A DNA stretch of 61,479 nucleotides from a virus (taxonomy: Duplodnaviria; Caudoviricetes): IMG/VR virus record IMGVR_UViG_3300020175_000007, positions 1 through 61,479 of that record; one strand, given 5' to 3'. Shown piece after piece: positions 1 to 61,479 of the stretch (positions are counted from its first letter, which is position 1; each line of letters opens with the position of its first letter). The position numbers and the translations under genes are program-made. Below the pieces are notes generated by a model. That model was given only the letters and a program-made list of their open reading frames with translations. It did no database searches and had not been told where the DNA came from.

Positions 1-160
1 GTTCATTACCATCATTCCATTCATCAAAATCAAAAAAATTATCTTCATTAGTTCCATCTTCATCTTTCCATCGTTCATAATAAGTTTCAAAATCACCCTC
101 TATGTTTTCTTTTAATAGCCTACCTTCAGCTAAATATTTTCTTAAATCAAAGTTATCCAT
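1..160 (-). CDS. Hypothetical acidic protein with MDNFDLRKYLAEGRLLKENI N-terminal signal (runs off the window edge)
   Basis: Not in the ORF track; translated by hand from the ATG at 160: MDNFDLRKYLAEGRLLKENIEGDFETYYERWKDEDG... The first 20 aa are identical to those of 172..693. Confidence 0.85.
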   Translation of the reverse strand, partial: MDNFDLRKYLAEGRLLKENIEGDFETYYERWKDEDGTNEDNFFDFDEWNDGNE

Positions 161-171
161 ATTATTTTTAT

Positions 172-693
172 TTAATCAAATCTTGTTCTTATGTCAGTTG
201 CTTCACCAGCTACTACTTTACCATTTTGTAAAAGAACAACTCCATTAGCTGAATCACCATCAGCTTCTGAATCGTTAATAAGTTTATTTAGTTCTTCATA
301 ATACATATCTAGATTATCTTCTATGTGCTTGTGAAAAACACTTTCCCAATTATCTCCAGCTGCATCTAATTCATCTTTAAGTCCAAATTTTCTTTCAAAG
401 TGTTCGATGTCCCAATAACCGGCAATGGTATCTTTTATATATTCTTCTTTACTATCAAAATTAGTATAATCAGGACCTTCATCATTCCAATATATCATTT
501 GGTACATTCCTGGTTTAAGGTCAATTATATATTCATCACTAAATTGTTCTTCCTCAGGTGAAGCATCATGTTCAGCTCTATTTCCTATATAAAGTTCTTT
601 ATAATCATCACGGCTGAGTATTGTAGCCATATCTATATTTTCTTTTAATAAGCGACCTTCAGCTAAATATTTTCTTAAATCGAAATTATCCAT
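172..693 (-). CDS. Hypothetical acidic protein, putative internal head protein with capsid-targeting-like N-terminus
   Basis: 173-aa ORF, D/E-rich, with N-terminus MDNFDLRKYLAEGRLLKE shared with the neighbouring gene. Confidence 0.75.
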   Translation of the reverse strand: MDNFDLRKYLAEGRLLKENIDMATILSRDDYKELYIGNRAEHDASPEEEQFSDEYIIDLKPGMYQMIYWNDEGPDYTNFDSKEEYIKDTIAGYWDIEHFERKFGLKDELDAAGDNWESVFHKHIEDNLDMYYEELNKLINDSEADGDSANGVVLLQNGKVVAGEATDIRTRFD

Positions 694-694
694 T

Positions 695-2059
695 TTAGTT
701 TATTTTTATCTTTAAATCGGTTATACCTTTATGTATTCTATGAATATCTCCTTCGTTAATAAATATACGATCTCCTTTTGATAGTAACAAAGGAAGTTTA
801 TTATCTAATTGTAATTTCCAACCTTCTCCTTCTAATACTTCTATTAAACGATCTTCTTTATCTGAATGCCATACTAAACTAGTAGGATCTACATCTTTTG
901 AAAATATTCTTATATTACCTTTATTTTCATATGGGTGGGTTGATTCATTTAATTCATCATCTGCCATTACTAAATCTTGACCATAAGTATACCATCCTCT
1001 ACCATCTTCATCAGCAATAAAATATCTATTACCTGATATTTGTGTTATTGTAAATACCTCACCTGGTGTTTCTTCGTAATCAGGTGTAAGCTTTACTCTA
1101 TCACCCATTTCAAAATTTTCATTTAATTGGCTTCTTAAAAGTGGTTTCCAATTATTCATTATTTGAGCTACTCCTTTTATAAATTCAGGATTTCTTAAAT
1201 CACCTTTAAATTTACCAAATAATGCTCTTAACTCTTCTTTAAATTGAGCTACTGATCCTGTTGGTTCAAATTTTTCGGAATCTGGATCCTCTGGGTTTCT
1301 ATTAAAACCACTATAACGGGTAACTTCATTTAATTTGAATCCTCTAATTTCATCATCTGTAAGTTCTCTACCTAAAGCTTTTTCAAATGCTTTAATCATT
1401 CCTACTTCAGTACTAGCTCCTCTTTTAAGTTGTTTAATAACTCTAATTAGTTCTTTTTTTGAAAAATCATAATTAACCATAGCTTCGTCTATAGACATAT
1501 TATCAATTTCATCACGAACCCATTCTTTTTCGTTTGAACCTAATTGATCATAATCCATTCCAAATTCCATATTTGCAACATCATCATATATGTCCATTTG
1601 TTCATTTACTGAAACAAACTGTTTACCTTTTTTACTACCTCTTACTTTTTTAGCTACAGTAGCTTTACGCTCTGCTTTAGTCATTGATTGAGCTTTTTTC
1701 TTAGGTAAACATCTTGTAGTAGCTTTATCTTTTTTCATTGTACCACAATCACCAGATATATTACCTGATGTATTAATTCTTACCCAATTTTCTTTTTTAA
1801 ACCAATCGCGTAAAGATTCAGCCATCTTGTCTACATTTAATTCTTTATATCCTGAACCATATGGAGCTGATTTTCCATCATGATTAGGGGCTGTATTTTC
1901 ATTTGCTTTTTTCTTACCACTCATTTGACCTTTACATACTTTTACAGCACGACCAGATAAATAAGCAGATGATTTTTCACCAGCAGCCATTCTACGTTTA
2001 CGGTAAGCTTCACCTTTTTTACAAAGTTTTTCTTTAACTAATTTTTTAATTTTATCCAT
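695..2059 (-). CDS. Mosaic multi-module protein: basic Cys-containing modules (DUF5872-like), short acidic modules, SH3-like module, C-terminal cupin-like domain
   Basis: Likely start is the ATG at 2059, overlapping the upstream stop (TAATG). Contains LRDWFKKENWVRI..CG..RCLPKKKA and a C-terminal LVWHSDKEDR..EGEGW..IHRIHKG cupin-like pattern. Modules end in ANE/VNE/IDE/LNE. Confidence 0.7.
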   Translation of the reverse strand: MDKIKKLVKEKLCKKGEAYRKRRMAAGEKSSAYLSGRAVKVCKGQMSGKKKANENTAPNHDGKSAPYGSGYKELNVDKMAESLRDWFKKENWVRINTSGNISGDCGTMKKDKATTRCLPKKKAQSMTKAERKATVAKKVRGSKKGKQFVSVNEQMDIYDDVANMEFGMDYDQLGSNEKEWVRDEIDNMSIDEAMVNYDFSKKELIRVIKQLKRGASTEVGMIKAFEKALGRELTDDEIRGFKLNEVTRYSGFNRNPEDPDSEKFEPTGSVAQFKEELRALFGKFKGDLRNPEFIKGVAQIMNNWKPLLRSQLNENFEMGDRVKLTPDYEETPGEVFTITQISGNRYFIADEDGRGWYTYGQDLVMADDELNESTHPYENKGNIRIFSKDVDPTSLVWHSDKEDRLIEVLEGEGWKLQLDNKLPLLLSKGDRIFINEGDIHRIHKGITDLKIKIN

Positions 2060-3828
2060 TACCAAAATGTATTCATGTTAGCACCTAAACCTAATTGCGA
2101 AGCGTATCTAGGCAAATTACAAGACCAATATCCTGCGGTTGTTCTATCTTTTTTATTTTTACAATTATGTCTTTTGGCAAATGCATTACGGGCTTGTTTA
2201 TTTTTAATTTTAGCTCTTAAACCACCTGATCCGAATGATACTTTTTTAATTTTTTTAGTTTTAGGATCTCTTACATAAACATAATATGCTTTAGATCCTC
2301 CTCTTTTAGGTTTACCTAATGGTGGATCTTTCTTTTTATTTTTATTTTCGTATAATTGTTTTACTATTGTACCTGCTCCTTTTATTTTTTTAGGTACTAA
2401 TTTATACCCAAATTCAGATACATAAGCACTATTTTTAACTCCATCTTTACTTGCTTTAGGTCCTGGTCCTAATGTAGCGCCAGGTCCTTCTTGTATTGGT
2501 GTTAATATATAATCACCATCTTTATGTTTTTTTACTTTAACTACTTTTTTAAGTAATTGAACTAATTCTTTTTTATTATATCCAAACTTTTTAACAGCTT
2601 TAATTAAAGGTTTTAAACCTGCTGCCCCACCTTCATCTTTTAAAGTTTGTCTAATTGCATTTTCAGCTTCTTTTCTTTTAGTTATATCTTCTTTTAATTC
2701 AGGAGAAGCAAATCTATCTAATTGTGTTTGATCTATGTCAATATCAAAAGGTGTTTTTTTAGATAAAATAGATGATAAGTAATCTATACTTACATCTAAA
2801 TCTTCTATATCACTTTCTCTATCTTCACCATCTCCTTCTATACTAATAAGTGTATCTAATATTTTTTGTAATATTCTATTTGATTCTTCATCTTCTTTTA
2901 ATATAGCTAAATCTTCTCTAATAGCTGATTCATTCATATCATACTGGTTAATTTGTTTTTTAACTCTGTATAATTTGTCTTCTAATTTATTTAGCATACT
3001 ACCATATCTATCAGCTATTTCTCCTCCTTCTGGCTCAGCTTCTTGCTCCATGTCTCTATATAGTTGAGCAATTCTATCTTCTAAATCTTTTTGTTCATCT
3101 CTTAAATACATAACATCTTCAAAATCCAATCCACCTCTAGATGGTTCTGGTTGTTTATCTCTTGCTGCTCTAGCTTTCATTACAACAGGATCATTCATGT
3201 TAATTTCATTAATTCCTGCATCTACAAAATCATCTGATACTGCGAATAATTGAATTTTACCATTTTCCATGTCTGTGATTTCAATGTCTTCTATATCATA
3301 TCTTGATTTTAAATTATCAGCTATTTTATTCATTTTCTGCATTGCAGCTGCAGCACCTAATCTTCTAATTTGACCTGACATTGTTTCTTTACCTAATGCT
3401 ATTACTGCTCCTTCTGGTGTAGGATAATCAATAAATACTTTTAAAAAGTTAGGATTATTTTTATCTTTAATATATCTAGGTTCGGATATTTTATCTTCTA
3501 TATCTATTTGTTCTGATAACATAGGTAAATCTAATGGTACTGATTCGCCTTCATATATTCCAAATTCACCTAAATGTGTTTTAACTAATGCTTTATCTTC
3601 TTCACATAAGTTAATTACATTACGTGAATATAATTTTCTTGCTTCTTTAATTAAGGATAAATGAGCATCTGAGCCAATACGATAAACTGATTCAAATAAA
3701 GGAATTTCTTTATCTATATGATATTGTAAACCTTCAGATAATGAAGATTTTATTTTAGTTTTGCTTTCAGTTAAAAGTGGTCCTTTTATTTCTGTTTCGC
3801 AAGTATTACATCCACATTTTTGACACAT
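2059..3828 (-). CDS. Mosaic multi-module protein with N-terminal Cys cluster and basic C-terminal domain (YYVYV..VSFG..RHNC..YWSC)
   Basis: 589-aa ORF. The C-terminal K/R-rich domain resembles small basic proteins of T4-like and other large phages (recalled family resemblance). Internal LTE/LSE/INE/LKE/IQE/LYE boundaries. Confidence 0.7.
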
Positions 3829-3850
3829 AGTATTCTATTTATTATACATA

Positions 3851-5341
3851 TTAATTTCCTATTTTAATATACGCTGAGCTCCATTCGTTTGAACTATAAG
3901 CATATCTTAATATATCTTGAACTAATTTATCTTTATCTTCTATATCATTAAATATATCAACTATTTGTAAACCAAAATTTCTTGAAATTAACCAATCTTT
4001 AGCTCCTATTGGACCTTTAGGTTTACCTTTCATTGCACCTGATTTTACTGTTTCTTTTGATTTATCATCTAACATTTGGTCTAACTCTCCAACCCCATTT
4101 ATTTTTTCTTTAGCATATTTGTTATATAACTCAATAAAATCTTCTTTATTAACATTTGCAGGATCTATAGGGTCTATATTATTTCCTTTTAAAATTGTAT
4201 TAATTGGACCTAAACCAGCTTTTCCTCCTCCTGCTTTAGTACCTTGTATTTCAGCTGCAAATCCTGGGGATCCAAATGTTCTAAGTTCAATTTTTGGTCC
4301 TGTGGTAAAGATATAAGTTGATTTTGTTGAAAGAGTAGCATCAGAATGACCTTCATAAGTATCTAAAGCAGCTTCCTTTCCTATTTGGTATTCTTTAGTT
4401 GGTGGATTTAAATCAGTTTTCTTTAATGATACTCCTATTAAAATTTTATCTACATATAATTGAAGTATTAAAGCATTTAAATCATATAATGATTTAGTTT
4501 GTGTTAAAATATCAACACTAGCTAAAGATGTCATCCAAATATCAGATGGGTTCCATTTATCCATACCAACTTTAGTTCCGGGAGATAATATATCTTTTTT
4601 TAACATTTCAGCTGCATGTTTATATAATTCTTTAACAAAACTAGATTGACGATGTTGAGTATAGCCTTTGTTTGAAAATTTACTTACTAAAGTATTAGCA
4701 GTACCCACAAAACTTTCTTTCCAAGATGGTTGATTTGCAATAAAATCTAACATTTTATCATCACTAACATCTACATCAATTTCATTAATAACTGATTTTA
4801 AATTTTCTTCTGTTAGATCTTCAACTGTTAATTTGCCTTTTTTATAAGCTAAAGCATTTACTAAAGATTGTGCAGATTCTTGAATTGCTGTATTTACTGC
4901 TCCTCCTCTAATTCCTCCACCTCCACCAAATTCTTTTGTTTTTGCTATAGAAGCAAAACTTAATCCATTAATATTACCACCATATAGTTTAGCTATCCCT
5001 TCAGCATCAAGTATGGCATTTTCTATATCTTTTGGATTATCTTTTGGTGTAAACTCTTTTCCTTTTATTACAATCTTATCTAAAACTACATCTTCTTCTG
5101 TTTTAGCATTTGTAAATGAATCTTTTGTAGTAAATTTTTTAGCAAATAATTCTACCCTATAAGGATATTTCATCATGGCATTTTTACCTAATGCACCTAC
5201 TTCTTTTAATTTAAATTTTTTTCCTAATACATCACTAATTAATGACTCTAGTAATAATGTATCTTTAGGATCATTTAAATCAGGGTATCCTTTTGGAAAT
5301 TTATATGAATATTTTTTAAAAAATTTATCGAATCCATCCAT
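3851..5341 (-). CDS. Putative PD-(D/E)xK restriction-endonuclease-fold protein
   Basis: Motifs TAIQE, DKWNPSDIW and IGVSLKK fit a divergent E..D..(S)xK nuclease active site. An N-terminal leader ends in FKLKE. Confidence 0.5.
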   Translation of the reverse strand: MDGFDKFFKKYSYKFPKGYPDLNDPKDTLLLESLISDVLGKKFKLKEVGALGKNAMMKYPYRVELFAKKFTTKDSFTNAKTEEDVVLDKIVIKGKEFTPKDNPKDIENAILDAEGIAKLYGGNINGLSFASIAKTKEFGGGGGIRGGAVNTAIQESAQSLVNALAYKKGKLTVEDLTEENLKSVINEIDVDVSDDKMLDFIANQPSWKESFVGTANTLVSKFSNKGYTQHRQSSFVKELYKHAAEMLKKDILSPGTKVGMDKWNPSDIWMTSLASVDILTQTKSLYDLNALILQLYVDKILIGVSLKKTDLNPPTKEYQIGKEAALDTYEGHSDATLSTKSTYIFTTGPKIELRTFGSPGFAAEIQGTKAGGGKAGLGPINTILKGNNIDPIDPANVNKEDFIELYNKYAKEKINGVGELDQMLDDKSKETVKSGAMKGKPKGPIGAKDWLISRNFGLQIVDIFNDIEDKDKLVQDILRYAYSSNEWSSAYIKIGN

Positions 5342-5796
5342 TATGCTTCTACGTCTACATCAACATCTACTTCGTCTTCGACTTCAGGTGTTGATTCGTT
5401 TTCACTTTCTTCTCCCTTAACATCTGCTCCACTATTTGTTCCATATTGAAGAATACGACCTATTGCTAATGCACAATTTTCTTCTTCATCTAAATTTAAT
5501 AGATAATATTTTTTACCTTCTACAGTAGCAATCCAACTTTTTTCAGTATACATTAAAAGGAAAGATTCCCCATTAAGTAATAAAATTCTAAATACTGTTG
5601 GTCTTGGAGAAACCCACTCTATATCTTCTAAAAAAGAATCAAATTCATGAGTTAATAAATCTACTATAACATCTTTAAGTAATGGAAACTTTGTTAACTC
5701 ATCATAAGCTACAGCAGCATCATTAGATACTGATTTTTCACTATATACTTTTTTTACAAGTACCTTTATTTTATCTCTTAGTTCTGTTGATGTCAT
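5341..5796 (-). CDS. Hypothetical phage protein with acidic tail
   Basis: 151-aa ORF, translationally coupled (TAATG) at both ends. Confidence 0.75.
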   Translation of the reverse strand: MTSTELRDKIKVLVKKVYSEKSVSNDAAVAYDELTKFPLLKDVIVDLLTHEFDSFLEDIEWVSPRPTVFRILLLNGESFLLMYTEKSWIATVEGKKYYLLNLDEEENCALAIGRILQYGTNSGADVKGEESENESTPEVEDEVDVDVDVEA

Positions 5797-6986
5797 TAGT
5801 CATTTTGTTTAGATAGAAATGAAGCTAAAGCCATTTGTTTAATTTTTTTTAAGGATTTACCTTTAAATTGTTTAGCATCTGATTTTTTAAAATCATCTAC
5901 ATGGTCTTCTACTGATGATTTTTTAGTAAGTTTTTCTCTAACTGCGGATTTTAATAAAGCTGATATTCCTGCTTGTGGTCTTTTTTTCAAACCTTTATCA
6001 TCGTTATCCATTTCTTTATTACCTTTTCTATCATACCCACCAACTTCATCTAAATAATTAACATCTTCTTTTTGTTTTAAAACAGTCATAATAGCAAATA
6101 TAGCATCTTGCTCTGAGTAGTCATATCTTTTAGCCATTGCTTTAATAAAAGCATTTACTTTTTGAGATACTTCTGGGTTAATTGCTTCATCTACTTTGCC
6201 TTTAGATAAATCTTTTGTTTTATCTTGTAGTATATTTGATTTAATTAAAAAATCAAGAACTTTAACATATGCATCTTGTTTTTTGCTATCTAATGTTCCT
6301 TGTTCTATTTGATTTCTAAGTGATTCTAGAGTATCTAAATCTTTTTGACCTAAACCATGACCTTCTTTTAAATCTTCTTTATCTTCTGATTTTACTAGAT
6401 CTCTTAAACTATTTAAGGCAACTCTCATTTTTGGGTTTTTTGAAAAATCCATAGTTTCTTTTTCTATCATTTGGTCATAAAAAGCAAGTATAGATTCAGC
6501 TGCTGTTTTAGCATCTTTAACTACACTATTATACTTAACCATTGTTGAAGCAGGTATTTCTACATTTTCTTCTGTTGGTGTTGGAACACCTGGTAGGAAA
6601 GTTGCTCTTCCAGATGGAGGAGTACTAGCTGCAGATTGTTCAATTTCGTCTTCTCCCCCTAAATATTTGTCTTCAGCACCATAATCAGCTCTACCTGAAA
6701 ATCCTGTGTCAACATCTATTTCTTGGCCACTTTCTGGTTCACCTAATGGGGTGGTATTAACAAATCCCTCTTTTTTAAGAAGGGATTGTTTAACTAATTC
6801 TCTGATTTTTTCTTTATTCATGCTTTCTACTTTATTTTTAGCTTGTTTAGTTGCTATACCATACATTACTTTTTCCGCATCCTTACCGTACTTTTTAACT
6901 AGTTTTCGTTTATTGGACATTAAACCTTTGATTGCTTCTTCTCGCTTTCCTAGTTCTCTTTCCGTAAGTTTACGTTCATTAAGCAT
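5796..6986 (-). CDS. Mosaic charged protein, putative internal head/scaffold-like protein
   Basis: Starts MLNE. Contains YGKDAEKVMYGIATKQAK and C-terminal DDFKKSDAKQFKGKS..MALA modules, with LKE/VDE/LDE/VRE boundaries. Confidence 0.7.
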   Translation of the reverse strand: MLNERKLTERELGKREEAIKGLMSNKRKLVKKYGKDAEKVMYGIATKQAKNKVESMNKEKIRELVKQSLLKKEGFVNTTPLGEPESGQEIDVDTGFSGRADYGAEDKYLGGEDEIEQSAASTPPSGRATFLPGVPTPTEENVEIPASTMVKYNSVVKDAKTAAESILAFYDQMIEKETMDFSKNPKMRVALNSLRDLVKSEDKEDLKEGHGLGQKDLDTLESLRNQIEQGTLDSKKQDAYVKVLDFLIKSNILQDKTKDLSKGKVDEAINPEVSQKVNAFIKAMAKRYDYSEQDAIFAIMTVLKQKEDVNYLDEVGGYDRKGNKEMDNDDKGLKKRPQAGISALLKSAVREKLTKKSSVEDHVDDFKKSDAKQFKGKSLKKIKQMALASFLSKQND

Positions 6987-6989
6987 GTA

Positions 6990-7748
6990 CTAATCTGTTC
7001 TATTGCCAACTACATATTCTCTAGTGAAAAATGTAATTGTATTTCCTATCTGATCTGCTAATTTGTCATTACCTAATTGACTTGCAGCATCCATAGCAGC
7101 TTTTAAAGAATCTTGTACTACTTCTTCTTCTGGTGATAAACCAACATCTATTGTTGCTTTAACTCCTGGTCTTTTAATTTCGATGTCATCAGCTTCAGCA
7201 TCTACTTCTACTTTATCTTCAACATCAATATCAACATCAACATCTTCTTCAGCTTCTGATAGTGTAGAAAGGATATTTTCTCTAATTTTAGCTTTAAGTT
7301 CAGATACTTTCATTTTTTTAAGTGCATTTTCAACGTCATCTTTAGCGTCATCAAATCCATCTTTATATCCTTCTTGTTCAGCATCAGTACGAGCATCTTC
7401 TGACATAGATTTTACGTCATCTTCTTCATATTTTTTACCATACATTTCATCAACAGTATCTTCTTCCATGTTTAAATCAACATTTTCTTTATTGATTTTA
7501 TTTTTACCAGGTCCTTTTGCTTTACCTTTTGCTTCAGCATCACGCTTACCAAATTTTCCATAAGAATCCTCTCTACGATCTTTCATAGATTGTTTTTTGT
7601 CTTTTTCAGCACCTTTACGCATGCCTAAAGATTCGTCTTCTCTATCGTCGTATCCTTGTTTTTTAGCTTCAGATATGATGTTAACCTTTTCAGCTTCATC
7701 ATTAATTCTGTTACTTTTTAAGTATTTTTTGTAATCAAAGTTGTCCAT
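6990..7748 (-). CDS. Highly charged protein, putative scaffold/internal head protein
   Basis: MDNFDYKKYL N-terminus, a variant of the 172..693 signal. K-rich then D/E-rich. Preceded by the late motif. Confidence 0.7.
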   Translation of the reverse strand: MDNFDYKKYLKSNRINDEAEKVNIISEAKKQGYDDREDESLGMRKGAEKDKKQSMKDRREDSYGKFGKRDAEAKGKAKGPGKNKINKENVDLNMEEDTVDEMYGKKYEEDDVKSMSEDARTDAEQEGYKDGFDDAKDDVENALKKMKVSELKAKIRENILSTLSEAEEDVDVDIDVEDKVEVDAEADDIEIKRPGVKATIDVGLSPEEEVVQDSLKAAMDAASQLGNDKLADQIGNTITFFTREYVVGNRTD

Positions 7749-7772
7749 TATGTATATTTTTATTTATAAATA

Positions 7773-8460
7773 TTAATTTTTTCTGTTAGAATTGCCCCCT
7801 CTAGAAGTACTCTTGACTCTAATGGTATTGCTTGAGGGCCTTACTGAAGAATTATTATAATTCACTGATGGTCTATTATAATTATTACTAGGTCTAGAAT
7901 TATTATTTCTAATAATAGGTTTATTATTATTAGGTTTTACTATAATATTATTACTATTATTGTTACTATTCCATGTAGGTTTATTTGTATTAACTACTGG
8001 TTTAGTTATAATTACCGGTTTTGTATTAACTCTTGGTTTAGTTGATGCTATCATTGAAGCTTGTCCTATTTTATCTTTTATAGACATTCTATTAGACTCT
8101 ATTAGAGGGCATCCAAGGTCTCATATACCAGTCCCAATGATTCCATGGTCTGTTAAAATATGAATAATAAGGATTATAATATGAATAATGATTACCATAA
8201 TAAAAATCAAAATCCATCCATAATGGTCTTGACCCCCAATATCCATAATTATGACCCCAATAAAATCTTGGTCTTAAAGGTCTAAAATCTAATGTAATTG
8301 TATTAAAATCTAAACTTGTAAATACATTTACTGAATCACCTTTAATTTCATCTAAATAAACTACATCAGTTTCACAACATTTGTCTACAGGTGCTAATTG
8401 GTAAGTACCACAACTATATAATAATATTATTACTAAAAAATATTTTATAAATTTTACCAT
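7773..8460 (-). pseudogene. Bacteroidota-style lipoprotein gene split into two ORFs (8092..8460 and 7773..8087) by a 10-bp insertion/duplication
   Basis: Lipobox LLYSC and a Tyr/Trp-rich body, followed by an N/S/R/P-rich tail in another frame. tctattaga is repeated at 8088-8096 and 8098-8106. Deleting 10 nt joins ...MPSNR to MSIKDK in frame. Confidence 0.6.
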
Positions 8461-8469
8461 CTTGTTTTT

Positions 8470-8997
8470 TTACTTTGCTTTTACAGTTAATGTTACAGTG
8501 TTATTAATACCACCTTTTTTAGGTGATGGATCTTGTGCCCATTCACACACATATAACCAATTATCAAATTGGCTTGATGGATGACTTGCTGTAGGATTAC
8601 CATGATTACATTCATTATCACATACTACATGAGCCATTCCTGACCAGTATTGATAATTCATTTGGAATATTCCAGTTGTAGGATTTGGTTGATCGATGTC
8701 TGCTGGAGGGTACATTTTAATTGTAATTGTATTAGCGTCTACCATATTGGATTCTAATTTAACTTTTGCTCCATTAGGAATTGGTGTGTCACAAGCTCCA
8801 GTCATACACCAAGTTTGTGCACCAACTAGATCATGGCCTGTGTTATTAATAACAGTTAAAGACATATCAGCAGGTGCTACTTTTACAGCTGGAGGATCAG
8901 TTATTGTTCCTGCTAAAGCTGGGTCTACATTTTTATTGTTACCACATCCTATAAATAAGAATGTTGAAATTAATAGTAGTAATATTTTGTTTTTCAT
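8470..8997 (-). CDS. Putative lipoprotein
   Basis: Signal peptide MKNKILLLLISTFLFIG-C (lipobox), followed by a Cys-containing beta-rich body. Confidence 0.7.
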   Translation of the reverse strand: MKNKILLLLISTFLFIGCGNNKNVDPALAGTITDPPAVKVAPADMSLTVINNTGHDLVGAQTWCMTGACDTPIPNGAKVKLESNMVDANTITIKMYPPADIDQPNPTTGIFQMNYQYWSGMAHVVCDNECNHGNPTASHPSSQFDNWLYVCEWAQDPSPKKGGINNTVTLTVKAK

Positions 8998-9025
8998 TTT
9001 TAAGTTTATTTATTGATTAATTTAT

Positions 9026-9412
9026 TTATTGATCTATATCCATTGAATCATTATGATTTAATTCAATTCCTATATTATCAAATACAGGTACTAAATCTGC
9101 ATAGTAGGAAGAATCATAACCTTTTCCCCCAAAAGTAGAATCTACTTGAATTCCCAATTTATTAGCTACATAACGGATATCGTCATCATCAAATCTTCTT
9201 TCTCCCCTATAATCTTTTTCATCTTTAATAGTTAATTCATCACCACTTTCATCATATACTTGAATTTTATATAATCTACCAAAATCAGTATAAGTAAAAT
9301 CTATTTTAGAGATTAAAGGAATAATACCATCTATTTGAGATTGTATTTCATCACGAACCTCTTCCATCAGTTGGTTATATTTCCAAGAGTGTAAATTAAA
9401 ATTGTCTTTCAT
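9026..9412 (-). CDS. Hypothetical acidic protein with MKDNFNL N-terminal signal
   Basis: 128-aa ORF. The N-terminus resembles the MDNFDL family. Late motif 12 nt upstream. Confidence 0.7.
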   Translation of the reverse strand: MKDNFNLHSWKYNQLMEEVRDEIQSQIDGIIPLISKIDFTYTDFGRLYKIQVYDESGDELTIKDEKDYRGERRFDDDDIRYVANKLGIQVDSTFGGKGYDSSYYADLVPVFDNIGIELNHNDSMDIDQ

Positions 9413-9443
9413 TGTCTTACTTTATTATAAATATATGATTTTC

Positions 9444-10007
9444 TTATGTCTTTAATCCTTCTAAGTAGTCTATTACAGATTTTACATGCTCATCAACTTT
9501 ATCTTGATCTACTTTTCCTACCCATTTTTCAACATCTCCTTGTTCTGTAACAAAAGTATCATTTTCTTTTACTTTTTCTTTAATCCAAATTTTAAAATCT
9601 TTTATTTTATTATCGATTTCATTATTTTTTATTTTTCTAGTATATTCATCATAATCGCCCTTTATCATCATTTTGGTTTCCATATCAGTAACACAATCAT
9701 GGCATTTTTTATGGATTTGATAAAATGCTTTATGATTAGAATGATTCATTATTCTATTACATTCTGGGCATAATAAAGGCATTACGTGTGCTTTTTTAGC
9801 AGAATCTAACTTAGTTATATTTTGTTTTATACCTTTTTTAATAGTCCATTTACGACCATCTTCTTCCCAAATATCTCCCTCTTCATGAAATTCAGCTGCT
9901 TTTTTGTAACCTACTCCTATAGTTGTTTTATTACCATATTTACCTGTTACTAAATTTCTAAGACGTTCAACATCTTTTCTTTTAAATTCTTTTTTTAATT
10001 TTGTCAT
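9444..10007 (-). CDS. Hypothetical protein with Zn-binding CxxC...CxxC motif
   Basis: CPEC and CHDC motifs in a 187-aa ORF. Confidence 0.7.
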   Translation of the reverse strand: MTKLKKEFKRKDVERLRNLVTGKYGNKTTIGVGYKKAAEFHEEGDIWEEDGRKWTIKKGIKQNITKLDSAKKAHVMPLLCPECNRIMNHSNHKAFYQIHKKCHDCVTDMETKMMIKGDYDEYTRKIKNNEIDNKIKDFKIWIKEKVKENDTFVTEQGDVEKWVGKVDQDKVDEHVKSVIDYLEGLKT

Positions 10008-12109
10008 AAACCTAATTTTTTAAGTTGTCTAATAGTATCAGCAGTGGATGTATGTAATATACCAACTCCTCCTCGGGAAACCCACTGATCTATGTTAGAC
10101 TTTCTATCATCAATTAATATGTGATTAGGAGCTGCGTATTTTTGTTTATCTGCTGAGTAAGCCAATGTTAATTTTACACCAGGCATATTATTTCTAACCC
10201 ATAATCTTTTACCTAATCTTGAAGATTCTGATCTTGATGGTGAAGATAATAATTCAACATCATAATCCTTAATATAATTCCAATATTGTTCTCCATCAGA
10301 CATATAAGGCATTCCTACCCAAAATCCTACTCCTTTGCTATCAATTAATTCCCAAAACTTATTAATTCCAAACTTTTTTTCATAATCTCTAGGTGCTATA
10401 CCATCTGATGCCTTTTTAAATGATTCATCAAAATCTGTTATTACACCATCCATATCCGAAAATATTTTATATTCCATATCATCTTCTCTTAACGTTGCTA
10501 ATTCACGAGCATAAGCATTTAAACCAAAGGGATCTTTAACTTTTGGTTGATCTTCATCTAAAAAGCTAGCTTCAGCATTTTCTGCTTCAGGAGCATTTAT
10601 TTCATATTCTTCATTTAAACTATCAGTCCAATTTCTAAATGTCATTGTACCCCTTAAATTAGCTTCTTGTTCTAATTTGTCTAAATGGTCATCTTCTGTT
10701 GTATTTGTACTAGATATATTGCCTAATCTATCCTCTAAATATTGAATATGATGAATCATTTCATGTGCAAATGAACGTACTATATCTTTAGGATGTCGCC
10801 CCTCAGTATATAACACAATAAGTTGTTCATCTGGGCTATAATACGCTGTTTTACCGAAAAAATCGCGTGCATTTTCACTATCACCATCAACAAATCTTAC
10901 TTTAGGTAAAGGTTTAATATTCATGCCTTTATCTAACATATGTTTAGTTAACTGAACTATTTTCTTTTTAAAGTTTATATCTTTAGAATATGAAGCATTT
11001 TCATTTAAACGTTTCCAACCAGGAGAGTATTTAGGAGTATTATCATGATCACATTTATGACAAATATATAAATCATCACCACCATCTTTAATTTTCCAAG
11101 ACCAATCACAATTATCACATTCAATTTTATCACCTATAATTGCTTCATTTAATGGTTTACCTATTTCATATGGTATATCTTTTTCTTTTAAAGCATCTTC
11201 ATATTCTTCATCTGGTTCAGGTAATACTACTTTGATTATATATTTAGATAAATTTATAATATCTGTATCAATTACCTCTTCCATTTCATCATATTGACTT
11301 ATCTCTTCATAATCAGGGTTATCTGAGGTGTCTTTAAATGGTCTAATTTTATATTTAGTACGTAATTTATCTTTATCAAGAATAAAATAGGGTTGATCTC
11401 CTAACCATTCTGCAGCATATGAGTCTAAACTACGAGTTAAACTTATGGGACCCCTTAATATGTTATCATCTAAAACATCTGATAGGTATTGGGTAAAATG
11501 GTATAAAACACCAAATTGTGGACCTTCATTTAAATTTTCATTTAAATTATTAGTTATTATATTATATACTTCTACTGCTTCTTTATCTGATATTACAGAT
11601 GGTAATAATGGTGTAAGTTTTTCAATTGAAATATTTGCAGCATTTCTTGCTGCTGTACCTGAAGCCCCTGTTGTTGTAACAGTAACTGCTAAAGCAATAT
11701 TTGGATAATTATTTATAGCTTTAGTTCTAGAAGCTATATCACCAAAATCTTCTTCATCACCTTCTCTAGCTCCTATTATCCATAAAACATTAGTTTCAGG
11801 ATTATTTTTAGCATAGTTATAAACTGCTTTTATAGGGGGAGTTGATGTTGGTATTAATTCAACTTTTAATGGTAAATAATTTGCATAAATTTCCCATACA
11901 AGTAAAGATTGAGCTTGAGTTATACCACCTCTTTCTTTTTTACCTATATAAATTAATAATTCATCTATATCTGGGTGTTCTTCTAATGCTTGTTTTATAA
12001 CTTGAAAGTGGCCTTTAGTTGGGGGTTTAAATCCTCCAGCATATATAGCTACAGTTTTTTCTTCATCTTCAGGCAATAAACCTTTAAGTATTTCGTCTAC
12101 TAATTTCAT
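10004..12109 (-). CDS. Polyprotein: cytidyltransferase-like NTase, ADP-ribosyltransferase-like module, Zn ribbon, HExxH zincin, HAD 5'(3')-nucleotidase
   Basis: Motifs in order: YAGGFKPPTKGH (HIGH-type NTase); LYHFT..ISLTRS..DEMEE (ART-like); CDNC..CHKC; FAHEMIHHIQ..EQEAN; IFSDMDGV..LIDDR (NT5C-like HAD). Confidence 0.8.
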   Translation of the reverse strand: MKLVDEILKGLLPEDEEKTVAIYAGGFKPPTKGHFQVIKQALEEHPDIDELLIYIGKKERGGITQAQSLLVWEIYANYLPLKVELIPTSTPPIKAVYNYAKNNPETNVLWIIGAREGDEEDFGDIASRTKAINNYPNIALAVTVTTTGASGTAARNAANISIEKLTPLLPSVISDKEAVEVYNIITNNLNENLNEGPQFGVLYHFTQYLSDVLDDNILRGPISLTRSLDSYAAEWLGDQPYFILDKDKLRTKYKIRPFKDTSDNPDYEEISQYDEMEEVIDTDIINLSKYIIKVVLPEPDEEYEDALKEKDIPYEIGKPLNEAIIGDKIECDNCDWSWKIKDGGDDLYICHKCDHDNTPKYSPGWKRLNENASYSKDINFKKKIVQLTKHMLDKGMNIKPLPKVRFVDGDSENARDFFGKTAYYSPDEQLIVLYTEGRHPKDIVRSFAHEMIHHIQYLEDRLGNISSTNTTEDDHLDKLEQEANLRGTMTFRNWTDSLNEEYEINAPEAENAEASFLDEDQPKVKDPFGLNAYARELATLREDDMEYKIFSDMDGVITDFDESFKKASDGIAPRDYEKKFGINKFWELIDSKGVGFWVGMPYMSDGEQYWNYIKDYDVELLSSPSRSESSRLGKRLWVRNNMPGVKLTLAYSADKQKYAAPNHILIDDRKSNIDQWVSRGGVGILHTSTADTIRQLKKLGL

Positions 12110-12894
12110 TAAATTAAAAATTGTCTAAGTTTTCCTTGTGCTTCTTCTTTAGAAACTGAATTATCAATTATATTTGCTACTGCTTCATCTGAAAGTAAAG
12201 CTGTAATTTCTTTATTTGCCTTTTCTTTTTGTTTAGCTGAATATGCTGCTCTAGCTGGTGATTTAGGTTTAGTATCTTTAGGTGAATAAGGTTTTAAATA
12301 TTTATCTACTATTGCATCTAATGATCCTAATTTTTCATCTTCTAAAGTATTAGAAACAGAAACAAAATTTTCACCAAAAGCATTTTTATATTCATCATAA
12401 TTTTTAGTTACACTACCCCAAGTACGTAATACAATAGCAGGTGCTAAACTTCTATCTTCACCATCCGATTTTTCAAACCTATCTTGGTTTTGTTTTAATG
12501 AACGTTCTAAATCAGTATAAACATAAAGCATAAATACTTCATATCCTGCTTCTTCTAATTCATCTTTTAATTTCATTGTTTGTTTAGATGATGAAGCTGT
12601 TCCATCTAATATAAATGATTCTTTACCTTCAATTGTAGTAGCTATATCACCTTTAAATTGTTTATTAGCATCGGCCATTGCTTTAGCTTGTTTACTTCTT
12701 TCTTCAGGTGTTGCATTTTTTAAATCTAATGAAACATTTGCTTGTTTAAGCATATCAATGTAGATATTATCAATATTCATTATTTTTAAACCTCCTAAAT
12801 TTAAACCTTTTAAGACATATCCTTTACCTGCACCTGGTGCTCCTGCTAGTATAATAGCTTTAGGGCTACCCTTTATTTCGTTAATTAATTCCAT
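12109..12894 (-). CDS. P-loop kinase, zeta-toxin/AAA_33-like
   Basis: Walker A GAPGAGKG, FILDGT and a LKQNQDR lid region. Leader MELINE. Confidence 0.75.
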   Translation of the reverse strand: MELINEIKGSPKAIILAGAPGAGKGYVLKGLNLGGLKIMNIDNIYIDMLKQANVSLDLKNATPEERSKQAKAMADANKQFKGDIATTIEGKESFILDGTASSSKQTMKLKDELEEAGYEVFMLYVYTDLERSLKQNQDRFEKSDGEDRSLAPAIVLRTWGSVTKNYDEYKNAFGENFVSVSNTLEDEKLGSLDAIVDKYLKPYSPKDTKPKSPARAAYSAKQKEKANKEITALLSDEAVANIIDNSVSKEEAQGKLRQFLI

Positions 12895-12926
12895 ATTATA
12901 ATATTATATGTTATAAATATGAATGT

Positions 12927-13052
12927 TTATATCATATTCATATACTGTAAAAATTCCAACTCTTCTTTAGTTACAGTCATAACATCTTTTTGCATAATTT
13001 CTTGTGCACGGTTATATTCTTGTTCTGCTGCATATAGTTCTTCTGAGTTCAT
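12927..13052 (-). CDS. Small hypothetical protein (41 aa)
   Basis: Hand-translated MNSEELYAAEQEYNRAQEIMQKDVMTVTKEELEFLQYMNMI; TAATG-coupled to the upstream ORF. Confidence 0.6.
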   Translation of the reverse strand: MNSEELYAAEQEYNRAQEIMQKDVMTVTKEELEFLQYMNMI

Positions 13053-13210
13053 TACATCCATTCTAATTTTGTTTTTAATTGATTTAATTTTTCTTTAGCT
13101 CTATTAATTTTAAGAATATTTTCTTCTTGATCATACATTAGTGGTTCTTCTAAATCCTCTAAAGTTTCCATTATTAAAGTATAAATTTGTTCTTTTAATT
13201 CTTTATCCAT
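13052..13210 (-). CDS. Small hypothetical coiled-coil protein (52 aa)
   Basis: Hand-translated MDKELKEQIYTLIMETLEDLEEPLMYDQEENILKINRAKEKLNQLKTKLEWM; fills the gap after 13212..13490. Confidence 0.6.
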   Translation of the reverse strand: MDKELKEQIYTLIMETLEDLEEPLMYDQEENILKINRAKEKLNQLKTKLEWM

Positions 13211-13211
13211 A

Positions 13212-13490
13212 TTATTTTATTATTGTAATTAATTTATAATTAATTTTACCTATTGATTTCTTACCTAACATATCATATGTGTATAATGTAACACAGGTAG
13301 GACCCCATTTAGTAACATTCATACCACTAATTGAAAGGAATTCATCTACATTAATTGAATCAGCTTTTTTACTTACTTTAAATATTTTTGGATTCTTTCC
13401 ATACTCACCATTCTCATTTGTACCATAAGAAGTAATACCTTTAACTGTAAATCTTACATCACCTTTTTGTAATTGCTCTCTAATATTCAT
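13212..13490 (-). CDS. Hypothetical early protein
   Basis: 92-aa ORF directly downstream of a host-type promoter and an AAAGGTTAT leader. Confidence 0.7.
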   Translation of the reverse strand: MNIREQLQKGDVRFTVKGITSYGTNENGEYGKNPKIFKVSKKADSINVDEFLSISGMNVTKWGPTCVTLYTYDMLGKKSIGKINYKLITIIK

Positions 13491-13536
13491 ATAACCTTTA
13501 TTTTTTGTTTTCCGGCGTTTTGCCTTATTTACATGG

Positions 13537-13568
13537 TAAATATACGAACCCTCCTTCAGGTAACCAAA
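13537..13568 (-). promoter_or_regulatory. Bacteroidota sigma-A-type promoter TTTG-N20-TATATTTA
   Basis: Matches the -33 TTTG / -7 TAnnTTTG consensus with one mismatch. The same spacing recurs at six other sites. Confidence 0.75.
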
Positions 13569-13583
13569 TTTTTACGCGGAGAT

Positions 13584-14351
13584 TTATAATCCAAATCTTG
13601 ATTTTTGTGCGTTAAAATTTTGTGTTACTTCTGCTGCTGTTAGGGCTTTATTATATATATATAAATTCCCCAAATCACCCTTGAAACTTTGTACATATTG
13701 ATAGGTATTAGTTCCTGTAGAACGTCCAAATGTGTTAGGTATAAAATACTCAGAATCTCCACCAGTTCCATTTGACATATAGCCAGTATAAAATAATTCA
13801 CTATCCCTATACCATCTGACAGGGTGGTTGGTTTCATTATTAGCAAATACTAAGGTCAAATTAAACCATTCATCTAAAGTATGTCCCCCATCTGCATTGT
13901 TACCACCACCTCCAAAACTATAACCATTTTGTGTTGTAGCCTCTGTTCTCCAATAACCACCATTATTTATGTTTGATGATCTGTATTCTAAATGATTTAT
14001 TGTTGTACCACCAACAAATATACCATGGCCATTTGCTTGATTACCAGTAAATCTCATCCATACAGAATAAGTAACACCATTTGGTTTAGTTGATGCAAGT
14101 GTAGTAGTAGCAGTGTTATTTAAAGTAATATGTTCACCAACAGGAGATGAAGTTCTTGCACCATTACCAGCAAATGACATATAACCGTTGTTGTTCCATG
14201 TGACCTCGTCTTCCCCAGCCCCCATGTTACTATTATAGCCATTCTCACTTAAATCAAACCAAGTAGTTCCTGTACCTGGGTATGATCTTTTAGAGGCAGC
14301 ATCCATTGCAAGTACTAATTGATCTGTTACTATGTGTGGTCCTGTATACAT
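13584..14351 (-). CDS. LamG/concanavalin A-like domain protein
   Basis: N-terminal GPHIVTDQLVL.MDA...SYPGTG and C-terminal YNKALT.AEV.QNFNAQKSRFGL pattern. Confidence 0.8.
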   Translation of the reverse strand: MYTGPHIVTDQLVLAMDAASKRSYPGTGTTWFDLSENGYNSNMGAGEDEVTWNNNGYMSFAGNGARTSSPVGEHITLNNTATTTLASTKPNGVTYSVWMRFTGNQANGHGIFVGGTTINHLEYRSSNINNGGYWRTEATTQNGYSFGGGGNNADGGHTLDEWFNLTLVFANNETNHPVRWYRDSELFYTGYMSNGTGGDSEYFIPNTFGRSTGTNTYQYVQSFKGDLGNLYIYNKALTAAEVTQNFNAQKSRFGL

Positions 14352-15121
14352 TATAGTCCGAATCTGTTTTTTAGTGCATTATAGTTTTGTTGTAATTCTG
14401 TTGGTGATAGAACTCTATTATAAATTTTAGTTAAACTTCTATCTCCATAATGATACCACCCATACAAAGTTCCAATAGTTGCTCCACTCCCATCATATAA
14501 AGAATTTGTTAAAGAAGAAATGTCACCTGTATCTTGAAGTATTCCATTTATATGATTTCTTATTTCTCCATTATCTCTATCCCAAATAATTTGTCTACAC
14601 TGCCATTTATTTAATATTGATAAATTTGTATCTACAGTTAAATAATCATTAACTTCATATCCAGTACCTCCACCATCAGATGCCCCAACTCTTAATGTAC
14701 CCATACCCATAGAATTACCATGATTCCAATCAAAACCTACAGCACCTGTTCCATAAGCTGGGGATGAAAAAACTGAACCTGCTGGGGTTTGAGGATAATC
14801 TAATCCCTTTATATTTATCCATTCTTCTATAGTCCATCCTCCACTAGTAACATTTACTATAGCAGCTAAATCTGTTGAAGCATTATAAGTAAAAGCTAAT
14901 TTATAAGTTCCACCTAAATACCCACTATCATAAGTACTAGTAAAAACTGATGTAGAACCACTTATTCCTGCTTCAGCTATAGTACCATTTGTTTGAGTAA
15001 TAGTTGTATTACTACCTATTAAATCATTAATAGAAGTACCTGATCCCGGGTATGATTTAGGATTAGCAGGATCCCAACATAAAGCTAATCCATCTGTTAT
15101 TACGTGTGGTCCTGCATACAT
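14351..15121 (-). CDS. LamG/concanavalin A-like domain protein
   Basis: Paralog of the neighbour: GPHVITDGL..WDPANPKSYPGSG...YNRVLS..ELQQNYNALKNRFGL. Confidence 0.8.
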   Translation of the reverse strand: MYAGPHVITDGLALCWDPANPKSYPGSGTSINDLIGSNTTITQTNGTIAEAGISGSTSVFTSTYDSGYLGGTYKLAFTYNASTDLAAIVNVTSGGWTIEEWINIKGLDYPQTPAGSVFSSPAYGTGAVGFDWNHGNSMGMGTLRVGASDGGGTGYEVNDYLTVDTNLSILNKWQCRQIIWDRDNGEIRNHINGILQDTGDISSLTNSLYDGSGATIGTLYGWYHYGDRSLTKIYNRVLSPTELQQNYNALKNRFGL

Positions 15122-15648
15122 TATGTAGTCGCTGGGTTATATAACATCCATAATTCAACTAATTGTACTGCTATTCCGGGACCTGGAAAATGGTTTGTTT
15201 CACTCCATTGATTACCTGCTATAGCAAAATACCAATTACTTTGTGGTGATAAAGTACCATCTAAAAATGAACTACCTGAATTATCATATCTTTCTAATCC
15301 TCCCCATCCAACTCCTGAATATTCGATGTCTATAGCAACATAACCATCCACACCCCCACTACCATCTGAATCTACAGGGTTTGAGGTTTGTGACCATATA
15401 TTAGTTATACTATCATTAGGATAATCTAATTTTAAAGTAAATTTATCATTTCTTAAAAACCTACCCCAAGAAGATAAAATAGAGTACTTATTACTATTAG
15501 TATCGCTAGTATTAGATTGGTAAGCTTCCTCCCAACCATTAGCACTTGAAAAAAAATCTCCAGTAGATGTATCATTACGAAAAATTTTTACCCATTCTCC
15601 ATACGAATCAGTTACTCTTTCTAATATTGGTCCTCCAAATGTTCCCAT
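15121..15648 (-). CDS. Fibrinogen C-terminal-like domain protein
   Basis: WVKIFR..GDFF..WEEAY..KYSIL..FTLKLDYP..IWSQTSNP..WYFAI pattern. Shares the GP start motif with its neighbours. Confidence 0.55.
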   Translation of the reverse strand: MGTFGGPILERVTDSYGEWVKIFRNDTSTGDFFSSANGWEEAYQSNTSDTNSNKYSILSSWGRFLRNDKFTLKLDYPNDSITNIWSQTSNPVDSDGSGGVDGYVAIDIEYSGVGWGGLERYDNSGSSFLDGTLSPQSNWYFAIAGNQWSETNHFPGPGIAVQLVELWMLYNPATT

Positions 15649-15655
15649 TATAATC

Positions 15656-16381
15656 TTAAGCTTTAATATCTAATCCAAATCTAGTTTTTAGTCCATCATA
15701 ATTTTGCTTTACTTCACCAGCAGTTAAAACTCTATTATAAACAGCAAAAGGTCCAAAATCACCATCCCAAGATACTGTATTTCCTTGGTCGTCATCTGGA
15801 GATCTCATTATTATAATATAATTAAAATTTACATCTGTGACTAAAGCAGCTGAAGTATTACTAGCAACTGAATATCCATTGTTATACATTACATAATCAG
15901 CGTCTCCACCTGATTCTGTTCCAGATTTAGTAATAACAATGTTATACCAATTACCTGTTTGTGAAATACCACCAGATACTAAATTATTACTAGATCCAGC
16001 CGTTGGTCTAAAATTTAAATCAGGTACACTATCTAAAGTTAATCTTAAATGACCATTACCAACATTCATTAAATCCCACATTCTACTTTCATTAGCTGTA
16101 GAAGTATCTCTTAATCCCCAAGCTGATACAGACCATTCTGTAGTTGCCCAATCAATATTACCCGCTGTTCTTAAAAAACGAAAATTACCACCATCGCCAG
16201 TTGATGTTATAATTTTAGGATCTCCCTCTATAGTCATTTCTGTTGGAGTAAAGGTTTGATCACTATAATTACCCATTAAATCCGCCATATTTATCCCACC
16301 TTCATTAGATTTAATATTTGCAGGATCTGCATATAAAATTAATCCATCTAATATAATATTTGGTCCTCTAAAAAATCCCAT
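15656..16381 (-). CDS. LamG/concanavalin A-like domain protein
   Basis: GPNIILDGLILYADPAN...WYNIV...YNRVLTAGEVKQNYDGLKTRFGL. Confidence 0.8.
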   Translation of the reverse strand: MGFFRGPNIILDGLILYADPANIKSNEGGINMADLMGNYSDQTFTPTEMTIEGDPKIITSTGDGGNFRFLRTAGNIDWATTEWSVSAWGLRDTSTANESRMWDLMNVGNGHLRLTLDSVPDLNFRPTAGSSNNLVSGGISQTGNWYNIVITKSGTESGGDADYVMYNNGYSVASNTSAALVTDVNFNYIIIMRSPDDDQGNTVSWDGDFGPFAVYNRVLTAGEVKQNYDGLKTRFGLDIKA

Positions 16382-16402
16382 TTATACGTTTTATTATAAA
16401 TA

Positions 16403-17170
16403 TTAGGAGGATCTTTTTACTGTAGTTTTAAATGAAGTTGTTGCAGGTTTATGTTTTGGATTTTCAATATCAAATATACTTTTTACTGATTTATAAATAT
16501 CTATATTTTCTTCTTGTGTTCTTGGTGATTCATATACTTCCCAATTTTTACCTTTTAAACGCTTACCAGAATTATCTACACCTCTAGATTTTGATTTTAA
16601 CCATAATACACCTACTCTATCAGCTGTTTTACCAAAACATTCTTTGTAACATTGAGCGTATGCTGCTCCTTGTAAATCATAAGTAGTTTGTAAATGATTT
16701 GATGTTTTAAAATCTAAAACCCATAATTCATCATCTATTTCACAAATTAAATCACAAGTACCAGCTACTTTAAGTTCTTCACTAAATAAATGTACTTCTG
16801 TTTCAATTAAGGTAGGGTTATGTGTTTCCCAAAAATCAACAAATCTTAAAAACATTTGCCAAACTAAAGGATCCATTTTAGGATAACCCTCTTTATTAAG
16901 ATAAGTTAATTCTGTACCTGTAAAGTATTCTTCAATCATTTCATGTACTTTAGTACCTTCTTCACTTGCTTTTTTAACAATCCAGTCAGCTGAATGGCCT
17001 ACTTTTTTAAGCCAATCCTGAAAGTATTTACCTTTTGGGTAACAGTTTAAAACATAAGTAATAGAGGGATAAAATTCACCATTACGTCTGTAGTACCTTG
17101 AATCAGGTAAAGTAATTTGTTTGTGGTCATCAGAAATTTCTAAAATTCTGTTATACGATTTTTTTATCAT
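16403..17170 (-). CDS. PD-(D/E)xK phage exonuclease (RecB/Cas4-like fold)
   Basis: YPSIT, GTKVH, E..L.S..AGTCD, LDFKTS, Q..AYA motifs. Confidence 0.85.
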   Translation of the reverse strand: MIKKSYNRILEISDDHKQITLPDSRYYRRNGEFYPSITYVLNCYPKGKYFQDWLKKVGHSADWIVKKASEEGTKVHEMIEEYFTGTELTYLNKEGYPKMDPLVWQMFLRFVDFWETHNPTLIETEVHLFSEELKVAGTCDLICEIDDELWVLDFKTSNHLQTTYDLQGAAYAQCYKECFGKTADRVGVLWLKSKSRGVDNSGKRLKGKNWEVYESPRTQEENIDIYKSVKSIFDIENPKHKPATTSFKTTVKRSS

Positions 17171-18102
17171 AAAGATAGTTTTTTCTCCATTAAATTATAA
17201 TAGGTTAATGAAGGAGTATTTTGGATTAATTTGGTGAAATTAAGGAAACCCATTTCACTTGGATCCTTATCTTGCATGTCTACAAGATAGACTTCTTTAC
17301 CTTCTGCTAATAATAATTCACAAAAACGTAAAGCTTGTTTTATTGCATCCCTATCTAACGCAATATATATTTTATTTACTTGAGTAGTAATTAATTTTTT
17401 CATTAAATTACTCTGAATGTTTTTACCTAATAAAGGTATTGCATTTCTTTTTATAGCTATAGCATCAAATACCCCTTCACATAAAATAACTGGTAGGCTC
17501 CAATTAATAAAATGTTCATTAGGTATTATATCTCTTGATACTTGTGGGTTTTTATATTTTATAAATGCTTCTTTTTCAAAAGAACGTGCAATAAAATAAT
17601 TTAACATACCATCTTTATCATAAGTCGGTATAATTATCATATTTTTATATATTCCTTCTTCACAATAACCAATATTATATTTTATAAAATCCGTGGAAGT
17701 AATACCTCGCTTTTTTAAGTACGCTATAGCGTGTTTTTTTATTATACTATTGTTATTTTGTTGATCTAGACATATATATTCTGTTGGTAATTTAATTACA
17801 TCAGCTGATTTTATGTTATATTTTACATTAGATGAAGTATCTTTTACTAATGATTTAGCTTCTGCTATTTTATTAGGAGGTGCTTTTGTTTGATATAATA
17901 AAGGCATAATTGATTTACCTTTTTTATCACATACCCAACAATGCCAAGGATTTAAACCTTCTTTATTTTCAGTAAAATTAATTTCTAATTTAGGTTTATG
18001 ATGATTACAATAAGGACAATTATATGCTAAATTACCCCTAGCAGTTTTTTTACCTGTACCCAATATAGAGTTTACTAATGTAACTAATAGTTGATTAATC
18101 AT
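17167..18102 (-). CDS. DNA primase (Zn finger plus TOPRIM)
   Basis: CPYC..H..HCWVC zinc finger; CEGVFDA and LDRDA/KDPS TOPRIM motifs. Likely start is the ATG at 18102. Confidence 0.85.
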   Translation of the reverse strand: MINQLLVTLVNSILGTGKKTARGNLAYNCPYCNHHKPKLEINFTENKEGLNPWHCWVCDKKGKSIMPLLYQTKAPPNKIAEAKSLVKDTSSNVKYNIKSADVIKLPTEYICLDQQNNNSIIKKHAIAYLKKRGITSTDFIKYNIGYCEEGIYKNMIIIPTYDKDGMLNYFIARSFEKEAFIKYKNPQVSRDIIPNEHFINWSLPVILCEGVFDAIAIKRNAIPLLGKNIQSNLMKKLITTQVNKIYIALDRDAIKQALRFCELLLAEGKEVYLVDMQDKDPSEMGFLNFTKLIQNTPSLTYYNLMEKKLSL

Positions 18103-18107
18103 GGGTA

Positions 18108-18139
18108 TCAATATATGAAATTATTTGCTGGTATCCAAA
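18108..18139 (-). promoter_or_regulatory. Bacteroidota-type promoter TTTG-N20-TATATTGA upstream of primase
   Basis: Exact 20-nt spacer; ends 5 nt before the ATG. Confidence 0.6.
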
Positions 18140-18648
18140 TTATTTAAATCGTTTGGATCTATAAAATCTTTTCTATAAAATTTACCTAAAATATTATCAT
18201 TAATATGAGTACTATACTTATTTTCTAATACCTCATTTCTAAATAAATATTTGGTTTCATAATATGTAAGTAATTTTTTATTAGGAACAAATTGTAATAT
18301 ATGTTTCTCCCAATTTTCACCGGCATTATCTTCTTTAGATAAAGCAAGAATTTCTTTTTGTGAACCAAAATAATCTTTCCAATCAGATTCAGTTATTACC
18401 TTTTGTTTAATAGGAACTCTACCTCTTAATCCCTTTTTAGCTCTTTCTTCTCGTAAAGCTTCTAAAGCCTTTTTACCTAATCGTTTATTTCTTTCAAAGA
18501 AAAGGACTTTTTTTCCAATGTATCTTACGTCTGTTGGTTTATATACTACTTCATATATAAATCCGTAAGTACCTTCTGGCATATCCTTTATTGATGTTAT
18601 AACCCTTCCCTGGTAAGTCCAGGTAGCGGTTGTTGGCATATATCCCAT
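18121..18648 (-). CDS. GIY-YIG-like (Seg-type) endonuclease family protein
   Basis: YGFIY...RYIGKK...WKDYFGS...YE..N motif. Confidence 0.7.
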   Translation of the reverse strand: MGYMPTTATWTYQGRVITSIKDMPEGTYGFIYEVVYKPTDVRYIGKKVLFFERNKRLGKKALEALREERAKKGLRGRVPIKQKVITESDWKDYFGSQKEILALSKEDNAGENWEKHILQFVPNKKLLTYYETKYLFRNEVLENKYSTHINDNILGKFYRKDFIDPNDLNNLDTSK

Positions 18649-18660
18649 TTATTATAAGTA

Positions 18661-19569
18661 TTAAAGGTTTGAACTAGATAACCCAACAAAATAACTTTTT
18701 TGAAGGGAGTCAATTATTTTATTTATATCAAATATTTCTTCTAAGTTATTATATGCGCAAGAATGTACATCTTGCGATAAAGATATTGGCATAACATTAC
18801 AACTATCATAATTTGGAGGATTTGTAAATTTATTTGCTAAAATATTATCATGTAGATTATAACCAAAAACTTCAGGTTTAGTAGTTATCCAACAAACTGT
18901 TGATTTTAGGTTTAAAGCTTTAGCTAAATGTTGTGAGAATGAATCTATTAATAATCTTTTATCTGACATTTGTAATAATATAGCTATACTTCTCCAAGGT
19001 GATTCTATTGGAATACACCCTTCATAATTTATTTGGTTTGGAGATTTTATATGTAAACATTTATGAGTTTGACCCATATGATTTAATACTTCATTTACAA
19101 CACATTCTGGTAAGTCTCTAGTCCAAGAATAAGGATATAGTTGAGTTATAGATCCTCCATTAGGATGAATAACAAATATAGGTTGATTAAATTTATAGTA
19201 TTTTTTACAATCATCTATTTCTGCTTTTGAAAGAAATATTTCAGGTTGTTCATTATCATATTTTAAATCTAATAAATCACACCACATTTTAATTAAATGA
19301 ATTGGTTGTTGTGTTATAAAATCAGAAGTATCATATGGATCTAAAGTAAAATATTTACATTTTTGATCTTTTATAAACTTTGAATAAAAAACATTTGCTT
19401 CATTTAAATGAAAAGATTTATATACATCAGGATTATTATTAAAAACATCAGGACTACCTGATGATACTATAATATTTGAGTTTTTATATTTTTTCTTAAG
19501 AGCTTTTACTACAGCAGTTGATAAAATAACTTTGCCTAAACCACCACTAATATTAAATATTATATTCAT
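18661..19569 (-). CDS. Glycosyltransferase, GT9/heptosyltransferase-like (GT-B fold)
   Basis: GGLGKVILSTAV, VIHPNGG, IDSFSQHLA motifs. Confidence 0.8.
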   Translation of the reverse strand: MNIIFNISGGLGKVILSTAVVKALKKKYKNSNIIVSSGSPDVFNNNPDVYKSFHLNEANVFYSKFIKDQKCKYFTLDPYDTSDFITQQPIHLIKMWCDLLDLKYDNEQPEIFLSKAEIDDCKKYYKFNQPIFVIHPNGGSITQLYPYSWTRDLPECVVNEVLNHMGQTHKCLHIKSPNQINYEGCIPIESPWRSIAILLQMSDKRLLIDSFSQHLAKALNLKSTVCWITTKPEVFGYNLHDNILANKFTNPPNYDSCNVMPISLSQDVHSCAYNNLEEIFDINKIIDSLQKSYFVGLSSSNL

Positions 19570-19570
19570 A

Positions 19571-20176
19571 TTATCTAAATTGATTACCTCCTACCCATAA
19601 AACTAAAGATTTTCTTACACCTTTAGTTACAGGTGTTACTCTATGACTTAAATAAGATGGAAAAACAAATACTGATCCTTTAGTTTTAGGTGCTGATATA
19701 GATAAATCATCTCCTGAATGGTTGAGTTCTAAAATTCCACCTTCATAATCATTAGGATCTGATAGTTGAACTGTTAAAGATATTTTACGTAATGAATAAT
19801 GATCATTCCCAATATCTAAATGCCAATCATAATGGCCTTTATCCTCTGCATGATATTCAGTATATTGTATTTGTTCTATAATAGAACCTAATTCAAAACC
19901 CCATAAACTTTGGTTAGATGTTTCTATTAATTTAGAAAGTTTATCATATAATTGCATAAAGGGAGGTCGTTGAGGAATCCATTTTACTCTAGATGTTCTA
20001 GTTTCTTCATCACTTATAACTTCACCTTCAGTAAATATACTAGCTTCAGAATATTCAATTTTTTCTAAATCTTTTAATATACCATCAATTTCATAATTAT
20101 TAAAACCATCATTAATAAATTGTGGGGTAGTAGCTTTATTTCCTTGTTTTAAAAAAGTTAAACTATAGTCTATCAT
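19571..20176 (-). CDS. 2OG-Fe(II) oxygenase (prolyl-4-hydroxylase-like)
   Basis: YDWHLD (HxD), RKISL, FPSYLSHRVTPVTKGVRKSLV (distal H and RxS). Confidence 0.9.
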   Translation of the reverse strand: MIDYSLTFLKQGNKATTPQFINDGFNNYEIDGILKDLEKIEYSEASIFTEGEVISDEETRTSRVKWIPQRPPFMQLYDKLSKLIETSNQSLWGFELGSIIEQIQYTEYHAEDKGHYDWHLDIGNDHYSLRKISLTVQLSDPNDYEGGILELNHSGDDLSISAPKTKGSVFVFPSYLSHRVTPVTKGVRKSLVLWVGGNQFR

Positions 20177-20198
20177 ATATTTAGTTTTGATTGTAGTT

Positions 20199-20230
20199 CT
20201 AATATACGAACCGTTTTTTAATTATCCAAA
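20199..20230 (-). promoter_or_regulatory. Bacteroidota-type promoter TTTG-N20-TATATTAG
   Basis: Intergenic, upstream of the oxygenase/GT9 pair; exact 20-nt spacer. Confidence 0.7.
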
Positions 20231-20233
20231 TTA

Positions 20234-20881
20234 TTATATAAATGTTTTTTGAGGTATCCAATATACACTTCCAGTGTGTAATTCTTTATAATATTTTTGA
20301 GTTGGTACTTCTATTGGGTAATATAAAGTATCTGGTATTTCGTGGTTATAGGGATTTCCATTTAATGGTGCTTTTTCTGTTGTTATAGTTGATTCTTCTA
20401 CACCATTATACCAACTAAGAACTGTTCCTTTTTTAGTTAATGTTCCATCTTGTATACAATCCTTCCAATATCTAAATTTATCATCACCATAAGTATCAAA
20501 AAATATACCATCATATTTTTCAAATAAACCTTCTTCTTTAGCTTCATACCAACTTTGACTTATAATTTTTACATTAGGTTTATCTTTAGACCAATCTATT
20601 AATTTACCAATAATTTGGGGGTGATTTTCAACTATAGTGTGTGAATTAATACTTGAGGATTGGACATAATCTGCAAAAATACCCATACCAAAACCTATTT
20701 CTAATATATCACCTCCATTTTTAGTAACAACCTTAGCATGTTCTTCCATTATGGGATGTTCAAAATTGTGCATTACTACATGAGCATTTTCACTATGAGC
20801 AAAAACATCTAGCATAATAATAGCATTCTCAGTCTCGTATAATATTTCTTCAGTAAATTTTACTCTTTTTAATTCTGACAT
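20234..20881 (-). CDS. Class I SAM methyltransferase, GAMT/Rmt2-like
   Basis: GGDILEIGFGMGI, HTIVENHP, YDGIFFDTY motifs. Confidence 0.85.
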   Translation of the reverse strand: MSELKRVKFTEEILYETENAIIMLDVFAHSENAHVVMHNFEHPIMEEHAKVVTKNGGDILEIGFGMGIFADYVQSSSINSHTIVENHPQIIGKLIDWSKDKPNVKIISQSWYEAKEEGLFEKYDGIFFDTYGDDKFRYWKDCIQDGTLTKKGTVLSWYNGVEESTITTEKAPLNGNPYNHEIPDTLYYPIEVPTQKYYKELHTGSVYWIPQKTFI

Positions 20882-20900
20882 ATAACATTTTTTTAAAATT

Positions 20901-21644
20901 TTAAGCTCCTACTCCCCTAAATTGAAAGTGAAAATAACAAGTAGCATTTGATGGAGGAGCACCATAACCACTATTAATAATACCACTTGAAAAGGCATTA
21001 AAACCTCCTGATCTACTAGCTTGTCCAATTGAAGCATTACCCATAGCTGTTGGGAAAGGACCAGAAGGTAAACCTTCTGTAAAACATCCTGTATCAAAAT
21101 CTGAACTATCAACTGTAGTACCTGTATAGCAGGTTCTAACAGTTGCTCTTGCATAACAATTAGTTCCATTAAATGAAGTAGGTACTCCACTGTAAACACT
21201 ACCTGCATAACCAGTTGAACCTATTGTTTGTGTACCAGTTGCATTACATTTAGTTTGATTAGATGTATTTTGTAAACAAGTCATAAAAAATGCATTTTGG
21301 GAATATAAACTTGCTGGGAAATCTGTTAAGATTGATTGTCCTTTTAATGAAATACAATATGTTGTTGCTGGGGGTTCATAATCTTGATCATAAGTACGCA
21401 TAGAAAACATACTAAAATTGAAACAAGCTGCAGCTATAGCAGCTATTCCAGCATATCCTGGGCTATCTGTATTTAAAGCTGGAAGTGAATTACCATTACC
21501 ACCAACAGTTCCTGCATAATATTGACCTCTAAGACTAGCAGGTGCAATAAAAGCTGTTGGTGAATAAGTATTACTATAGGAACAATTCAGCCTTTCGTTA
21601 TTTACATATTTTAATAGTAATTGTCCTGATGCTGGTACTGCCAT
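20901..21644 (-). CDS. Hypothetical Cys/Gly/Ser-rich virion (fibre-associated) protein
   Basis: Follows the S74 fibre gene; MAVPASGQL start and small-residue composition. Confidence 0.6.
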   Translation of the reverse strand: MAVPASGQLLLKYVNNERLNCSYSNTYSPTAFIAPASLRGQYYAGTVGGNGNSLPALNTDSPGYAGIAAIAAACFNFSMFSMRTYDQDYEPPATTYCISLKGQSILTDFPASLYSQNAFFMTCLQNTSNQTKCNATGTQTIGSTGYAGSVYSGVPTSFNGTNCYARATVRTCYTGTTVDSSDFDTGCFTEGLPSGPFPTAMGNASIGQASRSGGFNAFSSGIINSGYGAPPSNATCYFHFQFRGVGA

Positions 21645-21647
21645 AAC

Positions 21648-24600
21648 TTATTTAATTTTATTTTCCAGTTCTTTTACTTTATCATTTAGTTCTTTAACTG
21701 CTTCAATTAATACTGCTACTAATCTATCATATTTAACGGCTTTATATCCATTTTCTCTATTATCAACTATTTCTGGAAATATTGCTTCTACTTCTTGAGC
21801 TATAATACCTACATCATGTCCTTCATTAGCATGTATTTCTTTATTTTTATTAGCTTCAAATTCTTTCCAATCAAATGTAACACCATTTAACATACTTACT
21901 TTTTCTAAAGCATTTGGTATATTTACTATATTAGTTTTTAATCTTCTATCTGATGAATAGAAGGCTATTACATCATTTGTAGCTCTAATTAATCCAGTAG
22001 TAGTTGTAGCTGTAGTACCACCAACAATTAAACCACCACCACTAAAGAACATATAACCTTCATCAAGTCCCATTAATCCATTTCCACCAAATCCATTAAC
22101 TCTAAAACCAGTATCATCATCATCAATATTATATACTAAGTTTCCACCAGATGGTCCTATACTAAATGGAAGATCTGCATAATTTAATTTAGTACCACTA
22201 AATAATAAATTTGCTTCAGCATTTAAAGTAACACCACTTACTGATGTCATTACCCTATTACTACCAGCATTAGTTATTGTTGCAGTACCACTTGTTCCAC
22301 TTGAACCTGATGAACCTGAAGATCCTGATGTTCCTGAAGAACCTGATGTACCCGCAATTGTTATACCTGATGTACCTGATGAACCACTTGTTCCATCAGA
22401 ACCTGGATCACCTTGTTGACCACTTGTACCTGAAGATCCTGATGTTCCTGAATTACCAGATGATCCTGAAGTTCCTGAATTACCAGATGATCCTGATGTA
22501 CCACTTGAACCTGATGAACCTGATGAACCACTTGATCCAGAAGAACCTGAATTACCTGAAGTTCCTGATGAACCTGATGTACCACTGTTTCCACTTGAAC
22601 CTGATGTTCCTGAAGATCCACTAGATCCTGAAGAACCTGAGTTACCTGATGTTCCTGAAGTACCATTAGCACCTGATGAACCACTTGTTCCATCTGATCC
22701 TGAAGATCCTGAAGATCCTGATGAACCTGAATTACCACTAGTTCCTGATGAACCACTTGTACCAGATGAACCTGAAGTACCTGATGATCCACTTGAGCCA
22801 GAATTACCTGATGTACCTGAGCTTCCACTTGTTCCTGAAGAACCTGATGTTCCAGATGAACCAGATGAACCACTAGATCCACTTGAACCACTTGATCCTG
22901 ATGAACCTGATGTACCCGAGGATCCACTTGTTCCTGCATCACCTGTTACTACAAAGGCACAAGTTACATCTTCTCCATCTGAAAATGGTGAAGCTGCTGA
23001 ATATGCACTATTTGTTACTGATAATGTCCACCAACCTGTATTATCTTCTGTATTTGTTATAGCAAATAATAAGAATTGTGTTGCATCTGTTCTATTAGCT
23101 ATTCTAATATGTCCTTTAACAGCTGATGTTGCTGAATCAATTGTTGATAAAAATGACTGTATAGAAGTACCATCATCATCAGTTATATCTATATAAACAT
23201 TTGTAGAATTTCTTTGTGTTGCGTTATTTAATCTTACTTGTCCTGTTCCTGGATCTGTAGCTGATGTGCTTGTATCGAATGTATAATCAAAAGTAGCACC
23301 ACCAAACGAACCATCTGCTCCACTTGAACCTGAAGATCCACTTGAACCACTTGAACCTGATGAACCACTTGATCCTGATGATCCTGATGATCCTGATGAA
23401 CCACTTGAACCACTAGAACCTGATGAACCACTTGATCCTGATGTTCCTGAAGAACCTGAAGTACCTGAAGATCCACTTGATCCAGAATTACCTGATGTAC
23501 CTGATGAACCACTAGATCCTGAATTACCACTTGTTCCTGATGATCCACTTGTACCACTTGTTCCTGAAGAACCTGAAGTACCTGAAGATCCACTTGAACC
23601 TGAATTACCACTTGTTCCTGATGAACCTGTAGCTCCTGATGAACCTGAAGTACCACTAGATCCACTTGTTCCACTTGATCCTGATGAACCACTTGATCCA
23701 CTTGAACCTGAATCACCAATTCCACCTGAAGTTCCTGATGAACCACTTGTACCATCTGAACCTGATGATCCTGATGAACCTGAGTTACCTGATGTTCCAG
23801 ATGTTCCCGATGTTCCTGAAGAACCTGATGTTCCTGAAGAACCACTTGAACCTGAATTACCTGTAGCTCCTGATGAACCTGAAGTACCATCTGAACCACT
23901 TGATCCTGACGAACCACTAGAACCTGATGAGCCACTTGTTCCTGATGAACCAGATGTTCCTGAAGATCCACTAGATCCACTTGAACCACTTGATCCTGAA
24001 GATCCTGATGATCCAGAAGAACCTGATGAACCACTAGATCCACTTGAACCTGAAGTACCACTTGAAGCTGCTGCTTCTTTTGTACCTACTCTACCATCTG
24101 TATCTACAACTAATACTGTGTTGTCTGATATACCTGGTAGTGCTGTTAATTCCATATGTGCAAATGAAGCTGTAGTAGTTGATGTACCTTCTAATCTACC
24201 ATCTACACTAACTAAACCTGAACCACTAACAGATAATATTGGAACACCTGATATGTCAGATGCTGCAAATACTGTTCCTGTTAAATCATCTGTTACTGAA
24301 AATAATTGCCCTTGACTTCCTTGAACGTCAAAAACTGTTTTAGTTGGATCAGCTGCTGCTGAACCTGATACTGTTAATTTTGTTGAAGCTGAAAATATTA
24401 AATTAGGATTTGCTGTTAATTCACCTGATACTCCTGTAGCAGTTGTTACTCTATAAATTACATTATTTGCAATTGTAGCTACACCACTTGTTCCTGATGA
24501 ACCCGAAGATCCACTTGTTCCTGATGTACCTGATGAACCACTTGTACCTGAAGATCCACTTGATCCTGATGAACCTGAAGATCCACTTGAACCTGATGTT

Positions 24601-27600
24601 CCTGATGAACCACTAGTTCCTGATGAACCACTACTTCCAGATGAACCATCTGTTCCTGCTGTACCTGTTGTACCTGAAGTACCTGATGATCCACTAGTTC
24701 CACTTGAACCTGAAGTTCCTGAAGAACCACTTGATCCTGAATTACCACTTGTTCCTGATGAACCTGTAGCTCCTGATGAACCTGAAGTACCATCTGAACC
24801 TGATGAACCTGAAGAACCACTAGAACCTGATGTTCCTGAGCTACCACTAGTTCCGCTTGATCCTGAAGATCCATTTGAACCTGAAGAACCTGATGAACCA
24901 GATGATCCGCTTGTTCCACTTGAACCTGATGTTCCTGAATCACCTGTTACTACAAAGGCACAAGTTACATCTTCTCCATCTGTAAATGGTGTTGCTGTTG
25001 AAAAAGCTTCATTACTTAATTCTAATGTCCACCATCCTGTATTATCTTCTAAGTCACTAATAGCAAATAATAAGAATTGTGTTGCATCTGTTCTATTAGC
25101 TATTCTTATGTGACCCTTAACTGCTGATGTTGATGAATCTACCGTTTCTAAGAACGATTGTATAGAAGTACCATTATCATCCGTTATGTCTATGTACCCT
25201 GCTGTTGAATTTCTTTGTACTGCTTGGTTTAATCTTACTTGTCCTGTTCCTGGATCTGTAGCTGATGTGCTTGTGTCAAAAGTATAATCAAATGTAGCAC
25301 CACCAAATGAACCATCTGCTCCTGATGAACCTGAAGATCCACTTGAACCACTTGATCCACTAGTACCACTTGAACCACTTGATCCTGATGAACCACTTGA
25401 TCCTGATGAACCTGAAGAACCAGAAGTACCTGATGAACCACTAGATCCACTTGTACCATCTGAACCACTAGATCCACTTGATCCTGAAGATCCTGAATTA
25501 CCTGATGTTCCTGAAGATCCTGAGGATCCTGAAGTACCATCTGTTCCACTTGTTCCTGATGAACCTGAAGTTCCTGAACTTCCACTTGAACCTGATGAAC
25601 CTGAATTCCCTGATGTACCTGAACTACCACTTGTACCTGAAGAACCTGATGTTCCAGATGAACCATCTGAACCTGATGTTCCTGAAGCACCTGAAGATCC
25701 TGAAGTTCCATCAGTACCATTTGAACCTGATGTACCAGAAGTACCTGATGATCCACTTGTTCCTGATGAACCTGATGTTCCTGAAGATCCTGAAGAACCA
25801 TTTGAACCACTTGTACCTGATGAACCTGAAGATCCATCTGCTCCTGAATATGAAATAGAAACTAATAATGTATCTTCATCTGTAAATGGTGTTGTTGCAG
25901 ATGCTCCTATTTGAGTAACAGCAGCTGTTGTAAATGTACCACTATCAGTAGTATTTCCTACTAAAAATTGTATAAATTTTGTATTATCGTATAATTTTGA
26001 TATTGCTAAAACATCTCCTGATTCGAAAGTTGCTCTAGTATTTCCATCTGAATCTATCTCAGATATTTTTATTTGAGTTGCTGATGCTTGAGTATTATTA
26101 TTCATTACTATACCACCACTACTTGGGTCGGAATAGTTTATATTATATGTAAATGGATAAGTTAATCCACCATAGTTACCTGAGTTACCACTTGATCCTG
26201 AAGTACCACTAGAACCACTTGATCCACTAGATCCTGAAGATCCTGATGAACCAGAAGATCCAGATGAACCACTAGTTCCTGAAGAACCATCTGTTCCTGC
26301 TGTACCTGAAGTACCTGAAGTACCTGAAGAACCTGAAGTACCATCTGTTCCTGTTGTTCCTGAACTTCCAGATGTTCCATCTGAACCTGAAGATCCTGAA
26401 GATCCTGATGAACCACTAGTTCCTGAAGAACCTGATGTACCATCTGATCCACTTGTACCTGAAGATCCACTTGAACCTGAACTACCACTTGTTCCATCTG
26501 AACCTGATGAACCACTACTTCCTGAAGTACCACTAGAACCACTTGATCCTGATGAACCACTTGATCCTGAAGAACCTGAAGTACCTGAAGTTCCTCCAAT
26601 TACAAATCCTATAAAAATATCATCTCCATCTGCAAAAGGATCAGTACCACTTATTGATAAAACTGAACCTGGGATTCTAGCATATGTTGCAGCTGTTGTA
26701 ACTGGTCCAGTACATTGAAATGTTAAAAACAGTTCGTCAATTTTTTCTCTAATTGTTAAAATAGTATTTTCTGTAACACTATTTATAGGAAAAGTATTAC
26801 CCTCTGCATCTGTATTATTAATCCATATTTGAGTTGCATCACCCTGTGTAGCATCATCTAACCTAATTACTCCTGTTCCTGGATTACCTGTTATTTCTGT
26901 TGAAAAATCATATAAATAGGTGTTAGGTGCTATAATAGTTTGTCCTGAACTTCCACTTGTTCCTGATGAGCCACTTGTTCCACTTGATCCTGATGAACCT
27001 GAAGATCCACTTGAGCCACTTGTTCCATCTGATCCTGATGTTCCTGAATCACCTGAAGTTCCTGATGAACCACTAGTTCCTGAAGAACCACTAGTACCAC
27101 TTGAACCACTAGATCCACTTGTACCATCTGAACCTGATGATCCTGAACTACCTGAAGTTCCATCTGAACCACTTGTACCTGTATCTCCACTTGTTCCTGA
27201 AGAACCTGAAGTACCTGAACTACCACTTGAACCACTTGTTCCATCTGATCCTGAAGATCCTGATGAACCACTTGATCCAGATGAACCTGAAGTACCTGAA
27301 TCACCAGTTACTACAAAAGCACAAGTTACATCCTCTAAGTTTGTAAATGGTGATCCCGTTGAAAATGCTTGCCCTGCTATATCAATTACCCACCAATCTC
27401 CTTGATCTTCTAAATCTGATATTGAGAATAATAAAAATTGTGTTGCATCCGTTCTATTAGCTATTCTTATGTGACCTTTAATAGCTGAGGTAGAACTGTC
27501 TATTGTTTGTAAAAAGGATTGAATGTCAGTTCCATCATCATCCGTTCCACTAATATAAGCTGCTGTTGAATTTTTTTGATTTGTTGAATTATTTAATGCT

Positions 27601-28370
27601 ACTTTACCTGTTCCTGGATCTGCAGATGTTGTTGATGAATTGAATGTATAATCAAATGTAGCACCACCGAATGAACCATCTGCTCCTGAAGAACCTGATG
27701 AACCACTTGAACCTGATGTACCGCTAGTTCCATTTGTACCACTAGTTCCTGATGAACCACTTGTTCCTGAAGTTCCTGAAGAACCACTTGTTCCTGAAGA
27801 ACCTGATGAACCTGAAGTACCATCTGAACCTGAAGATCCTGAACTACCTGAAGTACCGTCTGTACCACTTGAACCATCTGTTCCTGCTGTACCTGAAGTA
27901 CCTGATGTACCTGAAGAACCTGAAGTTCCTGAAGATCCACTTGAACCAGAAGTCCCATCTGAACCACTTGAACCATCTGTTCCTGCAGTACCTGAAGTAC
28001 CTGATGAACCTGATGTTCCTGAAGAACCACTTGAACCACTTGATCCTGAAGTACCATCTGAACCACTTGAACCATCTGTTCCTGCTGTACCTGAAGTACC
28101 TGAAGATCCAGAAGTTCCAGATGAACCACTTGTTCCATCTGAACCTGAACTACCACTTGAACCTGATGTTCCTGAGGAAGACGCTGCTTCTCTTGTACCT
28201 ACAACACCATCAGTACTAATTACTAATATTGTATCTTCACTAGGTTTACTTGGAAGTCCTGCTTCTGATAATATTAATGGGTTTGATCCGGTGATTGCTA
28301 AAGATCCTGTGATTTCAGAATCTTCTAAGGATTGATATCCTTTTCTAGTTACAAATTTATTATATGCCAT
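21648..28370 (-). CDS. Giant Gly-X-Y (GSS/GTS) repeat tail fibre with repeated globular domains and C-terminal peptidase S74 chaperone
   Basis: 2240 aa with long GSS/GTS/GSD tracts. C-terminal YSSDRRLKTNI..GVTFDW..GIIAQEVE..VKYDRL..LIEAVKEL. Confidence 0.9.
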   Translation of the reverse strand: MAYNKFVTRKGYQSLEDSEITGSLAITGSNPLILSEAGLPSKPSEDTILVISTDGVVGTREAASSSGTSGSSGSSGSDGTSGSSGTSGSSGTSGTAGTDGSSGSDGTSGSSGSSGSSGTSGSSGTSGTAGTDGSSGSDGTSGSSGSSGTSGSSGTSGTSGTAGTDGSSGTDGTSGSSGSSGSDGTSGSSGSSGTSGSSGTSGTSGSSGTSGTNGTSGTSGSSGSSGSSGADGSFGGATFDYTFNSSTTSADPGTGKVALNNSTNQKNSTAAYISGTDDDGTDIQSFLQTIDSSTSAIKGHIRIANRTDATQFLLFSISDLEDQGDWWVIDIAGQAFSTGSPFTNLEDVTCAFVVTGDSGTSGSSGSSGSSGSSGSDGTSGSSGSSGTSGSSGTSGDTGTSGSDGTSGSSGSSGSDGTSGSSGSSGTSGSSGTSGSSGTSGDSGTSGSDGTSGSSGSSGSSGSSGTSGSSGTSGSSGQTIIAPNTYLYDFSTEITGNPGTGVIRLDDATQGDATQIWINNTDAEGNTFPINSVTENTILTIREKIDELFLTFQCTGPVTTAATYARIPGSVLSISGTDPFADGDDIFIGFVIGGTSGTSGSSGSSGSSGSSGSSGTSGSSGSSGSDGTSGSSGSSGSSGTSGSDGTSGSSGTSGSSGSSGSSGSDGTSGSSGTTGTDGTSGSSGTSGTSGTAGTDGSSGTSGSSGSSGSSGSSGSSGSSGSSGTSGSSGNSGNYGGLTYPFTYNINYSDPSSGGIVMNNNTQASATQIKISEIDSDGNTRATFESGDVLAISKLYDNTKFIQFLVGNTTDSGTFTTAAVTQIGASATTPFTDEDTLLVSISYSGADGSSGSSGTSGSNGSSGSSGTSGSSGTSGSSGTSGTSGSNGTDGTSGSSGASGTSGSDGSSGTSGSSGTSGSSGTSGNSGSSGSSGSSGTSGSSGTSGTDGTSGSSGSSGTSGNSGSSGSSGSSGSDGTSGSSGSSGTSGSSGSSGSSGSSGSSGSSGTSGSSGSSGSSGSSGADGSFGGATFDYTFDTSTSATDPGTGQVRLNQAVQRNSTAGYIDITDDNGTSIQSFLETVDSSTSAVKGHIRIANRTDATQFLLFAISDLEDNTGWWTLELSNEAFSTATPFTDGEDVTCAFVVTGDSGTSGSSGTSGSSGSSGSSGSNGSSGSSGTSGSSGTSGSSGSSGSSGSDGTSGSSGATGSSGTSGNSGSSGSSGTSGSSGTSGSSGTSGTTGTAGTDGSSGSSGSSGTSGSSGTSGSSGSSGSSGSSGSSGTSGSSGTSGTSGSSGSSGTSGVATIANNVIYRVTTATGVSGELTANPNLIFSASTKLTVSGSAAADPTKTVFDVQGSQGQLFSVTDDLTGTVFAASDISGVPILSVSGSGLVSVDGRLEGTSTTTASFAHMELTALPGISDNTVLVVDTDGRVGTKEAAASSGTSGSSGSSGSSGSSGSSGSSGSSGSSGSSGSSGTSGSSGTSGSSGSSGSSGSSGSDGTSGSSGATGNSGSSGSSGTSGSSGTSGTSGTSGNSGSSGSSGSDGTSGSSGTSGGIGDSGSSGSSGSSGSSGTSGSSGTSGSSGATGSSGTSGNSGSSGSSGTSGSSGTSGTSGSSGTSGNSGSSGSSGTSGNSGSSGSSGTSGSSGTSGSSGSSGSSGSSGSSGSSGSSGSSGSSGSSGSSGSSGSSGADGSFGGATFDYTFDTSTSATDPGTGQVRLNNATQRNSTNVYIDITDDDGTSIQSFLSTIDSATSAVKGHIRIANRTDATQFLLFAITNTEDNTGWWTLSVTNSAYSAASPFSDGEDVTCAFVVTGDAGTSGSSGTSGSSGSSGSSGSSGSSGSSGTSGSSGTSGSSGTSGNSGSSGSSGTSGSSGTSGSSGTSGNSGSSGSSGSSGSDGTSGSSGANGTSGTSGNSGSSGSSGSSGTSGSSGNSGTSGSSGTSGNSGSSGSSGSSGSSGSSGTSGSSGNSGTSGSSGNSGTSGSSGTSGQQGDPGSDGTSGSSGTSGITIAGTSGSSGTSGSSGSSGSSGTSGTATITNAGSNRVMTSVSGVTLNAEANLLFSGTKLNYADLPFSIGPSGGNLVYNIDDDDTGFRVNGFGGNGLMGLDEGYMFFSGGGLIVGGTTATTTTGLIRATNDVIAFYSSDRRLKTNIVNIPNALEKVSMLNGVTFDWKEFEANKNKEIHANEGHDVGIIAQEVEAIFPEIVDNRENGYKAVKYDRLVAVLIEAVKELNDKVKELENKIK

Positions 28371-31300
28371 AGTCTTTTCCTCTTTTCAATATCCAAAAGG
28401 TCGATTATAAATATATAAAAAAGTTGTGTTGTTACAGTAGTCTTAAATGACCTTTAACTCTCCAATTGTTTGTAGGAACGGATACTTGAATACTACAGTT
28501 ATTACCACTATCTACAGTACTAAATACTACACCACTAGTATCTCCAATTGATACTGTAGAAACATCTGTAAAAGTAGTTTCACCTGATACACCTGGATCT
28601 CTATTAGTTATTAAAGTAATAGTACCTGCTCTTAAATTACTTCCACCTGGATAAGCACCTGTATTATCTGTTACAGCATAATCTAAAAATGCAGCCATAT
28701 ATTTTGTTCTATCAAAAGTTGCTACTGTTTCATCTCCTGGATCAGCATCTGTATTTTCAACATAACTCATACTACCTGAGAAATTACCTGCTGAAGCTCC
28801 TGCTGTGAAATCAATTGCCCCATTTATAGATAAAGCATTTGTAGGATCTGTACCTTTAATGTTTAATCCTACTTCATCAAATGTATATCTATCATTTTGT
28901 GAAGTATCAACTCCTATTATTACTCTTTTTAAAGCATGACTACCTTCAATGTATACTTCTTGACTATTACCACCACCTAAAGCTGCCCATGTTACCATAT
29001 TACCATTTGGCAACTGCATATTTCCATTTACAGTAAAATCTTCTTCTAAAGTTGTTCCTGCGGTTTGTATTCCTACTTGTTCTGAATTATTAATTAGAAT
29101 TGCTAAATCATTATGTGTAGTTGATTGTCCTACACCAAATGTATCACCAGTACCAAAGTAAGATAATGTACCTCCTACTCCATTCGGATCTATCATTCTT
29201 AATTTTACATTGGAAGTATAACTTTCTATTTTAACTTGTACATTTTCACTACCACTTACGTGTAAATTAGCTTCTGGGTATCTTGTTCCAATTCCTACAC
29301 TACCATTTCCTTCTGAAAATGATCCAGCATGTAATAATACATTTGAACCTGACATTACTTCAAATGCTCTATTTAAAAATGTTAATTCAGCTGAACTTGA
29401 TACTACTGATGTACCAGTTGAAAATAATATATCCCCAGCTACATTTCTTGTTATAGTAGCTACACCACTTGTTCCTGATGAACCTGATGTACCTGAAGAT
29501 CCACTTGTTCCAGATGAACCTGAAGTACCATCTGAACCTGATGATCCTGAACTGCCTGATGAACCTGATGTTCCATCTGAACCACTAGATCCTGAACTAC
29601 CTGAAGTACCATCAGAACCTGAACTACCACTTGAACCTGAAGTTCCATCTGTTCCTGTTGTACCTGAAGTACCTGAAGATCCTGATGTGCCATCTGAACC
29701 TGAAGTACCTGATGAACCACTTGATCCTGAAGTACCTGATGAACCACTAGAACCACTTGTTCCATCTGATCCTGAAGAACCTGATGAACCACTTGATCCT
29801 GATGTACCATCTGTACCTGCAGTACCTGTTGTTCCTGAAGTTCCTGAAGATCCGCTTGTTCCATCTGAACCTGAAGAACCACTTGATCCACTTGATCCAC
29901 TAGTTCCACTTGAACCACTTGTTCCTGCATCACCTGTTACTACAAATGCTAACGTTACATCTTCTGCATTTGAGAATGGCGAAGCAGCTGAAGATGCTTG
30001 ATTAGCAATATCTATTGTCCACCAACCTGTATTATCTGTTAGGTCTGAAATTGAAAATAGTATAAATTGAGTTGCATCTGTTCTATTTGCTATTCTAACA
30101 TGACCTTTTACAGCTGAGGTCGAACTGTCTATTGTTTCTAGGAATGATTGTATACTAGTTCCATCATCATCTGTAATATCAACATACATTTCAGTTGATG
30201 TATTTTGAGGAGTAGCATTTAATCTAACTTTTCCAGTTCCTGGATCTGCTCCTACAGTTGAATCTTCAAAAGTATAATCGAAAGTAGCACCACCAAATGA
30301 ACCATCTGCTCCTGATGAACCCGAAGATCCACTTGAACCACTTGATCCTGAAGTTCCTGAACTACCTGAAGAACCACTTGTTCCATCTGATCCTGAAGAT
30401 CCTGATGAACCTGAAGATCCTGATGAACCACTTGTACCATCTGAACCTGAACTACCACTTGAACCTGATGTTCCATCTGATCCACTTGTTCCACTTGAAC
30501 CTGATGAACCACTTGATCCACTTGTTCCTGAAGAACCAGAACTTCCTGAAGTACCATCTGTACCACTTGACCCACTTGAACCAGATGAACCTGAAGTTCC
30601 ATCTGTTCCTGAAGTACCATCTGCTCCTGAAGAACCTGATGTACCATCTGATCCTGAAGATCCACTTGAACCTGAAGATCCTGAAGATCCGCTTGTTCCT
30701 GAACTTCCACTTGAACCAGATGAACCTGAAGTTCCATCTGTTCCTGAAGTACCATCTGTACCACTTGATCCTGAAGATCCTGATGAACCACTTGTACCAT
30801 CTGATCCTGAAGAACCTGATGAACCACTAGTTCCTGATGAACCTGAAGTACCTGATGTACCAGATGAACCTGAAGTACCACTTGTTCCATCTGTTCCTGT
30901 TGTTCCTGATGAACCTGAACTTCCGGATGTTCCATCTGTACCTGAAGTTCCTGAAGATCCACTTGTTCCATCTGAACCACTTGTTCCTGATGTACCTGAA
31001 GTACCTGATGAACCTGAAGTACCTGAAGATCCACTAGATCCTGAAGTACCATCTGATCCTGAGCTACCACTTGAACCTGAAGATCCGCTTGAACCTGAAG
31101 TTCCACTTGAACCACTTGAACCACTAGTTCCATCTGATCCACTTGAACCTGATGAACCACTAGATCCTGAAGATCCACTTGTTCCATCTGAACCACTAGA
31201 TCCTGAAGATCCACTTGAGCCACTTGTTCCATCTGTTCCTGTAGTTCCTGATGAACCACTGGTTCCATCTGAACCACTTGTTCCACTAGAACCTGATGTA

Positions 31301-31806
31301 CCTGAAGTACCTGATGTACCACTAGTTCCACTTGTTCCTGAAGAACCTGAAGTACCACTTGTTCCTGAAGTTCCTGATGTTCCTGATGAACCTGAAGATC
31401 CACTTGTACCATCATCTCCTCTATCACCTGTAGTAACAAAAGCAACTACAATATCTTCTGCATTTGAAAATGGTGAAGCCTCTGAAAATGATTGATCATT
31501 TATATCTATTGTCCACCAACCTGTATTATCTGTTAAATCAGATATACTAAATAATATAAATTGGGTTGCGTCTGCTCTATTTGAAATTCTTACGTGTCCT
31601 TTAACTGCTGATGTAGACGCGTCTATTGATTCTAAAAATCCTTGTATTGTTACTCCATTATCATCTAAAATGTCAATATACATTTCAGTTGATGTGTTTT
31701 GAGGAGTATCATTTAATCTAATTAATCCTGTTCCTGGATCTGCTCCTACAGTTGAATCTGAGAATGTGTAGTCAAATGCTGCACCTCCAAATGAACCATC
31801 TGCTCC
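22938..31806 (-). repeat. Five close copies of a ~128-aa globular domain (GADGSFGGATFDYTF...AFVVTGD) across both fibre genes
   Basis: Approximate copies at 22938-23321, 24939-25322, 27300-27686, 29928-30311 and 31423-31806. Confidence 0.9.
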
Positions 31807-34317
31807 CGAAGAACCTGATGTACCATCTGAACCACTAGTTCCACTTGATCCTGATGTACCACTTGTTCCTGATGTACCTGAACTACCGCTTGTACCAGAA
31901 GTTCCTGATGAACCTGAAGTACCTGATGTACCATCAGTTCCTGTTGTTCCTGAAGATCCTGATGAACCTGATGTACCATCTGTTCCTGAAGAACCTGAAC
32001 TACCTGAAGTACCATCGGTACCACTTGAACCTGATGATCCACTTGTACCATCTGATCCTGAAGAACCTGATGAACCACTTGTTCCATCTGATCCTGAACT
32101 TCCACTTGAACCTGAAGATCCTGATGAACCACTTGATCCTGATGAACCTGAAGTACCATCTGTTCCTGTTGTTCCTGAACTACCAGATGTTCCATCTGAA
32201 CCTGAAGTTCCTGAAGAACCTGATGTTCCACTTGAACCACTAGATCCACTTGTACCATCTGAACCACTAGATCCTGAAGATCCACTTGAACCTGAAGTAC
32301 CATCGGATCCTGTTGTTCCTGAACTTCCTGAAGTACCACTTGAACCACTTGTTCCTGAAGAACCTGATGTACCACTAGATCCACTAGTTCCATCTGCTCC
32401 TGAACTACCACTTGTACCATCATTTCCTGATGTTCCAGATGAACCTGAACTACCTGAGGTACCTGAGCTTCCTGATGAACCTGAAGTTCCATCTGTACCT
32501 GTTGTACCTGAAGATCCTGAGGTTCCATCTGTACCTGTTGTACCTGAAGATCCTGAAGTACCATCTGAACCTGATGTACCTGATGATCCAGAGGTTCCAC
32601 TTGAACCTGATGTACCATTAGTTCCATATGATAATTGAAGTACTATTCTTTCTTCATTTGCAAAAGCATTAGTAAATCCTACTGAAGTAACTGTAAATAT
32701 TGTTATTTCTCCACTATCACCTGTATCATTAGATATATTAGTTACTTGTGCATTAAATGAAGCTGAATTTGCTGTTTCTTGGTTTATTACTAAATTAGAG
32801 ATGTTAGCATTAGATAATCTTGTTGATTGATCTAAATTATTATAATCTAATTGTGATACAGCTATTGTTGTAACTGATCCATAAGTTCCACTATTAAACC
32901 TAATTTCTTTTTCTAATGTAGCATTTGTACTAGTATTAGTACTAAAACCATAAGTTATACCTTGATTTACTTGACCACTTGATCCTGAACTACCTGATGT
33001 TCCATCTGTTCCTGTTGTTCCTGATGAGCCACTTGAACCTGAAGTACCATCTGTACCTGATGTTCCAGAAGTTCCTGATGAACCCGAAGTACCTGATGTA
33101 CCTGATAGTCCTGAAGATCCACTTGTACCAGTAGTACCACTTGAACCTGAAGTTCCTGAACTTCCACTTGTACCTGAAGATCCTGAAGATCCTGATGTTC
33201 CTGAAGAACCATCTCCACCTGCTGAACCTGCTAAGTTAACAGTCCAAGAAGAATATGTTCCTGAACCTATTGTTTCAGTTGGAGCTCCAAATTGCATTAC
33301 ACCTGAATCGGTATCATATGAAGTTATTTGGGATGTTTGATAATTACTAACATTATGAACAATAAGAACACTTTGTCCTATAGTATATGCTAAATTAATT
33401 CCTACTGTTATTGTACCTGAATTTCCTAAAGTAAAGCTTGTGGTAGAAGTAGTAGCATATGTATCTGATCGTCCTGAAGATCCACTTGTACCTGAAGTAC
33501 CACCTGTACCTTGTGCACCTGATGATCCTGAAGTACCATCTGTACCTGAAGTTCCACTTGAACCTGAAGTTCCTGTTGTACCTGATGAACCACTTGAACC
33601 TGCTGTTCCTGAAGTACCACTAGTACCTGAAGAACCATCTCCACCTGCTGCTCCATCTAAATTAACAGACCATGAAGTATAAGTACCTGATCCTGTTGTT
33701 GATGTAGGAGCTGCAAAAGTTATACTTCCAGTTCCTGTATCATATCCTGTAACTAAACTTATTTGGAAATTGCTTACATCATAAACAATTTTAATTCTTT
33801 GACCTACTGTATATGCTAAACCAGTTCCTACTACTAATGATCCTGCATCTCCTAATACATGAGATGTTGTTGAAGTTGTTGCATATTTATCTCCATCTGC
33901 TCCTGTTGTACCACTTGTACCTGAAGTACCACTTGCACCTGAAGATCCACTTGTTCCATCTGTACCTGAAGTTCCTGAAGATCCACTAGTTCCATCTGTA
34001 CCTGAAGTACCACTTGATCCTGATGTTCCATCTTGACCACTACCTGGAAATGAACCTGTATAAAATAATTTACCTGTTGAAGTATCTGTTAAAACTACTT
34101 TAAAACCTGCATCTGAAGTTTCTGTTAAAGCAGGCATATCTACCTCACCATCAAAAGCAGTTGAACCAGTTACTATAAGAGAACCTGAAATTGTTATTTC
34201 ATATGCTTCTTGTCCTGTTAAAGCAGCTACTGATTGAGATACGTGCCATGATTCAATAGTATACCCCTGATCTATCTGATCACTTCCTGATGTAAATATT
34301 TGTTTTAAATTCTTCAC
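28432..34317 (-). CDS. Second giant Gly-X-Y (GSS/GTS) repeat fibre protein
   Basis: 1961 aa, GTG start. Same repeat tracts and globular domain as the neighbour. Beta-rich C-terminus with VGIGT..P...LHV; no S74 domain. Confidence 0.85.
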   Translation of the reverse strand: MKNLKQIFTSGSDQIDQGYTIESWHVSQSVAALTGQEAYEITISGSLIVTGSTAFDGEVDMPALTETSDAGFKVVLTDTSTGKLFYTGSFPGSGQDGTSGSSGTSGTDGTSGSSGTSGTDGTSGSSGASGTSGTSGTTGADGDKYATTSTTSHVLGDAGSLVVGTGLAYTVGQRIKIVYDVSNFQISLVTGYDTGTGSITFAAPTSTTGSGTYTSWSVNLDGAAGGDGSSGTSGTSGTAGSSGSSGTTGTSGSSGTSGTDGTSGSSGAQGTGGTSGTSGSSGRSDTYATTSTTSFTLGNSGTITVGINLAYTIGQSVLIVHNVSNYQTSQITSYDTDSGVMQFGAPTETIGSGTYSSWTVNLAGSAGGDGSSGTSGSSGSSGTSGSSGTSGSSGTTGTSGSSGLSGTSGTSGSSGTSGTSGTDGTSGSSGSSGTTGTDGTSGSSGSSGQVNQGITYGFSTNTSTNATLEKEIRFNSGTYGSVTTIAVSQLDYNNLDQSTRLSNANISNLVINQETANSASFNAQVTNISNDTGDSGEITIFTVTSVGFTNAFANEERIVLQLSYGTNGTSGSSGTSGSSGTSGSDGTSGSSGTTGTDGTSGSSGTTGTDGTSGSSGSSGTSGSSGSSGTSGNDGTSGSSGADGTSGSSGTSGSSGTSGSSGTSGSSGTTGSDGTSGSSGSSGSSGSDGTSGSSGSSGTSGSSGTSGSDGTSGSSGTTGTDGTSGSSGSSGSSGSSGSSGSSGSDGTSGSSGSSGSDGTSGSSGSSGTDGTSGSSGSSGTDGTSGSSGSSGTTGTDGTSGTSGSSGTSGTSGSSGTSGTSGTSGSSGTSGSDGTSGSSGADGSFGGAAFDYTFSDSTVGADPGTGLIRLNDTPQNTSTEMYIDILDDNGVTIQGFLESIDASTSAVKGHVRISNRADATQFILFSISDLTDNTGWWTIDINDQSFSEASPFSNAEDIVVAFVTTGDRGDDGTSGSSGSSGTSGTSGTSGTSGSSGTSGTSGTSGTSGTSGSSGTSGSDGTSGSSGTTGTDGTSGSSGSSGSSGSDGTSGSSGSSGSSGSSGSDGTSGSSGSSGTSGSSGSSGSSGSSGSDGTSGSSGSSGTSGSSGTSGTSGTSGSDGTSGSSGTSGTDGTSGSSGSSGTTGTDGTSGTSGSSGTSGTSGSSGTSGSSGSSGSDGTSGSSGSSGSSGTDGTSGTDGTSGSSGSSGSSGTSGSSGSSGSSGSSGSDGTSGSSGADGTSGTDGTSGSSGSSGSSGTDGTSGSSGSSGTSGSSGSSGSSGTSGSDGTSGSSGSSGSDGTSGSSGSSGSSGSSGSDGTSGSSGSSGTSGSSGSSGSSGSSGADGSFGGATFDYTFEDSTVGADPGTGKVRLNATPQNTSTEMYVDITDDDGTSIQSFLETIDSSTSAVKGHVRIANRTDATQFILFSISDLTDNTGWWTIDIANQASSAASPFSNAEDVTLAFVVTGDAGTSGSSGTSGSSGSSGSSGSDGTSGSSGTSGTTGTAGTDGTSGSSGSSGSSGSDGTSGSSGSSGTSGSSGSSGTSGSDGTSGSSGTSGTTGTDGTSGSSGSSGSDGTSGSSGSSGSDGTSGSSGSSGSSGSDGTSGSSGTSGSSGTSGSSGTSGVATITRNVAGDILFSTGTSVVSSSAELTFLNRAFEVMSGSNVLLHAGSFSEGNGSVGIGTRYPEANLHVSGSENVQVKIESYTSNVKLRMIDPNGVGGTLSYFGTGDTFGVGQSTTHNDLAILINNSEQVGIQTAGTTLEEDFTVNGNMQLPNGNMVTWAALGGGNSQEVYIEGSHALKRVIIGVDTSQNDRYTFDEVGLNIKGTDPTNALSINGAIDFTAGASAGNFSGSMSYVENTDADPGDETVATFDRTKYMAAFLDYAVTDNTGAYPGGSNLRAGTITLITNRDPGVSGETTFTDVSTVSIGDTSGVVFSTVDSGNNCSIQVSVPTNNWRVKGHLRLL

Positions 34318-34330
34318 AGATTTTTCTTTA

Positions 34331-34738
34331 TTATACGAATGCTATTTCTTTAAATTCAGTTCCATTATGAAAATATAACTTACAAGCTGTGGCACTACCA
34401 CTAGCCATTAATTGTCCCACCACTCCTGATGGGGTTGTTTCGTTTCGTGTTAATGTAACGTTACCTACATTTAATCCTGCAGATCCTGTTACATAAGTAT
34501 ATCCTGTTGATGGTTGATTTACTAATACATTAGTAAAATTTCCATCAGGTAAATTAATAAATTTAAAACCAGTAGAACCTACACCAGTAATTGATACTGC
34601 ACCTGTTACTGATAAAGAACCTGAAATATCAACTTGATATGCTTCAGTTGCTGTAAAAGCATCTATAGATTGAGTCACATTAGCCGCGTAAATAGGTTCA
34701 TTAAATGCAATTCCTGTATTTGATAATGTTTTGGGCAT
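34331..34738 (-). CDS. Small virion protein paralogous to the N-terminus of the 1961-aa fibre
   Basis: VTQSIDAFT..EAYQVDISGSLSVTG aligns with VSQSVAALTGQEAYEITISGSLIVTG. Confidence 0.7.
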   Translation of the reverse strand: MPKTLSNTGIAFNEPIYAANVTQSIDAFTATEAYQVDISGSLSVTGAVSITGVGSTGFKFINLPDGNFTNVLVNQPSTGYTYVTGSAGLNVGNVTLTRNETTPSGVVGQLMASGSATACKLYFHNGTEFKEIAFV

Positions 34739-34762
34739 AGTGATTATTTGTTATAAATATTG

Positions 34763-35683
34763 CTACCTATCTATATTTACTAAAATTGTTGTATCTGTTG
34801 TTCTAGAAGAAGGTAAAGGTTGAGCTAATTTACCTACTGCTAATAATTCATATTGTTCGTTATACATTCCTACTGTTGTTATATATGGTTCAAAAAATGA
34901 TGATGTTGCATAATCATATAAGGTATTACCGGTACTACCTGAAATTACACTATTATTTAAAGAATAATTAAATTCTTCTTCTGTTATAGTACATTTATAT
35001 TGTGTTTCTAATATTTCAAATGAACTTGAAAATGAACAAGTAACATTAGAACTTGAATACATTGTTTCTAAACTTTGGGATTCAAATTCTTGTTGTGTTA
35101 ATATCGCTATACCATGTTGGTATATAATATTACCAACATTAACACTTGCTGATAATAGATTACCATTACCATCATCTGTAATTTCGGCATTTACTGCTCC
35201 ACCAATATTATTAAATTCTAATATAAAAGATTCTGGTTGTATAAAATCACCATATAATTTAGATGGAATTGACCATGTTAAAATATGTTCATCTGATGAT
35301 GTTGGAAAAGATCTAGATTGTGTTAAAGTAGTATTTAAATAATTATAATATCTACCTCTTGAACTATTTGGTCCTACTAATACATCTCCTGAAGGATTCG
35401 AACCTAATATTACACTAGCTGTAGTAATACTATCACCATAACTTGAAGATATATAATTTGAATAATATAATTCTTTTGCTGAATTGTAAACTGATGATTG
35501 TGATAAAGGAGTAATATAACCTGTTCCTCCTGATCCTGTTATATTTACATTAGTTCCATAAAACCTATCAATTCCAACATTAGAGGCTGTTAGCTCAGAA
35601 TCTCCTTGAAAAGAAAAATTTTTATTTACCTCCAGTGGAGATATTAATATATCTTGTGCATTGAATTGTTTGAAAGCCGCCAT
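34763..35683 (-). CDS. Putative baseplate/tail structural protein
   Basis: C-terminal PYITTVGMYN..ELLAVGKLAQP, shared with the neighbour; lies in the tail module. Confidence 0.65.
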   Translation of the reverse strand: MAAFKQFNAQDILISPLEVNKNFSFQGDSELTASNVGIDRFYGTNVNITGSGGTGYITPLSQSSVYNSAKELYYSNYISSSYGDSITTASVILGSNPSGDVLVGPNSSRGRYYNYLNTTLTQSRSFPTSSDEHILTWSIPSKLYGDFIQPESFILEFNNIGGAVNAEITDDGNGNLLSASVNVGNIIYQHGIAILTQQEFESQSLETMYSSSNVTCSFSSSFEILETQYKCTITEEEFNYSLNNSVISGSTGNTLYDYATSSFFEPYITTVGMYNEQYELLAVGKLAQPLPSSRTTDTTILVNIDR

Positions 35684-35689
35684 TCATTT

Positions 35690-36739
35690 TTAAAAATCTA
35701 ATTTAACTCTTACTAAAGCTTCTTTTGTAAAATCTTTTAATATTGGTCTTGATAATTTAGCAACTGCTAATAAATCATTTCCATCGTTGTATAAACCAAT
35801 TGTTGTAGGATATACTTGTGGGTTATTAATAAAATAATTAAAAATTACTTCACCAGTTGAACCTGATATAAATGAAGGATTTTCTGAGTAATTAAATTCT
35901 GAATTTCTTGCTCTAATAAATACAAAATCTGATGTTATTGTTTCTTGACAATTCATTTGGAATCGAGCACTACCTGAAATAGCTTCGGATAATTTAGCTG
36001 GGTTATCTTGATCTGAATTATCTGCTAATCCTGTAGTTAAACTAATACCCATATTATCTGCTAAATCTAAAGCTGATCCATTTAATAATAAAGTAGCTGT
36101 ATCTGGGAAAAATAAACCATATGATCCTGATTCTCTAGTATAACCACTATTATTACTATTTGTACCTGATGTTTTATTATAAGCTATACCTCCAGAACCA
36201 CTAATAATTTGATAATAAGGTTGTACACCAAAATATGATGGTGTTGTTACCATACCAGAATTATCAGTTAATTGTAAATTTGTTAATGTACCCGCTGCTG
36301 TTGAACTACCACTTAAAAATAAATTTAAACTTCCTGGTAATAAACTTTCTTTATATCTTGATCTTTCAATACTTACAGCATAAAAATAAGTACTTTCAAC
36401 TCCTCCAAAGTTAAATTCAGCATTTTCATCTTCTAACATTAATGATCTATATTGACCATATATTGTTCTACTTGGAGAATAACCTGCAACATCTGAATTA
36501 TATAATACTGTTCCTCTTCCTGTTGAATCACCAAATGCTACATTAAATTGTGTAACAGCACCATCTAAATTTGAAGCTGTATTATACACATTTAAATAAT
36601 ATTTACCTGAAACGGAAGCCGCTTGAGTAGAAGATGTAAAAAATTGTTCTAAAGTATAGGCGTTATTGGACCAAACAGTTTGTGATACTGCTTGAGCACT
36701 TGTTAAAAAATCTTCTGGGTCTAGTCTTTTAAAGCTCAT
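35690..36739 (-). CDS. Putative baseplate/tail structural protein (paralog of 34763..35683)
   Basis: EFNYS.N.S.ISGSTG and VYPTTIGLYN..DLLAVAKLSRP motifs. Confidence 0.65.
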   Translation of the reverse strand: MSFKRLDPEDFLTSAQAVSQTVWSNNAYTLEQFFTSSTQAASVSGKYYLNVYNTASNLDGAVTQFNVAFGDSTGRGTVLYNSDVAGYSPSRTIYGQYRSLMLEDENAEFNFGGVESTYFYAVSIERSRYKESLLPGSLNLFLSGSSTAAGTLTNLQLTDNSGMVTTPSYFGVQPYYQIISGSGGIAYNKTSGTNSNNSGYTRESGSYGLFFPDTATLLLNGSALDLADNMGISLTTGLADNSDQDNPAKLSEAISGSARFQMNCQETITSDFVFIRARNSEFNYSENPSFISGSTGEVIFNYFINNPQVYPTTIGLYNDGNDLLAVAKLSRPILKDFTKEALVRVKLDF

Positions 36740-36750
36740 TTATTTTGTTT

Positions 36751-37419
36751 TTATGTAGTTGCTACTTTAGTTATTGTTACAGGTACTGTTGCTCTAGCAC
36801 CACTATCTAATCCTATTACTGTTAAAGTAGTTAATAATGTTGAATTACTACCAAATAATGTATTAATTGTAGTAGCTCTTAAATTAATTTGTGTACCAAT
36901 TACTGTTGATGAAACGTTGGTTCCTAATGTTGTTGTTGAAGTTGAATTTTGAGCTGTTGCTGCAGCTGAACTAATTCCTACTCCTTCATAAGTTGCCATT
37001 GTTCTTACATCTGCAATAGTTGCTACATATCCACTTGTTTCAAATATTTGGTCATTACCTAAATAATTTAATGTTTGAGGAGTAACTGCTAATTGAGCAC
37101 CTTGTTGTAAAGTAATTGCTGAAAAACCTAAATCTAGTATAGGCATTTTAGCTGTTCCTCTTGGTAAAGTTACCAATTTATATTTCATTATTTGTTGTTC
37201 TAAAGGAAATGCTTCTAATAAAGGCATTCCATCTATGGCTTGACCATAGTAAGCAGAACCTGAAGGATGATTTACATTATATAATGTGTAATCAATTTCA
37301 TCATCTCCTAAAGCAAATTGTGTGATTCTGAATGAACCATCGTTTTTAGCTAATGTTTCTCTACCTTTTTTAGTAAGAATAGCATCAACTGTAATTATGT
37401 TATTATTTAAGTATCCCAT
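36751..37419 (-). CDS. Putative baseplate/tail-collar structural protein
   Basis: AILTKKGRETLA..FRITQFALGDDEIDY resembles tail-fibre/collar N-terminal domains. Confidence 0.6.
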   Translation of the reverse strand: MGYLNNNIITVDAILTKKGRETLAKNDGSFRITQFALGDDEIDYTLYNVNHPSGSAYYGQAIDGMPLLEAFPLEQQIMKYKLVTLPRGTAKMPILDLGFSAITLQQGAQLAVTPQTLNYLGNDQIFETSGYVATIADVRTMATYEGVGISSAAATAQNSTSTTTLGTNVSSTVIGTQINLRATTINTLFGSNSTLLTTLTVIGLDSGARATVPVTITKVATT

Positions 37420-37487
37420 GTTGTGTTTTTATATAAATATTGTTATATATGTTATAAATATGATAAAAGTAAATATTCTTATCATTA

Positions 37488-40400
37488 TTAAGTTAAAATT
37501 TTCTTTTCTAGTAAATCATCAAATATCTTATCTGGACTTCCATTTAATTCTGGTATTAAAAACTCAGGTCTTAAAATTCCAGGAGCTGATGATTTTTCTA
37601 CTTCTAATACAGATCCTGTTCTTATTACACCATAAGGTTTTTGTTGATCCAATATAACAAGATTTCTTGAATTCTCAAACCTTCTTATTAAGAAAAAGTC
37701 TACATTTGTAGAAGGTGGTACAATACCATCTAACTCTAATCTTAACATTGCTTTTTTCGAACCATTACCTTGGGTTCCTACCATATCAAATGTTTCAACA
37801 ATACTTTTTGGTTGTGGTGTTGGTCCTACAATTCTATATGATAATGATTCATCATTTTCAAATCTAATTTCATCTCCTATTCTAATATCAAAATCTACAG
37901 GAATTGGAGGGAATGTAATAAAATCTGGTTCTTGGTTAAATGGAAAATTAGCATTAGGTCCTTGTTCATAATCTAAATCTCCAGCTGCAAAATTATTATT
38001 GTAAGCATCATTTAATATTGATGATGACATTAACAATACACTACCACTACCAAATGGTTCTGCTGTTGGTGGAATATAAGGTACTCCATTTTGTTGTGTT
38101 CTACCTGATCCTGATAAGAAGAAATAAGTTGAAGGTGCTCTATTAAATCCTTGGGCTGCTGCTGTTTTTAAACCTCTTACTTCTAATCTTTGTTGTACTA
38201 AATCTGAAGTTATTCCTTGGCCTGGGATATTAGGCATAAATCCTCTTTGCCATCTACCATTACTTGTCCAATAATCTTGACTTGTTTGATTAAAATTATT
38301 AATATACCCACCCATTTGCCATCTATAAAAGTAACCTGATTCTAATGTTTCATTACTTCTTACACTTATTGTCCATTGGTATCTTCTATCACCACCAACT
38401 CCATCATTACCACCACCCGTTGTACTATCTGGATCTCCTACCCAATCATCCTCATCACCACCAGCATTTAAAATAGAATCTCTTAAATAATCTCCTATAA
38501 ATTCTAGATTAAATATATTTGCTCTTACTCCATTAGGAGATGGTTGTGACCATGATTTAGCATTAGGAGTGTTGAGGGCACTAACATTTAAATATTGAGC
38601 GTTATCTAAACTTGCAGCTATATTTTTCTGTATTTTTAGTTCTACATTTTCAATTATTATTTTTAACCTTGTTGCAAATGAATTAACTCCAAAATCTTCA
38701 GCATTATCTCCTCTCATTAAACACATTTGAAAATGTCCTAATGTATTTCCATTTCCAATACGACTACCAAAACTTGCTCCAGATGATCTAAAAGGTAATC
38801 CTGTTGTGTAAAATGTAAAAGTTGTATAAATAGTGTATTCATCACTTAAGGCTTGTCCTTGAGCTAAAGTTGATGGGTTATTTGGGTAACCTGGTGTATT
38901 TGCATCAAATAAACTTTGACCCCCTAATGCTGGGTTTTTACCTAAGAAAAACATCGATCCTGTAACTGATGTTGGACTATAACTAGATGTTGCTATTTGT
39001 CCTATACTAGTTATATTTGTTGGGGATATAAATACTGGAACTCCTCCAGTTGAATAATCTCCACCTTCACTAATAGGAACACCACCATATGATTGGTTTG
39101 ATGTTTTAGCAGGTAAATAAGCAGAACTTGATAAAAATCTAGTTCCTGCAGCTCCTACACCTGAAGCATTACCAATTGGAAATGATACTTCAGAAGATGC
39201 TATAAAGGCATAATCTGAATAATTAGATAAATCACCTGAAGTTAATATTCCTGATCCTGTAAATGGAATTTCATTAACATAACCATTACTACTTGTTTGG
39301 CTATAAATAACTGGTATTGGATTTACACCTGATCTATATACACCCGCATATGATTCTAATCTTGCTAATTCTGGTGCTAATTCTCCCGTTCTATTTTGTG
39401 GTTTTCTTACAGCAGCTGAAACATTAGTTGCTACTGTTTGGATAGTTTCTGTTTCTGAAGGAAGGAATCCATCTCTATCTTTAAAAGTACCAATTAAATT
39501 ATAATAACTTGCTGCTGATAAACCTGGATCAAACAATTGTCCTTCACTATCAATTAAATATTTTATATAATAACTAGTTTTGTTATTTACTACTGGATAT
39601 GGATCTAGAATATCTGTAAAGAATCCTATATAAGCATTTGTATGGTTAATTGTTGGTACTTGACCCAAACCATCATTTGCAATTGTATCACTTGGAGTAT
39701 AATAATTTATTCTTGCTGAATCTAATCTACTTCCTAAATATCTAGGTATTGTATTAGCTTTAGATGAATAAAATGAATCTGGAATGGCTGCTCTAGAAGC
39801 TGAGAATACTACTAATTCATTGAAATTAACAGGTGTCATTATATTTGTTGAATAATCAACAGCCATTACTACTGAATTTAATCTATCATTTTGATAATTA
39901 TTTAATAAAGGTTGACAATCAAATGCTCTAGAAAAATCTGTTAAATCTGAAAATATTGTTGGAACAGGTCCTGGGTCATCTAATGTTGAGCTTGTAATAC
40001 TCATACTATATTCAGTAACTATTAAACTACTTGATATATTATATCCTGTATGGTCTCCATTATCAACTGCTAAAGATAATGATAATCTATCATTAACATC
40101 AATAGCTACTCCTGTACCTGTAGGGTCAGTATAATTTATAGATTTTGATAAGAAAATTTCTGCTCCGGTTGTTCCAAAAGTATCAGAATACCATTCATTA
40201 GTATGAATTAATGAACCTGGTGTTGCTTGTGAAGAACTTTTAAAATATAGTTTTAATGAAGCTGTTGTCCATGTTGGGCCTCCTCCTGTACCTGCTCCTG
40301 CACCATATGTACTTGTACCATATATTCCTGATCCATACACAGTTGCGTCAAATGCTGATCCTGAAAATGAACTTAAAGTTGCTGATGCTGTTAATGAAAG

Positions 40401-43400
40401 ATTATTTGATGGAACTGATTCAAAAGTATATGTACCCGCTTCACTTGCAGATAATGATGATGAATATTGAATATAAATATCTTTTATTTTAGTAGTAAAA
40501 TCAGCAAAAGGCGTAACTCCTGAAACAAATTTTTGTGTTATTGTTGGGGTTATTGAAAAAGTATTTCCTGTAAATATTAAACCAAATTCTATTGCTGCTT
40601 GAACTGAAAAACATCTACCACGTACTGTTGGGTCAGTATCAGCAGGTATTTGTATTGAAACTTGATCTTGATTTGTATTAACATAAGTTAAAGTAATTAA
40701 ACTTGTTTCATTTGCATGGATACAATAATTATAAGATACATAATCTCCATATTCAGTTTTTAAACCAAATGCTGAGTATCCTACTGCTAAACCTGAAGGG
40801 TTAGTTGTTGTGTCAAAAGTACTAGAAGTATATTGATAACTTCCAGGTGAAAGTTGAACTTGAACACATCCAGGATTTACTAATGTACCACGTGGTTGAT
40901 TTAATGACGCAACAGGAGTACCATCAGATTGGGATATTGAAAATGTAGCTCCATCTGCTGGTGGAAAAGTTAATTTATTATATTGTGTAAGCAGCCAAGC
41001 TTGTACTTCTCTTACACTACTATATACTTCAAATGTTCCTGATACAGGTGTTGTAGGATCTAATAAAACTGCAGGACTTCCTGAATAAGCATTTCCAATT
41101 ATATTTAATTGTGAACCATCTGTAGATGAAGGATTTCCTAATCCTGTCCAACCTACCTCTTGTCTATCTGTTGGAAGATATTCTGCATAAGGTATAGAAG
41201 GTGTTCCAGATCCTGTTTCTGTTAAAATATACATTTTAAATGGTCTATGCATATATCTATTATACCTAAATAAATTACTTGGGTTTAATGGTGTACCATC
41301 ACCTGTTCCTACTGGAGCATCTCCTCTATAAACATATAAAGCATTATCATTAGCAACTGGTATATTTAAACCTAAAGTAACAAATGGAAATTGAGCAGAA
41401 TACCCTGGGTTATTTACATTATAAATTCCATAACCCCCATTACCTTCTTCTACTAATTCAGCTACTCGAAAATCGTTTGCTACAGGAGAAATTGCTGCAT
41501 TTTTAACAGAATCTAATTTATCTGAACCTGATACATAAATAGCATTTTCAGAATTTACATAATAATATCTAACCATTGATTCAGAAGTTGGTGCATTTGC
41601 ACCTGAAACGAATGACATTATTAATTCTACATTTCCTGGTAAGGATCCTGTGTCAGCATTTAATGTAGATAATTCTCTAAATGCTGATGCTGATATTGTT
41701 TGATATGATGCAGATGAATTCATAAACCATGGTACTACAGATTGAGTATATGGTATAAATTGTCCTCGACTAGATCTGATAACTTGATCGTCATAATCTT
41801 GTTCACGAGCACCAGTGTTAAATTGTTGTAGATTATCACTTAGTAAACCATTACCATTATTAAATACTCCTGTTTGTTCAAAATATCCAGCGTCATACCA
41901 TCCTCTAAAAAATTGTTCTGTTGGGAAATTGGAAGCAGTACCTGGAAAGAATCCTTGAGGTACTGATGCTGTTTCATTATTTGCTAATAATATATCACCT
42001 GATACTAATCCTGGTTCATTTTCTGTTCCTTGTGCTGCTTCCCAAACATAATCAGCACTTGCTGAGAATTGTGGGTTTGCAAATAATGAATCATAAGAAG
42101 TAACTGCTGTAGAAGATGGTAATTGGAATATATCCATTAATGCAAAACCTAATAAATTATTTATTGATGCATCTTCTATGTAAAAAGTTTGAGGACCATT
42201 TGGTAATAAATTTCCTGCTGCATCACTAGCTCCACTTAATACAAAAGTTACAAATTCACATTGTGATAAGAATTCATTTAAAGTATTTCCATTAGCGGAT
42301 GTTAAATTAATCTTAATATATTTAACTTTATTTCCATCATTCCATAACCATGCTCTACCTAATCCAGGAACGGTATTATTACTTAAAAATGTACCTTCAT
42401 CCATTTGATTACCTATTAATCCTGTTGAATCAAAATATTGAACAAAATATAAGAAATCTTCTGGCATTTCAATACCAAAATAAGCACTACAAATTTCATT
42501 TAATTCTACTGGTATACTAGATCCACTAAATTCACCATTATAAAATTCACGTTGATCATCTCTTGGATAATTAATAGATCCAGTTTTTGTTGGGTATGTA
42601 TCGAACCAACTTTGTGTCATACCAAACTCATTATTTGGTCCTAGGCCTTGTGAACCTGATAGGTAAAGTGTATCACTATTAAATATTTCAAATGAACCAC
42701 CTGTTCCTCCTTTATAAGTATAAATTGCTGAGCCACTCGGAGTACTATATTGAGGATAACCTAAAGAACCTGTACTATAATTTCTTGCTTGTGGTTTTAT
42801 AGAACCTGAATGGTCTTCAAATGAAGATGACATTTGAGGTTGTCTATATTTATTTCTTTCTAAGATATGTTGTTTTATTACTACTCCTGATGTTAAAGTA
42901 GTATGAGCAGGAACAATATCTTTAATCATTTTAAATAATGAATTATCAAAAAATTTAATTAATCTGATAAAATCATTTACATCATAACTTGTAATATATT
43001 TTTCAAAATAAGCTTCACTTAATGAAACTAAATCTGGGTATTTATTGTTATAAAGTGATTGTGATATTTGTCTTGGATCTCCTATATAATTTCCAATATT
43101 AAAATTACCTAATTGTCCTGTTATATCATCATCAATTTGGTTTTGTGGTGAAAATGCTACTTCTAAATAATCTGGGTTAGCTGTATAACTTTGAGTTGCA
43201 AATGAAGATTGAGCAATTGATTCTGCTGCGGATAATACATTACCTTCTGGTATTATATCAGTACTTAATCTTATTTTTTCAGTACTTCTACTTCTTATAC
43301 CTGAAGCTATTTGGTCAAAATATATTTCTTCTTTATTAACAACCCATTCTGGTAGGTTAGTTCCAAATGATCCTGTACTACCAAGATTAGAAAAACTTGA

Positions 43401-46001
43401 CGTTATAGACCATGAACCTGATACTTTAGGGTGAACAGATGCTACATTTTCTACAGATGCTGTTTGTAATAAAGTACCAAAACCTACTCTAAAGGCTAAG
43501 TGGTCAGGTGTAGTATCAAATTGATTACCTAAATATGAATATGGGTTAAGTGTAAAATCTCTAAAAGCACTTTGACTTAAATTTGTATTGTAATATCTTA
43601 ATTCTTGAAGTGCTCCTGAAAAAGGAGTTATTGTTTTATTTGCTAAATTAACATTATTAGTTGGTAAAAAGTAAATATTATTACTAGCATACCAATTAGC
43701 AGTATCGCCACTTATTGATACTGATCCTGAAAATCCAACATCATCAAGTAAAGAATTAGCTGCTGATAATTCATATACACCCCCTGAGTCTATTTGGTTT
43801 AATTGAACTGACCACCAACCCCCATCAAAGAAGGGCATTGTAATTGTTGCTTTATTAGAGGCGTTAACTATGCCATTAGGGAAAAAACTTAATTCTCCAT
43901 AACTTTGTGATACACTAGCTACAGCACCTGAATATGATCCACTATTAACTAAAGTTTGGTCATATTCTAAAATCATACCTAAGGTATAATCAGGGGCAGC
44001 ATAATTACCATCTGCTACAAATAATGATTGTGTATAAGCTCCAGATCCTGTTGGTATACCATCTGTTTTAAATCTAAATTGTATTGAATTAGGCTTATCT
44101 TGATTAGAATTCCAATTAGTATTAAGATCAAATGATGATGAAAAAGTTGCTGTGTTTCCTTTTAAAGCATAATTAAATTGGTTTTGAGAATAATCCCAAT
44201 CTTCTTCATTTATTCTATCTTGACCACCAAATTCAGTTACTCTTAAAATAGTATCTGGGATACCATATGATGTTATTAAAGCTTTTATACCAGCTACTGT
44301 ACCTTTAGTTTTTAATATATAAGGTATATTATGGTAAATACGTTTATATACCCCCTTGTTTACATTGTCTAAGGGTACTATGTCATTCGATGCTGATATG
44401 CGTGTATCCACGTATTCAGACCCAGTAGGTACGCCTAAAACACTATCAATTGACCCCGTAATATTAGCAATTGGAAAATTACTACCTGATGGTGTTAATC
44501 CTAAAAAGGCTAAGTATAAATCATCAGTATTAAAGTTATTTGCATATAATTTTAAACCAAAATCTCTAACAGCATCAGCTACCATATCTTTAGATATACC
44601 ATAATCTAATCTGTTATCACCATCAAATCTAGTAGTTATATTTTTTGTATATTCCCAAACATTATCATAATGTTGACCAACCATGTCTATGAATAGTTCA
44701 TATCCTTCATTTAAAGCATCTTCTTTTAAATAATCAGGAATAGTATTATATAAATAATCTTGATTATTTTGATCAAATTTCCATGCTGTAAGTGATTGAC
44801 CACCATAATATGATGAAGTGTCATTTGAACTTCCTAACCAATTTAAAACTTCAGTACTTCCAGTTCCAAATAAAGTATATGGTGGTGCGGTATTGTTTTT
44901 AGGGTATGAGTAAGTAGAACCACTATTAAAATATAAAAATGATTCATACCCATCAAAATTTTGTATAATATCATCTATAGTATTATTTAAAGCAGCATTA
45001 CTACCACTGTAAAAAGGACTATTTAAAGTATCTCCTGTTACACCATCATTTATTTGGTTTGAAGCAGATTGAATTAATCCTACTTTATAATAAAAATTGT
45101 TTAATCTTGTTTCTGCTGATGAAAAATGTACAAAATTATTATAATCTTCAAAATCAATACTTATATTAATTTCTTTTTTCTTTAGTAAATTTTGAACTTG
45201 GTTAAATGAACTAGTTAAATTACTACTTATTAAATTTGAATATGAAAAATTTTGTGTATTACCTCCTGTTTCACCTTTTACTTGTAAACTATAATTTGGA
45301 CCTGATATATATTCAAAATCATCAGGGGTAAATTCTTGTACGGGGAATATGACTTCATATGCTTGTGGTGCTGAAAGTGATTCTACTATCCAACATTGTG
45401 ATTTTGTATCTAAAACAGCAGGTAAAGCTTCATATAATTTAACTAATACAGTAGGTTCTGTTGGGTCCCCATTGTCTACTTTAATATTATTAGCTATAAC
45501 AATATCTTCACCACCAAAATTTAAGTAAAAATCAACAAAGTAAGTTGAAGCATTTCTATATTGTTCAAATTCATTTACTGAACTTACTAAAGGAGAAGAT
45601 AATATATCATTACTTGCTAATCTTATTTCAGTTCTATCTGAATTTATTTCTTTTATATAATATCTATTATTTTGGTTTGATCTACATCTATTTCTATAAA
45701 ATTCATAATTTACATAATAAGTACCTTCAAAAAATCCTAAATTATTTAATTCCTTTTCAGGCATTAAATTAACATTTCCTTCAGTAACGGAATATGTGGT
45801 TGATATGGCAGATGTTGATGTATCAGCAGGGAATATCATTACTTGGTTAGCATCATATACACTGTATTCAATATAATCTGTTGATGATGAGAAGTTTGTA
45901 TCTAATTCAAATGATGCTATTAAAGAACTATCATTTGTACTATACTCCTGCATTTGAAATGTGCCTGGATTTACCTGTCTTATTTTAGTTTCTTCTGCCA
46001 T
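37488..46001 (-). CDS. Very large baseplate wedge/tail protein
   Basis: 2837 aa. YKRIYHNIPYILKTKGTVAGIKALITSYG is a P2 gpI/T4 gp7-like wedge motif; LamG-like region near aa 640-810. Confidence 0.7.
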   Translation of the reverse strand: MAEETKIRQVNPGTFQMQEYSTNDSSLIASFELDTNFSSSTDYIEYSVYDANQVMIFPADTSTSAISTTYSVTEGNVNLMPEKELNNLGFFEGTYYVNYEFYRNRCRSNQNNRYYIKEINSDRTEIRLASNDILSSPLVSSVNEFEQYRNASTYFVDFYLNFGGEDIVIANNIKVDNGDPTEPTVLVKLYEALPAVLDTKSQCWIVESLSAPQAYEVIFPVQEFTPDDFEYISGPNYSLQVKGETGGNTQNFSYSNLISSNLTSSFNQVQNLLKKKEINISIDFEDYNNFVHFSSAETRLNNFYYKVGLIQSASNQINDGVTGDTLNSPFYSGSNAALNNTIDDIIQNFDGYESFLYFNSGSTYSYPKNNTAPPYTLFGTGSTEVLNWLGSSNDTSSYYGGQSLTAWKFDQNNQDYLYNTIPDYLKEDALNEGYELFIDMVGQHYDNVWEYTKNITTRFDGDNRLDYGISKDMVADAVRDFGLKLYANNFNTDDLYLAFLGLTPSGSNFPIANITGSIDSVLGVPTGSEYVDTRISASNDIVPLDNVNKGVYKRIYHNIPYILKTKGTVAGIKALITSYGIPDTILRVTEFGGQDRINEEDWDYSQNQFNYALKGNTATFSSSFDLNTNWNSNQDKPNSIQFRFKTDGIPTGSGAYTQSLFVADGNYAAPDYTLGMILEYDQTLVNSGSYSGAVASVSQSYGELSFFPNGIVNASNKATITMPFFDGGWWSVQLNQIDSGGVYELSAANSLLDDVGFSGSVSISGDTANWYASNNIYFLPTNNVNLANKTITPFSGALQELRYYNTNLSQSAFRDFTLNPYSYLGNQFDTTPDHLAFRVGFGTLLQTASVENVASVHPKVSGSWSITSSFSNLGSTGSFGTNLPEWVVNKEEIYFDQIASGIRSRSTEKIRLSTDIIPEGNVLSAAESIAQSSFATQSYTANPDYLEVAFSPQNQIDDDITGQLGNFNIGNYIGDPRQISQSLYNNKYPDLVSLSEAYFEKYITSYDVNDFIRLIKFFDNSLFKMIKDIVPAHTTLTSGVVIKQHILERNKYRQPQMSSSFEDHSGSIKPQARNYSTGSLGYPQYSTPSGSAIYTYKGGTGGSFEIFNSDTLYLSGSQGLGPNNEFGMTQSWFDTYPTKTGSINYPRDDQREFYNGEFSGSSIPVELNEICSAYFGIEMPEDFLYFVQYFDSTGLIGNQMDEGTFLSNNTVPGLGRAWLWNDGNKVKYIKINLTSANGNTLNEFLSQCEFVTFVLSGASDAAGNLLPNGPQTFYIEDASINNLLGFALMDIFQLPSSTAVTSYDSLFANPQFSASADYVWEAAQGTENEPGLVSGDILLANNETASVPQGFFPGTASNFPTEQFFRGWYDAGYFEQTGVFNNGNGLLSDNLQQFNTGAREQDYDDQVIRSSRGQFIPYTQSVVPWFMNSSASYQTISASAFRELSTLNADTGSLPGNVELIMSFVSGANAPTSESMVRYYYVNSENAIYVSGSDKLDSVKNAAISPVANDFRVAELVEEGNGGYGIYNVNNPGYSAQFPFVTLGLNIPVANDNALYVYRGDAPVGTGDGTPLNPSNLFRYNRYMHRPFKMYILTETGSGTPSIPYAEYLPTDRQEVGWTGLGNPSSTDGSQLNIIGNAYSGSPAVLLDPTTPVSGTFEVYSSVREVQAWLLTQYNKLTFPPADGATFSISQSDGTPVASLNQPRGTLVNPGCVQVQLSPGSYQYTSSTFDTTTNPSGLAVGYSAFGLKTEYGDYVSYNYCIHANETSLITLTYVNTNQDQVSIQIPADTDPTVRGRCFSVQAAIEFGLIFTGNTFSITPTITQKFVSGVTPFADFTTKIKDIYIQYSSSLSASEAGTYTFESVPSNNLSLTASATLSSFSGSAFDATVYGSGIYGTSTYGAGAGTGGGPTWTTASLKLYFKSSSQATPGSLIHTNEWYSDTFGTTGAEIFLSKSINYTDPTGTGVAIDVNDRLSLSLAVDNGDHTGYNISSSLIVTEYSMSITSSTLDDPGPVPTIFSDLTDFSRAFDCQPLLNNYQNDRLNSVVMAVDYSTNIMTPVNFNELVVFSASRAAIPDSFYSSKANTIPRYLGSRLDSARINYYTPSDTIANDGLGQVPTINHTNAYIGFFTDILDPYPVVNNKTSYYIKYLIDSEGQLFDPGLSAASYYNLIGTFKDRDGFLPSETETIQTVATNVSAAVRKPQNRTGELAPELARLESYAGVYRSGVNPIPVIYSQTSSNGYVNEIPFTGSGILTSGDLSNYSDYAFIASSEVSFPIGNASGVGAAGTRFLSSSAYLPAKTSNQSYGGVPISEGGDYSTGGVPVFISPTNITSIGQIATSSYSPTSVTGSMFFLGKNPALGGQSLFDANTPGYPNNPSTLAQGQALSDEYTIYTTFTFYTTGLPFRSSGASFGSRIGNGNTLGHFQMCLMRGDNAEDFGVNSFATRLKIIIENVELKIQKNIAASLDNAQYLNVSALNTPNAKSWSQPSPNGVRANIFNLEFIGDYLRDSILNAGGDEDDWVGDPDSTTGGGNDGVGGDRRYQWTISVRSNETLESGYFYRWQMGGYINNFNQTSQDYWTSNGRWQRGFMPNIPGQGITSDLVQQRLEVRGLKTAAAQGFNRAPSTYFFLSGSGRTQQNGVPYIPPTAEPFGSGSVLLMSSSILNDAYNNNFAAGDLDYEQGPNANFPFNQEPDFITFPPIPVDFDIRIGDEIRFENDESLSYRIVGPTPQPKSIVETFDMVGTQGNGSKKAMLRLELDGIVPPSTNVDFFLIRRFENSRNLVILDQQKPYGVIRTGSVLEVEKSSAPGILRPEFLIPELNGSPDKIFDDLLEKKILT

Positions 46002-46819
46002 TAATTTGTTTTTGTTAACTTTTTAAATATAACATCTGTTTTAGAATAATCTACCATTAAATACCCATCTGGGTGTTTTATAGCAGCATTAGGTACTTCT
46101 TGTGCCATTACACCTTCAAATAAACCATGTCCATATTTTTCAGGTTGTTTAAAATTAAAGGTGTAGATATTAATGCCAGATTTTGATACTCCTGTTTTTC
46201 TAATATTTATTTTTAATCTTCTATCTGATGCAAAAGAAGAACCAACCCCACCACTTTGTTGAGTTGATGTTGATGTTGAACCCCCAACAGTAGCTCCTCC
46301 ACCACCAACACCAATACCTCCACCACTTAATGGGTTAGGTCTTGTATTTACATTATTTGGATTTAAAGGTTGAGCAGTACTAGTTCCAGTTCCTGCATTT
46401 TGTGCTTGTGGGACAATAGAATAAGTATCACTTCCTTGTGCTATAGCATCTTTTTCTTCTTGGCTTAAATTTAATTTTTCACCTGTTATAGCTTCAATAT
46501 TTATTTGTTGTTGTTCTAATAATTGTTCTCTTAATGTAGTAATTTCTTGTTGTAAAGCTTCTATTTCTTCTTCATTAGCATCAAAATCTATATATTCACC
46601 ACTAGTTCTAGCTAAATATTCATGTGAATTTATATCTCCTTCTGCTGGGATAGCATAGAATAGATCATTATACATTTCAAAAAATTTAGTTACATTATCT
46701 TCAGTTAATATATCTTGTGATATAGAAGTAACTCCTAAATCAGTAAAAGTAGTATTAATAACAGAGGGATACTCTATTTTACTAAATACATTTTTTCTTA
46801 AATCTAATTTTTGTGCCAT
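46001..46819 (-). CDS. Structural protein with coiled coil, Gly/Ser/Thr linker and C-terminal S74-like domain
   Basis: SFASDRRLKINI..GINIYTF..EGVMAQEV..DGYLMVDYS. Confidence 0.75.
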   Translation of the reverse strand: MAQKLDLRKNVFSKIEYPSVINTTFTDLGVTSISQDILTEDNVTKFFEMYNDLFYAIPAEGDINSHEYLARTSGEYIDFDANEEEIEALQQEITTLREQLLEQQQINIEAITGEKLNLSQEEKDAIAQGSDTYSIVPQAQNAGTGTSTAQPLNPNNVNTRPNPLSGGGIGVGGGGATVGGSTSTSTQQSGGVGSSFASDRRLKINIRKTGVSKSGINIYTFNFKQPEKYGHGLFEGVMAQEVPNAAIKHPDGYLMVDYSKTDVIFKKLTKTN

Positions 46820-48021
46820 TATCCGTTAATTACTTTAAAGTAATAATCATCATTTTTTACTATTGTACTTCCACTAATTGTTGTTTGTATCAATATCTGA
46901 TAGTATCTTTCGGGTTCCAAACCATTCATATAAACATCAAAATAATTACTATTAGCATCACAACTTATTTTAGTAAATTCCTTATCGAAATCTACAACAA
47001 ATTCATTGGTATCCAAATCTTTTATAGCATAAAGTGAACTACTATTTAAATAATGATTAATTGTGTCTATAGAACGAGTTAAATATACTCTTGCAGGGAA
47101 TTCAGGTCTTACATTTAACCTAAATCTATTTATACTTTCACTATAAAATACTCCAGGATTTGAATCTAAAGATATAAATACATCTGTTGTAGCTATTTCT
47201 GGTAGACTACCAGTTTCAAATTTTTGATCATCCCATTTTATTTCTAAACATGGAGGATATATTGTATTAGTATCTACTGAATATGATTTATAATCAGGTT
47301 GTACTGATAGATCATTATTAAATTCAATATCAGGATTATTTGATCCATCTGGGTCAGGACTATCAAGACTTGACCATTTTAATATAAATCCTTCATTTGT
47401 TATATCAACCATACCTACTGGGCCTGATACTCCCTTAGAACTAGTATACCACATTTTTACTATATCGGTAACATTTAAGTCTATATCTTTTGAAGTTCTA
47501 ACATTAAAGGTTTGTTCTGCATACATTTCTAATGTTGGATCTCCTGAACTATAAAACCAAGTACCCCCTCCAGGTATTGTAGAATATGAAGCTGTAGAAT
47601 ATGTATTAAATACTCCTTGCTCACCCCAATTACCACCAGCAGAACCTGATGCTAATCTATTATACCAACAACAACCATTTTTGGTTTGTGGATTATTTAA
47701 AAATTGTCCCGTACCATTATTCCATGATTGTGATACTGGGTAACACTGTATAACACTAGGCATAGTTACTCCACTAGCATCTGCTATAAAAACTTTTAAA
47801 CTACTTGAAAAATTCATACTACCTGTAAGTATGTAATTATCAATTACTGTATCTATATCACTTTGATCAAATTGAATTAAAGGTCTTGATACATTTGCTG
47901 ATTCACTAGTAGGTGGGTTTAAGTTACTTATTTCTATTATAGAATCTAATCCTGTATTCAAACCAGGATAAGCTGAATATAATGTTGTATCTTGTAAGGG
48001 GAAAATTTTATATATTGCCAT
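46819..48021 (-). CDS. Virion protein, DNRLRE/CBM96-like beta-sandwich
   Basis: DTTLYS..P..NTG..SRPLIQFD..PVSQSW..G.G..VTDIVKMW..N.GFILK..P.LEIKW pattern. Confidence 0.55.
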   Translation of the reverse strand: MAIYKIFPLQDTTLYSAYPGLNTGLDSIIEISNLNPPTSESANVSRPLIQFDQSDIDTVIDNYILTGSMNFSSSLKVFIADASGVTMPSVIQCYPVSQSWNNGTGQFLNNPQTKNGCCWYNRLASGSAGGNWGEQGVFNTYSTASYSTIPGGGTWFYSSGDPTLEMYAEQTFNVRTSKDIDLNVTDIVKMWYTSSKGVSGPVGMVDITNEGFILKWSSLDSPDPDGSNNPDIEFNNDLSVQPDYKSYSVDTNTIYPPCLEIKWDDQKFETGSLPEIATTDVFISLDSNPGVFYSESINRFRLNVRPEFPARVYLTRSIDTINHYLNSSSLYAIKDLDTNEFVVDFDKEFTKISCDANSNYFDVYMNGLEPERYYQILIQTTISGSTIVKNDDYYFKVING

Positions 48022-48024
48022 GGT

Positions 48025-48438
48025 TTAATTTGAGTTTGTATTAGCGTCTGGTCTAGGGTCTAAAACACTTTCTCCATTCATTACTTGTAAATATGTTCTT
48101 TGAGGAGTATAAGCTTGTATTTGTTTTGTAACTAAAGTTCCATCATCATTTTTTAAAGGAACTCCTCCAGCCGATAAAGGATTGTCAGAATTATCTCCCT
48201 TTACAGCATAAAAACCATCACTACCATCACCGGTTCTATTAGGCCCTCCTAATACTCTTGCATCTTCTAGATCTAAATTTGTTTGTCTAAATGATCTTTT
48301 TACTGGGCTATCAGGATTAGGTATACTTTCATTAGATAAATTTGTATCAAATGTTTGGGCATTTTGTCTTGGATCTTCTGGTCCTAATCCAGTCATTCCT
48401 GCATCGTATATATTTTTTATTCCTCTAGGTCTTGCCAT
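48025..48438 (-). CDS. Hypothetical protein
   Basis: 137-aa ORF within the baseplate operon. Confidence 0.65.
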   Translation of the reverse strand: MARPRGIKNIYDAGMTGLGPEDPRQNAQTFDTNLSNESIPNPDSPVKRSFRQTNLDLEDARVLGGPNRTGDGSDGFYAVKGDNSDNPLSAGGVPLKNDDGTLVTKQIQAYTPQRTYLQVMNGESVLDPRPDANTNSN

Positions 48439-48442
48439 AATA

Positions 48443-50299
48443 TTATATATTTACTACTCTACCTGTTATATCAGTAGTTGGGTATTTAACTTCAAATATA
48501 CTAGGATCAAGTGATGGATATACTGTTCCATTTTGTGTTGCTCCTACTACATCATATCCATATTTTGAATATCCTGAAGTTGTTCCTGCTACATTAGTTA
48601 TTAATACTTTTTTTACTGTTTGTACTCCTGGTACTTGGTTTAAAATTAATTCTAAATTTTTAATTATAATTGGTTGATTAATTTGCCAATCATTTATATT
48701 AAAAAATTGTTGTACATTTTGATTACATTGAGTTAATACTTCATTACTATTATAATTAGGTAATGTTATTATTTCAAAATCAACCTTTATATTAATTACA
48801 TAAGCATCTTTTATTTCAAGTGAATCACCTATAACTCTATATTGGTTAAGATATGTTTTTAAATTATTTTTTACACCTGTAGACGCTGTTGTTAAATAAC
48901 CATTAATATCAGTACTTAAAACATACATACATAAAGTTGCTGTTGAACTAGATCCTGCTTTTGGTTTAGAAGTATAAGCTTTAGATACTACCCCAAATTT
49001 AGGAGGCATACTTAACGCTCTAATTAAATAATCATCAGCAGTAACATTTCTTAACTGTGTTGAAAAACTACTTAAAGTATTTTGTCTTATTTCTTCTGCT
49101 GAATCCCCATTATTACCTCCACTTGCTGCCTGTATATTATTTGATTGAATTGAATTAAATATATACTGAGCTGTTACAGAATTTAAATTTTGTTTAAAAA
49201 ATCTTACACCTGTTGTACTAATATTTGTTAAACTATTAGCTACTACATTTGAAAATACACCACCACCAGATAAATATCTTACTGTTAGAGTAGTATTTGA
49301 AGGGGCTTGTCCATAAGTATTTGTAAATATAAAATTAGTAGGACTAAAAGCAGTAGTTAGCTTATCTTCTTCAAAAGGTAAACCTAATCCTACATTCATA
49401 GGGTTTGGAACTATTTCTTCATCTACATTTTCATTATTACCAGACCCAAATTGTAATTGTAAAGATCCAGAATTTATAAATCTGGTAGTAAATCTATTTT
49501 GTACTGATCTTAGTTTTAATATATAAGGGGCATCATCTTCAACTAAATTTTGAGGATCATTAGCATCAGTATTTCTAATACTATCATATACCATATCTTG
49601 TCCTAAGTAATCTACTTCATAATATTCATTTTGATTACTATCAAAAACATCTACTATATTTGCTATATTAGCTGCATTTATATTTACAGTAGGAAAAGGT
49701 GCATAATCACCAAAGGTAAAAGTTGTTGTTTGTATAGCACCTGATACTGCTTTTACTTTTTTACTAATTAAATAATAAGTTGGTTCTGTTCCTGATATTT
49801 GAGCCACAGTAACATTAGTAGGTGATACTGAACTTGAAAAAGTCATATCAACTATATCTTGTGTTACAAAAGTAATACTTTGATTATCTGTTGATGCTAT
49901 ACTTAAATTTTGTGGAAATAATAAAGCATAATCCCAATCTGGTACAAAGGCACTAGCTGATGCTACTGCTGGTAATAATTGGTAAATTGTTATATCTGTA
50001 TTTGCTAAACCTGTTACTTTAGGTTTGTATGAATACATATAAGCTAATTCATATAAATTTTGTGTTTGTCTAGAATATTGTATAAAATTTTCTTGTACTT
50101 GGTTATCTACATAAAAACTTAGTACATCACCCACATAAGCTGCTTGTTCCATAAACATCATTCCTGGGGATGATGGTGAAAAATCAGTATATGATTGAGG
50201 GAAATATGTTTGAGAATAATTAATTAATTGATTTCTAAAATCAGAAAAATCTTTATTCAGATAATTTATATCTCGTTTTTTGAATGTTTGATATGCCAT
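48443..50299 (-). CDS. Baseplate wedge protein, T4 gp6/baseplate J-like
   Basis: YLNKDFSDFR..L, DFS.SSPGMMF.E..AYVGDVLSFY.D, ASGG...S.EEIR, Q.RNVT.DDY motifs; adjacent to the gp25-like gene. Confidence 0.9.
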   Translation of the reverse strand: MAYQTFKKRDINYLNKDFSDFRNQLINYSQTYFPQSYTDFSPSSPGMMFMEQAAYVGDVLSFYVDNQVQENFIQYSRQTQNLYELAYMYSYKPKVTGLANTDITIYQLLPAVASASAFVPDWDYALLFPQNLSIASTDNQSITFVTQDIVDMTFSSSVSPTNVTVAQISGTEPTYYLISKKVKAVSGAIQTTTFTFGDYAPFPTVNINAANIANIVDVFDSNQNEYYEVDYLGQDMVYDSIRNTDANDPQNLVEDDAPYILKLRSVQNRFTTRFINSGSLQLQFGSGNNENVDEEIVPNPMNVGLGLPFEEDKLTTAFSPTNFIFTNTYGQAPSNTTLTVRYLSGGGVFSNVVANSLTNISTTGVRFFKQNLNSVTAQYIFNSIQSNNIQAASGGNNGDSAEEIRQNTLSSFSTQLRNVTADDYLIRALSMPPKFGVVSKAYTSKPKAGSSSTATLCMYVLSTDINGYLTTASTGVKNNLKTYLNQYRVIGDSLEIKDAYVINIKVDFEIITLPNYNSNEVLTQCNQNVQQFFNINDWQINQPIIIKNLELILNQVPGVQTVKKVLITNVAGTTSGYSKYGYDVVGATQNGTVYPSLDPSIFEVKYPTTDITGRVVNI

Positions 50300-50706
50300 T
50301 AGTTAAATGTAAATTCTAGACCATCGCCTATGTTAGTATTATTGATCGAATATTTAATCTTTACAGTTATAGAATTAAAATCTTCTTGTGCTTCTATAAC
50401 TATAGACTCTACAGTAACATTTGGAAATTGTAGGGAAAATTTACGTTGTAAATCTTCTCTTAAATTATCAAAAGTATCATTTTCAATCTGTTCAAAAATA
50501 AATAATCTTAAACCACCACCAAAGGTTGGGTTACCTGGTCTTTCTCCTGGGTTTGTTAAAAAATAGTTTGTTATGTTATTTCTAACTGCTGCCCTAGTTT
50601 CATAATTAGGATCAAAAACTCTTGGTAATGCCAAAGGTAAATTAACCCCAACAGCCGTTGAAGGGCTGAGATCAGAAATTGGTATTTGTATTGCTCCAAA
50701 TGGCAT
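50299..50706 (-). CDS. Baseplate wedge subunit, gp25/GPW-like
   Basis: AVRNNI...LTNPGERPGNPTFGGGL..FIFE signature. Confidence 0.9.
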   Translation of the reverse strand: MPFGAIQIPISDLSPSTAVGVNLPLALPRVFDPNYETRAAVRNNITNYFLTNPGERPGNPTFGGGLRLFIFEQIENDTFDNLREDLQRKFSLQFPNVTVESIVIEAQEDFNSITVKIKYSINNTNIGDGLEFTFN

Positions 50707-50720
50707 ATATTAACTTTTAT

Positions 50721-51071
50721 TTATTTTACATTCATTAACCCCATTATTTGGTCCATTCCTACTTCTCCTTGAGGTAATTGACTATTTGGGGATGCAGTAT
50801 CTGTAGATGTTACTCTTAAAGGTTGTGATATATTATTACTATTAAATGAAGCAGCAGTTTCACCTAAAATATTTGCATATGAATCTCTCATTTCTTTAGG
50901 GGATTTAGTTGGTGCTACATTAGGTTGTCTAATAGGTGCAGAAAATGTTTGATTTTCACTAACTACTTGTCTATTACCTTTAACAGCTTCTAATAAGATT
51001 TCTCTCATTTCTTCTTGAATTGCTTCTTTTACTGCTGTTTTTACTATAGTTTTTAATTCGTTTAATTTCAT
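50721..51071 (-). CDS. Hypothetical late protein with MKLNELK..VKE N-terminal helix
   Basis: 116-aa ORF with the late motif upstream. Confidence 0.7.
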   Translation of the reverse strand: MKLNELKTIVKTAVKEAIQEEMREILLEAVKGNRQVVSENQTFSAPIRQPNVAPTKSPKEMRDSYANILGETAASFNSNNISQPLRVTSTDTASPNSQLPQGEVGMDQIMGLMNVK

Positions 51072-51126
51072 TATATTACTGTATTTGTTATAAATATGGG
51101 ACCTAAAAGGGGTATATATATTTGTA

Positions 51127-52773
51127 TTAAAATGCTTTTAAGTCGTTTTGTTGTATGTAAAATTTTAATTCGTTTATTAATATTTGATCATTAGCACTAA
51201 AGGATTTTTCACCTTCTAACATAATTATACCTTGCTTATTTTTAGCTACTGCGTATCTACGTTTTAAAGATCCTACTGGGTTTTTTCTATCTGTTTGTAC
51301 TTCTAAAATAAACCCATTTACTAAATATGGAGGTCCTGGGTTACCATCATTTTCTTCTTCTTCTAAAGATGCTAATAAAGCATTATCTAATTCAGTTTGT
51401 GGTATAGAAGAATAATTAATAACATTTCCACTTTCATCTACAAGGGTACCACCACTTTCTTCTGCACATTTTCCTATTAATTCATCTAATAAATCAAGTA
51501 ATCTAATTGCTTGTTTTAAAATTTCTCTTAAAATAATTAATGCTGCTAATATACCTATAGTTATTTGAGTAAATTGTCCTATTTTTTTAGAAATTTTATC
51601 AAGTATATCTTGAATTTTATTTATTACTGATAAAGGAATACCAAAACCTGGTGGGAAAGAAACTGGGATTGGTAATAATTTTAATACTCTTATCACAATC
51701 CTAAATGCAGATAATAAACCAGCTGCTATACCTACAAATTTAACTGCTCTGTCAATAATTTTATATATATTATTTAATTGTCTAACTAATTTATTTTTTA
51801 ACTTTATCATTTGTAAAAGCCTAGGATTAGGAACACACTTAGCATCAGCTAACATATCCTTCCCTTCTGCTAATCCTTCTTGAATTTTAGACATTCCAAA
51901 TTCATACAACATAGCTAATAATAAAGGTATTATTTTATCCCCTATTTTTTTAACCATTTGCATTATTTTCTTAATTAGAAAAGCTTTTGGATCTTTAGGA
52001 ACTTGATTTTTAATTTGTTTAACTTGTTTAGTACCTACCGACCCATATTTTTGTTTTTCTTTTTTAAGATCTTGTAGTCTAGGTTTTAATAAAACTATAG
52101 GAATATTTTGTAAAGGTGTATTATTACCAGCTAAACATTTTACTTCTTTTCTAGAATATTTATCAAGATGGTAAGATACTTCACCCACTTTATAATTTAA
52201 TGATAATTTAGATCCTGGTATTACTTCATTAGTTTCACCATTTATAGGTAATATTATATCAATAGTATACTTACCCTCTACATCAGTGTATATTTTTCTT
52301 TCAACTCCCTCAGGTGTTGGAATTTTAACTCCTTGATCATCAGTAGTAAAAGCATAATCATAATATTTTACTTCAACTTTTTCTAATGGAACTTCAGTTT
52401 CTTTTTCTCCAACTCTACCAGTTATAGTATATTTAATTTCATTTATAGTTGGGGGTTGAGGTCCTGTTACTTCAATAACAACACTAGGATCAAAAACATT
52501 ATTTCCCCATAATTCATTATTATCATATATAGATTTAAAACCTTGTACGCCTCCAAAAAATTCTGGGGATGTTTGTAATTTTAATTTTATATTATCCTCA
52601 CTATTTGTTAGAACTATATTAAATACTTCATTTACAGTACCCAAAGTTATTTCTTCATAAAATATTTCACCTTCAGGAGTTAATAATTGTCCTTTTGATT
52701 TTAATGCTGAAGTAAATTGGTATTTCCATCCATTAATTAAAACATAAACTGTATCTTCCCCAAATCTTCCCAT
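51127..52773 (-). CDS. Hypothetical baseplate-associated protein with hydrophobic helical C-terminal half
   Basis: 548 aa, coupled to the gp5-like gene. Carboxypeptidase-regulatory-like beta segment, then amphipathic/hydrophobic helices around PIPVSFPPGFGIP. Confidence 0.6.
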   Translation of the reverse strand: MGRFGEDTVYVLINGWKYQFTSALKSKGQLLTPEGEIFYEEITLGTVNEVFNIVLTNSEDNIKLKLQTSPEFFGGVQGFKSIYDNNELWGNNVFDPSVVIEVTGPQPPTINEIKYTITGRVGEKETEVPLEKVEVKYYDYAFTTDDQGVKIPTPEGVERKIYTDVEGKYTIDIILPINGETNEVIPGSKLSLNYKVGEVSYHLDKYSRKEVKCLAGNNTPLQNIPIVLLKPRLQDLKKEKQKYGSVGTKQVKQIKNQVPKDPKAFLIKKIMQMVKKIGDKIIPLLLAMLYEFGMSKIQEGLAEGKDMLADAKCVPNPRLLQMIKLKNKLVRQLNNIYKIIDRAVKFVGIAAGLLSAFRIVIRVLKLLPIPVSFPPGFGIPLSVINKIQDILDKISKKIGQFTQITIGILAALIILREILKQAIRLLDLLDELIGKCAEESGGTLVDESGNVINYSSIPQTELDNALLASLEEEENDGNPGPPYLVNGFILEVQTDRKNPVGSLKRRYAVAKNKQGIIMLEGEKSFSANDQILINELKFYIQQNDLKAF

Positions 52774-54089
52774 TATATTGTTCTAGTTATTTGTGAAAGT
52801 AAAGGATTTGTAGTTGGATCTTGTAACATTTTCTTTAAATCTTTAATATTAGCAGCGGCATTAGTAGCTATAGGAACTATTACAGGATCAGGAGCAGATA
52901 CTCCTTCATCCCATACTCTTGCAGTTGTTAAAGCTTCTGTTATATTTTCTAATTGCTGTACTAAGATTTCAAATTGTTCCATAAAAGAAGTTCCTTTTAT
53001 TACAGCTTCAGTTGCATTTTTACTACCTAAATTTACTTTATTAGATGAAAAAGTAATCGCTTTTTTGCTATCCACCCCTATTTCATTTTCAGATGATAAG
53101 GAAATATCTTTAATACTACTTAATAAAATACTATCAATAGAAGAATTAAATACTAATCTACCTGATGATAAAATAATTTGATTTTTATTATATTCTCGAG
53201 GTAGTGTTGGTGGAGTTTTTAATGAATCATAAATTTCACTAGAATTTAGAATAGGAATTGTTTGTGTTGATGTTAAATATATTGATGATGGATCTTCATT
53301 TACATTTTCAATTAAAGGAATCCATCCTGCACTTCCACTTGTTGGTTGACCATTTCTTAAAATAGTTATAGGTGAACCTAAAGGGGAAATTGACCCAGAT
53401 CTTGACCAATTATTTTGATAAAGTGGTGATCCTTGTGATTGGACTGTACTTCCTAATCTTATACTATTACCAAATCTACCTTCAGTTATAATGTCCCCAA
53501 CAAAAGGTAATAAAGGTCTAACATTTGCTCCATTATCTATAAAAACTCCACCACTAGGATTATTTCCATTTAATGAAACTGTACTATTAGTACTATCTAC
53601 TTTTGAAACATTAGATCCATCTTCTATAGATTCATATGTGATATCACTTTCTTCATTATTATTAGGTATATTTACTTTAGGAAGTGCATTTTGGTGAGGA
53701 TGATTCCAAATACTCACAGGATTTAAATAATAATAAGATGTAGAATATGTATTTCCCCCAGTAGAAAGTTTTTTGGGTAATAAAAATAATACTACTATTT
53801 CATTTACTAAAGGATAATTCTTATTTGATGCTATTAAAGGAATTGCTGTGGATGATTGTGGGGTATCTGCATTTAATTTGTCTACAAATTCAAAATCTAT
53901 AGTACCTAAACCATTCCAACTACCATAAGTAGCAAATTTAGGGTGTTTGTTATCTAAAACAATATCAGTTACTCTAGCAAAAATAACCCTTTCAGATAAA
54001 CTTGATATTTCATTTGATAAATTTCCTGAAACATCAACTGGATTATTAATTTCATTTAATCCTGCAAATCCTCTTTTAAATGTCCCCAT
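52773..54089 (-). CDS. Baseplate hub/central spike protein, gp5/gpV-like
   Basis: N-terminal OB-like region (YPLVNEIVV), GDIITEGRFGNSIRLGS, beta-repeat region then VNLGS..A.EAVIKG; position upstream of gp25. Confidence 0.65.
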   Translation of the reverse strand: MGTFKRGFAGLNEINNPVDVSGNLSNEISSLSERVIFARVTDIVLDNKHPKFATYGSWNGLGTIDFEFVDKLNADTPQSSTAIPLIASNKNYPLVNEIVVLFLLPKKLSTGGNTYSTSYYYLNPVSIWNHPHQNALPKVNIPNNNEESDITYESIEDGSNVSKVDSTNSTVSLNGNNPSGGVFIDNGANVRPLLPFVGDIITEGRFGNSIRLGSTVQSQGSPLYQNNWSRSGSISPLGSPITILRNGQPTSGSAGWIPLIENVNEDPSSIYLTSTQTIPILNSSEIYDSLKTPPTLPREYNKNQIILSSGRLVFNSSIDSILLSSIKDISLSSENEIGVDSKKAITFSSNKVNLGSKNATEAVIKGTSFMEQFEILVQQLENITEALTTARVWDEGVSAPDPVIVPIATNAAANIKDLKKMLQDPTTNPLLSQITRTI

Positions 54090-54432
54090 TTTTTTCTTCG
54101 TAATTGGTATTTAACTTATCTAACTCAGCCATTAATTCTGATTTTTCTTCCTCGGTAATACCTAATGAATCCTCATTATTACTATTACTAACTACACGCT
54201 GCACTATAGTTGCCATTTTAATTAATTGTTCATCGTTTCTAACGCCAATTTCCATATAATCCTTTATTAGTGGTACTATAAGAGTAGCATCCCCAATATC
54301 AGAAATTAATGGTTTTAATTCAGAAATTAATCCTGTAATTTGTTTTTCTTTTTTCTTTTGGTTATCATATATCTCACTTAATATATCTGAGAATTTTTTC
54401 TTACCAAATATAAGGTTATCTAATTTACTCAT
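54076..54432 (-). CDS. Conserved-looking helical hypothetical protein
   Basis: 118 aa; late motif variant upstream. Confidence 0.7.
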   Translation of the reverse strand: MSKLDNLIFGKKKFSDILSEIYDNQKKKEKQITGLISELKPLISDIGDATLIVPLIKDYMEIGVRNDEQLIKMATIVQRVVSNSNNEDSLGITEEEKSELMAELDKLNTNYEEKNGDI

Positions 54433-54466
54433 AATGTTTTATGATAAATATTAATGAAAAAAGGAT

Positions 54467-55171
54467 TTAGAATTTAACCCAACCATTTTCTAAATAAAAT
54501 ACATATTTACTTTTAAATATATTATGTAGTTTATCTGCTATTTTAGTTATTTTTGGGGTCTTTACATCTACCATCTCTCTGATGTAAATATAAAGTGCTT
54601 TTTTATTAAATACTTCTATTGTTTCTCTTTTTCTAAATAATTCTAATATAGCATCTGCTATTTGAGCATCATTTTTTTTAGGAAATAATTCATATATATT
54701 TTCACTAGTATGAGCAACAAACAAATCTATGTATTTACTTAAATCATCTTGCAACTTACCTGAATCCATATCGTAAGTATATCCTGAACCATCCTTAGTT
54801 AAGTTATCAACAGGTACTTTCTTTATTTTTTTATTATAATTTTTAGTATTATATAATATTAACCATCTTTTAACAATAGTACCAAAATAAGAATAGGCTT
54901 TAGCTCCTTTTGTGGGGTCAAATAAATGTATTTTTGATAATAAAAAGGTTATTATTTCATGTTGTAAATGCTCTAAATTACTTACTTCTGTATGGTAAAA
55001 TTTAAAGGTATGAATAATATTTTCTGTTAATTTAAAAAACGCATAATGAATTTCGTTTTGATAAATTGTGGATCTTAATTTAAAATCTTCTGTATTGTTG
55101 TAGAGTACTATAGCATTCTCCGTATCTTGAGTAAAATAATTTTTACTCTTCTTTCTTCTTTTTTTTGCCAT
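54467..55171 (-). CDS. Phage RNA polymerase sigma factor, T4 gp55-like
   Basis: NYFT.., KIHLFDPTKGAKAYSYFGTI resembles sigma region 2 (FDP.K..AFSYF..I). Confidence 0.7.
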   Translation of the reverse strand: MAKKRRKKSKNYFTQDTENAIVLYNNTEDFKLRSTIYQNEIHYAFFKLTENIIHTFKFYHTEVSNLEHLQHEIITFLLSKIHLFDPTKGAKAYSYFGTIVKRWLILYNTKNYNKKIKKVPVDNLTKDGSGYTYDMDSGKLQDDLSKYIDLFVAHTSENIYELFPKKNDAQIADAILELFRKRETIEVFNKKALYIYIREMVDVKTPKITKIADKLHNIFKSKYVFYLENGWVKF

Positions 55172-55452
55172 TAGCTGTTTTTGAATTCTGATATTCCATT
55201 TTGTAGTACCTTTATTTGTTCAAAAAACCAACCAATTTCATCATCACTTTTAAACATTCCCTTCATGTCTATTTCATTAAGGCGTTTATCTGATGCTTCT
55301 AATTGTTTACTAAATTCTGTTATGTATTTGTCATATTTAACAATAATATCTTCTGATTTTTCAACCTTACGTAATAGATTAAACGTTGTATACCCTAAAA
55401 CTAAAGTTAATAGGGATAATATTGAAATTATTATTATTGCTATTGTTGTCAT
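55171..55452 (-). CDS. Membrane-anchored coiled-coil protein
   Basis: N-terminal hydrophobic helix followed by a coiled coil. Confidence 0.7.
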   Translation of the reverse strand: MTTIAIIIISILSLLTLVLGYTTFNLLRKVEKSEDIIVKYDKYITEFSKQLEASDKRLNEIDMKGMFKSDDEIGWFFEQIKVLQNGISEFKNS

Positions 55453-55453
55453 A

Positions 55454-56230
55454 TTATAAATTGTCTAACATATTTTTTAACCCTGCGCTTTTTATTGTAT
55501 TTAAAGCTTTTGACTTTGGGTTAGATTTTTTATTTGACGACAATGTATAATTCTTTTTTGGCTTATCCAAGCTATTTTGTGTAAATTTTGGAAGCCATTC
55601 TATTTCAAACTCAATTCGTGCAGCCATCATATCAGCTTGATGTAAAATATATGGTAAAGATGTACGAGGTTTTTGTTCTGGCATGTAAGTTTTTAAATAT
55701 TTTACATTTGCATCATCATATAAACCATCATGTGTTTGAATTGCTACCATTTCATTAAATGTATATGTAATACCATGCTCTTGAAGTAAAAATAATCCTC
55801 TATCTGGTACTGAGGCGAATGATAATTTTTTGTTAAACATATAATCTTCACCTAACTTATCTCTTCTCCATTGATCCGTTTGAGGTATATATGATTCATG
55901 TTCTGAATCGCCCATTTTACCTAAATCATGATTAATAGCAGAAAATACTAATTCTTCTTGAGTAAATGTAGTCATATCACAACCAAATCCTTTCCATACA
56001 TCAGACATTGATAATGCTGCCTTAACTACTCGGTTAACATGATCAACATATCCACCTGGAAATGCTGAATGGTATTCTTTTTTATGTGATGCCGGCATTA
56101 GGATAATACGGTCTTCAAATTTTTTATAGAAGTCTAGTAATTTTTGTTTACGATCACCCGTAATATACTGTTCAATATTATTATTAAACTCAATCCAATT
56201 TGATTGTAATTGTTCTGCTGTCAATTTCAT
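55454..56230 (-). CDS. HD-domain phosphohydrolase
   Basis: HSAFPGGYVDH, INHDLGKMG, THDG, LHQAD motifs. Confidence 0.85.
   Translation of the reverse strand: MKLTAEQLQSNWIEFNNNIEQYITGDRKQKLLDFYKKFEDRIILMPASHKKEYHSAFPGGYVDHVNRVVKAALSMSDVWKGFGCDMTTFTQEELVFSAINHDLGKMGDSEHESYIPQTDQWRRDKLGEDYMFNKKLSFASVPDRGLFLLQEHGITYTFNEMVAIQTHDGLYDDANVKYLKTYMPEQKPRTSLPYILHQADMMAARIEFEIEWLPKFTQNSLDKPKKNYTLSSNKKSNPKSKALNTIKSAGLKNMLDNL
55540..55571 (-). promoter_or_regulatory. Possible host-type promoter CTTG-N20-TACATTGT driving the sigma-factor operon
   Basis: TTGGATA start and 20-nt spacer like the other copies, but it lies inside the 3' end of the HD gene. Confidence 0.4.
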
Positions 56231-56243
56231 AACCTTTTAATTT

Positions 56244-56420
56244 TTATTGTTCGTTATCTATATAAGTTTCTATTTCTTTTACAAGTTCCTTACCTTTTTC
56301 TGTATTTTTGAAAAAATCCTCGTGTGAGTGATTCATCTTTACACACATTTCTAGTACTGTAAATTTGTCTTCGATTTGTTCTAATTTTTTAAGGATTAAT
56401 TCCTTATTTCTGAGTGCCAT
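56244..56420 (-). CDS. Small hypothetical protein (58 aa)
   Basis: Hand-translated MALRNKELILKKLEQIEDKF...YIDNEQ; lies downstream of a promoter. Confidence 0.65.
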   Translation of the reverse strand: MALRNKELILKKLEQIEDKFTVLEMCVKMNHSHEDFFKNTEKGKELVKEIETYIDNEQ

Positions 56421-56508
56421 ATTAAATTATTTATTATTAATGTTTATTATTTTTCTATCCCCTGGGTGCCTTTGTTTCAATTCCCTATTTTTTACTAAAC
56501 CTGTACAT

Positions 56509-56540
56509 CTAAGGTACATAAGATATTTCGGGTATCCAAG
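56509..56540 (-). promoter_or_regulatory. Host-type promoter CTTG-N20-TACCTTAG
   Basis: Intergenic; the spacer begins GATACCCGA as in the 58858 copy. Confidence 0.6.
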
Positions 56541-56951
56541 TTATTTTGCAATTTTCTCTTGAAGCTTGTGAATGTGTGCACATCTTTCATATTCTTCGGT
56601 AGAAATGAAGTAATTTAAAAGTGTATTTAGTGACTTTTTTAGTAATTTTATGTTAAATGAATTTATAACTTTTATATGTTTTGGATCTTTAGGATCTATT
56701 TTAGATAAATAACTATATGCTCTATTATATACCGTAAATTCAGAAGCTTCTTTAGTAGACTCTACATCATAATCAGGATTTTCAGATTTTAGGAATTTTT
56801 CAAGTTTTCGATGAAATATATAATGATTTTGAATTAATTTTACACACATACCTATTTTAGTATAGGGGTCATCCATATTTAAAGTAAAAGTAGGCTTTAC
56901 CTCCTCTTCCTTTTTACTAAATAATCCAAATATTTTGTCTTTATCTATCAT
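56541..56951 (-). CDS. Hypothetical protein with C-terminal UvrB/UvrC (UVR)-like motif
   Basis: C-terminal FISTEEYERCAHIHK. Confidence 0.65.
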   Translation of the reverse strand: MIDKDKIFGLFSKKEEEVKPTFTLNMDDPYTKIGMCVKLIQNHYIFHRKLEKFLKSENPDYDVESTKEASEFTVYNRAYSYLSKIDPKDPKHIKVINSFNIKLLKKSLNTLLNYFISTEEYERCAHIHKLQEKIAK

Positions 56952-57292
56952 CTTTTACCACCATGGTATGCTACAGCATGACCTTCATTAATCATTAAAT
57001 CATTAACATTTTGATCACCCAAAAATATGTTACCTAAACATCTACCATATTTACCTACACCCTGAGAATGTAATATAAAATTATTTTGATGTTTATCCAA
57101 AAGATTCTTCAAAAATGATTTAGCAGCTAAACCTTTAGCTTTTTCTTCTAAATCTCTTGTTCTAGATTCTGGGGCATTCATGCCGACTAATCTAATTCTA
57201 ATTTTTTTCCAGGTATCAAAACCTAAATCAATAGTAGCATCAATAGTATCACCATCTACTACTTTAACACACTTAGCATTGTAAATATACAT
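56948..57292 (-). CDS. Thermonuclease (SNase-like)
   Basis: VVDGDTI, IRLVGMNAPE, GKYGRCL, EGHA motifs. Confidence 0.9.
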   Translation of the reverse strand: MYIYNAKCVKVVDGDTIDATIDLGFDTWKKIRIRLVGMNAPESRTRDLEEKAKGLAAKSFLKNLLDKHQNNFILHSQGVGKYGRCLGNIFLGDQNVNDLMINEGHAVAYHGGKR

Positions 57293-57313
57293 AATCTATT
57301 TTGATTATAAATA

Positions 57314-57508
57314 TTACTCTTTATCTAATTCCGCAAGTTCCTTTTCAATGTCCTTTTTCATTTCTTGGAGTTTAGCATATTCTACCTTAACATCCTGAGC
57401 TTCTTCATTATCAGGGTGAAACCTCCAATAGTCTTCTATTATAGTAATAGTAGCCATTAAGTCATTTACTAATTCAGATTTTTTATTATCTAATTCTTCT
57501 TTATTCAT
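57314..57508 (-). CDS. Small hypothetical protein
   Basis: 64-aa ORF in the operon. Confidence 0.65.
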   Translation of the reverse strand: MNKEELDNKKSELVNDLMATITIIEDYWRFHPDNEEAQDVKVEYAKLQEMKKDIEKELAELDKE

Positions 57509-57523
57509 TTTATTTAATTTTAA

Positions 57524-57994
57524 TTATTTATAATTTTTACCTATGTCTTTTACTGTTTTTTTCACTTCTTCTAACTCAATTTGAAAAAATTCCCTTTGGT
57601 TATTAACGCGATACTTTTTTAATGCATGATGTACTTCGCCCTCTAATAGTTCGCCGTTAAAACAACGGTATGCCCATGCTACTTCATATGGAAGTGGCAC
57701 ACCTGTTGCATTAGAAATTTGTTTAGCTCGCTCATCTGGTGTAAGTTTTGTATATCCTATTTTTAATAATCCTGGGGTAGCTTCATTTTTTAAAACATAA
57801 ACCCATTGATCTCCTTTACCACGATTTGAAAATAAATTAAGTTTTTTTGCTGTATAATAAGTTACATCTTCCCAACCCTTTCTTTTAAGGGAGGGAGTTA
57901 ATGTAAAATATTCTGCCGCTTCTACGGTCTTATTAGAATGATTGTCTTTAAGAGCAATATATTCTTTTGCTTGTTCTAATGTTATTCTTTCCAT
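57524..57994 (-). CDS. T5orf172/GIY-YIG domain protein
   Basis: VYVL..PGLLKIGYT..ERA..ATGVPLP..E..VH..L...R..REFF. Confidence 0.85.
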   Translation of the reverse strand: MERITLEQAKEYIALKDNHSNKTVEAAEYFTLTPSLKRKGWEDVTYYTAKKLNLFSNRGKGDQWVYVLKNEATPGLLKIGYTKLTPDERAKQISNATGVPLPYEVAWAYRCFNGELLEGEVHHALKKYRVNNQREFFQIELEEVKKTVKDIGKNYK

Positions 57995-57995
57995 A

Positions 57996-58805
57996 TTATG
58001 CTACTAATTCTAAAGCTTTACTAAACATCTTTTTATTTACATCCATATCTTGCTTAAAGTTTTTAATAACTCTAGCTTGACGTTTTTTTCCACCTTTAGT
58101 AATATATTCAAAATTTCCTTCTATGATATTCTCTTGAATTCTATTAAATACTTCCCATAATCCATTACCTTCATCTTTTTTACGTTGAATATTTAATACT
58201 TCTCCAATAGCTTCATCTGGGTATGTATTTTCTGTTCCATCAACTCTAATATTTAATAAATCTTTTGCTAAATTAAACATTTGTTCTTCTTCTAATTCAA
58301 CAGCTTTCATTTTATTCATTGAATCAACAGTTAAAGGTAATTTTTCAACCATATCTTTAATAAGATCCTGTAAATCCTCAAATGTATAACCCATATGACG
58401 CATTTTAATATCTTCAAACTCTGTATCTGCAATTACTAATCCATTTTCACAAATCATTCTAAATAATCCCGCTGTAAATTGAAAAGCATTTTTACCATCA
58501 TGAGAATTTGTCATTAATATTTGAGGAAAAACTGTATCCCCATCATCACCATTAATAACTACATCATTATTTCTAAAAACAATCATATGTTTTTGAACAC
58601 CTTGTGTACTTTTAGTTCTTGCTTTAACTTCTTTAGCATCAACTGGTTTCCAACCTAATAATTCCATATCATCAATTACCTTTTCTGTTGGAATGTGTGT
58701 ATATTTATCTGAAACTTCACTTGAAGGTGTCATTGTGAAAATACTTGGAGCGATTTCACTTAACTCTTTTTTATTTAAAAATTTACTTGATTCTAAATTT
58801 AACAT
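57996..58805 (-). CDS. DUF932/DUF945 family protein
   Basis: APSIF..S.KY..IPT, KHMI.FR, NSHDG..AFQF.AGLFRMICENGL, LW.VFNRIQEN motifs. Confidence 0.85.
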   Translation of the reverse strand: MLNLESSKFLNKKELSEIAPSIFTMTPSSEVSDKYTHIPTEKVIDDMELLGWKPVDAKEVKARTKSTQGVQKHMIVFRNNDVVINGDDGDTVFPQILMTNSHDGKNAFQFTAGLFRMICENGLVIADTEFEDIKMRHMGYTFEDLQDLIKDMVEKLPLTVDSMNKMKAVELEEEQMFNLAKDLLNIRVDGTENTYPDEAIGEVLNIQRKKDEGNGLWEVFNRIQENIIEGNFEYITKGGKKRQARVIKNFKQDMDVNKKMFSKALELVA

Positions 58806-58857
58806 AACCTTTATTGTTTTAATTTTGTTTTCCGGCTTTATTGCCTTATTTACCCCG

Positions 58858-58889
58858 TAAATATACGAAAGGTATCTCGGGTATCCAAG
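58858..58889 (-). promoter_or_regulatory. Host-type promoter CTTG-N20-TATATTTA
   Basis: Near-duplicate of the 13537 promoter and leader. Confidence 0.75.
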
Positions 58890-58913
58890 CTACCTGCGCA
58901 TTACCTTTAATTA

Positions 58914-59279
58914 CTATGTAAGCTCTAGCGAAATACCACCAGTACTTCTCATTCTTGATGTAGCTGAAGCTACAGTAACGGTTGGAGTAAATTTATATAT
59001 AGTATTAGATCCTGATTTATTTGTACATACTACAGATGAAACATAAGAAGATGTAATTAAACCACCTGTTGGTATAAGAGTTAAATCAGCATAGGCACCA
59101 ATGGCATTAGTAGGTTTACCGCTATATGAATTATTATCAGTAATAGTTTGCATTGTAAAATAACCAGAACCACTTAAAGTTAATGGTACAGTTAATTCAA
59201 AGGTATATTGTACTCCTGCTGTAAGTGTAGGGTTATATATTCCTTCTCCTGATAATTGATCTGCTGTATATGTTGCCAT
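58914..59279 (-). CDS. Hypothetical beta-rich virion protein
   Basis: Thr/Ser/Gly-rich, with the late motif upstream. Confidence 0.6.
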   Translation of the reverse strand: MATYTADQLSGEGIYNPTLTAGVQYTFELTVPLTLSGSGYFTMQTITDNNSYSGKPTNAIGAYADLTLIPTGGLITSSYVSSVVCTNKSGSNTIYKFTPTVTVASATSRMRSTGGISLELT

Positions 59280-59302
59280 AATATAATTTTATTATAAATA
59301 TG

Positions 59303-59335
59303 AAAAAAAGAGGATAAACTAATGTTTATCCCCTT
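59303..59335 (-). terminator. Intrinsic terminator
   Basis: Minus strand AGGGGATAAAC-ATTA-GTTTATCCTCT followed by a T run, just downstream of 59358..59978. Confidence 0.8.
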
Positions 59336-59357
59336 AATAATTTAATGTAATTTACTA

Positions 59358-59978
59358 TTATGCAATAATTAACTCGTAATTTACGTGGTAATTTACATAT
59401 CCAAATACAATACAACTACTACCACCAATTGCTGCTCCACTAACTGGTGCATCAAAGTGAACTGTACGTGCTGTTGCAGAATAAAGTTCTGCTGCATCTA
59501 CTGGTAAAAGTATGTTTCCAGTTGAAACTACTTTAGTAGATAAACAAGCGTCTGCTACTCTTCCAGCAGCAACCGAATTTCCTGAAGCTGCCATTATTCC
59601 TCCTGCTAAATCACCTAATCCATCAGCAGAACCAAAAGCTGCATTAACAACACATCCTGTTGCTCCTGTTAGTGCTGTTTGGAATACCATTCCAAAATTA
59701 GTTATTGTTGCGTGAGCAGGAATTGAAATTGTTCCTTTGTTACTACTAATTCCACCTGCTGGTGTTATAGTAATAAGTGCTGTTTCTGATGCCCCTACTA
59801 TTCCAGAACCTTCGATAACGTAAGTTCCTTTTAATGTTTGCTGTCTTGTTAGGTCTTCTAACATAAGTGTACTATCCATCAAATCCACCGCATTAAATCT
59901 TCCTTGATCCCAAGGAGCATTACCGAGTGCATTGTTTTGGATAAAATCCTTTAATCGTGTGTAAGATTTTAATGCCAT
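59358..59978 (-). CDS. Hypothetical virion protein (possible capsid decoration/fibre)
   Basis: Ala/Gly/Thr-rich beta protein with its own late-motif variant and terminator. Confidence 0.55.
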   Translation of the reverse strand: MALKSYTRLKDFIQNNALGNAPWDQGRFNAVDLMDSTLMLEDLTRQQTLKGTYVIEGSGIVGASETALITITPAGGISSNKGTISIPAHATITNFGMVFQTALTGATGCVVNAAFGSADGLGDLAGGIMAASGNSVAAGRVADACLSTKVVSTGNILLPVDAAELYSATARTVHFDAPVSGAAIGGSSCIVFGYVNYHVNYELIIA

Positions 59979-60142
59979 TTTTTTTAATATTTTATTTAAT
60001 TAATTAATTTTAATATAAACAGCACCTTGCTATTTACATTGATTGATATATCATTTATACATATGGGAAAAAGCTCGAAAGACCTTCTCTCTTCACAATA
60101 TTGCATAAGTCTATACGTATATATACAACATGTTAAAAATAA

Positions 60143-60174
60143 TTTGGAGTCCACAATAAGGATTCGTATATTAG
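60143..60174 (+). promoter_or_regulatory. Host-type promoter TTTG-N20-TATATTAG
   Basis: Same motif on the plus strand, at the strand switch, upstream of thioredoxin. Confidence 0.75.
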
Positions 60175-60178
60175 ATGT

Positions 60179-60496
60179 ATGACAGAAGCAAAACCTCTAG
60201 GGCTTATTACATTAATTAGTGATCATTTATCACATTATATAAGTACACCTAAATTATTAGTAGTATATGGTACATCATGGTGTAAAGCTTGTGAAAAAAT
60301 TAAACCACAATTAAAAGAATTAGGTAACGACATTAATGTGGTTATTGTTGATACAGAAAAACATTTAAAATCAAATAGATTTTACCCATCAAAAATAAAA
60401 TCATATCCAACTCTAGCATATTATGAAAATGGATATTATATAGATGATATTAAAGGTTTAACAAATATAAAACAAGAAATTAACGAATTAAATTAA
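60179..60496 (+). CDS. Thioredoxin-family protein
   Basis: SWCKAC (WCxxC) and SYPTL cis-Pro motif. Confidence 0.85.
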   Translation: MTEAKPLGLITLISDHLSHYISTPKLLVVYGTSWCKACEKIKPQLKELGNDINVVIVDTEKHLKSNRFYPSKIKSYPTLAYYENGYYIDDIKGLTNIKQEINELN

Positions 60497-60498
60497 TT

Positions 60499-60918
60499 AT
60501 GGAAATATTTTTATTTATACTATCATTTATTACTGGCGGAATTGTCTTCACCACAATATACATCACCACTCTCACCTCTAAATTAAATAAGAGGGTTACA
60601 CTTATGGATGAAACAATGGAAAAGGGCTATAATCTGATAGATTTTGAAATTGAAAAGCTAGAATTAGATGCTAAGGATGTAAAATCAAATGTAAAAAGTA
60701 TTCAAATAAAACTGGCTGAGGATGGATATGCAAAGATATCTGAAATTAATAAAGATATACTAGTTATAAAAGATCAAATGAAAACTATAAGCGAGGGAGT
60801 AAGTCTAGACAAAGCAACATATAATGGGGAGATAAGGAGGTTAAATGGTATGATTCAGAATACAAAGAAGATGATTAATACGGTGAGGGATGATCCTAAT
60901 ACATTAAGTAGATACTAA
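60499..60918 (+). CDS. Membrane-anchored coiled-coil protein
   Basis: N-terminal hydrophobic helix followed by a heptad-rich region. Confidence 0.7.
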   Translation: MEIFLFILSFITGGIVFTTIYITTLTSKLNKRVTLMDETMEKGYNLIDFEIEKLELDAKDVKSNVKSIQIKLAEDGYAKISEINKDILVIKDQMKTISEGVSLDKATYNGEIRRLNGMIQNTKKMINTVRDDPNTLSRY

Positions 60919-60924
60919 AGAAAT

Positions 60925-61098
60925 ATGAAGAAATATATAATTGAATATAAAAATATAGATGGTACGGTGGGTGAGGTTGAAATATCAACTGATGATATAA
61001 CCAAAACACTTGAACAATACGCAAGGAATAGGTCAATCCTAGAATATACAAGAGTAGAGGTTATTGATAAACCTAAAACTCGTATGTTTCATAATTAA
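60925..61098 (+). CDS. Small hypothetical protein (57 aa)
   Basis: Hand-translated MKKYIIEYKNIDGTVGEVEISTDDITKTLEQYARNRSILE...MFHN. Confidence 0.65.
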   Translation: MKKYIIEYKNIDGTVGEVEISTDDITKTLEQYARNRSILEYTRVEVIDKPKTRMFHN

Positions 61099-61479
61099 AG
61101 TTGTGCTAAACCAAAAACAACTACCATTATAGTAAAATATAATAGTGCTACTGCTGGTTCTTTGTTTTCTTTTTCCATGGTCATAGATACATAACCATAC
61201 TATATTATATGCCAATTTAATATTACTGAATTATTAAGTGGTCTATATCAATATATATCTTATCGATAGCAAAAATTTTATTAAAAGAAAAAATCACACA
61301 CCGGGCATTTTTATCCATAATGGGTTAAAATATAAGTATATACAATCGATGGGGTAGGTCCGTTTTCGAGTTATAAATGGCGCTACACCCTTATTTTAAT
61401 ATATACACGCTATATGGACACCAACGCGTGTGGGTATTATGCGATATATATGCGTACGGTATATGGTAGGTAGGTAGTA

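What the first reader, a model, noticed from the sequence alone, without database searches (positions are those of the whole stretch)
101..693. Shared N-terminal signal MDNFDLRKYLAEGRLLKENI on unrelated proteins, conserved at the protein level
Seen: the first 20 codons at 101-160 and 634-693 encode identical peptides with five synonymous codon differences (AAC/AAT, TTT/TTC, AGG/CGC, CTA/TTA, AAC/AAT) and no replacements; the proteins diverge after that. Variants start 6990..7748 (MDNFDYKKYL), 9026..9412 (MKDNFNLHSW..LMEE) and, more weakly, 3851..5341 (MDGFDKFF). Known: T4 internal proteins use a ~10-aa capsid-targeting sequence ending in IAE that gp21 removes. Inference: this is a portable capsid-targeting tag ending at LAE/LKE cleavage sites.
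Basis: partly seen in the sequence, partly recalled or inferred. Interest (0 to 1): 0.85.

Follow-up and report, generated by a model that had tools for sequence, protein, structure and literature searches.

The report
Shared leader peptide on phage proteins
An 18-residue leader shared by many unrelated small proteins of uncultured marine T4-like phages probably directs them into the phage head, much like the known targeting tag of phage T4, but this is not yet shown by experiment.

Summary
On the minus strand, ORFs 2..160 and 172..693 both begin MDNFDLRKYLAEGRLLKENI. They differ at 6 bases in 5 codons, all synonymous, and are unrelated afterwards.

It is far more than chance. The same start occurs in at least 119 viral contigs on 48 unrelated cargo families. 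A profile finds 1484 protein clusters.

The window is a fragment of a T4-related myovirus. It is syntenic with a 120-kb contig that has a T4-type head module with an S77 (gp21-type) protease. The nearest isolate is Flavobacterium phage immuto.

Tagged genes sit upstream of terL or between the protease and scaffold genes. The tag has two parts:
- MDNFDL[KR]KY, almost always N-terminal.
- LAEG[KR]L[LFY][KE]E, which also recurs between modules of fused proteins.

L10-x-E12 followed by G matches gp21 sites.

Best reading (about 0.55): a T4-like capsid-targeting and processing leader, a new variant of a known kind. There is no virion or cleavage data. The cargo is acidic, unlike the basic T4 internal proteins. 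The MDGFDKFF "variant" is not a tag.

The parts
101..160 (-). Tag copy 1: the first 20 codons (MDNFDLRKYLAEGRLLKENI) of an ORF that runs off the contig end. The predicted L-A-E site is at 125-133.
   Evidence: profile score 52.9 bits
2..100 (-). Start of the cargo of the truncated tagged ORF (EGDFETYYERWKDEDG...). It is unrelated to the cargo of the next gene.
640..693 (-). Tag copy 2: the 18 conserved codons MDNFDLRKYLAEGRLLKE of the 173-aa protein. The proposed targeting half is at 667-693. The processing half is at 640-666, with L-A-E at 658-666.
172..639 (-). Cargo of the 173-aa protein (acidic, whole-protein pI 4.28) plus its stop codon. The family has 112 homologous proteins at E<=0.001 in metagenomes, all unnamed. 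It occurs with the tag, with variant tags, without a tag (152 aa), or as a second module.
   Evidence: no Pfam, PHROG, PDB or Atlas match
6990..7748 (-). 252-aa protein with a variant tag (MDNFDYKKYL) that lacks the L-A-E-G half. Residues 120-152 are 82% identical to a repeat in the head scaffold protein of the syntenic contig G001.
9026..9412 (-). 128-aa protein with a diverged tag (MKDNFNLHSWKYNQLMEE), which still holds an L-x-E.
695..3828 (-). Two conserved neighbour genes, W456 (695..2065) and W589 (2059..3828), that precede the tag cluster. Homologues lie within 57 and 66 of the 119 tag loci. The C-terminal part of W589 is shared with a head-module ORF of G001.
3851..5341 (-). 496-aa protein starting MDGFDKFF. 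It is not a tagged protein.
7764..7772 (-). Promoter-like TATTTATAA, 16 bases upstream of the 7748 start. The same word lies before many structural genes.
9425..9433 (-). Promoter-like TATTTATAA, 13 bases upstream of the 9412 start.

Best explanation
The roughly 18-residue leader MDNFDL[KR]KYLAEG[KR]L[LFY][KE]E is a prohead-targeting and processing signal. It belongs to a lineage of T4-related myoviruses of Bacteroidota and is the functional counterpart of the capsid targeting sequence (CTS) of T4 internal proteins.

Proposed mechanism (inferred):
1. Tagged proteins are made together with the head proteins.
2. The N-terminal half (MDNFDL[KR]KY, with invariant F4 and Y9) docks them to the scaffolding core of the assembling prohead.
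3. The gp21-type S77 protease then cuts at L10-A11-E12|G13, and possibly again at the L-x-E that ends the tag. This frees a small cargo inside the head.
4. In fused multi-module proteins only the processing half (L-A-E-G-[KR]-L-L-K-E) is kept at each junction. The protease would therefore cut them into modules of about 95 residues.
5. The cargo is either ejected into the host with the DNA, as pre-made host-takeover or anti-defence proteins, or serves as expendable core material.

Shown here: the anatomy and distribution of the tag, its portability, and its genomic association with a T4-type head module. Inferred: docking, cleavage, packaging and ejection.
For: 1. Lineage.
- The window has baseplate-wedge PHROG matches.
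- It is syntenic at 66-93% nt identity with the 120-kb contig G001.
- In G001 the tag cluster (62.0-64.5 kb) is followed by terL, portal, four ORFs, an S77 protease (PF03420, E 2.7e-30), an acidic scaffold and a gp23-like capsid protein.
- PF03420 is present in 4 of 5 large tag-bearing contigs.
- The protease aligns with T4 gp21 through the GEL[DN]HP and SSRG motifs.

2. Position of the tagged genes. Gene order was read in 10 loci.
- Tagged genes lie between the protease and scaffold genes in L074 (1 gene), L042 (2), L035 (3) and L066 (2).
- The same slot is filled in immuto (gp069) and in the 99%-complete G006.
- Otherwise they sit in a cluster after W589/W456 homologues, 3-5 kb upstream of terL.
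- TerL lies within 47 of the 119 tag loci and portal within 33.

3. CTS-like anatomy.
- 210 of 225 profile hits are at the ORF start, and conservation ends at residue 18-19.
- In 145 aligned tags, F4 is present in 144, Y9 in 144, L10 in 145, E12 in 145 and G13 in 136. A second [LIV]xE lies within residues 13-20 in 133.
- In non-canonical tags P2 varies (A, S, T, V, I, K) while L and E mostly stay.
- For comparison, T4 ipII and ipIII start MKTYQEFIAE|A, ipI has TITE|A, and gp23 has FLTE|A. The gp23 site aligns with LVVE|E in G001 and IVSE|A in immuto.
- In T4, targeting depends on residues 4 and 7 and processing on residues 8 and 10 (PMC9026906, passages of section 2.6).

4. Portability.
- The 158 tagged ORFs fall into 48 BLAST-unrelated cargo families.
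- The window's own cargo family occurs with the tag, with variant tags, without a tag, and as a second module.
- Untagged homologues of three cargo families lie together in a non-structural region of G006 and G007.

5. Junctions. Of 126 internal junction-like motifs in the top 150 hits, 108 keep only the L-A-E-G-[KR]-L half. P3 is L in 95 and P1' is G in 104. The median size of a module between predicted sites is 95 residues.

6. Links to the head core.
- W252 shares a 33-residue module, 82% identical, with the scaffold protein.
- W589 shares 53 residues, 58% identical, with a head-module ORF.

7. Protein-level constraint.
- Arg14 is encoded by AGA, CGC, AGG, CGT or CGA, and Leu15 by TTA or CTA.
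- Nucleotide identity is 0.81 in the tag, against 0.39 upstream and 0.33 downstream.
- Immuto (capsid protein 55.8% identical) keeps the pattern in MENFDLKKFLVENKL and MADNFNLRSFLTENKL, with E about 1e-5. These rows were not in the model.
Against: - There is no virion proteome, no cleavage data and no structure. Every functional step is inferred.
- The window itself holds no head genes, so the link rests on syntenic relatives.
- The cargo is strongly acidic: median pI 4.24, with 112 of 130 below 5. Mature T4 internal proteins are basic, pI 9.0-9.7. Acidic T4 core proteins such as gp22 and gp67 are degraded and expelled rather than delivered.
- Not all tagged genes are near head genes. 21 of the 119 loci share no tested neighbour, and five such contigs have no terL. 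These five are fragments, 6-38% complete.
- A few tags lack E12 (YLKSG, YLAKN, YLANN).
- P1' of the second L-x-E is mostly E, D or N, not the small residue seen at T4 sites.
- Synonymous codon use in the tag departs from the cargo background at F4, A11, G13, K14 and L15. The copies therefore share DNA-level descent, and a nucleotide-level role is not excluded.
- Only 12 of 136 canonical tagged genes have the promoter-like TATTTAT[AC] in the 60 bases upstream.
- Similarity of the tag to the scaffold N-terminus is not significant (hhalign E 0.11).
Confidence: 0.55

Rival explanations
1. The leader is a docking helix or linker for a shared partner that has nothing to do with the head. The partner could be a host hub protein, a phage chaperone or another assembly. 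Different cargo modules would be brought to the same place, and the internal copies would be repeated docking or linker elements.
For: - The motif recurs inside multi-module proteins, which T4 CTSs are not known to do.
- The cargo is small and acidic, like many early host-takeover proteins.
- Untagged homologues lie among small genes of a non-structural region.
- Some tagged genes are far from head genes.
Against: - It does not explain the invariant L-x-E|G in a lineage with a Glu-specific-type S77 protease.
- It does not explain the repeated placement between the protease and scaffold genes.
- It does not explain the modules shared with scaffold and head-module proteins.
- It does not explain why internal copies keep only the L-A-E-G half.
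Confidence: 0.2
2. The tagged genes are a fast-evolving paralogous family or gene-cassette system. The conserved 5' stretch would be kept mainly as a recombination substrate for cassette shuffling, or for efficient translation start in a host that lacks Shine-Dalgarno sites. It would have no sorting function.
For: - The genes form tandem arrays with 2-4 tags per locus and 1-8 profile matches (E<=0.01) per large genome record.
- The tag is 81% identical at the DNA level between genes with unrelated cargo.
- Synonymous codon choice is non-random.
- The upstream leaders are A-rich and have no Shine-Dalgarno sequence.
- Metatranscriptome contigs break at the tags, as assemblies do at repeats.
- Modules occur in different orders.
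Against: - Amino-acid identity is kept through multi-base codon changes (AGA/CGC Arg, TTA/CTA Leu).
- It is also kept in distant relatives whose DNA has diverged (immuto).
- Internal in-frame copies without a start codon keep the peptide.
- Untagged homologues of the window's own 173-aa cargo family (152-aa forms) exist in metagenomic contigs, so that cargo does not need the tag in its sequence; whether they are expressed was not tested.
- Recombination would be a consequence of a shared tag rather than its reason.
Confidence: 0.12
3. The tag does target the prohead, but the acidic cargo is auxiliary scaffold or core filler. It would be degraded and expelled before DNA packaging and would not be delivered to the host.
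For: - The cargo pI (median 4.24) resembles that of the T4 core proteins gp22 (4.58) and gp67 (4.05) and of the G001 scaffold (4.17).
- W252 carries a scaffold repeat.
Against: - A filler role does not explain 48 or more unrelated, often globular-looking cargo families, nor the 1484 clusters.
- It does not explain conserved cargo families with 112 homologous proteins.
- It does not explain cargo with a membrane segment or an OmpA domain.
Confidence: 0.1

Closest known systems
Capsid targeting sequence (CTS) of T4 internal proteins IPI, IPII and IPIII, removed by the gp21 prohead protease
   Same: - It is a short N-terminal leader, 10-19 residues in T4 and about 12-18 here, on otherwise unrelated small proteins.
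- Both have aromatic residues in the first half. These are Y4 and F7 in T4, needed for targeting (PMC9026906 section 2.6), and F4 and Y9 here.
- Both have an aromatic-[LI]-A-E end followed by a small residue: FIAE|A in T4 and YLAE|G here.
- In both cases the phage has a homologous S77 protease, a scaffold and a gp23-type capsid protein.
   Different: - There is no detectable sequence homology to MKTYQEFIAE.
- Six more conserved residues follow the predicted cut.
- The second half recurs at internal junctions of fused proteins.
- The cargo is acidic, whereas the T4 proteins are basic.
- The repertoire is far larger: 1484 clusters, against three internal proteins in T4.
- The genes sit next to or inside the head module, unlike the T4 ip genes.
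- Packaging and cleavage are untested.
Propeptides of giant-phage head proteins (SPN3US gp53/gp54, phiKZ), cut by S80 proteases at S/A-x-E
   Same: Diverged paralogues keep identical N-terminal residues that contain the protease motif. Propeptides can hold several sites. One ejection protein has a membrane helix (PMC5694885, passages).
   Different: Those propeptides are mostly over 100 residues long. The proteins are paralogues and not unrelated cargo. Their processing was shown by mass spectrometry, and nothing comparable exists here.
Polymorphic cargo systems with a constant targeting part (MuF-domain phage head toxins; encapsulin cargo-loading peptides). Recalled from memory, not checked with any call.
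   Same: The logic is the same: a constant short part directs variable cargo into an HK97-fold shell.
   Different: MuF is a large domain. Encapsulin peptides are C-terminal and bind the shell directly. There is no sequence relation.

Membership tests
T4-type capsid targeting sequence (CTS) | A short propeptide (10-19 residues) at the extreme N-terminus | tested here: met
   210 of 225 profile hits are at the ORF start. Conservation ends at residue 18-19.
T4-type capsid targeting sequence (CTS) | The same leader on proteins whose mature parts are unrelated | tested here: met
   There are 48 BLAST-unrelated cargo families among 158 ORFs. Cargo occurs with and without the tag.
T4-type capsid targeting sequence (CTS) | The leader ends in a gp21 site, [LI]-x-E followed by a small residue | tested here: met
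   This is met at the motif level only. L10 and E12 are present in 145 of 145 tags and G13 in 136 of 145. T4 reference sites were read.
T4-type capsid targeting sequence (CTS) | The phage has a gp21-type (S77) protease and a gp22/gp23-type prohead | tested here: met
   This is met in relatives: PF03420 is present in 4 of 5 large tag-bearing contigs and in G006, and head modules were read. The window fragment itself holds no head genes.
T4-type capsid targeting sequence (CTS) | Sequence similarity to the T4 leader MKT[YF].EF | tested here: inconclusive
   Only a pattern resemblance was seen by eye (aromatic at 4; aromatic-[LI]-A-E). The leader is too short for a statistical test.
T4-type capsid targeting sequence (CTS) | The proteins are packaged in the head and the leader is removed in virions | not testable with these tools
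   This needs virion mass spectrometry or reporter fusions.
T4-type capsid targeting sequence (CTS) | The mature proteins are basic and DNA-associated | tested here: not met
   Median cargo pI is 4.24, against 9.0-9.7 for mature T4 IPI-III.
RiPP / class I lanthipeptide leader peptide (FNLD-type box; the motif is recalled from memory) | A short Cys/Ser/Thr-rich core peptide behind the leader, with modification enzymes nearby | tested here: not met
   The tagged proteins have a median length of 138 aa and are acidic. Ten neighbouring window ORFs have no Pfam family, and 140 tagged proteins gave only one OmpA match and one weak match.
Sec, Tat or lipoprotein signal peptide | A hydrophobic core of about 10 or more residues after a basic N-region | tested here: not met
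   This was read directly from the sequence. The tag alternates charged and hydrophobic residues and has no hydrophobic run.

The most novel reading that the evidence does not exclude
A lineage of abundant marine Bacteroidota T4-like phages may load its heads with a very large, fast-turning-over set of small effector proteins. This set would span more than a thousand cargo clusters. Loading would use a two-part leader in which the first half docks to the prohead core. The second half would be a protease site that is also used between modules, so that fused 'polyproteins' are cut into pieces of about 95 residues, small enough to leave through the tail with the DNA.
Probability: 0.35. Interest if true: 0.85.

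Novelty: new variant of a known kind. Interest (0 to 1): 0.72.

Why it matters
If the leader is a head-targeting signal, it marks more than a thousand families of otherwise unannotatable proteins as candidates for delivery pre-made into the host. In T4, that class includes an anti-restriction protein (PMC3012670, passages).

It would also extend the CTS principle from T-even coliphages to distant T4 relatives of Bacteroidota, which are major algal-bloom degraders.

It offers a testable two-part grammar of targeting half and processing half, with internal processing sites that T4 is not known to have.

Finally, it would give a ready tag for packaging foreign proteins in Flavobacterium phages. 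One cultured relative, immuto, makes the test practical.

Tried and rejected
Searches that found nothing:
- Megablast of window 1-12000 against GenBank phages gave no match.
- tblastn of the 20-aa tag gave no match, and the 173-aa protein gave only chance hits with E>=2. No deposited phage has a near-identical tag.
- Pfam found nothing for 10 window ORFs. It found 1 OmpA match and 1 weak match among 140 tagged proteins, and nothing for 8 head-module tagged proteins, including immuto gp077.
- PHROGs gave only unnamed families.
- The PDB sequence search with the cargo profile gave no hit. The ESM Atlas gave no usable hit.
- No paper holds the four motif strings that I searched. I did not check whether a virion proteome of immuto exists.
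- The earlier-findings tool was not open.

Tests without support or without a result:
- Tag against the scaffold N-terminus by hhalign was not significant (E 0.11).
- The complex prediction (protease alignment A4 with tag alignment A1) never entered the queue, so there is no result.
- Two structure jobs (A5 and A6) had not finished. There is therefore no model and no fold search.
- RNA: contigs of four marine metatranscriptome runs from three studies cover all of window 1-12000. This shows presence in RNA libraries only. It gives no proof or timing of transcription.
- Late-promoter idea: TATTTATAA precedes structural genes and the two variant-tag genes. Only 12 of 136 canonical tagged genes have TATTTAT[AC] within 60 bases upstream, against 1 of 134 in a coding control. 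Most tagged genes sit inside operons.
- Microcystis phage Mel-JY01 (capsid protein 49% identical) has no tag at E<=0.1.
- The two matches in bacterial genome bins are 31% GC contigs with W456/W589 homologues, that is, phage contigs binned by mistake.

Ideas rejected:
- MDGFDKFF as a variant tag.
- A RiPP leader.
- An export signal peptide.
- Full-length paralogy of the two window genes.
Full report
**1. The observation**

All genes at the left end of the window are on the minus strand. ORF 172..693 (173 aa) and ORF 2..160 both begin MDNFDLRKYLAEGRLLKENI. ORF 2..160 runs off the contig end, and the genome record is the window alone, with no terminal repeat.

The two 60-base stretches differ at 6 bases in 5 codons, all synonymous. 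The flanks are unrelated: 16/40 bases identical upstream and 23/60 downstream. The proteins share nothing after residue 20.

**2. Is it more than chance?**

There were often 2-4 copies per contig. All 158 matches open an ORF.

Positions 1-13 are fixed by the pattern. Positions 14-18 are not, and they are still conserved ([KR] L [LFY] [EK] E). Information content falls to background at residue 20.

*The cargo.* The parts after residue 20 fall into 48 BLAST-unrelated families, 25 of them singletons.

*The profile search.* I built a profile from 123 thirty-residue N-termini (A1). Two of its rows were the window's variants. Searched against 1.84 billion cluster representatives, it gave 1484 hits at E<=1e-3 and 69 at E<=1e-10. 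I saw only the best 150.

In those 150, the core motif starts at residue 2 in 142. Among 145 aligned tags the counts are F4 144, Y9 144, L10 145, A11 136, E12 145 and G13 136. In six-frame ORFs of the 119 loci, 210 of 225 profile hits sit at the ORF start.

*Where else it occurs.* Bacterial and archaeal species genomes hold the pattern only twice. Both contigs are 31% GC and carry phage neighbours. No deposited phage has a near-identical tag. No paper in the library holds the motif strings.

**3. Protein level or DNA level?**

Between genes with unrelated cargo, the tag is 81% identical at the DNA level, against 39% upstream and 33% downstream.

Arg14 is written AGA, CGC, AGG, CGT or CGA. Leu15 is TTA or CTA. 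K and R alternate at positions 7 and 14.

Distant relatives keep the peptide pattern with different residues at the P2 position. So there is selection on the peptide.

However, synonymous codon use in the tag departs from the cargo background at F4, A11, G13, K14 and L15. The copies therefore also share DNA-level descent, and a nucleotide-level role such as recombination cannot be excluded.

**4. What phage is this?**

The window has baseplate-wedge PHROG matches at 48-51 kb. It also has three giant ORFs and virion-protein matches. The sequence upstream of the start codons is A-rich, with no Shine-Dalgarno site.

The reverse complement of window 1-20000 is syntenic with positions 43-65 kb of a 120-kb contig, G001, at 66-93% nt identity. 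In G001 six canonical tags lie at 62.0-64.5 kb. They are followed at 68.8-79 kb by terL, portal, four ORFs, an S77 prohead protease (PF03420, E 2.7e-30), an acidic scaffold protein and a gp23-like capsid protein.

PF03420 is present in 4 of 5 large tag-bearing contigs.

The nearest isolate is Flavobacterium phage vB_FspM_immuto (160 kb), whose capsid protein is 55.8% identical. It has the same gene order. Its tag-like starts are:
- gp077, MADNFNLRSFLTENKL..LLKE, just upstream of terL.
- gp076, MENFDLKKFLVENKL..ILKE, also just upstream of terL.
- gp069, MENNFDIHKWQAKFLKES, between the protease and scaffold genes.

The profile scores gp077 and gp076 at E about 1e-5.

So the window is a fragment of a T4-related myovirus, most likely of a Bacteroidota host. 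That host call is an inference from the nearest isolate and the start-site context.

**5. Where the tagged genes sit**

I read the gene order in ten loci that hold both tags and head genes. There are two hot spots.
- Between the protease and scaffold genes: L074 (1 gene), L042 (2), L035 (3) and L066 (2). The same slot is filled in immuto and in the 99%-complete G006.
- In a cluster after homologues of the window's W589 and W456, 3-5 kb upstream of terL. This is the window's own arrangement.

By tblastn, TerL lies within 47 of the 119 tag loci. Portal lies within 33, W589 homologues within 66 and W456 homologues within 57. Genomes hold 1-8 tag hits each.

21 loci share no tested neighbour. Five such contigs lack terL but are only 6-38% complete. 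Some tagged genes therefore lie elsewhere in these roughly 130-165-kb genomes.

**6. Anatomy: two halves**

Many of the best profile hits hold the motif more than once. Among 126 internal junction-like motifs in the top 150 hits, 18 are full copies and 108 keep only L-A-E-G-[KR]-L-[LFY]-[KE]-E. In these junctions P3 is L in 95, P2 is A in 83 and P1' is G in 104.

The top list favours multi-copy proteins. In the unbiased pattern set, 9 of 140 ORFs have such a junction.

The sequence after a junction is the same as the sequence after an N-terminal tag elsewhere. For example, the window's cargo (NIDMATIL...) follows ...DLAEGRLLKE...GLAEGKLLKE...DEGKLLKE or ...LSEGIIKE in fused proteins.

That cargo family has 112 homologous proteins at E<=0.001. 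It occurs in these forms:
- With the canonical tag.
- With variant tags (MENFDLKKYLSENKLLKE, MKNFNLRKFLVENKL...).
- Behind another module that itself starts with the variant leader MKELHRFRQFLTEGVIEDE, joined by the junction ...LSEGIIKE (P0182).
- With no tag at all (152 aa, starting MNKINKATI...).
- As the first or the second module of a fusion.

Untagged homologues of three cargo families lie side by side in a non-structural region of G006 and G007. The tag is therefore portable and is not part of the cargo fold.

**7. Comparison with T4, read from the T4 record**

The T4 sequences read here are:
- ipII and ipIII start MKTYQEFIAE|A.
- ipI has ...TITE|A at residue 19.
- gp23 is cut at FLTE|A. 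This aligns with LVVE|E in G001 and IVSE|A in immuto.
- gp24 starts MAKINELLRE|S.

The cut positions themselves come from the literature and from my own knowledge, not from these calls.

The T4 CTS is 10-19 residues long. Targeting depends mainly on residues 4 and 7 (Y and F), and processing on residues 8 and 10 (PMC9026906, passages of section 2.6).

The internal proteins of T-even phages are described as diverse defence proteins that share only the CTS (PMC3012670, passages). SPN3US gp53 and gp54 keep identical N-terminal residues that contain a protease motif (PMC5694885, passages).

The present tag has the same grammar: M-x-x-aromatic ... aromatic-[LI]-A-E followed by a small residue. In non-canonical tags P2 varies while L and E mostly persist.

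The internal junctions keep exactly the part that, by the T4 analogy, is needed for processing. They drop the part needed for targeting.

**8. Other links to the head core**

W252 (6990..7748, variant tag) shares a 33-residue module with the G001 scaffold at 82% identity (E 1.7e-13). W589 shares 53 residues with a G001 head-module ORF at 58% identity (E 1e-14).

Modules between predicted L-x-E|G sites have a median length of 95 residues, and 94% are 200 residues or shorter. This is similar in size to the T4 internal proteins.

**9. What speaks against this reading**

- No experiment bears on packaging or cleavage.
- The cargo is strongly acidic (median pI 4.24, with 112 of 130 below 5). Mature T4 IPs are basic, and acidic T4 core proteins are degraded.
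- Some tags lack E12.
- The residue after the second L-x-E is usually not small.
- Few tagged genes have their own promoter-like word.
- The resemblance to the scaffold N-terminus is not significant.
- The planned protease-tag complex prediction never ran, and the two structure jobs did not finish.
- Metatranscriptome contigs cover the region, but that does not prove transcription.

**10. Verdict**

The best explanation (about 0.55) is a T4-like prohead-targeting and processing leader.

It differs from the T4 CTS in four ways: its sequence, its use at internal junctions, its acidic cargo and its very large cargo repertoire. I therefore rate it a new variant of a known kind.

The rivals are a capsid-unrelated docking helix or linker (0.2), a cassette or expression element (0.12), and a targeted but expendable core filler (0.1).

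The cultured phage immuto makes the decisive test, virion mass spectrometry for processed gp076, gp077 and gp069, straightforward.

Noticed in passing
window 7764-7772, 9425-9433, 12911-12919, 16394-16402, 28405-28413, 34751-34759, 37452-37460, 51088-51096, 57305-57313, 59292-59300 (all minus strand): The word TATTTATAA lies 13-35 bases upstream of an ORF start in 10 of its 11 minus-strand matches. It also lies before portal and other structural genes in G001, L035 and immuto. It is a likely promoter element for structural (late?) genes of this lineage.
   Followed up: partly
L124 9254, L035 10784, L125 19940 and others; L119 3421; L125 4813: Scaffold proteins of this lineage end in R[MFW][RKQ]KLAG[IL](I)K. 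The same 8-mer ends 17 ORFs. It also stands near the N-terminus of 4 small ORFs, in one case directly after the MDNFDL tag, and inside a fifth ORF (L093). It may be a second head-targeting or capsid-binding peptide.
   Followed up: partly
loci L003-L119, L125, L135; internal copy in window ORF 6990..7748: A second shared N-terminal leader, MKKSELK.[YF]IKE.I...LSE, opens 37 ORFs (32 distinct) of 2603, with different downstream parts. These ORFs often lie a few genes upstream of terL.
   Followed up: partly
L130 6001-6629, L133 5917-6905 (G007, G006): Untagged homologues of three tagged cargo families lie next to each other among small genes, far from the head module.
   Followed up: partly
window 8092-8460 and 8470-8997 (minus strand): Two ORFs start with lipoprotein-like signal peptides (..LLYSCG....FLFIGCGNN..). 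They lie between the variant-tag genes.
   Followed up: no
window 10004-12109 (minus strand): This 701-aa ORF joins three parts: a nucleotidyltransferase-like start, an HExxH motif, and a 5'-3' deoxyribonucleotidase domain (phrog_2643, E 1.7e-21). Immuto encodes the first and last parts as separate genes.
   Followed up: no
window 21648-34317 and 37488-46001 (minus strand): There are three giant ORFs of 2240, 1961 and 2837 aa. The region at 21-33 kb is 38-41% GC, against about 29% elsewhere. The 2837-aa ORF (37488..46001), the only one of the three scanned, has no PHROG match.
   Followed up: no
L125 10736-11737 (immuto gp077): The record names this tagged protein cob(I)alamin adenosyltransferase (PduO). 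Pfam finds no family in it.
   Followed up: partly
window 107-115 and 694-706: Metatranscriptome contigs from several runs end or change partner at the two tags, as assemblies do at repeats. Different sequences therefore adjoin the same tag in the community.
   Followed up: no

What the first reader, a model, noticed from the sequence alone, without database searches (positions are those of the whole stretch)
695..2059. String of about eight micro-modules, each ending in x-N-E or x-x-E
Seen: the composition flips between basic Cys-containing, acidic, helical, SH3-like and cupin-like blocks. The switches fall at LVKE, ANE (1898-1906), MAE, VNE (1601-1609), IDE, LNE (1325-1333), LNE (1118-1126) and LNE (944-952). 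Inference: a second polyprotein releasing small peptides, with basic ones possibly condensing DNA and others acting on the host.
Basis: partly seen in the sequence, partly recalled or inferred. Interest (0 to 1): 0.75.

Follow-up and report, generated by a model that had tools for sequence, protein, structure and literature searches.

The report
Shuffled bead-string protein in marine phage
This phage gene encodes a chain of small independent protein modules, each joined by a short motif ending in glutamate that looks like a cutting site for the phage's head-maturation protease, and related phages carry the same modules in many different orders or as separate tiny genes.

Summary
ORF 695-2059 (- strand, 454 aa) is a leader plus seven or eight modules whose charge flips between them. 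Five of its six [LIVMA]-N-E motifs lie at module edges.

Homologues are not colinear: only 1 of the 120 listed covers the full length. MAE-81 is not a breakpoint.

At five junctions, 66 of 70 distinct downstream contexts keep hydrophobic-x-Glu, against a 3.2% background. The motif is missing when a module ends a protein. Modules also occur as stand-alone genes: the cupin-like M8 is an 81-83 aa gene among 318 short hits.

The window is a fragment of a far-T4 marine myophage; its closest cultured relative is Flavobacterium phage immuto. All 10 related contigs tested, and 2 cultured phages with fused strings, encode a T4 gp21-type prohead protease. The published gp21 motif is L/I-x-E.

Best reading (about 0.5): a head-internal polyprotein cut at the junctions. 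Cleavage, packaging and module functions are not shown. I found no prior description. I rate it a new variant of a known kind.

The parts
695..2059 (-). Whole gene: 454-aa mosaic string protein (stop codon 695-697).
   Evidence: A 95%-identical full-length copy (P0002) comes from another assembly.
2030..2059 (-). N-terminal leader [10 protein letters not shown] (residues 1-10), ending in V-K-E. Candidate capsid-targeting propeptide.
   Evidence: Similarity to 47 homologue HSPs starts at residues 9-12 with a different upstream sequence. When this module is internal, the preceding residues still end in x-x-E (IIKE, YLKE, VNE). Similar leaders precede the same module in small proteins.
1898..2029 (-). 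Module M1, residues 11-54 (KLCKKGEAYRKRRMAAGEKSSAYLSGRAVKVCKGQ...). Basic, 2 Cys, ends ANE.
   Evidence: pI 10.3. Found at the C-terminus of other strings in 37 ORFs, where it has no xNE tail.
1817..1897 (-). M2, residues 55-81: a conserved low-confidence linker (NTAPNHDGKSAPYGSGYK...) that travels with M3. The MAE site here is not a breakpoint.
   Evidence: pLDDT below 50 in the alignment-based model.
1601..1816 (-). M3, residues 82-153: basic 2-Cys domain, the most widespread module. Ends VNE here.
   Evidence: phrog_23735 E=5.6e-11 and phrog_14910. Stand-alone in 30 ORFs, in phage C75C1 (78 aa) and in G002 (96 aa). AlphaFold2 core pLDDT 80-92. No PDB fold match with E<=0.001.
1484..1600 (-). 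M4, residues 154-192: acidic module, ends IDE.
   Evidence: pI 4.1. Junction 192: 12 homologues with a different downstream module against 4 with the same; 10 of the 12 keep hydrophobic-x-E.
1325..1483 (-). M5, residues 193-245: helical basic module, ends LNE.
   Evidence: 27 of 27 heterologous junctions keep hydrophobic-x-E. A 99-aa protein (P0265) covers residues 181-246.
1118..1324 (-). M6, residues 246-314, ends LNE.
   Evidence: 54 of 56 heterologous junctions keep the motif, and 31 of 32 distinct downstream contexts. A 108-aa protein (P0147) covers residues 221-317.
944..1117 (-). M7, residues 315-372: acidic all-beta module ('SH3-like' is unverified), ends LNE.
   Evidence: Stand-alone 62-aa gene gp8 in Methylophilales phage Venkman, 51% identity. 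32 of 32 heterologous junctions keep the motif.
698..943 (-). M8, residues 373-454: cupin-like terminal module.
   Evidence: 318 short proteins with E<=0.001, most of those listed 81-83 aa and complete. Stand-alone in Flavobacterium phage immuto (gp098) and Melnitz (gene 19). Cupin_2 E=0.0015, below cut-off.
2059..3828 (-). Partner gene: 589-aa string protein of the same module pool, joined to the target by a TAATG overlap.
   Evidence: Relatives such as P0012 and P0033 combine this protein's first and last modules with M1-M7 in one ORF. Residues 445-494 are 66% identical to part of a G002 gene lying between portal and prohead protease.
3842..3851 (-). ATATGTATAA, a one-mismatch copy of the promoter-like motif ATATTTATAA, in the 22-nt gap upstream of the 589-aa gene.
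   Evidence: The exact motif stands before the tail-fibre and baseplate genes.

Best explanation
The gene encodes a polyprotein-like chain of seven or eight autonomous small modules drawn from a pool shared across a lineage of marine far-T4 myophages.

Each internal module ends in a junction of the form aliphatic-x-Glu. Here these are VKE, ANE, VNE, IDE and three LNE.

The most likely mechanism has four steps:
1. The chain is made together with the structural genes.
2. It is carried into the prohead, possibly by its 10-residue leader.
3. The phage's T4 gp21-type (Peptidase_S77) prohead protease cuts it after each junction Glu.
4. This releases 5-11 kDa internal-protein-like products, some very basic, that stay with the DNA and may be injected.

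Because the products are separated after translation, any order of modules is tolerated. That would explain the free shuffling and the interchange with stand-alone genes.

Shown here: the modular anatomy, the shuffling, the junction-specific motif, and the protease gene in relatives.
Inferred: packaging, cleavage, injection and the function of each module.
For: 1. Shuffling. Only P0002 of the 120 listed homologues is colinear over the full length. Others delete, insert or reorder modules, for example P0004, P0077 and P0107. There are 2137 cluster representatives with E<=0.001, and all listed matches are confined to single modules, in proteins of 99 to 2154 aa.

2. The junction motif is kept when the neighbour changes. 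At junctions 153, 192, 245, 314 and 372, the counts are 82/88, 10/12, 27/27, 54/56 and 32/32. Counted by distinct downstream context, 66 of 70 keep it. The background for hydrophobic-x-E in the same proteins is 3.2% of positions. P2 varies (N, K, D, E, S) while P1 stays Glu.

3. The motif belongs to the junction, not the module. When M3 is terminal it ends GKQFVKNTKKA...KK (52 contexts). When internal it usually ends GKQFVSV[NKD]E (26 of 36). Terminal M1 ends in GKKKK.

4. Protease. Peptidase_S77 is found at E about 1e-30 in 10 of 10 related IMG/VR contigs tested. It is also in the two cultured phages that have fused strings, immuto and Melnitz, and is absent from 2 of 2 small phages that have only stand-alone modules. 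The window is syntenic with the complete relative G002: 37 of 59 ORFs match.

5. Published specificity. gp21 cuts after Glu at L/I-x-E. Asp at P1 blocks processing. The capsid-targeting sequence (CTS) is 10 residues (PMC9026906, passages). T4 Alt is cut at ITE-6 and LTE-619 (PMC5694885, passages).

6. The relatives' own head proteins carry such motifs at conserved places. The protease N-terminus has LIE-7, then LNE/LTE at about residue 20. The major capsid protein (MCP) has QLV(M/V/T)E just before its variable segment.

7. Shared leaders on unrelated proteins, as with the T4 CTS. MDNFDLRKYLAEGRLLKE occurs on ORFs 2-160 and 172-693, with variants on 6990-7748 and 9026-9412. MELINE and MLNE occur on two further ORFs.

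8. The locus lies 12-20 kb from the head genes in relatives. A module of the partner gene recurs in a G002 gene between portal and protease.

9. The M2 linker and the C-terminal junction have low or lower pLDDT in the alignment-based model.
Against: - No direct evidence of cleavage or of presence in virions. No proteomic data were found for any relative.
- The window itself holds no protease gene. It is a fragment, about 38% complete.
- Stand-alone M8 and M7 genes have no leader. Those modules can therefore work without head targeting, and two phages that carry them lack S77.
- Junction 54 has A/T/K rather than an aliphatic residue at P3. That fits the published T4 motif poorly.
- Many hydrophobic-x-E triplets also lie inside modules, so the motif alone cannot define sites.
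- The link between fused strings and S77 is confounded by phylogeny and genome size. It rests on 12 genomes with S77 and 2 without.
- Homologue counts are not independent events.
Confidence: 0.5

Rival explanations
1. The protein is an uncleaved multidomain protein, similar to a small 'polyvalent protein'. The aliphatic-x-Glu motif would be a conserved linker or helix cap that favours independent folding, or a recombination joint. The modules would act while tethered.
For: Multidomain phage proteins with variable architectures are known, and not all of them are processed (PMC5512222, passages). Three junctions share the identical 9 nt TTAAATGAA, which could help microhomology-mediated recombination. 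No cleavage has been shown.
Against: The motif is missing when a module is terminal. P1 is Glu in about 95% of heterologous junctions while P2 and P3 vary at both the codon and the residue level. A DNA-level joint would not predict that pattern. Short N-terminal leaders ending in the same motif ([20 protein letters not shown]) make no sense as linkers. Modules alternate freely between fused and separate genes.
Confidence: 0.3
2. The chain is cut, but by a protease other than the prohead protease. One candidate is the zincin-type (HEMIHH) domain embedded in the neighbouring 701-aa string protein; another is a host Glu-specific protease. Cutting could then happen in the cytoplasm or after injection.
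For: ORF 10004-12109 carries a conserved HExxH segment, and it is itself built of modules separated by LNE. Its zinc-ribbon module changes place relative to the G002 homologue. Embedded metallopeptidases are predicted to release domains of polyvalent proteins (PMC5512222, passages). Leaderless stand-alone modules suggest a cytoplasmic site of action.
Against: The HExxH segment matches no Pfam peptidase family at E<=5. No specificity for cutting after Glu is known for such domains (recalled, not tested). The motif matches the documented gp21 specificity, and S77 is present in every relative tested.
Confidence: 0.12
3. The long ORF is an artefact: an assembly chimera, or a sequencing error that fused neighbouring small genes.
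For: In most relatives M8 is a separate gene directly after the string gene. The contig comes from a metagenome.
Against: A 95%-identical 454-aa copy (P0002, 12 member sequences) and partial copies at 91-98% identity come from other assemblies. Hundreds of other in-frame fusions use the same junction motif. All seven junctions are in frame with no stop codon.
Confidence: 0.02

Closest known systems
T4 internal proteins IPI/IPII/IPIII and Alt (capsid-targeting sequence plus gp21 processing)
   Same: Small, often basic proteins. They have a short shared N-terminal leader ending in aliphatic-x-Glu. They are encoded by a phage with a gp21-family protease and are highly variable between related phages (PMC3012670, PMC9026906, PMC5694885; passages). 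Module sizes here, 4.7-11 kDa, are similar.
   Different: Each T4 internal protein is its own gene with one maturation cut (two for Alt). Here up to eight units are chained in one ORF with a site between each, and the units are reshuffled among genomes. There is no sequence similarity to T4 proteins, with no Pfam hit. Processing here is not shown.
Polyvalent proteins of phages and conjugative elements (Iyer et al. 2017, PMC5512222)
   Same: Several unrelated domains sit in one phage polypeptide. Architecture varies strongly between orthologues. The domains are predicted to be delivered with the DNA and released by proteolysis. Neighbouring ORFs carry a Zeta_toxin-type kinase domain, a kinase family I recall as among those listed for polyvalent proteins, and an HExxH segment.
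   Different: The target has none of the hallmark enzymatic domains. Its units are tiny and of unknown function. They are separated by a uniform short motif that fits the prohead protease rather than an embedded peptidase. In the passages I read no such junction motif is described. I did not read the whole paper or its supplements.
Inner-body and ejection proteins of phiKZ, 201phi2-1 and SPN3US
   Same: Head-internal proteins cut, sometimes at several sites, after Glu at a three-residue motif (S/A-x-E or A-x-E) by a diverged gp21 homologue. The ANE/TNE junction at residue 54 resembles that motif.
   Different: Those cuts remove propeptides from large proteins. They are not described as releasing a series of independent shuffled modules. 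The phage lineage is also different.
Polyproteins of RNA viruses
   Same: One translation product holds several functional units separated by protease sites.
   Different: There is no embedded protease in this ORF, the genome is that of a dsDNA tailed phage, and the order of units is not fixed.

Membership tests
T4-type head-internal proteins (substrates of the gp21-family prohead protease) | The phage encodes a Peptidase_S77 (gp21-type) prohead protease. | tested here: inconclusive
   Not found in the window, which is a fragment about 38% complete. Found in 10 of 10 related contigs and in immuto and Melnitz. The window is syntenic with G002.
T4-type head-internal proteins (substrates of the gp21-family prohead protease) | A short N-terminal propeptide ending in L/I-x-E. 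| tested here: met
   [10 protein letters not shown] has V-K-E at residues 8-10. The aligned site is I/V-K-E in 52 of 75 homologues, and P1 is Glu in 72 of 75. The targeting function itself cannot be tested here.
T4-type head-internal proteins (substrates of the gp21-family prohead protease) | Cleavage after Glu during head maturation, and presence in the mature head. | not testable with these tools
   This needs proteomics or biochemistry. None was found in print for relatives.
T4-type head-internal proteins (substrates of the gp21-family prohead protease) | Sequence homology to T4 IPI/IPII/IPIII or Alt. | tested here: not met
   No Pfam family at E<=0.01 for the whole protein. Per-module scans gave only weak hits.
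Polyvalent proteins (PMC5512222) | Two to fifteen unrelated domains in one phage polypeptide, with variable architecture among relatives. | tested here: met
   Seven or eight modules. 27 architectures among 200 ORFs.
Polyvalent proteins (PMC5512222) | Hallmark conflict domains (MPTase, ART, ParB-like, kinases, methylases and others) within the polypeptide. | tested here: not met
   None in the target. Only neighbouring ORFs have a Zeta_toxin domain and an HExxH segment.
Cupin_2 (PF07883), for module M8 only | Score at or above the Pfam gathering threshold. | tested here: inconclusive
   18.7 bits against a 27.2-bit cut-off, E=0.0015. Six of the 120 listed stand-alone homologue clusters carry a precomputed PF07883 hit.
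PHROG 23735 / 14910 (small phage proteins of unknown function), for module M3 only | Significant profile match over most of the profile. | tested here: met
   E=5.6e-11 over profile positions 4-68 of 81.

The most novel reading that the evidence does not exclude
Marine far-T4 phages run a combinatorial effector system. A shared pool of dozens of small protein modules is strung into hypervariable polyproteins, and every bead is bounded by a prohead-protease site. One targeting leader would then load any combination into the capsid, the maturation protease would release the beads, and they would be injected with the DNA as a quickly re-assortable set of DNA-binding and host-directed (anti-defence) proteins. 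The protease site would act as a universal splice point, making exon-like shuffling selectively neutral.
Probability: 0.35. Interest if true: 0.85.

Novelty: new variant of a known kind. Interest (0 to 1): 0.68.

Why it matters
If the junctions are cut, this would be a polyprotein strategy in a tailed dsDNA phage. It would explain how such phages can swap, add and drop small injected proteins without regard to order or reading context.

The family is large: 2137 cluster representatives at 50% identity. It is also almost wholly unannotated, so one rule, 'cut after aliphatic-x-Glu', would turn many long hypothetical ORFs of marine phages into sets of defined small products.

The idea can be tested directly with two cultured phages, Flavobacterium phage immuto and Methylophilales phage Melnitz, and with existing marine viral metaproteomes.

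Tried and rejected
- Full-length AlphaFold2 without an alignment gave mean pLDDT 41 and is unusable for the one-unit-or-beads question.
- Full-length alignments of the mosaic relatives, by the tool and by local MAFFT, left residues about 160-330 with depth 1-5. I therefore ran no alignment-based full-length fold. The second fold job went to residues 55-153 only.
- Fold searches for that module gave no PDB match with E<=0.001. Among viral models there was one uncharacterised phage protein at E=3e-4, and only weak rows for DUF5872, DUF6321 and a 'virion protein' of Synechococcus phage S-SCSM1. No function follows from these.
- ESM Atlas for residues 72-153 returned virus-only unnamed clusters, with DUF5872 on 14% of one cluster.
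- I considered whether L-N-E (TTA AAT GAA) is a relic of a TAA-ATG stop-start joint or of a mutated stop codon. I rejected this. The frames do not fit. Stand-alone M8 genes follow upstream genes in other frames or with a TAATG overlap. Mutated stops would give K, Q, L, S or Y as often as E, yet Glu dominates.
- The T4 late promoter TATAAATA is not enriched: 27 found against 18.8 expected. The reverse-oriented motif ATATTTATAA turned out to be the informative one.
- Large proteins with M3 at their C-terminus (P0245, P0255, P0236, P0164) have no Pfam hits, and P0255 has no phage-database match. I could not show that they are internal virion proteins.
- A tblastn of the 50-aa module shared with the G002 head-region gene found nothing in cultured phages.
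- Enrichment of [LIVMF]NE in the G002 proteome is weak, best P=0.0095. Asn at P2 is therefore a preference of this genome's string genes, not a lineage rule.
Full report
WHAT IS THERE

The window is a 61,479-base IMG/VR phage contig, estimated 38% complete. It has about 30% G+C and nearly all genes lie on the - strand.

It carries myovirus baseplate genes (gp25-like, Baseplate_J), two giant collagen-repeat fibre genes, a primase and nucleases.

The finding is the ORF at 695..2059 (- strand). It encodes 454 aa from an ATG that overlaps the TAA stop of the preceding 589-aa ORF as TAATG. It has no Pfam family. PHROG matches are confined to residues 78-150.

THE OBSERVATION

- residues 11-54: pI 10.3
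- 55-81: pI 5.6
- 82-153: pI 10.4
- 154-192: pI 4.1
- 193-245: pI 9.2
- 246-314: pI 8.3
- 315-372: pI 4.1
- 373-454: pI 6.4

The ORF has 6 [LIVMA]-N-E. The window-wide rate of 0.197 per 100 aa predicts about 0.9. Five of the six are module edges. The sixth, INE 434-436, is internal.

SHUFFLING

The word-indexed search found 3553 proteins with E<=0.001 among 8000 scored candidates. Of the 120 listed, only P0002 (95% identical) is colinear over the full length.

Mapping the 120 back to the query shows deletions, insertions and reorderings:
- P0005 joins residues 1-161 directly to 312-454.
- P0004 places a 172-326-like block before residues 49-161.
- P0077 has residues 242-326 before 49-149.
- P0107 has residues 8-51 at its C-terminus.

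After trimming, the ends of similarity pile up at residues 9-12, 51-60, 149-153, 187-192, 243-249, 312-319 and 368-372.

The eighth, MAE-81, is not a breakpoint: 97 homologues have the same downstream sequence and 2 differ. Stand-alone copies of the following module begin MTQERLQEIIQE-SLRDW, so that Glu lies in the module's first helix.

The exhaustive HMMER search gave 2137 cluster representatives with E<=0.001 (606 at 1e-10). Every listed match is confined to one or two modules, in proteins of 99 to 2154 aa.

In 76 IMG/VR loci, 200 ORFs carry at least one module, in 27 architectures. These include 33 stand-alone M8, 30 stand-alone M3 and 37 ORFs with M1 at the C-terminus.

A search for short proteins with residues 315-454 gave 318 hits. 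Most of those listed are complete 81-83 aa genes that begin M-(N/H)-P-Y, where the fused form reads LNE-ST-HPY.

In cultured phages:
- M7 is the 62-aa gp8 of Methylophilales phage Venkman.
- M3 is a 78-aa gene of phage C75C1.
- M8 is gp098 of Flavobacterium phage immuto and gene 19 of Methylophilales phage Melnitz. In both cases it follows a shorter string gene.

THE JUNCTION MOTIF

I took homologues that share the upstream module but have a different downstream sequence. The residue aligned with the query's junction Glu is Glu, with an aliphatic residue two positions before it, in the following numbers:
- junction 153: 82 of 88
- junction 192: 10 of 12
- junction 245: 27 of 27
- junction 314: 54 of 56
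- junction 372: 32 of 32

To reduce non-independence I also counted distinct downstream contexts: 66 of 70 keep the motif. In the same set of proteins only 3.2% of positions satisfy hydrophobic-x-E.

P2 varies (N, K, D, E, S, R) and P3 varies among L, I, V and M.

Junction 54 keeps Glu in 19 of 24 contexts but has T, A or K at P3.

The motif belongs to the junction rather than to the module:
- Terminal M3 ends GKQFVKNTKKA...KK (52 contexts).
- Internal M3 mostly ends GKQFVSV[NKD]E (26 of 36).
- Terminal M1 ends in a lysine run.

LINEAGE AND PROTEASE

The window is syntenic with G002, a complete 163,571-base relative: 37 of 59 window ORFs match, in conserved order.

G002's head cluster runs terminase, portal, three unknown genes, a Peptidase_S77 protease, an acidic scaffold and a gp23-like capsid protein. 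That capsid protein is 60% identical to the one in Flavobacterium phage immuto and about 27% identical to those of T4-like coliphages.

S77 was found in 10 of 10 related contigs tested, at E of 1e-29 to 1e-32. It was also found in immuto and Melnitz, but not in Venkman or C75C1, which have only stand-alone modules.

The window itself has no S77 hit. By synteny, the head cluster would lie beyond position 1.

From the papers I read passages only:
- gp21 cuts after Glu at L/I-x-E. Asp at P1 blocks processing. The first 10 residues of IPIII suffice for head targeting (PMC9026906).
- T4 Alt is cut at ITE-6 and LTE-619, and giant-phage homologues cut at A/S-x-E (PMC5694885).
- T-even internal proteins are a diverse set that share only the targeting sequence (PMC3012670).

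In the relatives, the protease N-terminus carries LIE at residues 5-7 and LNE or LTE near residue 20. The capsid protein has QLV(M/V/T)E just before a variable stretch.

SURROUNDINGS

The same architecture extends to the neighbouring genes.

- The 589-aa ORF belongs to the same pool. Relatives fuse its first and last modules with M1-M7. Its residues 445-494 are 66% identical to part of the G002 gene between portal and protease.
- ORFs 2-160 and 172-693 share a 20-residue leader, MDNFDLRKYLAEGRLLKENI, encoded in a 79-nt repeat. Variants head ORFs 6990-7748 and 9026-9412, and also occur in G002 and immuto.
- ORF 12109-12894, with a Zeta_toxin-type kinase domain, starts MELINE. ORF 5796-6986 starts MLNE.
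- The 701-aa ORF 10004-12109 is another string with five LNE junctions and an HEMIHH segment. Its zinc-ribbon module sits before that segment here and after it in G002.

A promoter-like motif, ATATTTATAA, occurs 12 times exactly, always on the coding strand. Eleven of these are in short gaps before genes, including fibre and baseplate genes. A one-mismatch copy precedes the 589-aa gene.

STRUCTURE

- The full-length single-sequence model is unusable, with pLDDT 41.
- With a clean 29-row alignment, residues 55-153 gave mean pLDDT 72. The 82-146 core scored 80-92. The 55-75 linker was below 50, and confidence fell towards the VNE end.
- Foldseek found no solved structure with E<=0.001. Among viral models it found one uncharacterised phage protein at E=3e-4.
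- Module functions therefore remain unknown. 'Cupin-like' for M8 has weak support.

INTERPRETATION

The anatomy and the shuffling are shown. I favour cutting at the junctions by the gp21-type protease inside the prohead, at about 0.5.

Reasons for this reading:
- The motif matches that enzyme's documented specificity.
- The motif is specific to junctions and is maintained across unrelated neighbours.
- It recurs at the end of short shared leaders.
- The enzyme is encoded by every relative tested.

Points against:
- No proteomic or biochemical evidence exists.
- Leaderless stand-alone modules exist, including in phages without S77.
- Junction 54 departs from the T4 motif.
- Hydrophobic-x-E also occurs inside modules.

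The rivals are an uncleaved multidomain protein (0.3), cutting by another protease such as the neighbouring HExxH domain (0.12), and an artefact (0.02).

NOVELTY

Seven full-text searches found no description of such strings. The terms covered capsid targeting sequence, internal proteins, prohead protease, polyprotein, polyvalent proteins, ejection proteins, immuto, DUF5872/DUF6321, and cyanophage virion proteome.

The closest concepts are T4 internal proteins, the processed head proteins of giant phages, and polyvalent proteins. I rate this a new variant of a known kind.

Noticed in passing
window 7764-7773, 9425-9434, 12911-12920, 16394-16403, 28405-28414, 34751-34760, 37452-37461, 51088-51097, 57305-57314, 59292-59301 (all - strand): ATATTTATAA occurs 12 times exactly, always on the coding strand. 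Eleven copies lie 12-40 nt before a start codon in short intergenic gaps, including those before the fibre and baseplate genes. It is probably this phage's (late?) promoter element. The T4 late motif TATAAATA is not enriched.
   Followed up: partly
window 99-177 and 632-710: A 79-nt direct repeat (86% identity) encodes the shared leader MDNFDLRKYLAEGRLLKENI, plus the upstream region, of two adjacent and otherwise unrelated ORFs (2-160 and 172-693). Variants head ORFs 6990-7748 and 9026-9412, and genes in G002 and Flavobacterium phage immuto.
   Followed up: partly
window 10004-12109 (-): This 701-aa ORF is a second kind of string. Its parts are a cytidylyltransferase-like N-terminus, an unknown module, a zinc ribbon, an HEMIHH (zincin-like) module and a 5'-3' deoxyribonucleotidase, separated by LNE. 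The zinc ribbon lies on the other side of the HExxH module in the G002 homologue. The same zinc-ribbon module also occurs between M1 and M3 in some relatives.
   Followed up: partly
window 12109-12894 (-): A Zeta_toxin/AAA-type kinase domain protein (E=3e-18) with a six-residue start, MELINE. This recalls the ITE-6 propeptide of T4 Alt.
   Followed up: no
window 21648-34317 (-): Two giant collagen-repeat proteins of 2240 and 1961 aa, the first ending in a Peptidase_S74 chaperone domain. They raise local G+C to about 40%, against about 30% elsewhere.
   Followed up: no
window 37488-46001 (-): A 2837-aa ORF with no Pfam or PHROG match. It is 34% identical over 1113 aa to a 2722-aa G002 protein at the syntenic position beside the baseplate genes.
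   Followed up: no
proteins P0245 (2154 aa), P0255 (1562 aa), P0236 (1156 aa), P0164 (1016 aa): Module M3 sits at the extreme C-terminus of very large unannotated proteins that have few xNE motifs. These may be virion-internal proteins of other phage types, but I found no annotation.
   Followed up: partly
window 18121-18648 and 57524-57994 (-): A SegE-type GIY-YIG endonuclease and a T5orf172 domain protein lie among the replication and structural genes. These are probably homing-endonuclease-type mobile genes.
   Followed up: no
window 7773-8087 (-): A 104-aa ORF of very low complexity, rich in Asn, Ser and Pro (...NSNNNSNNIIVKPNNNKP...), with no homologue in G002.
   Followed up: no
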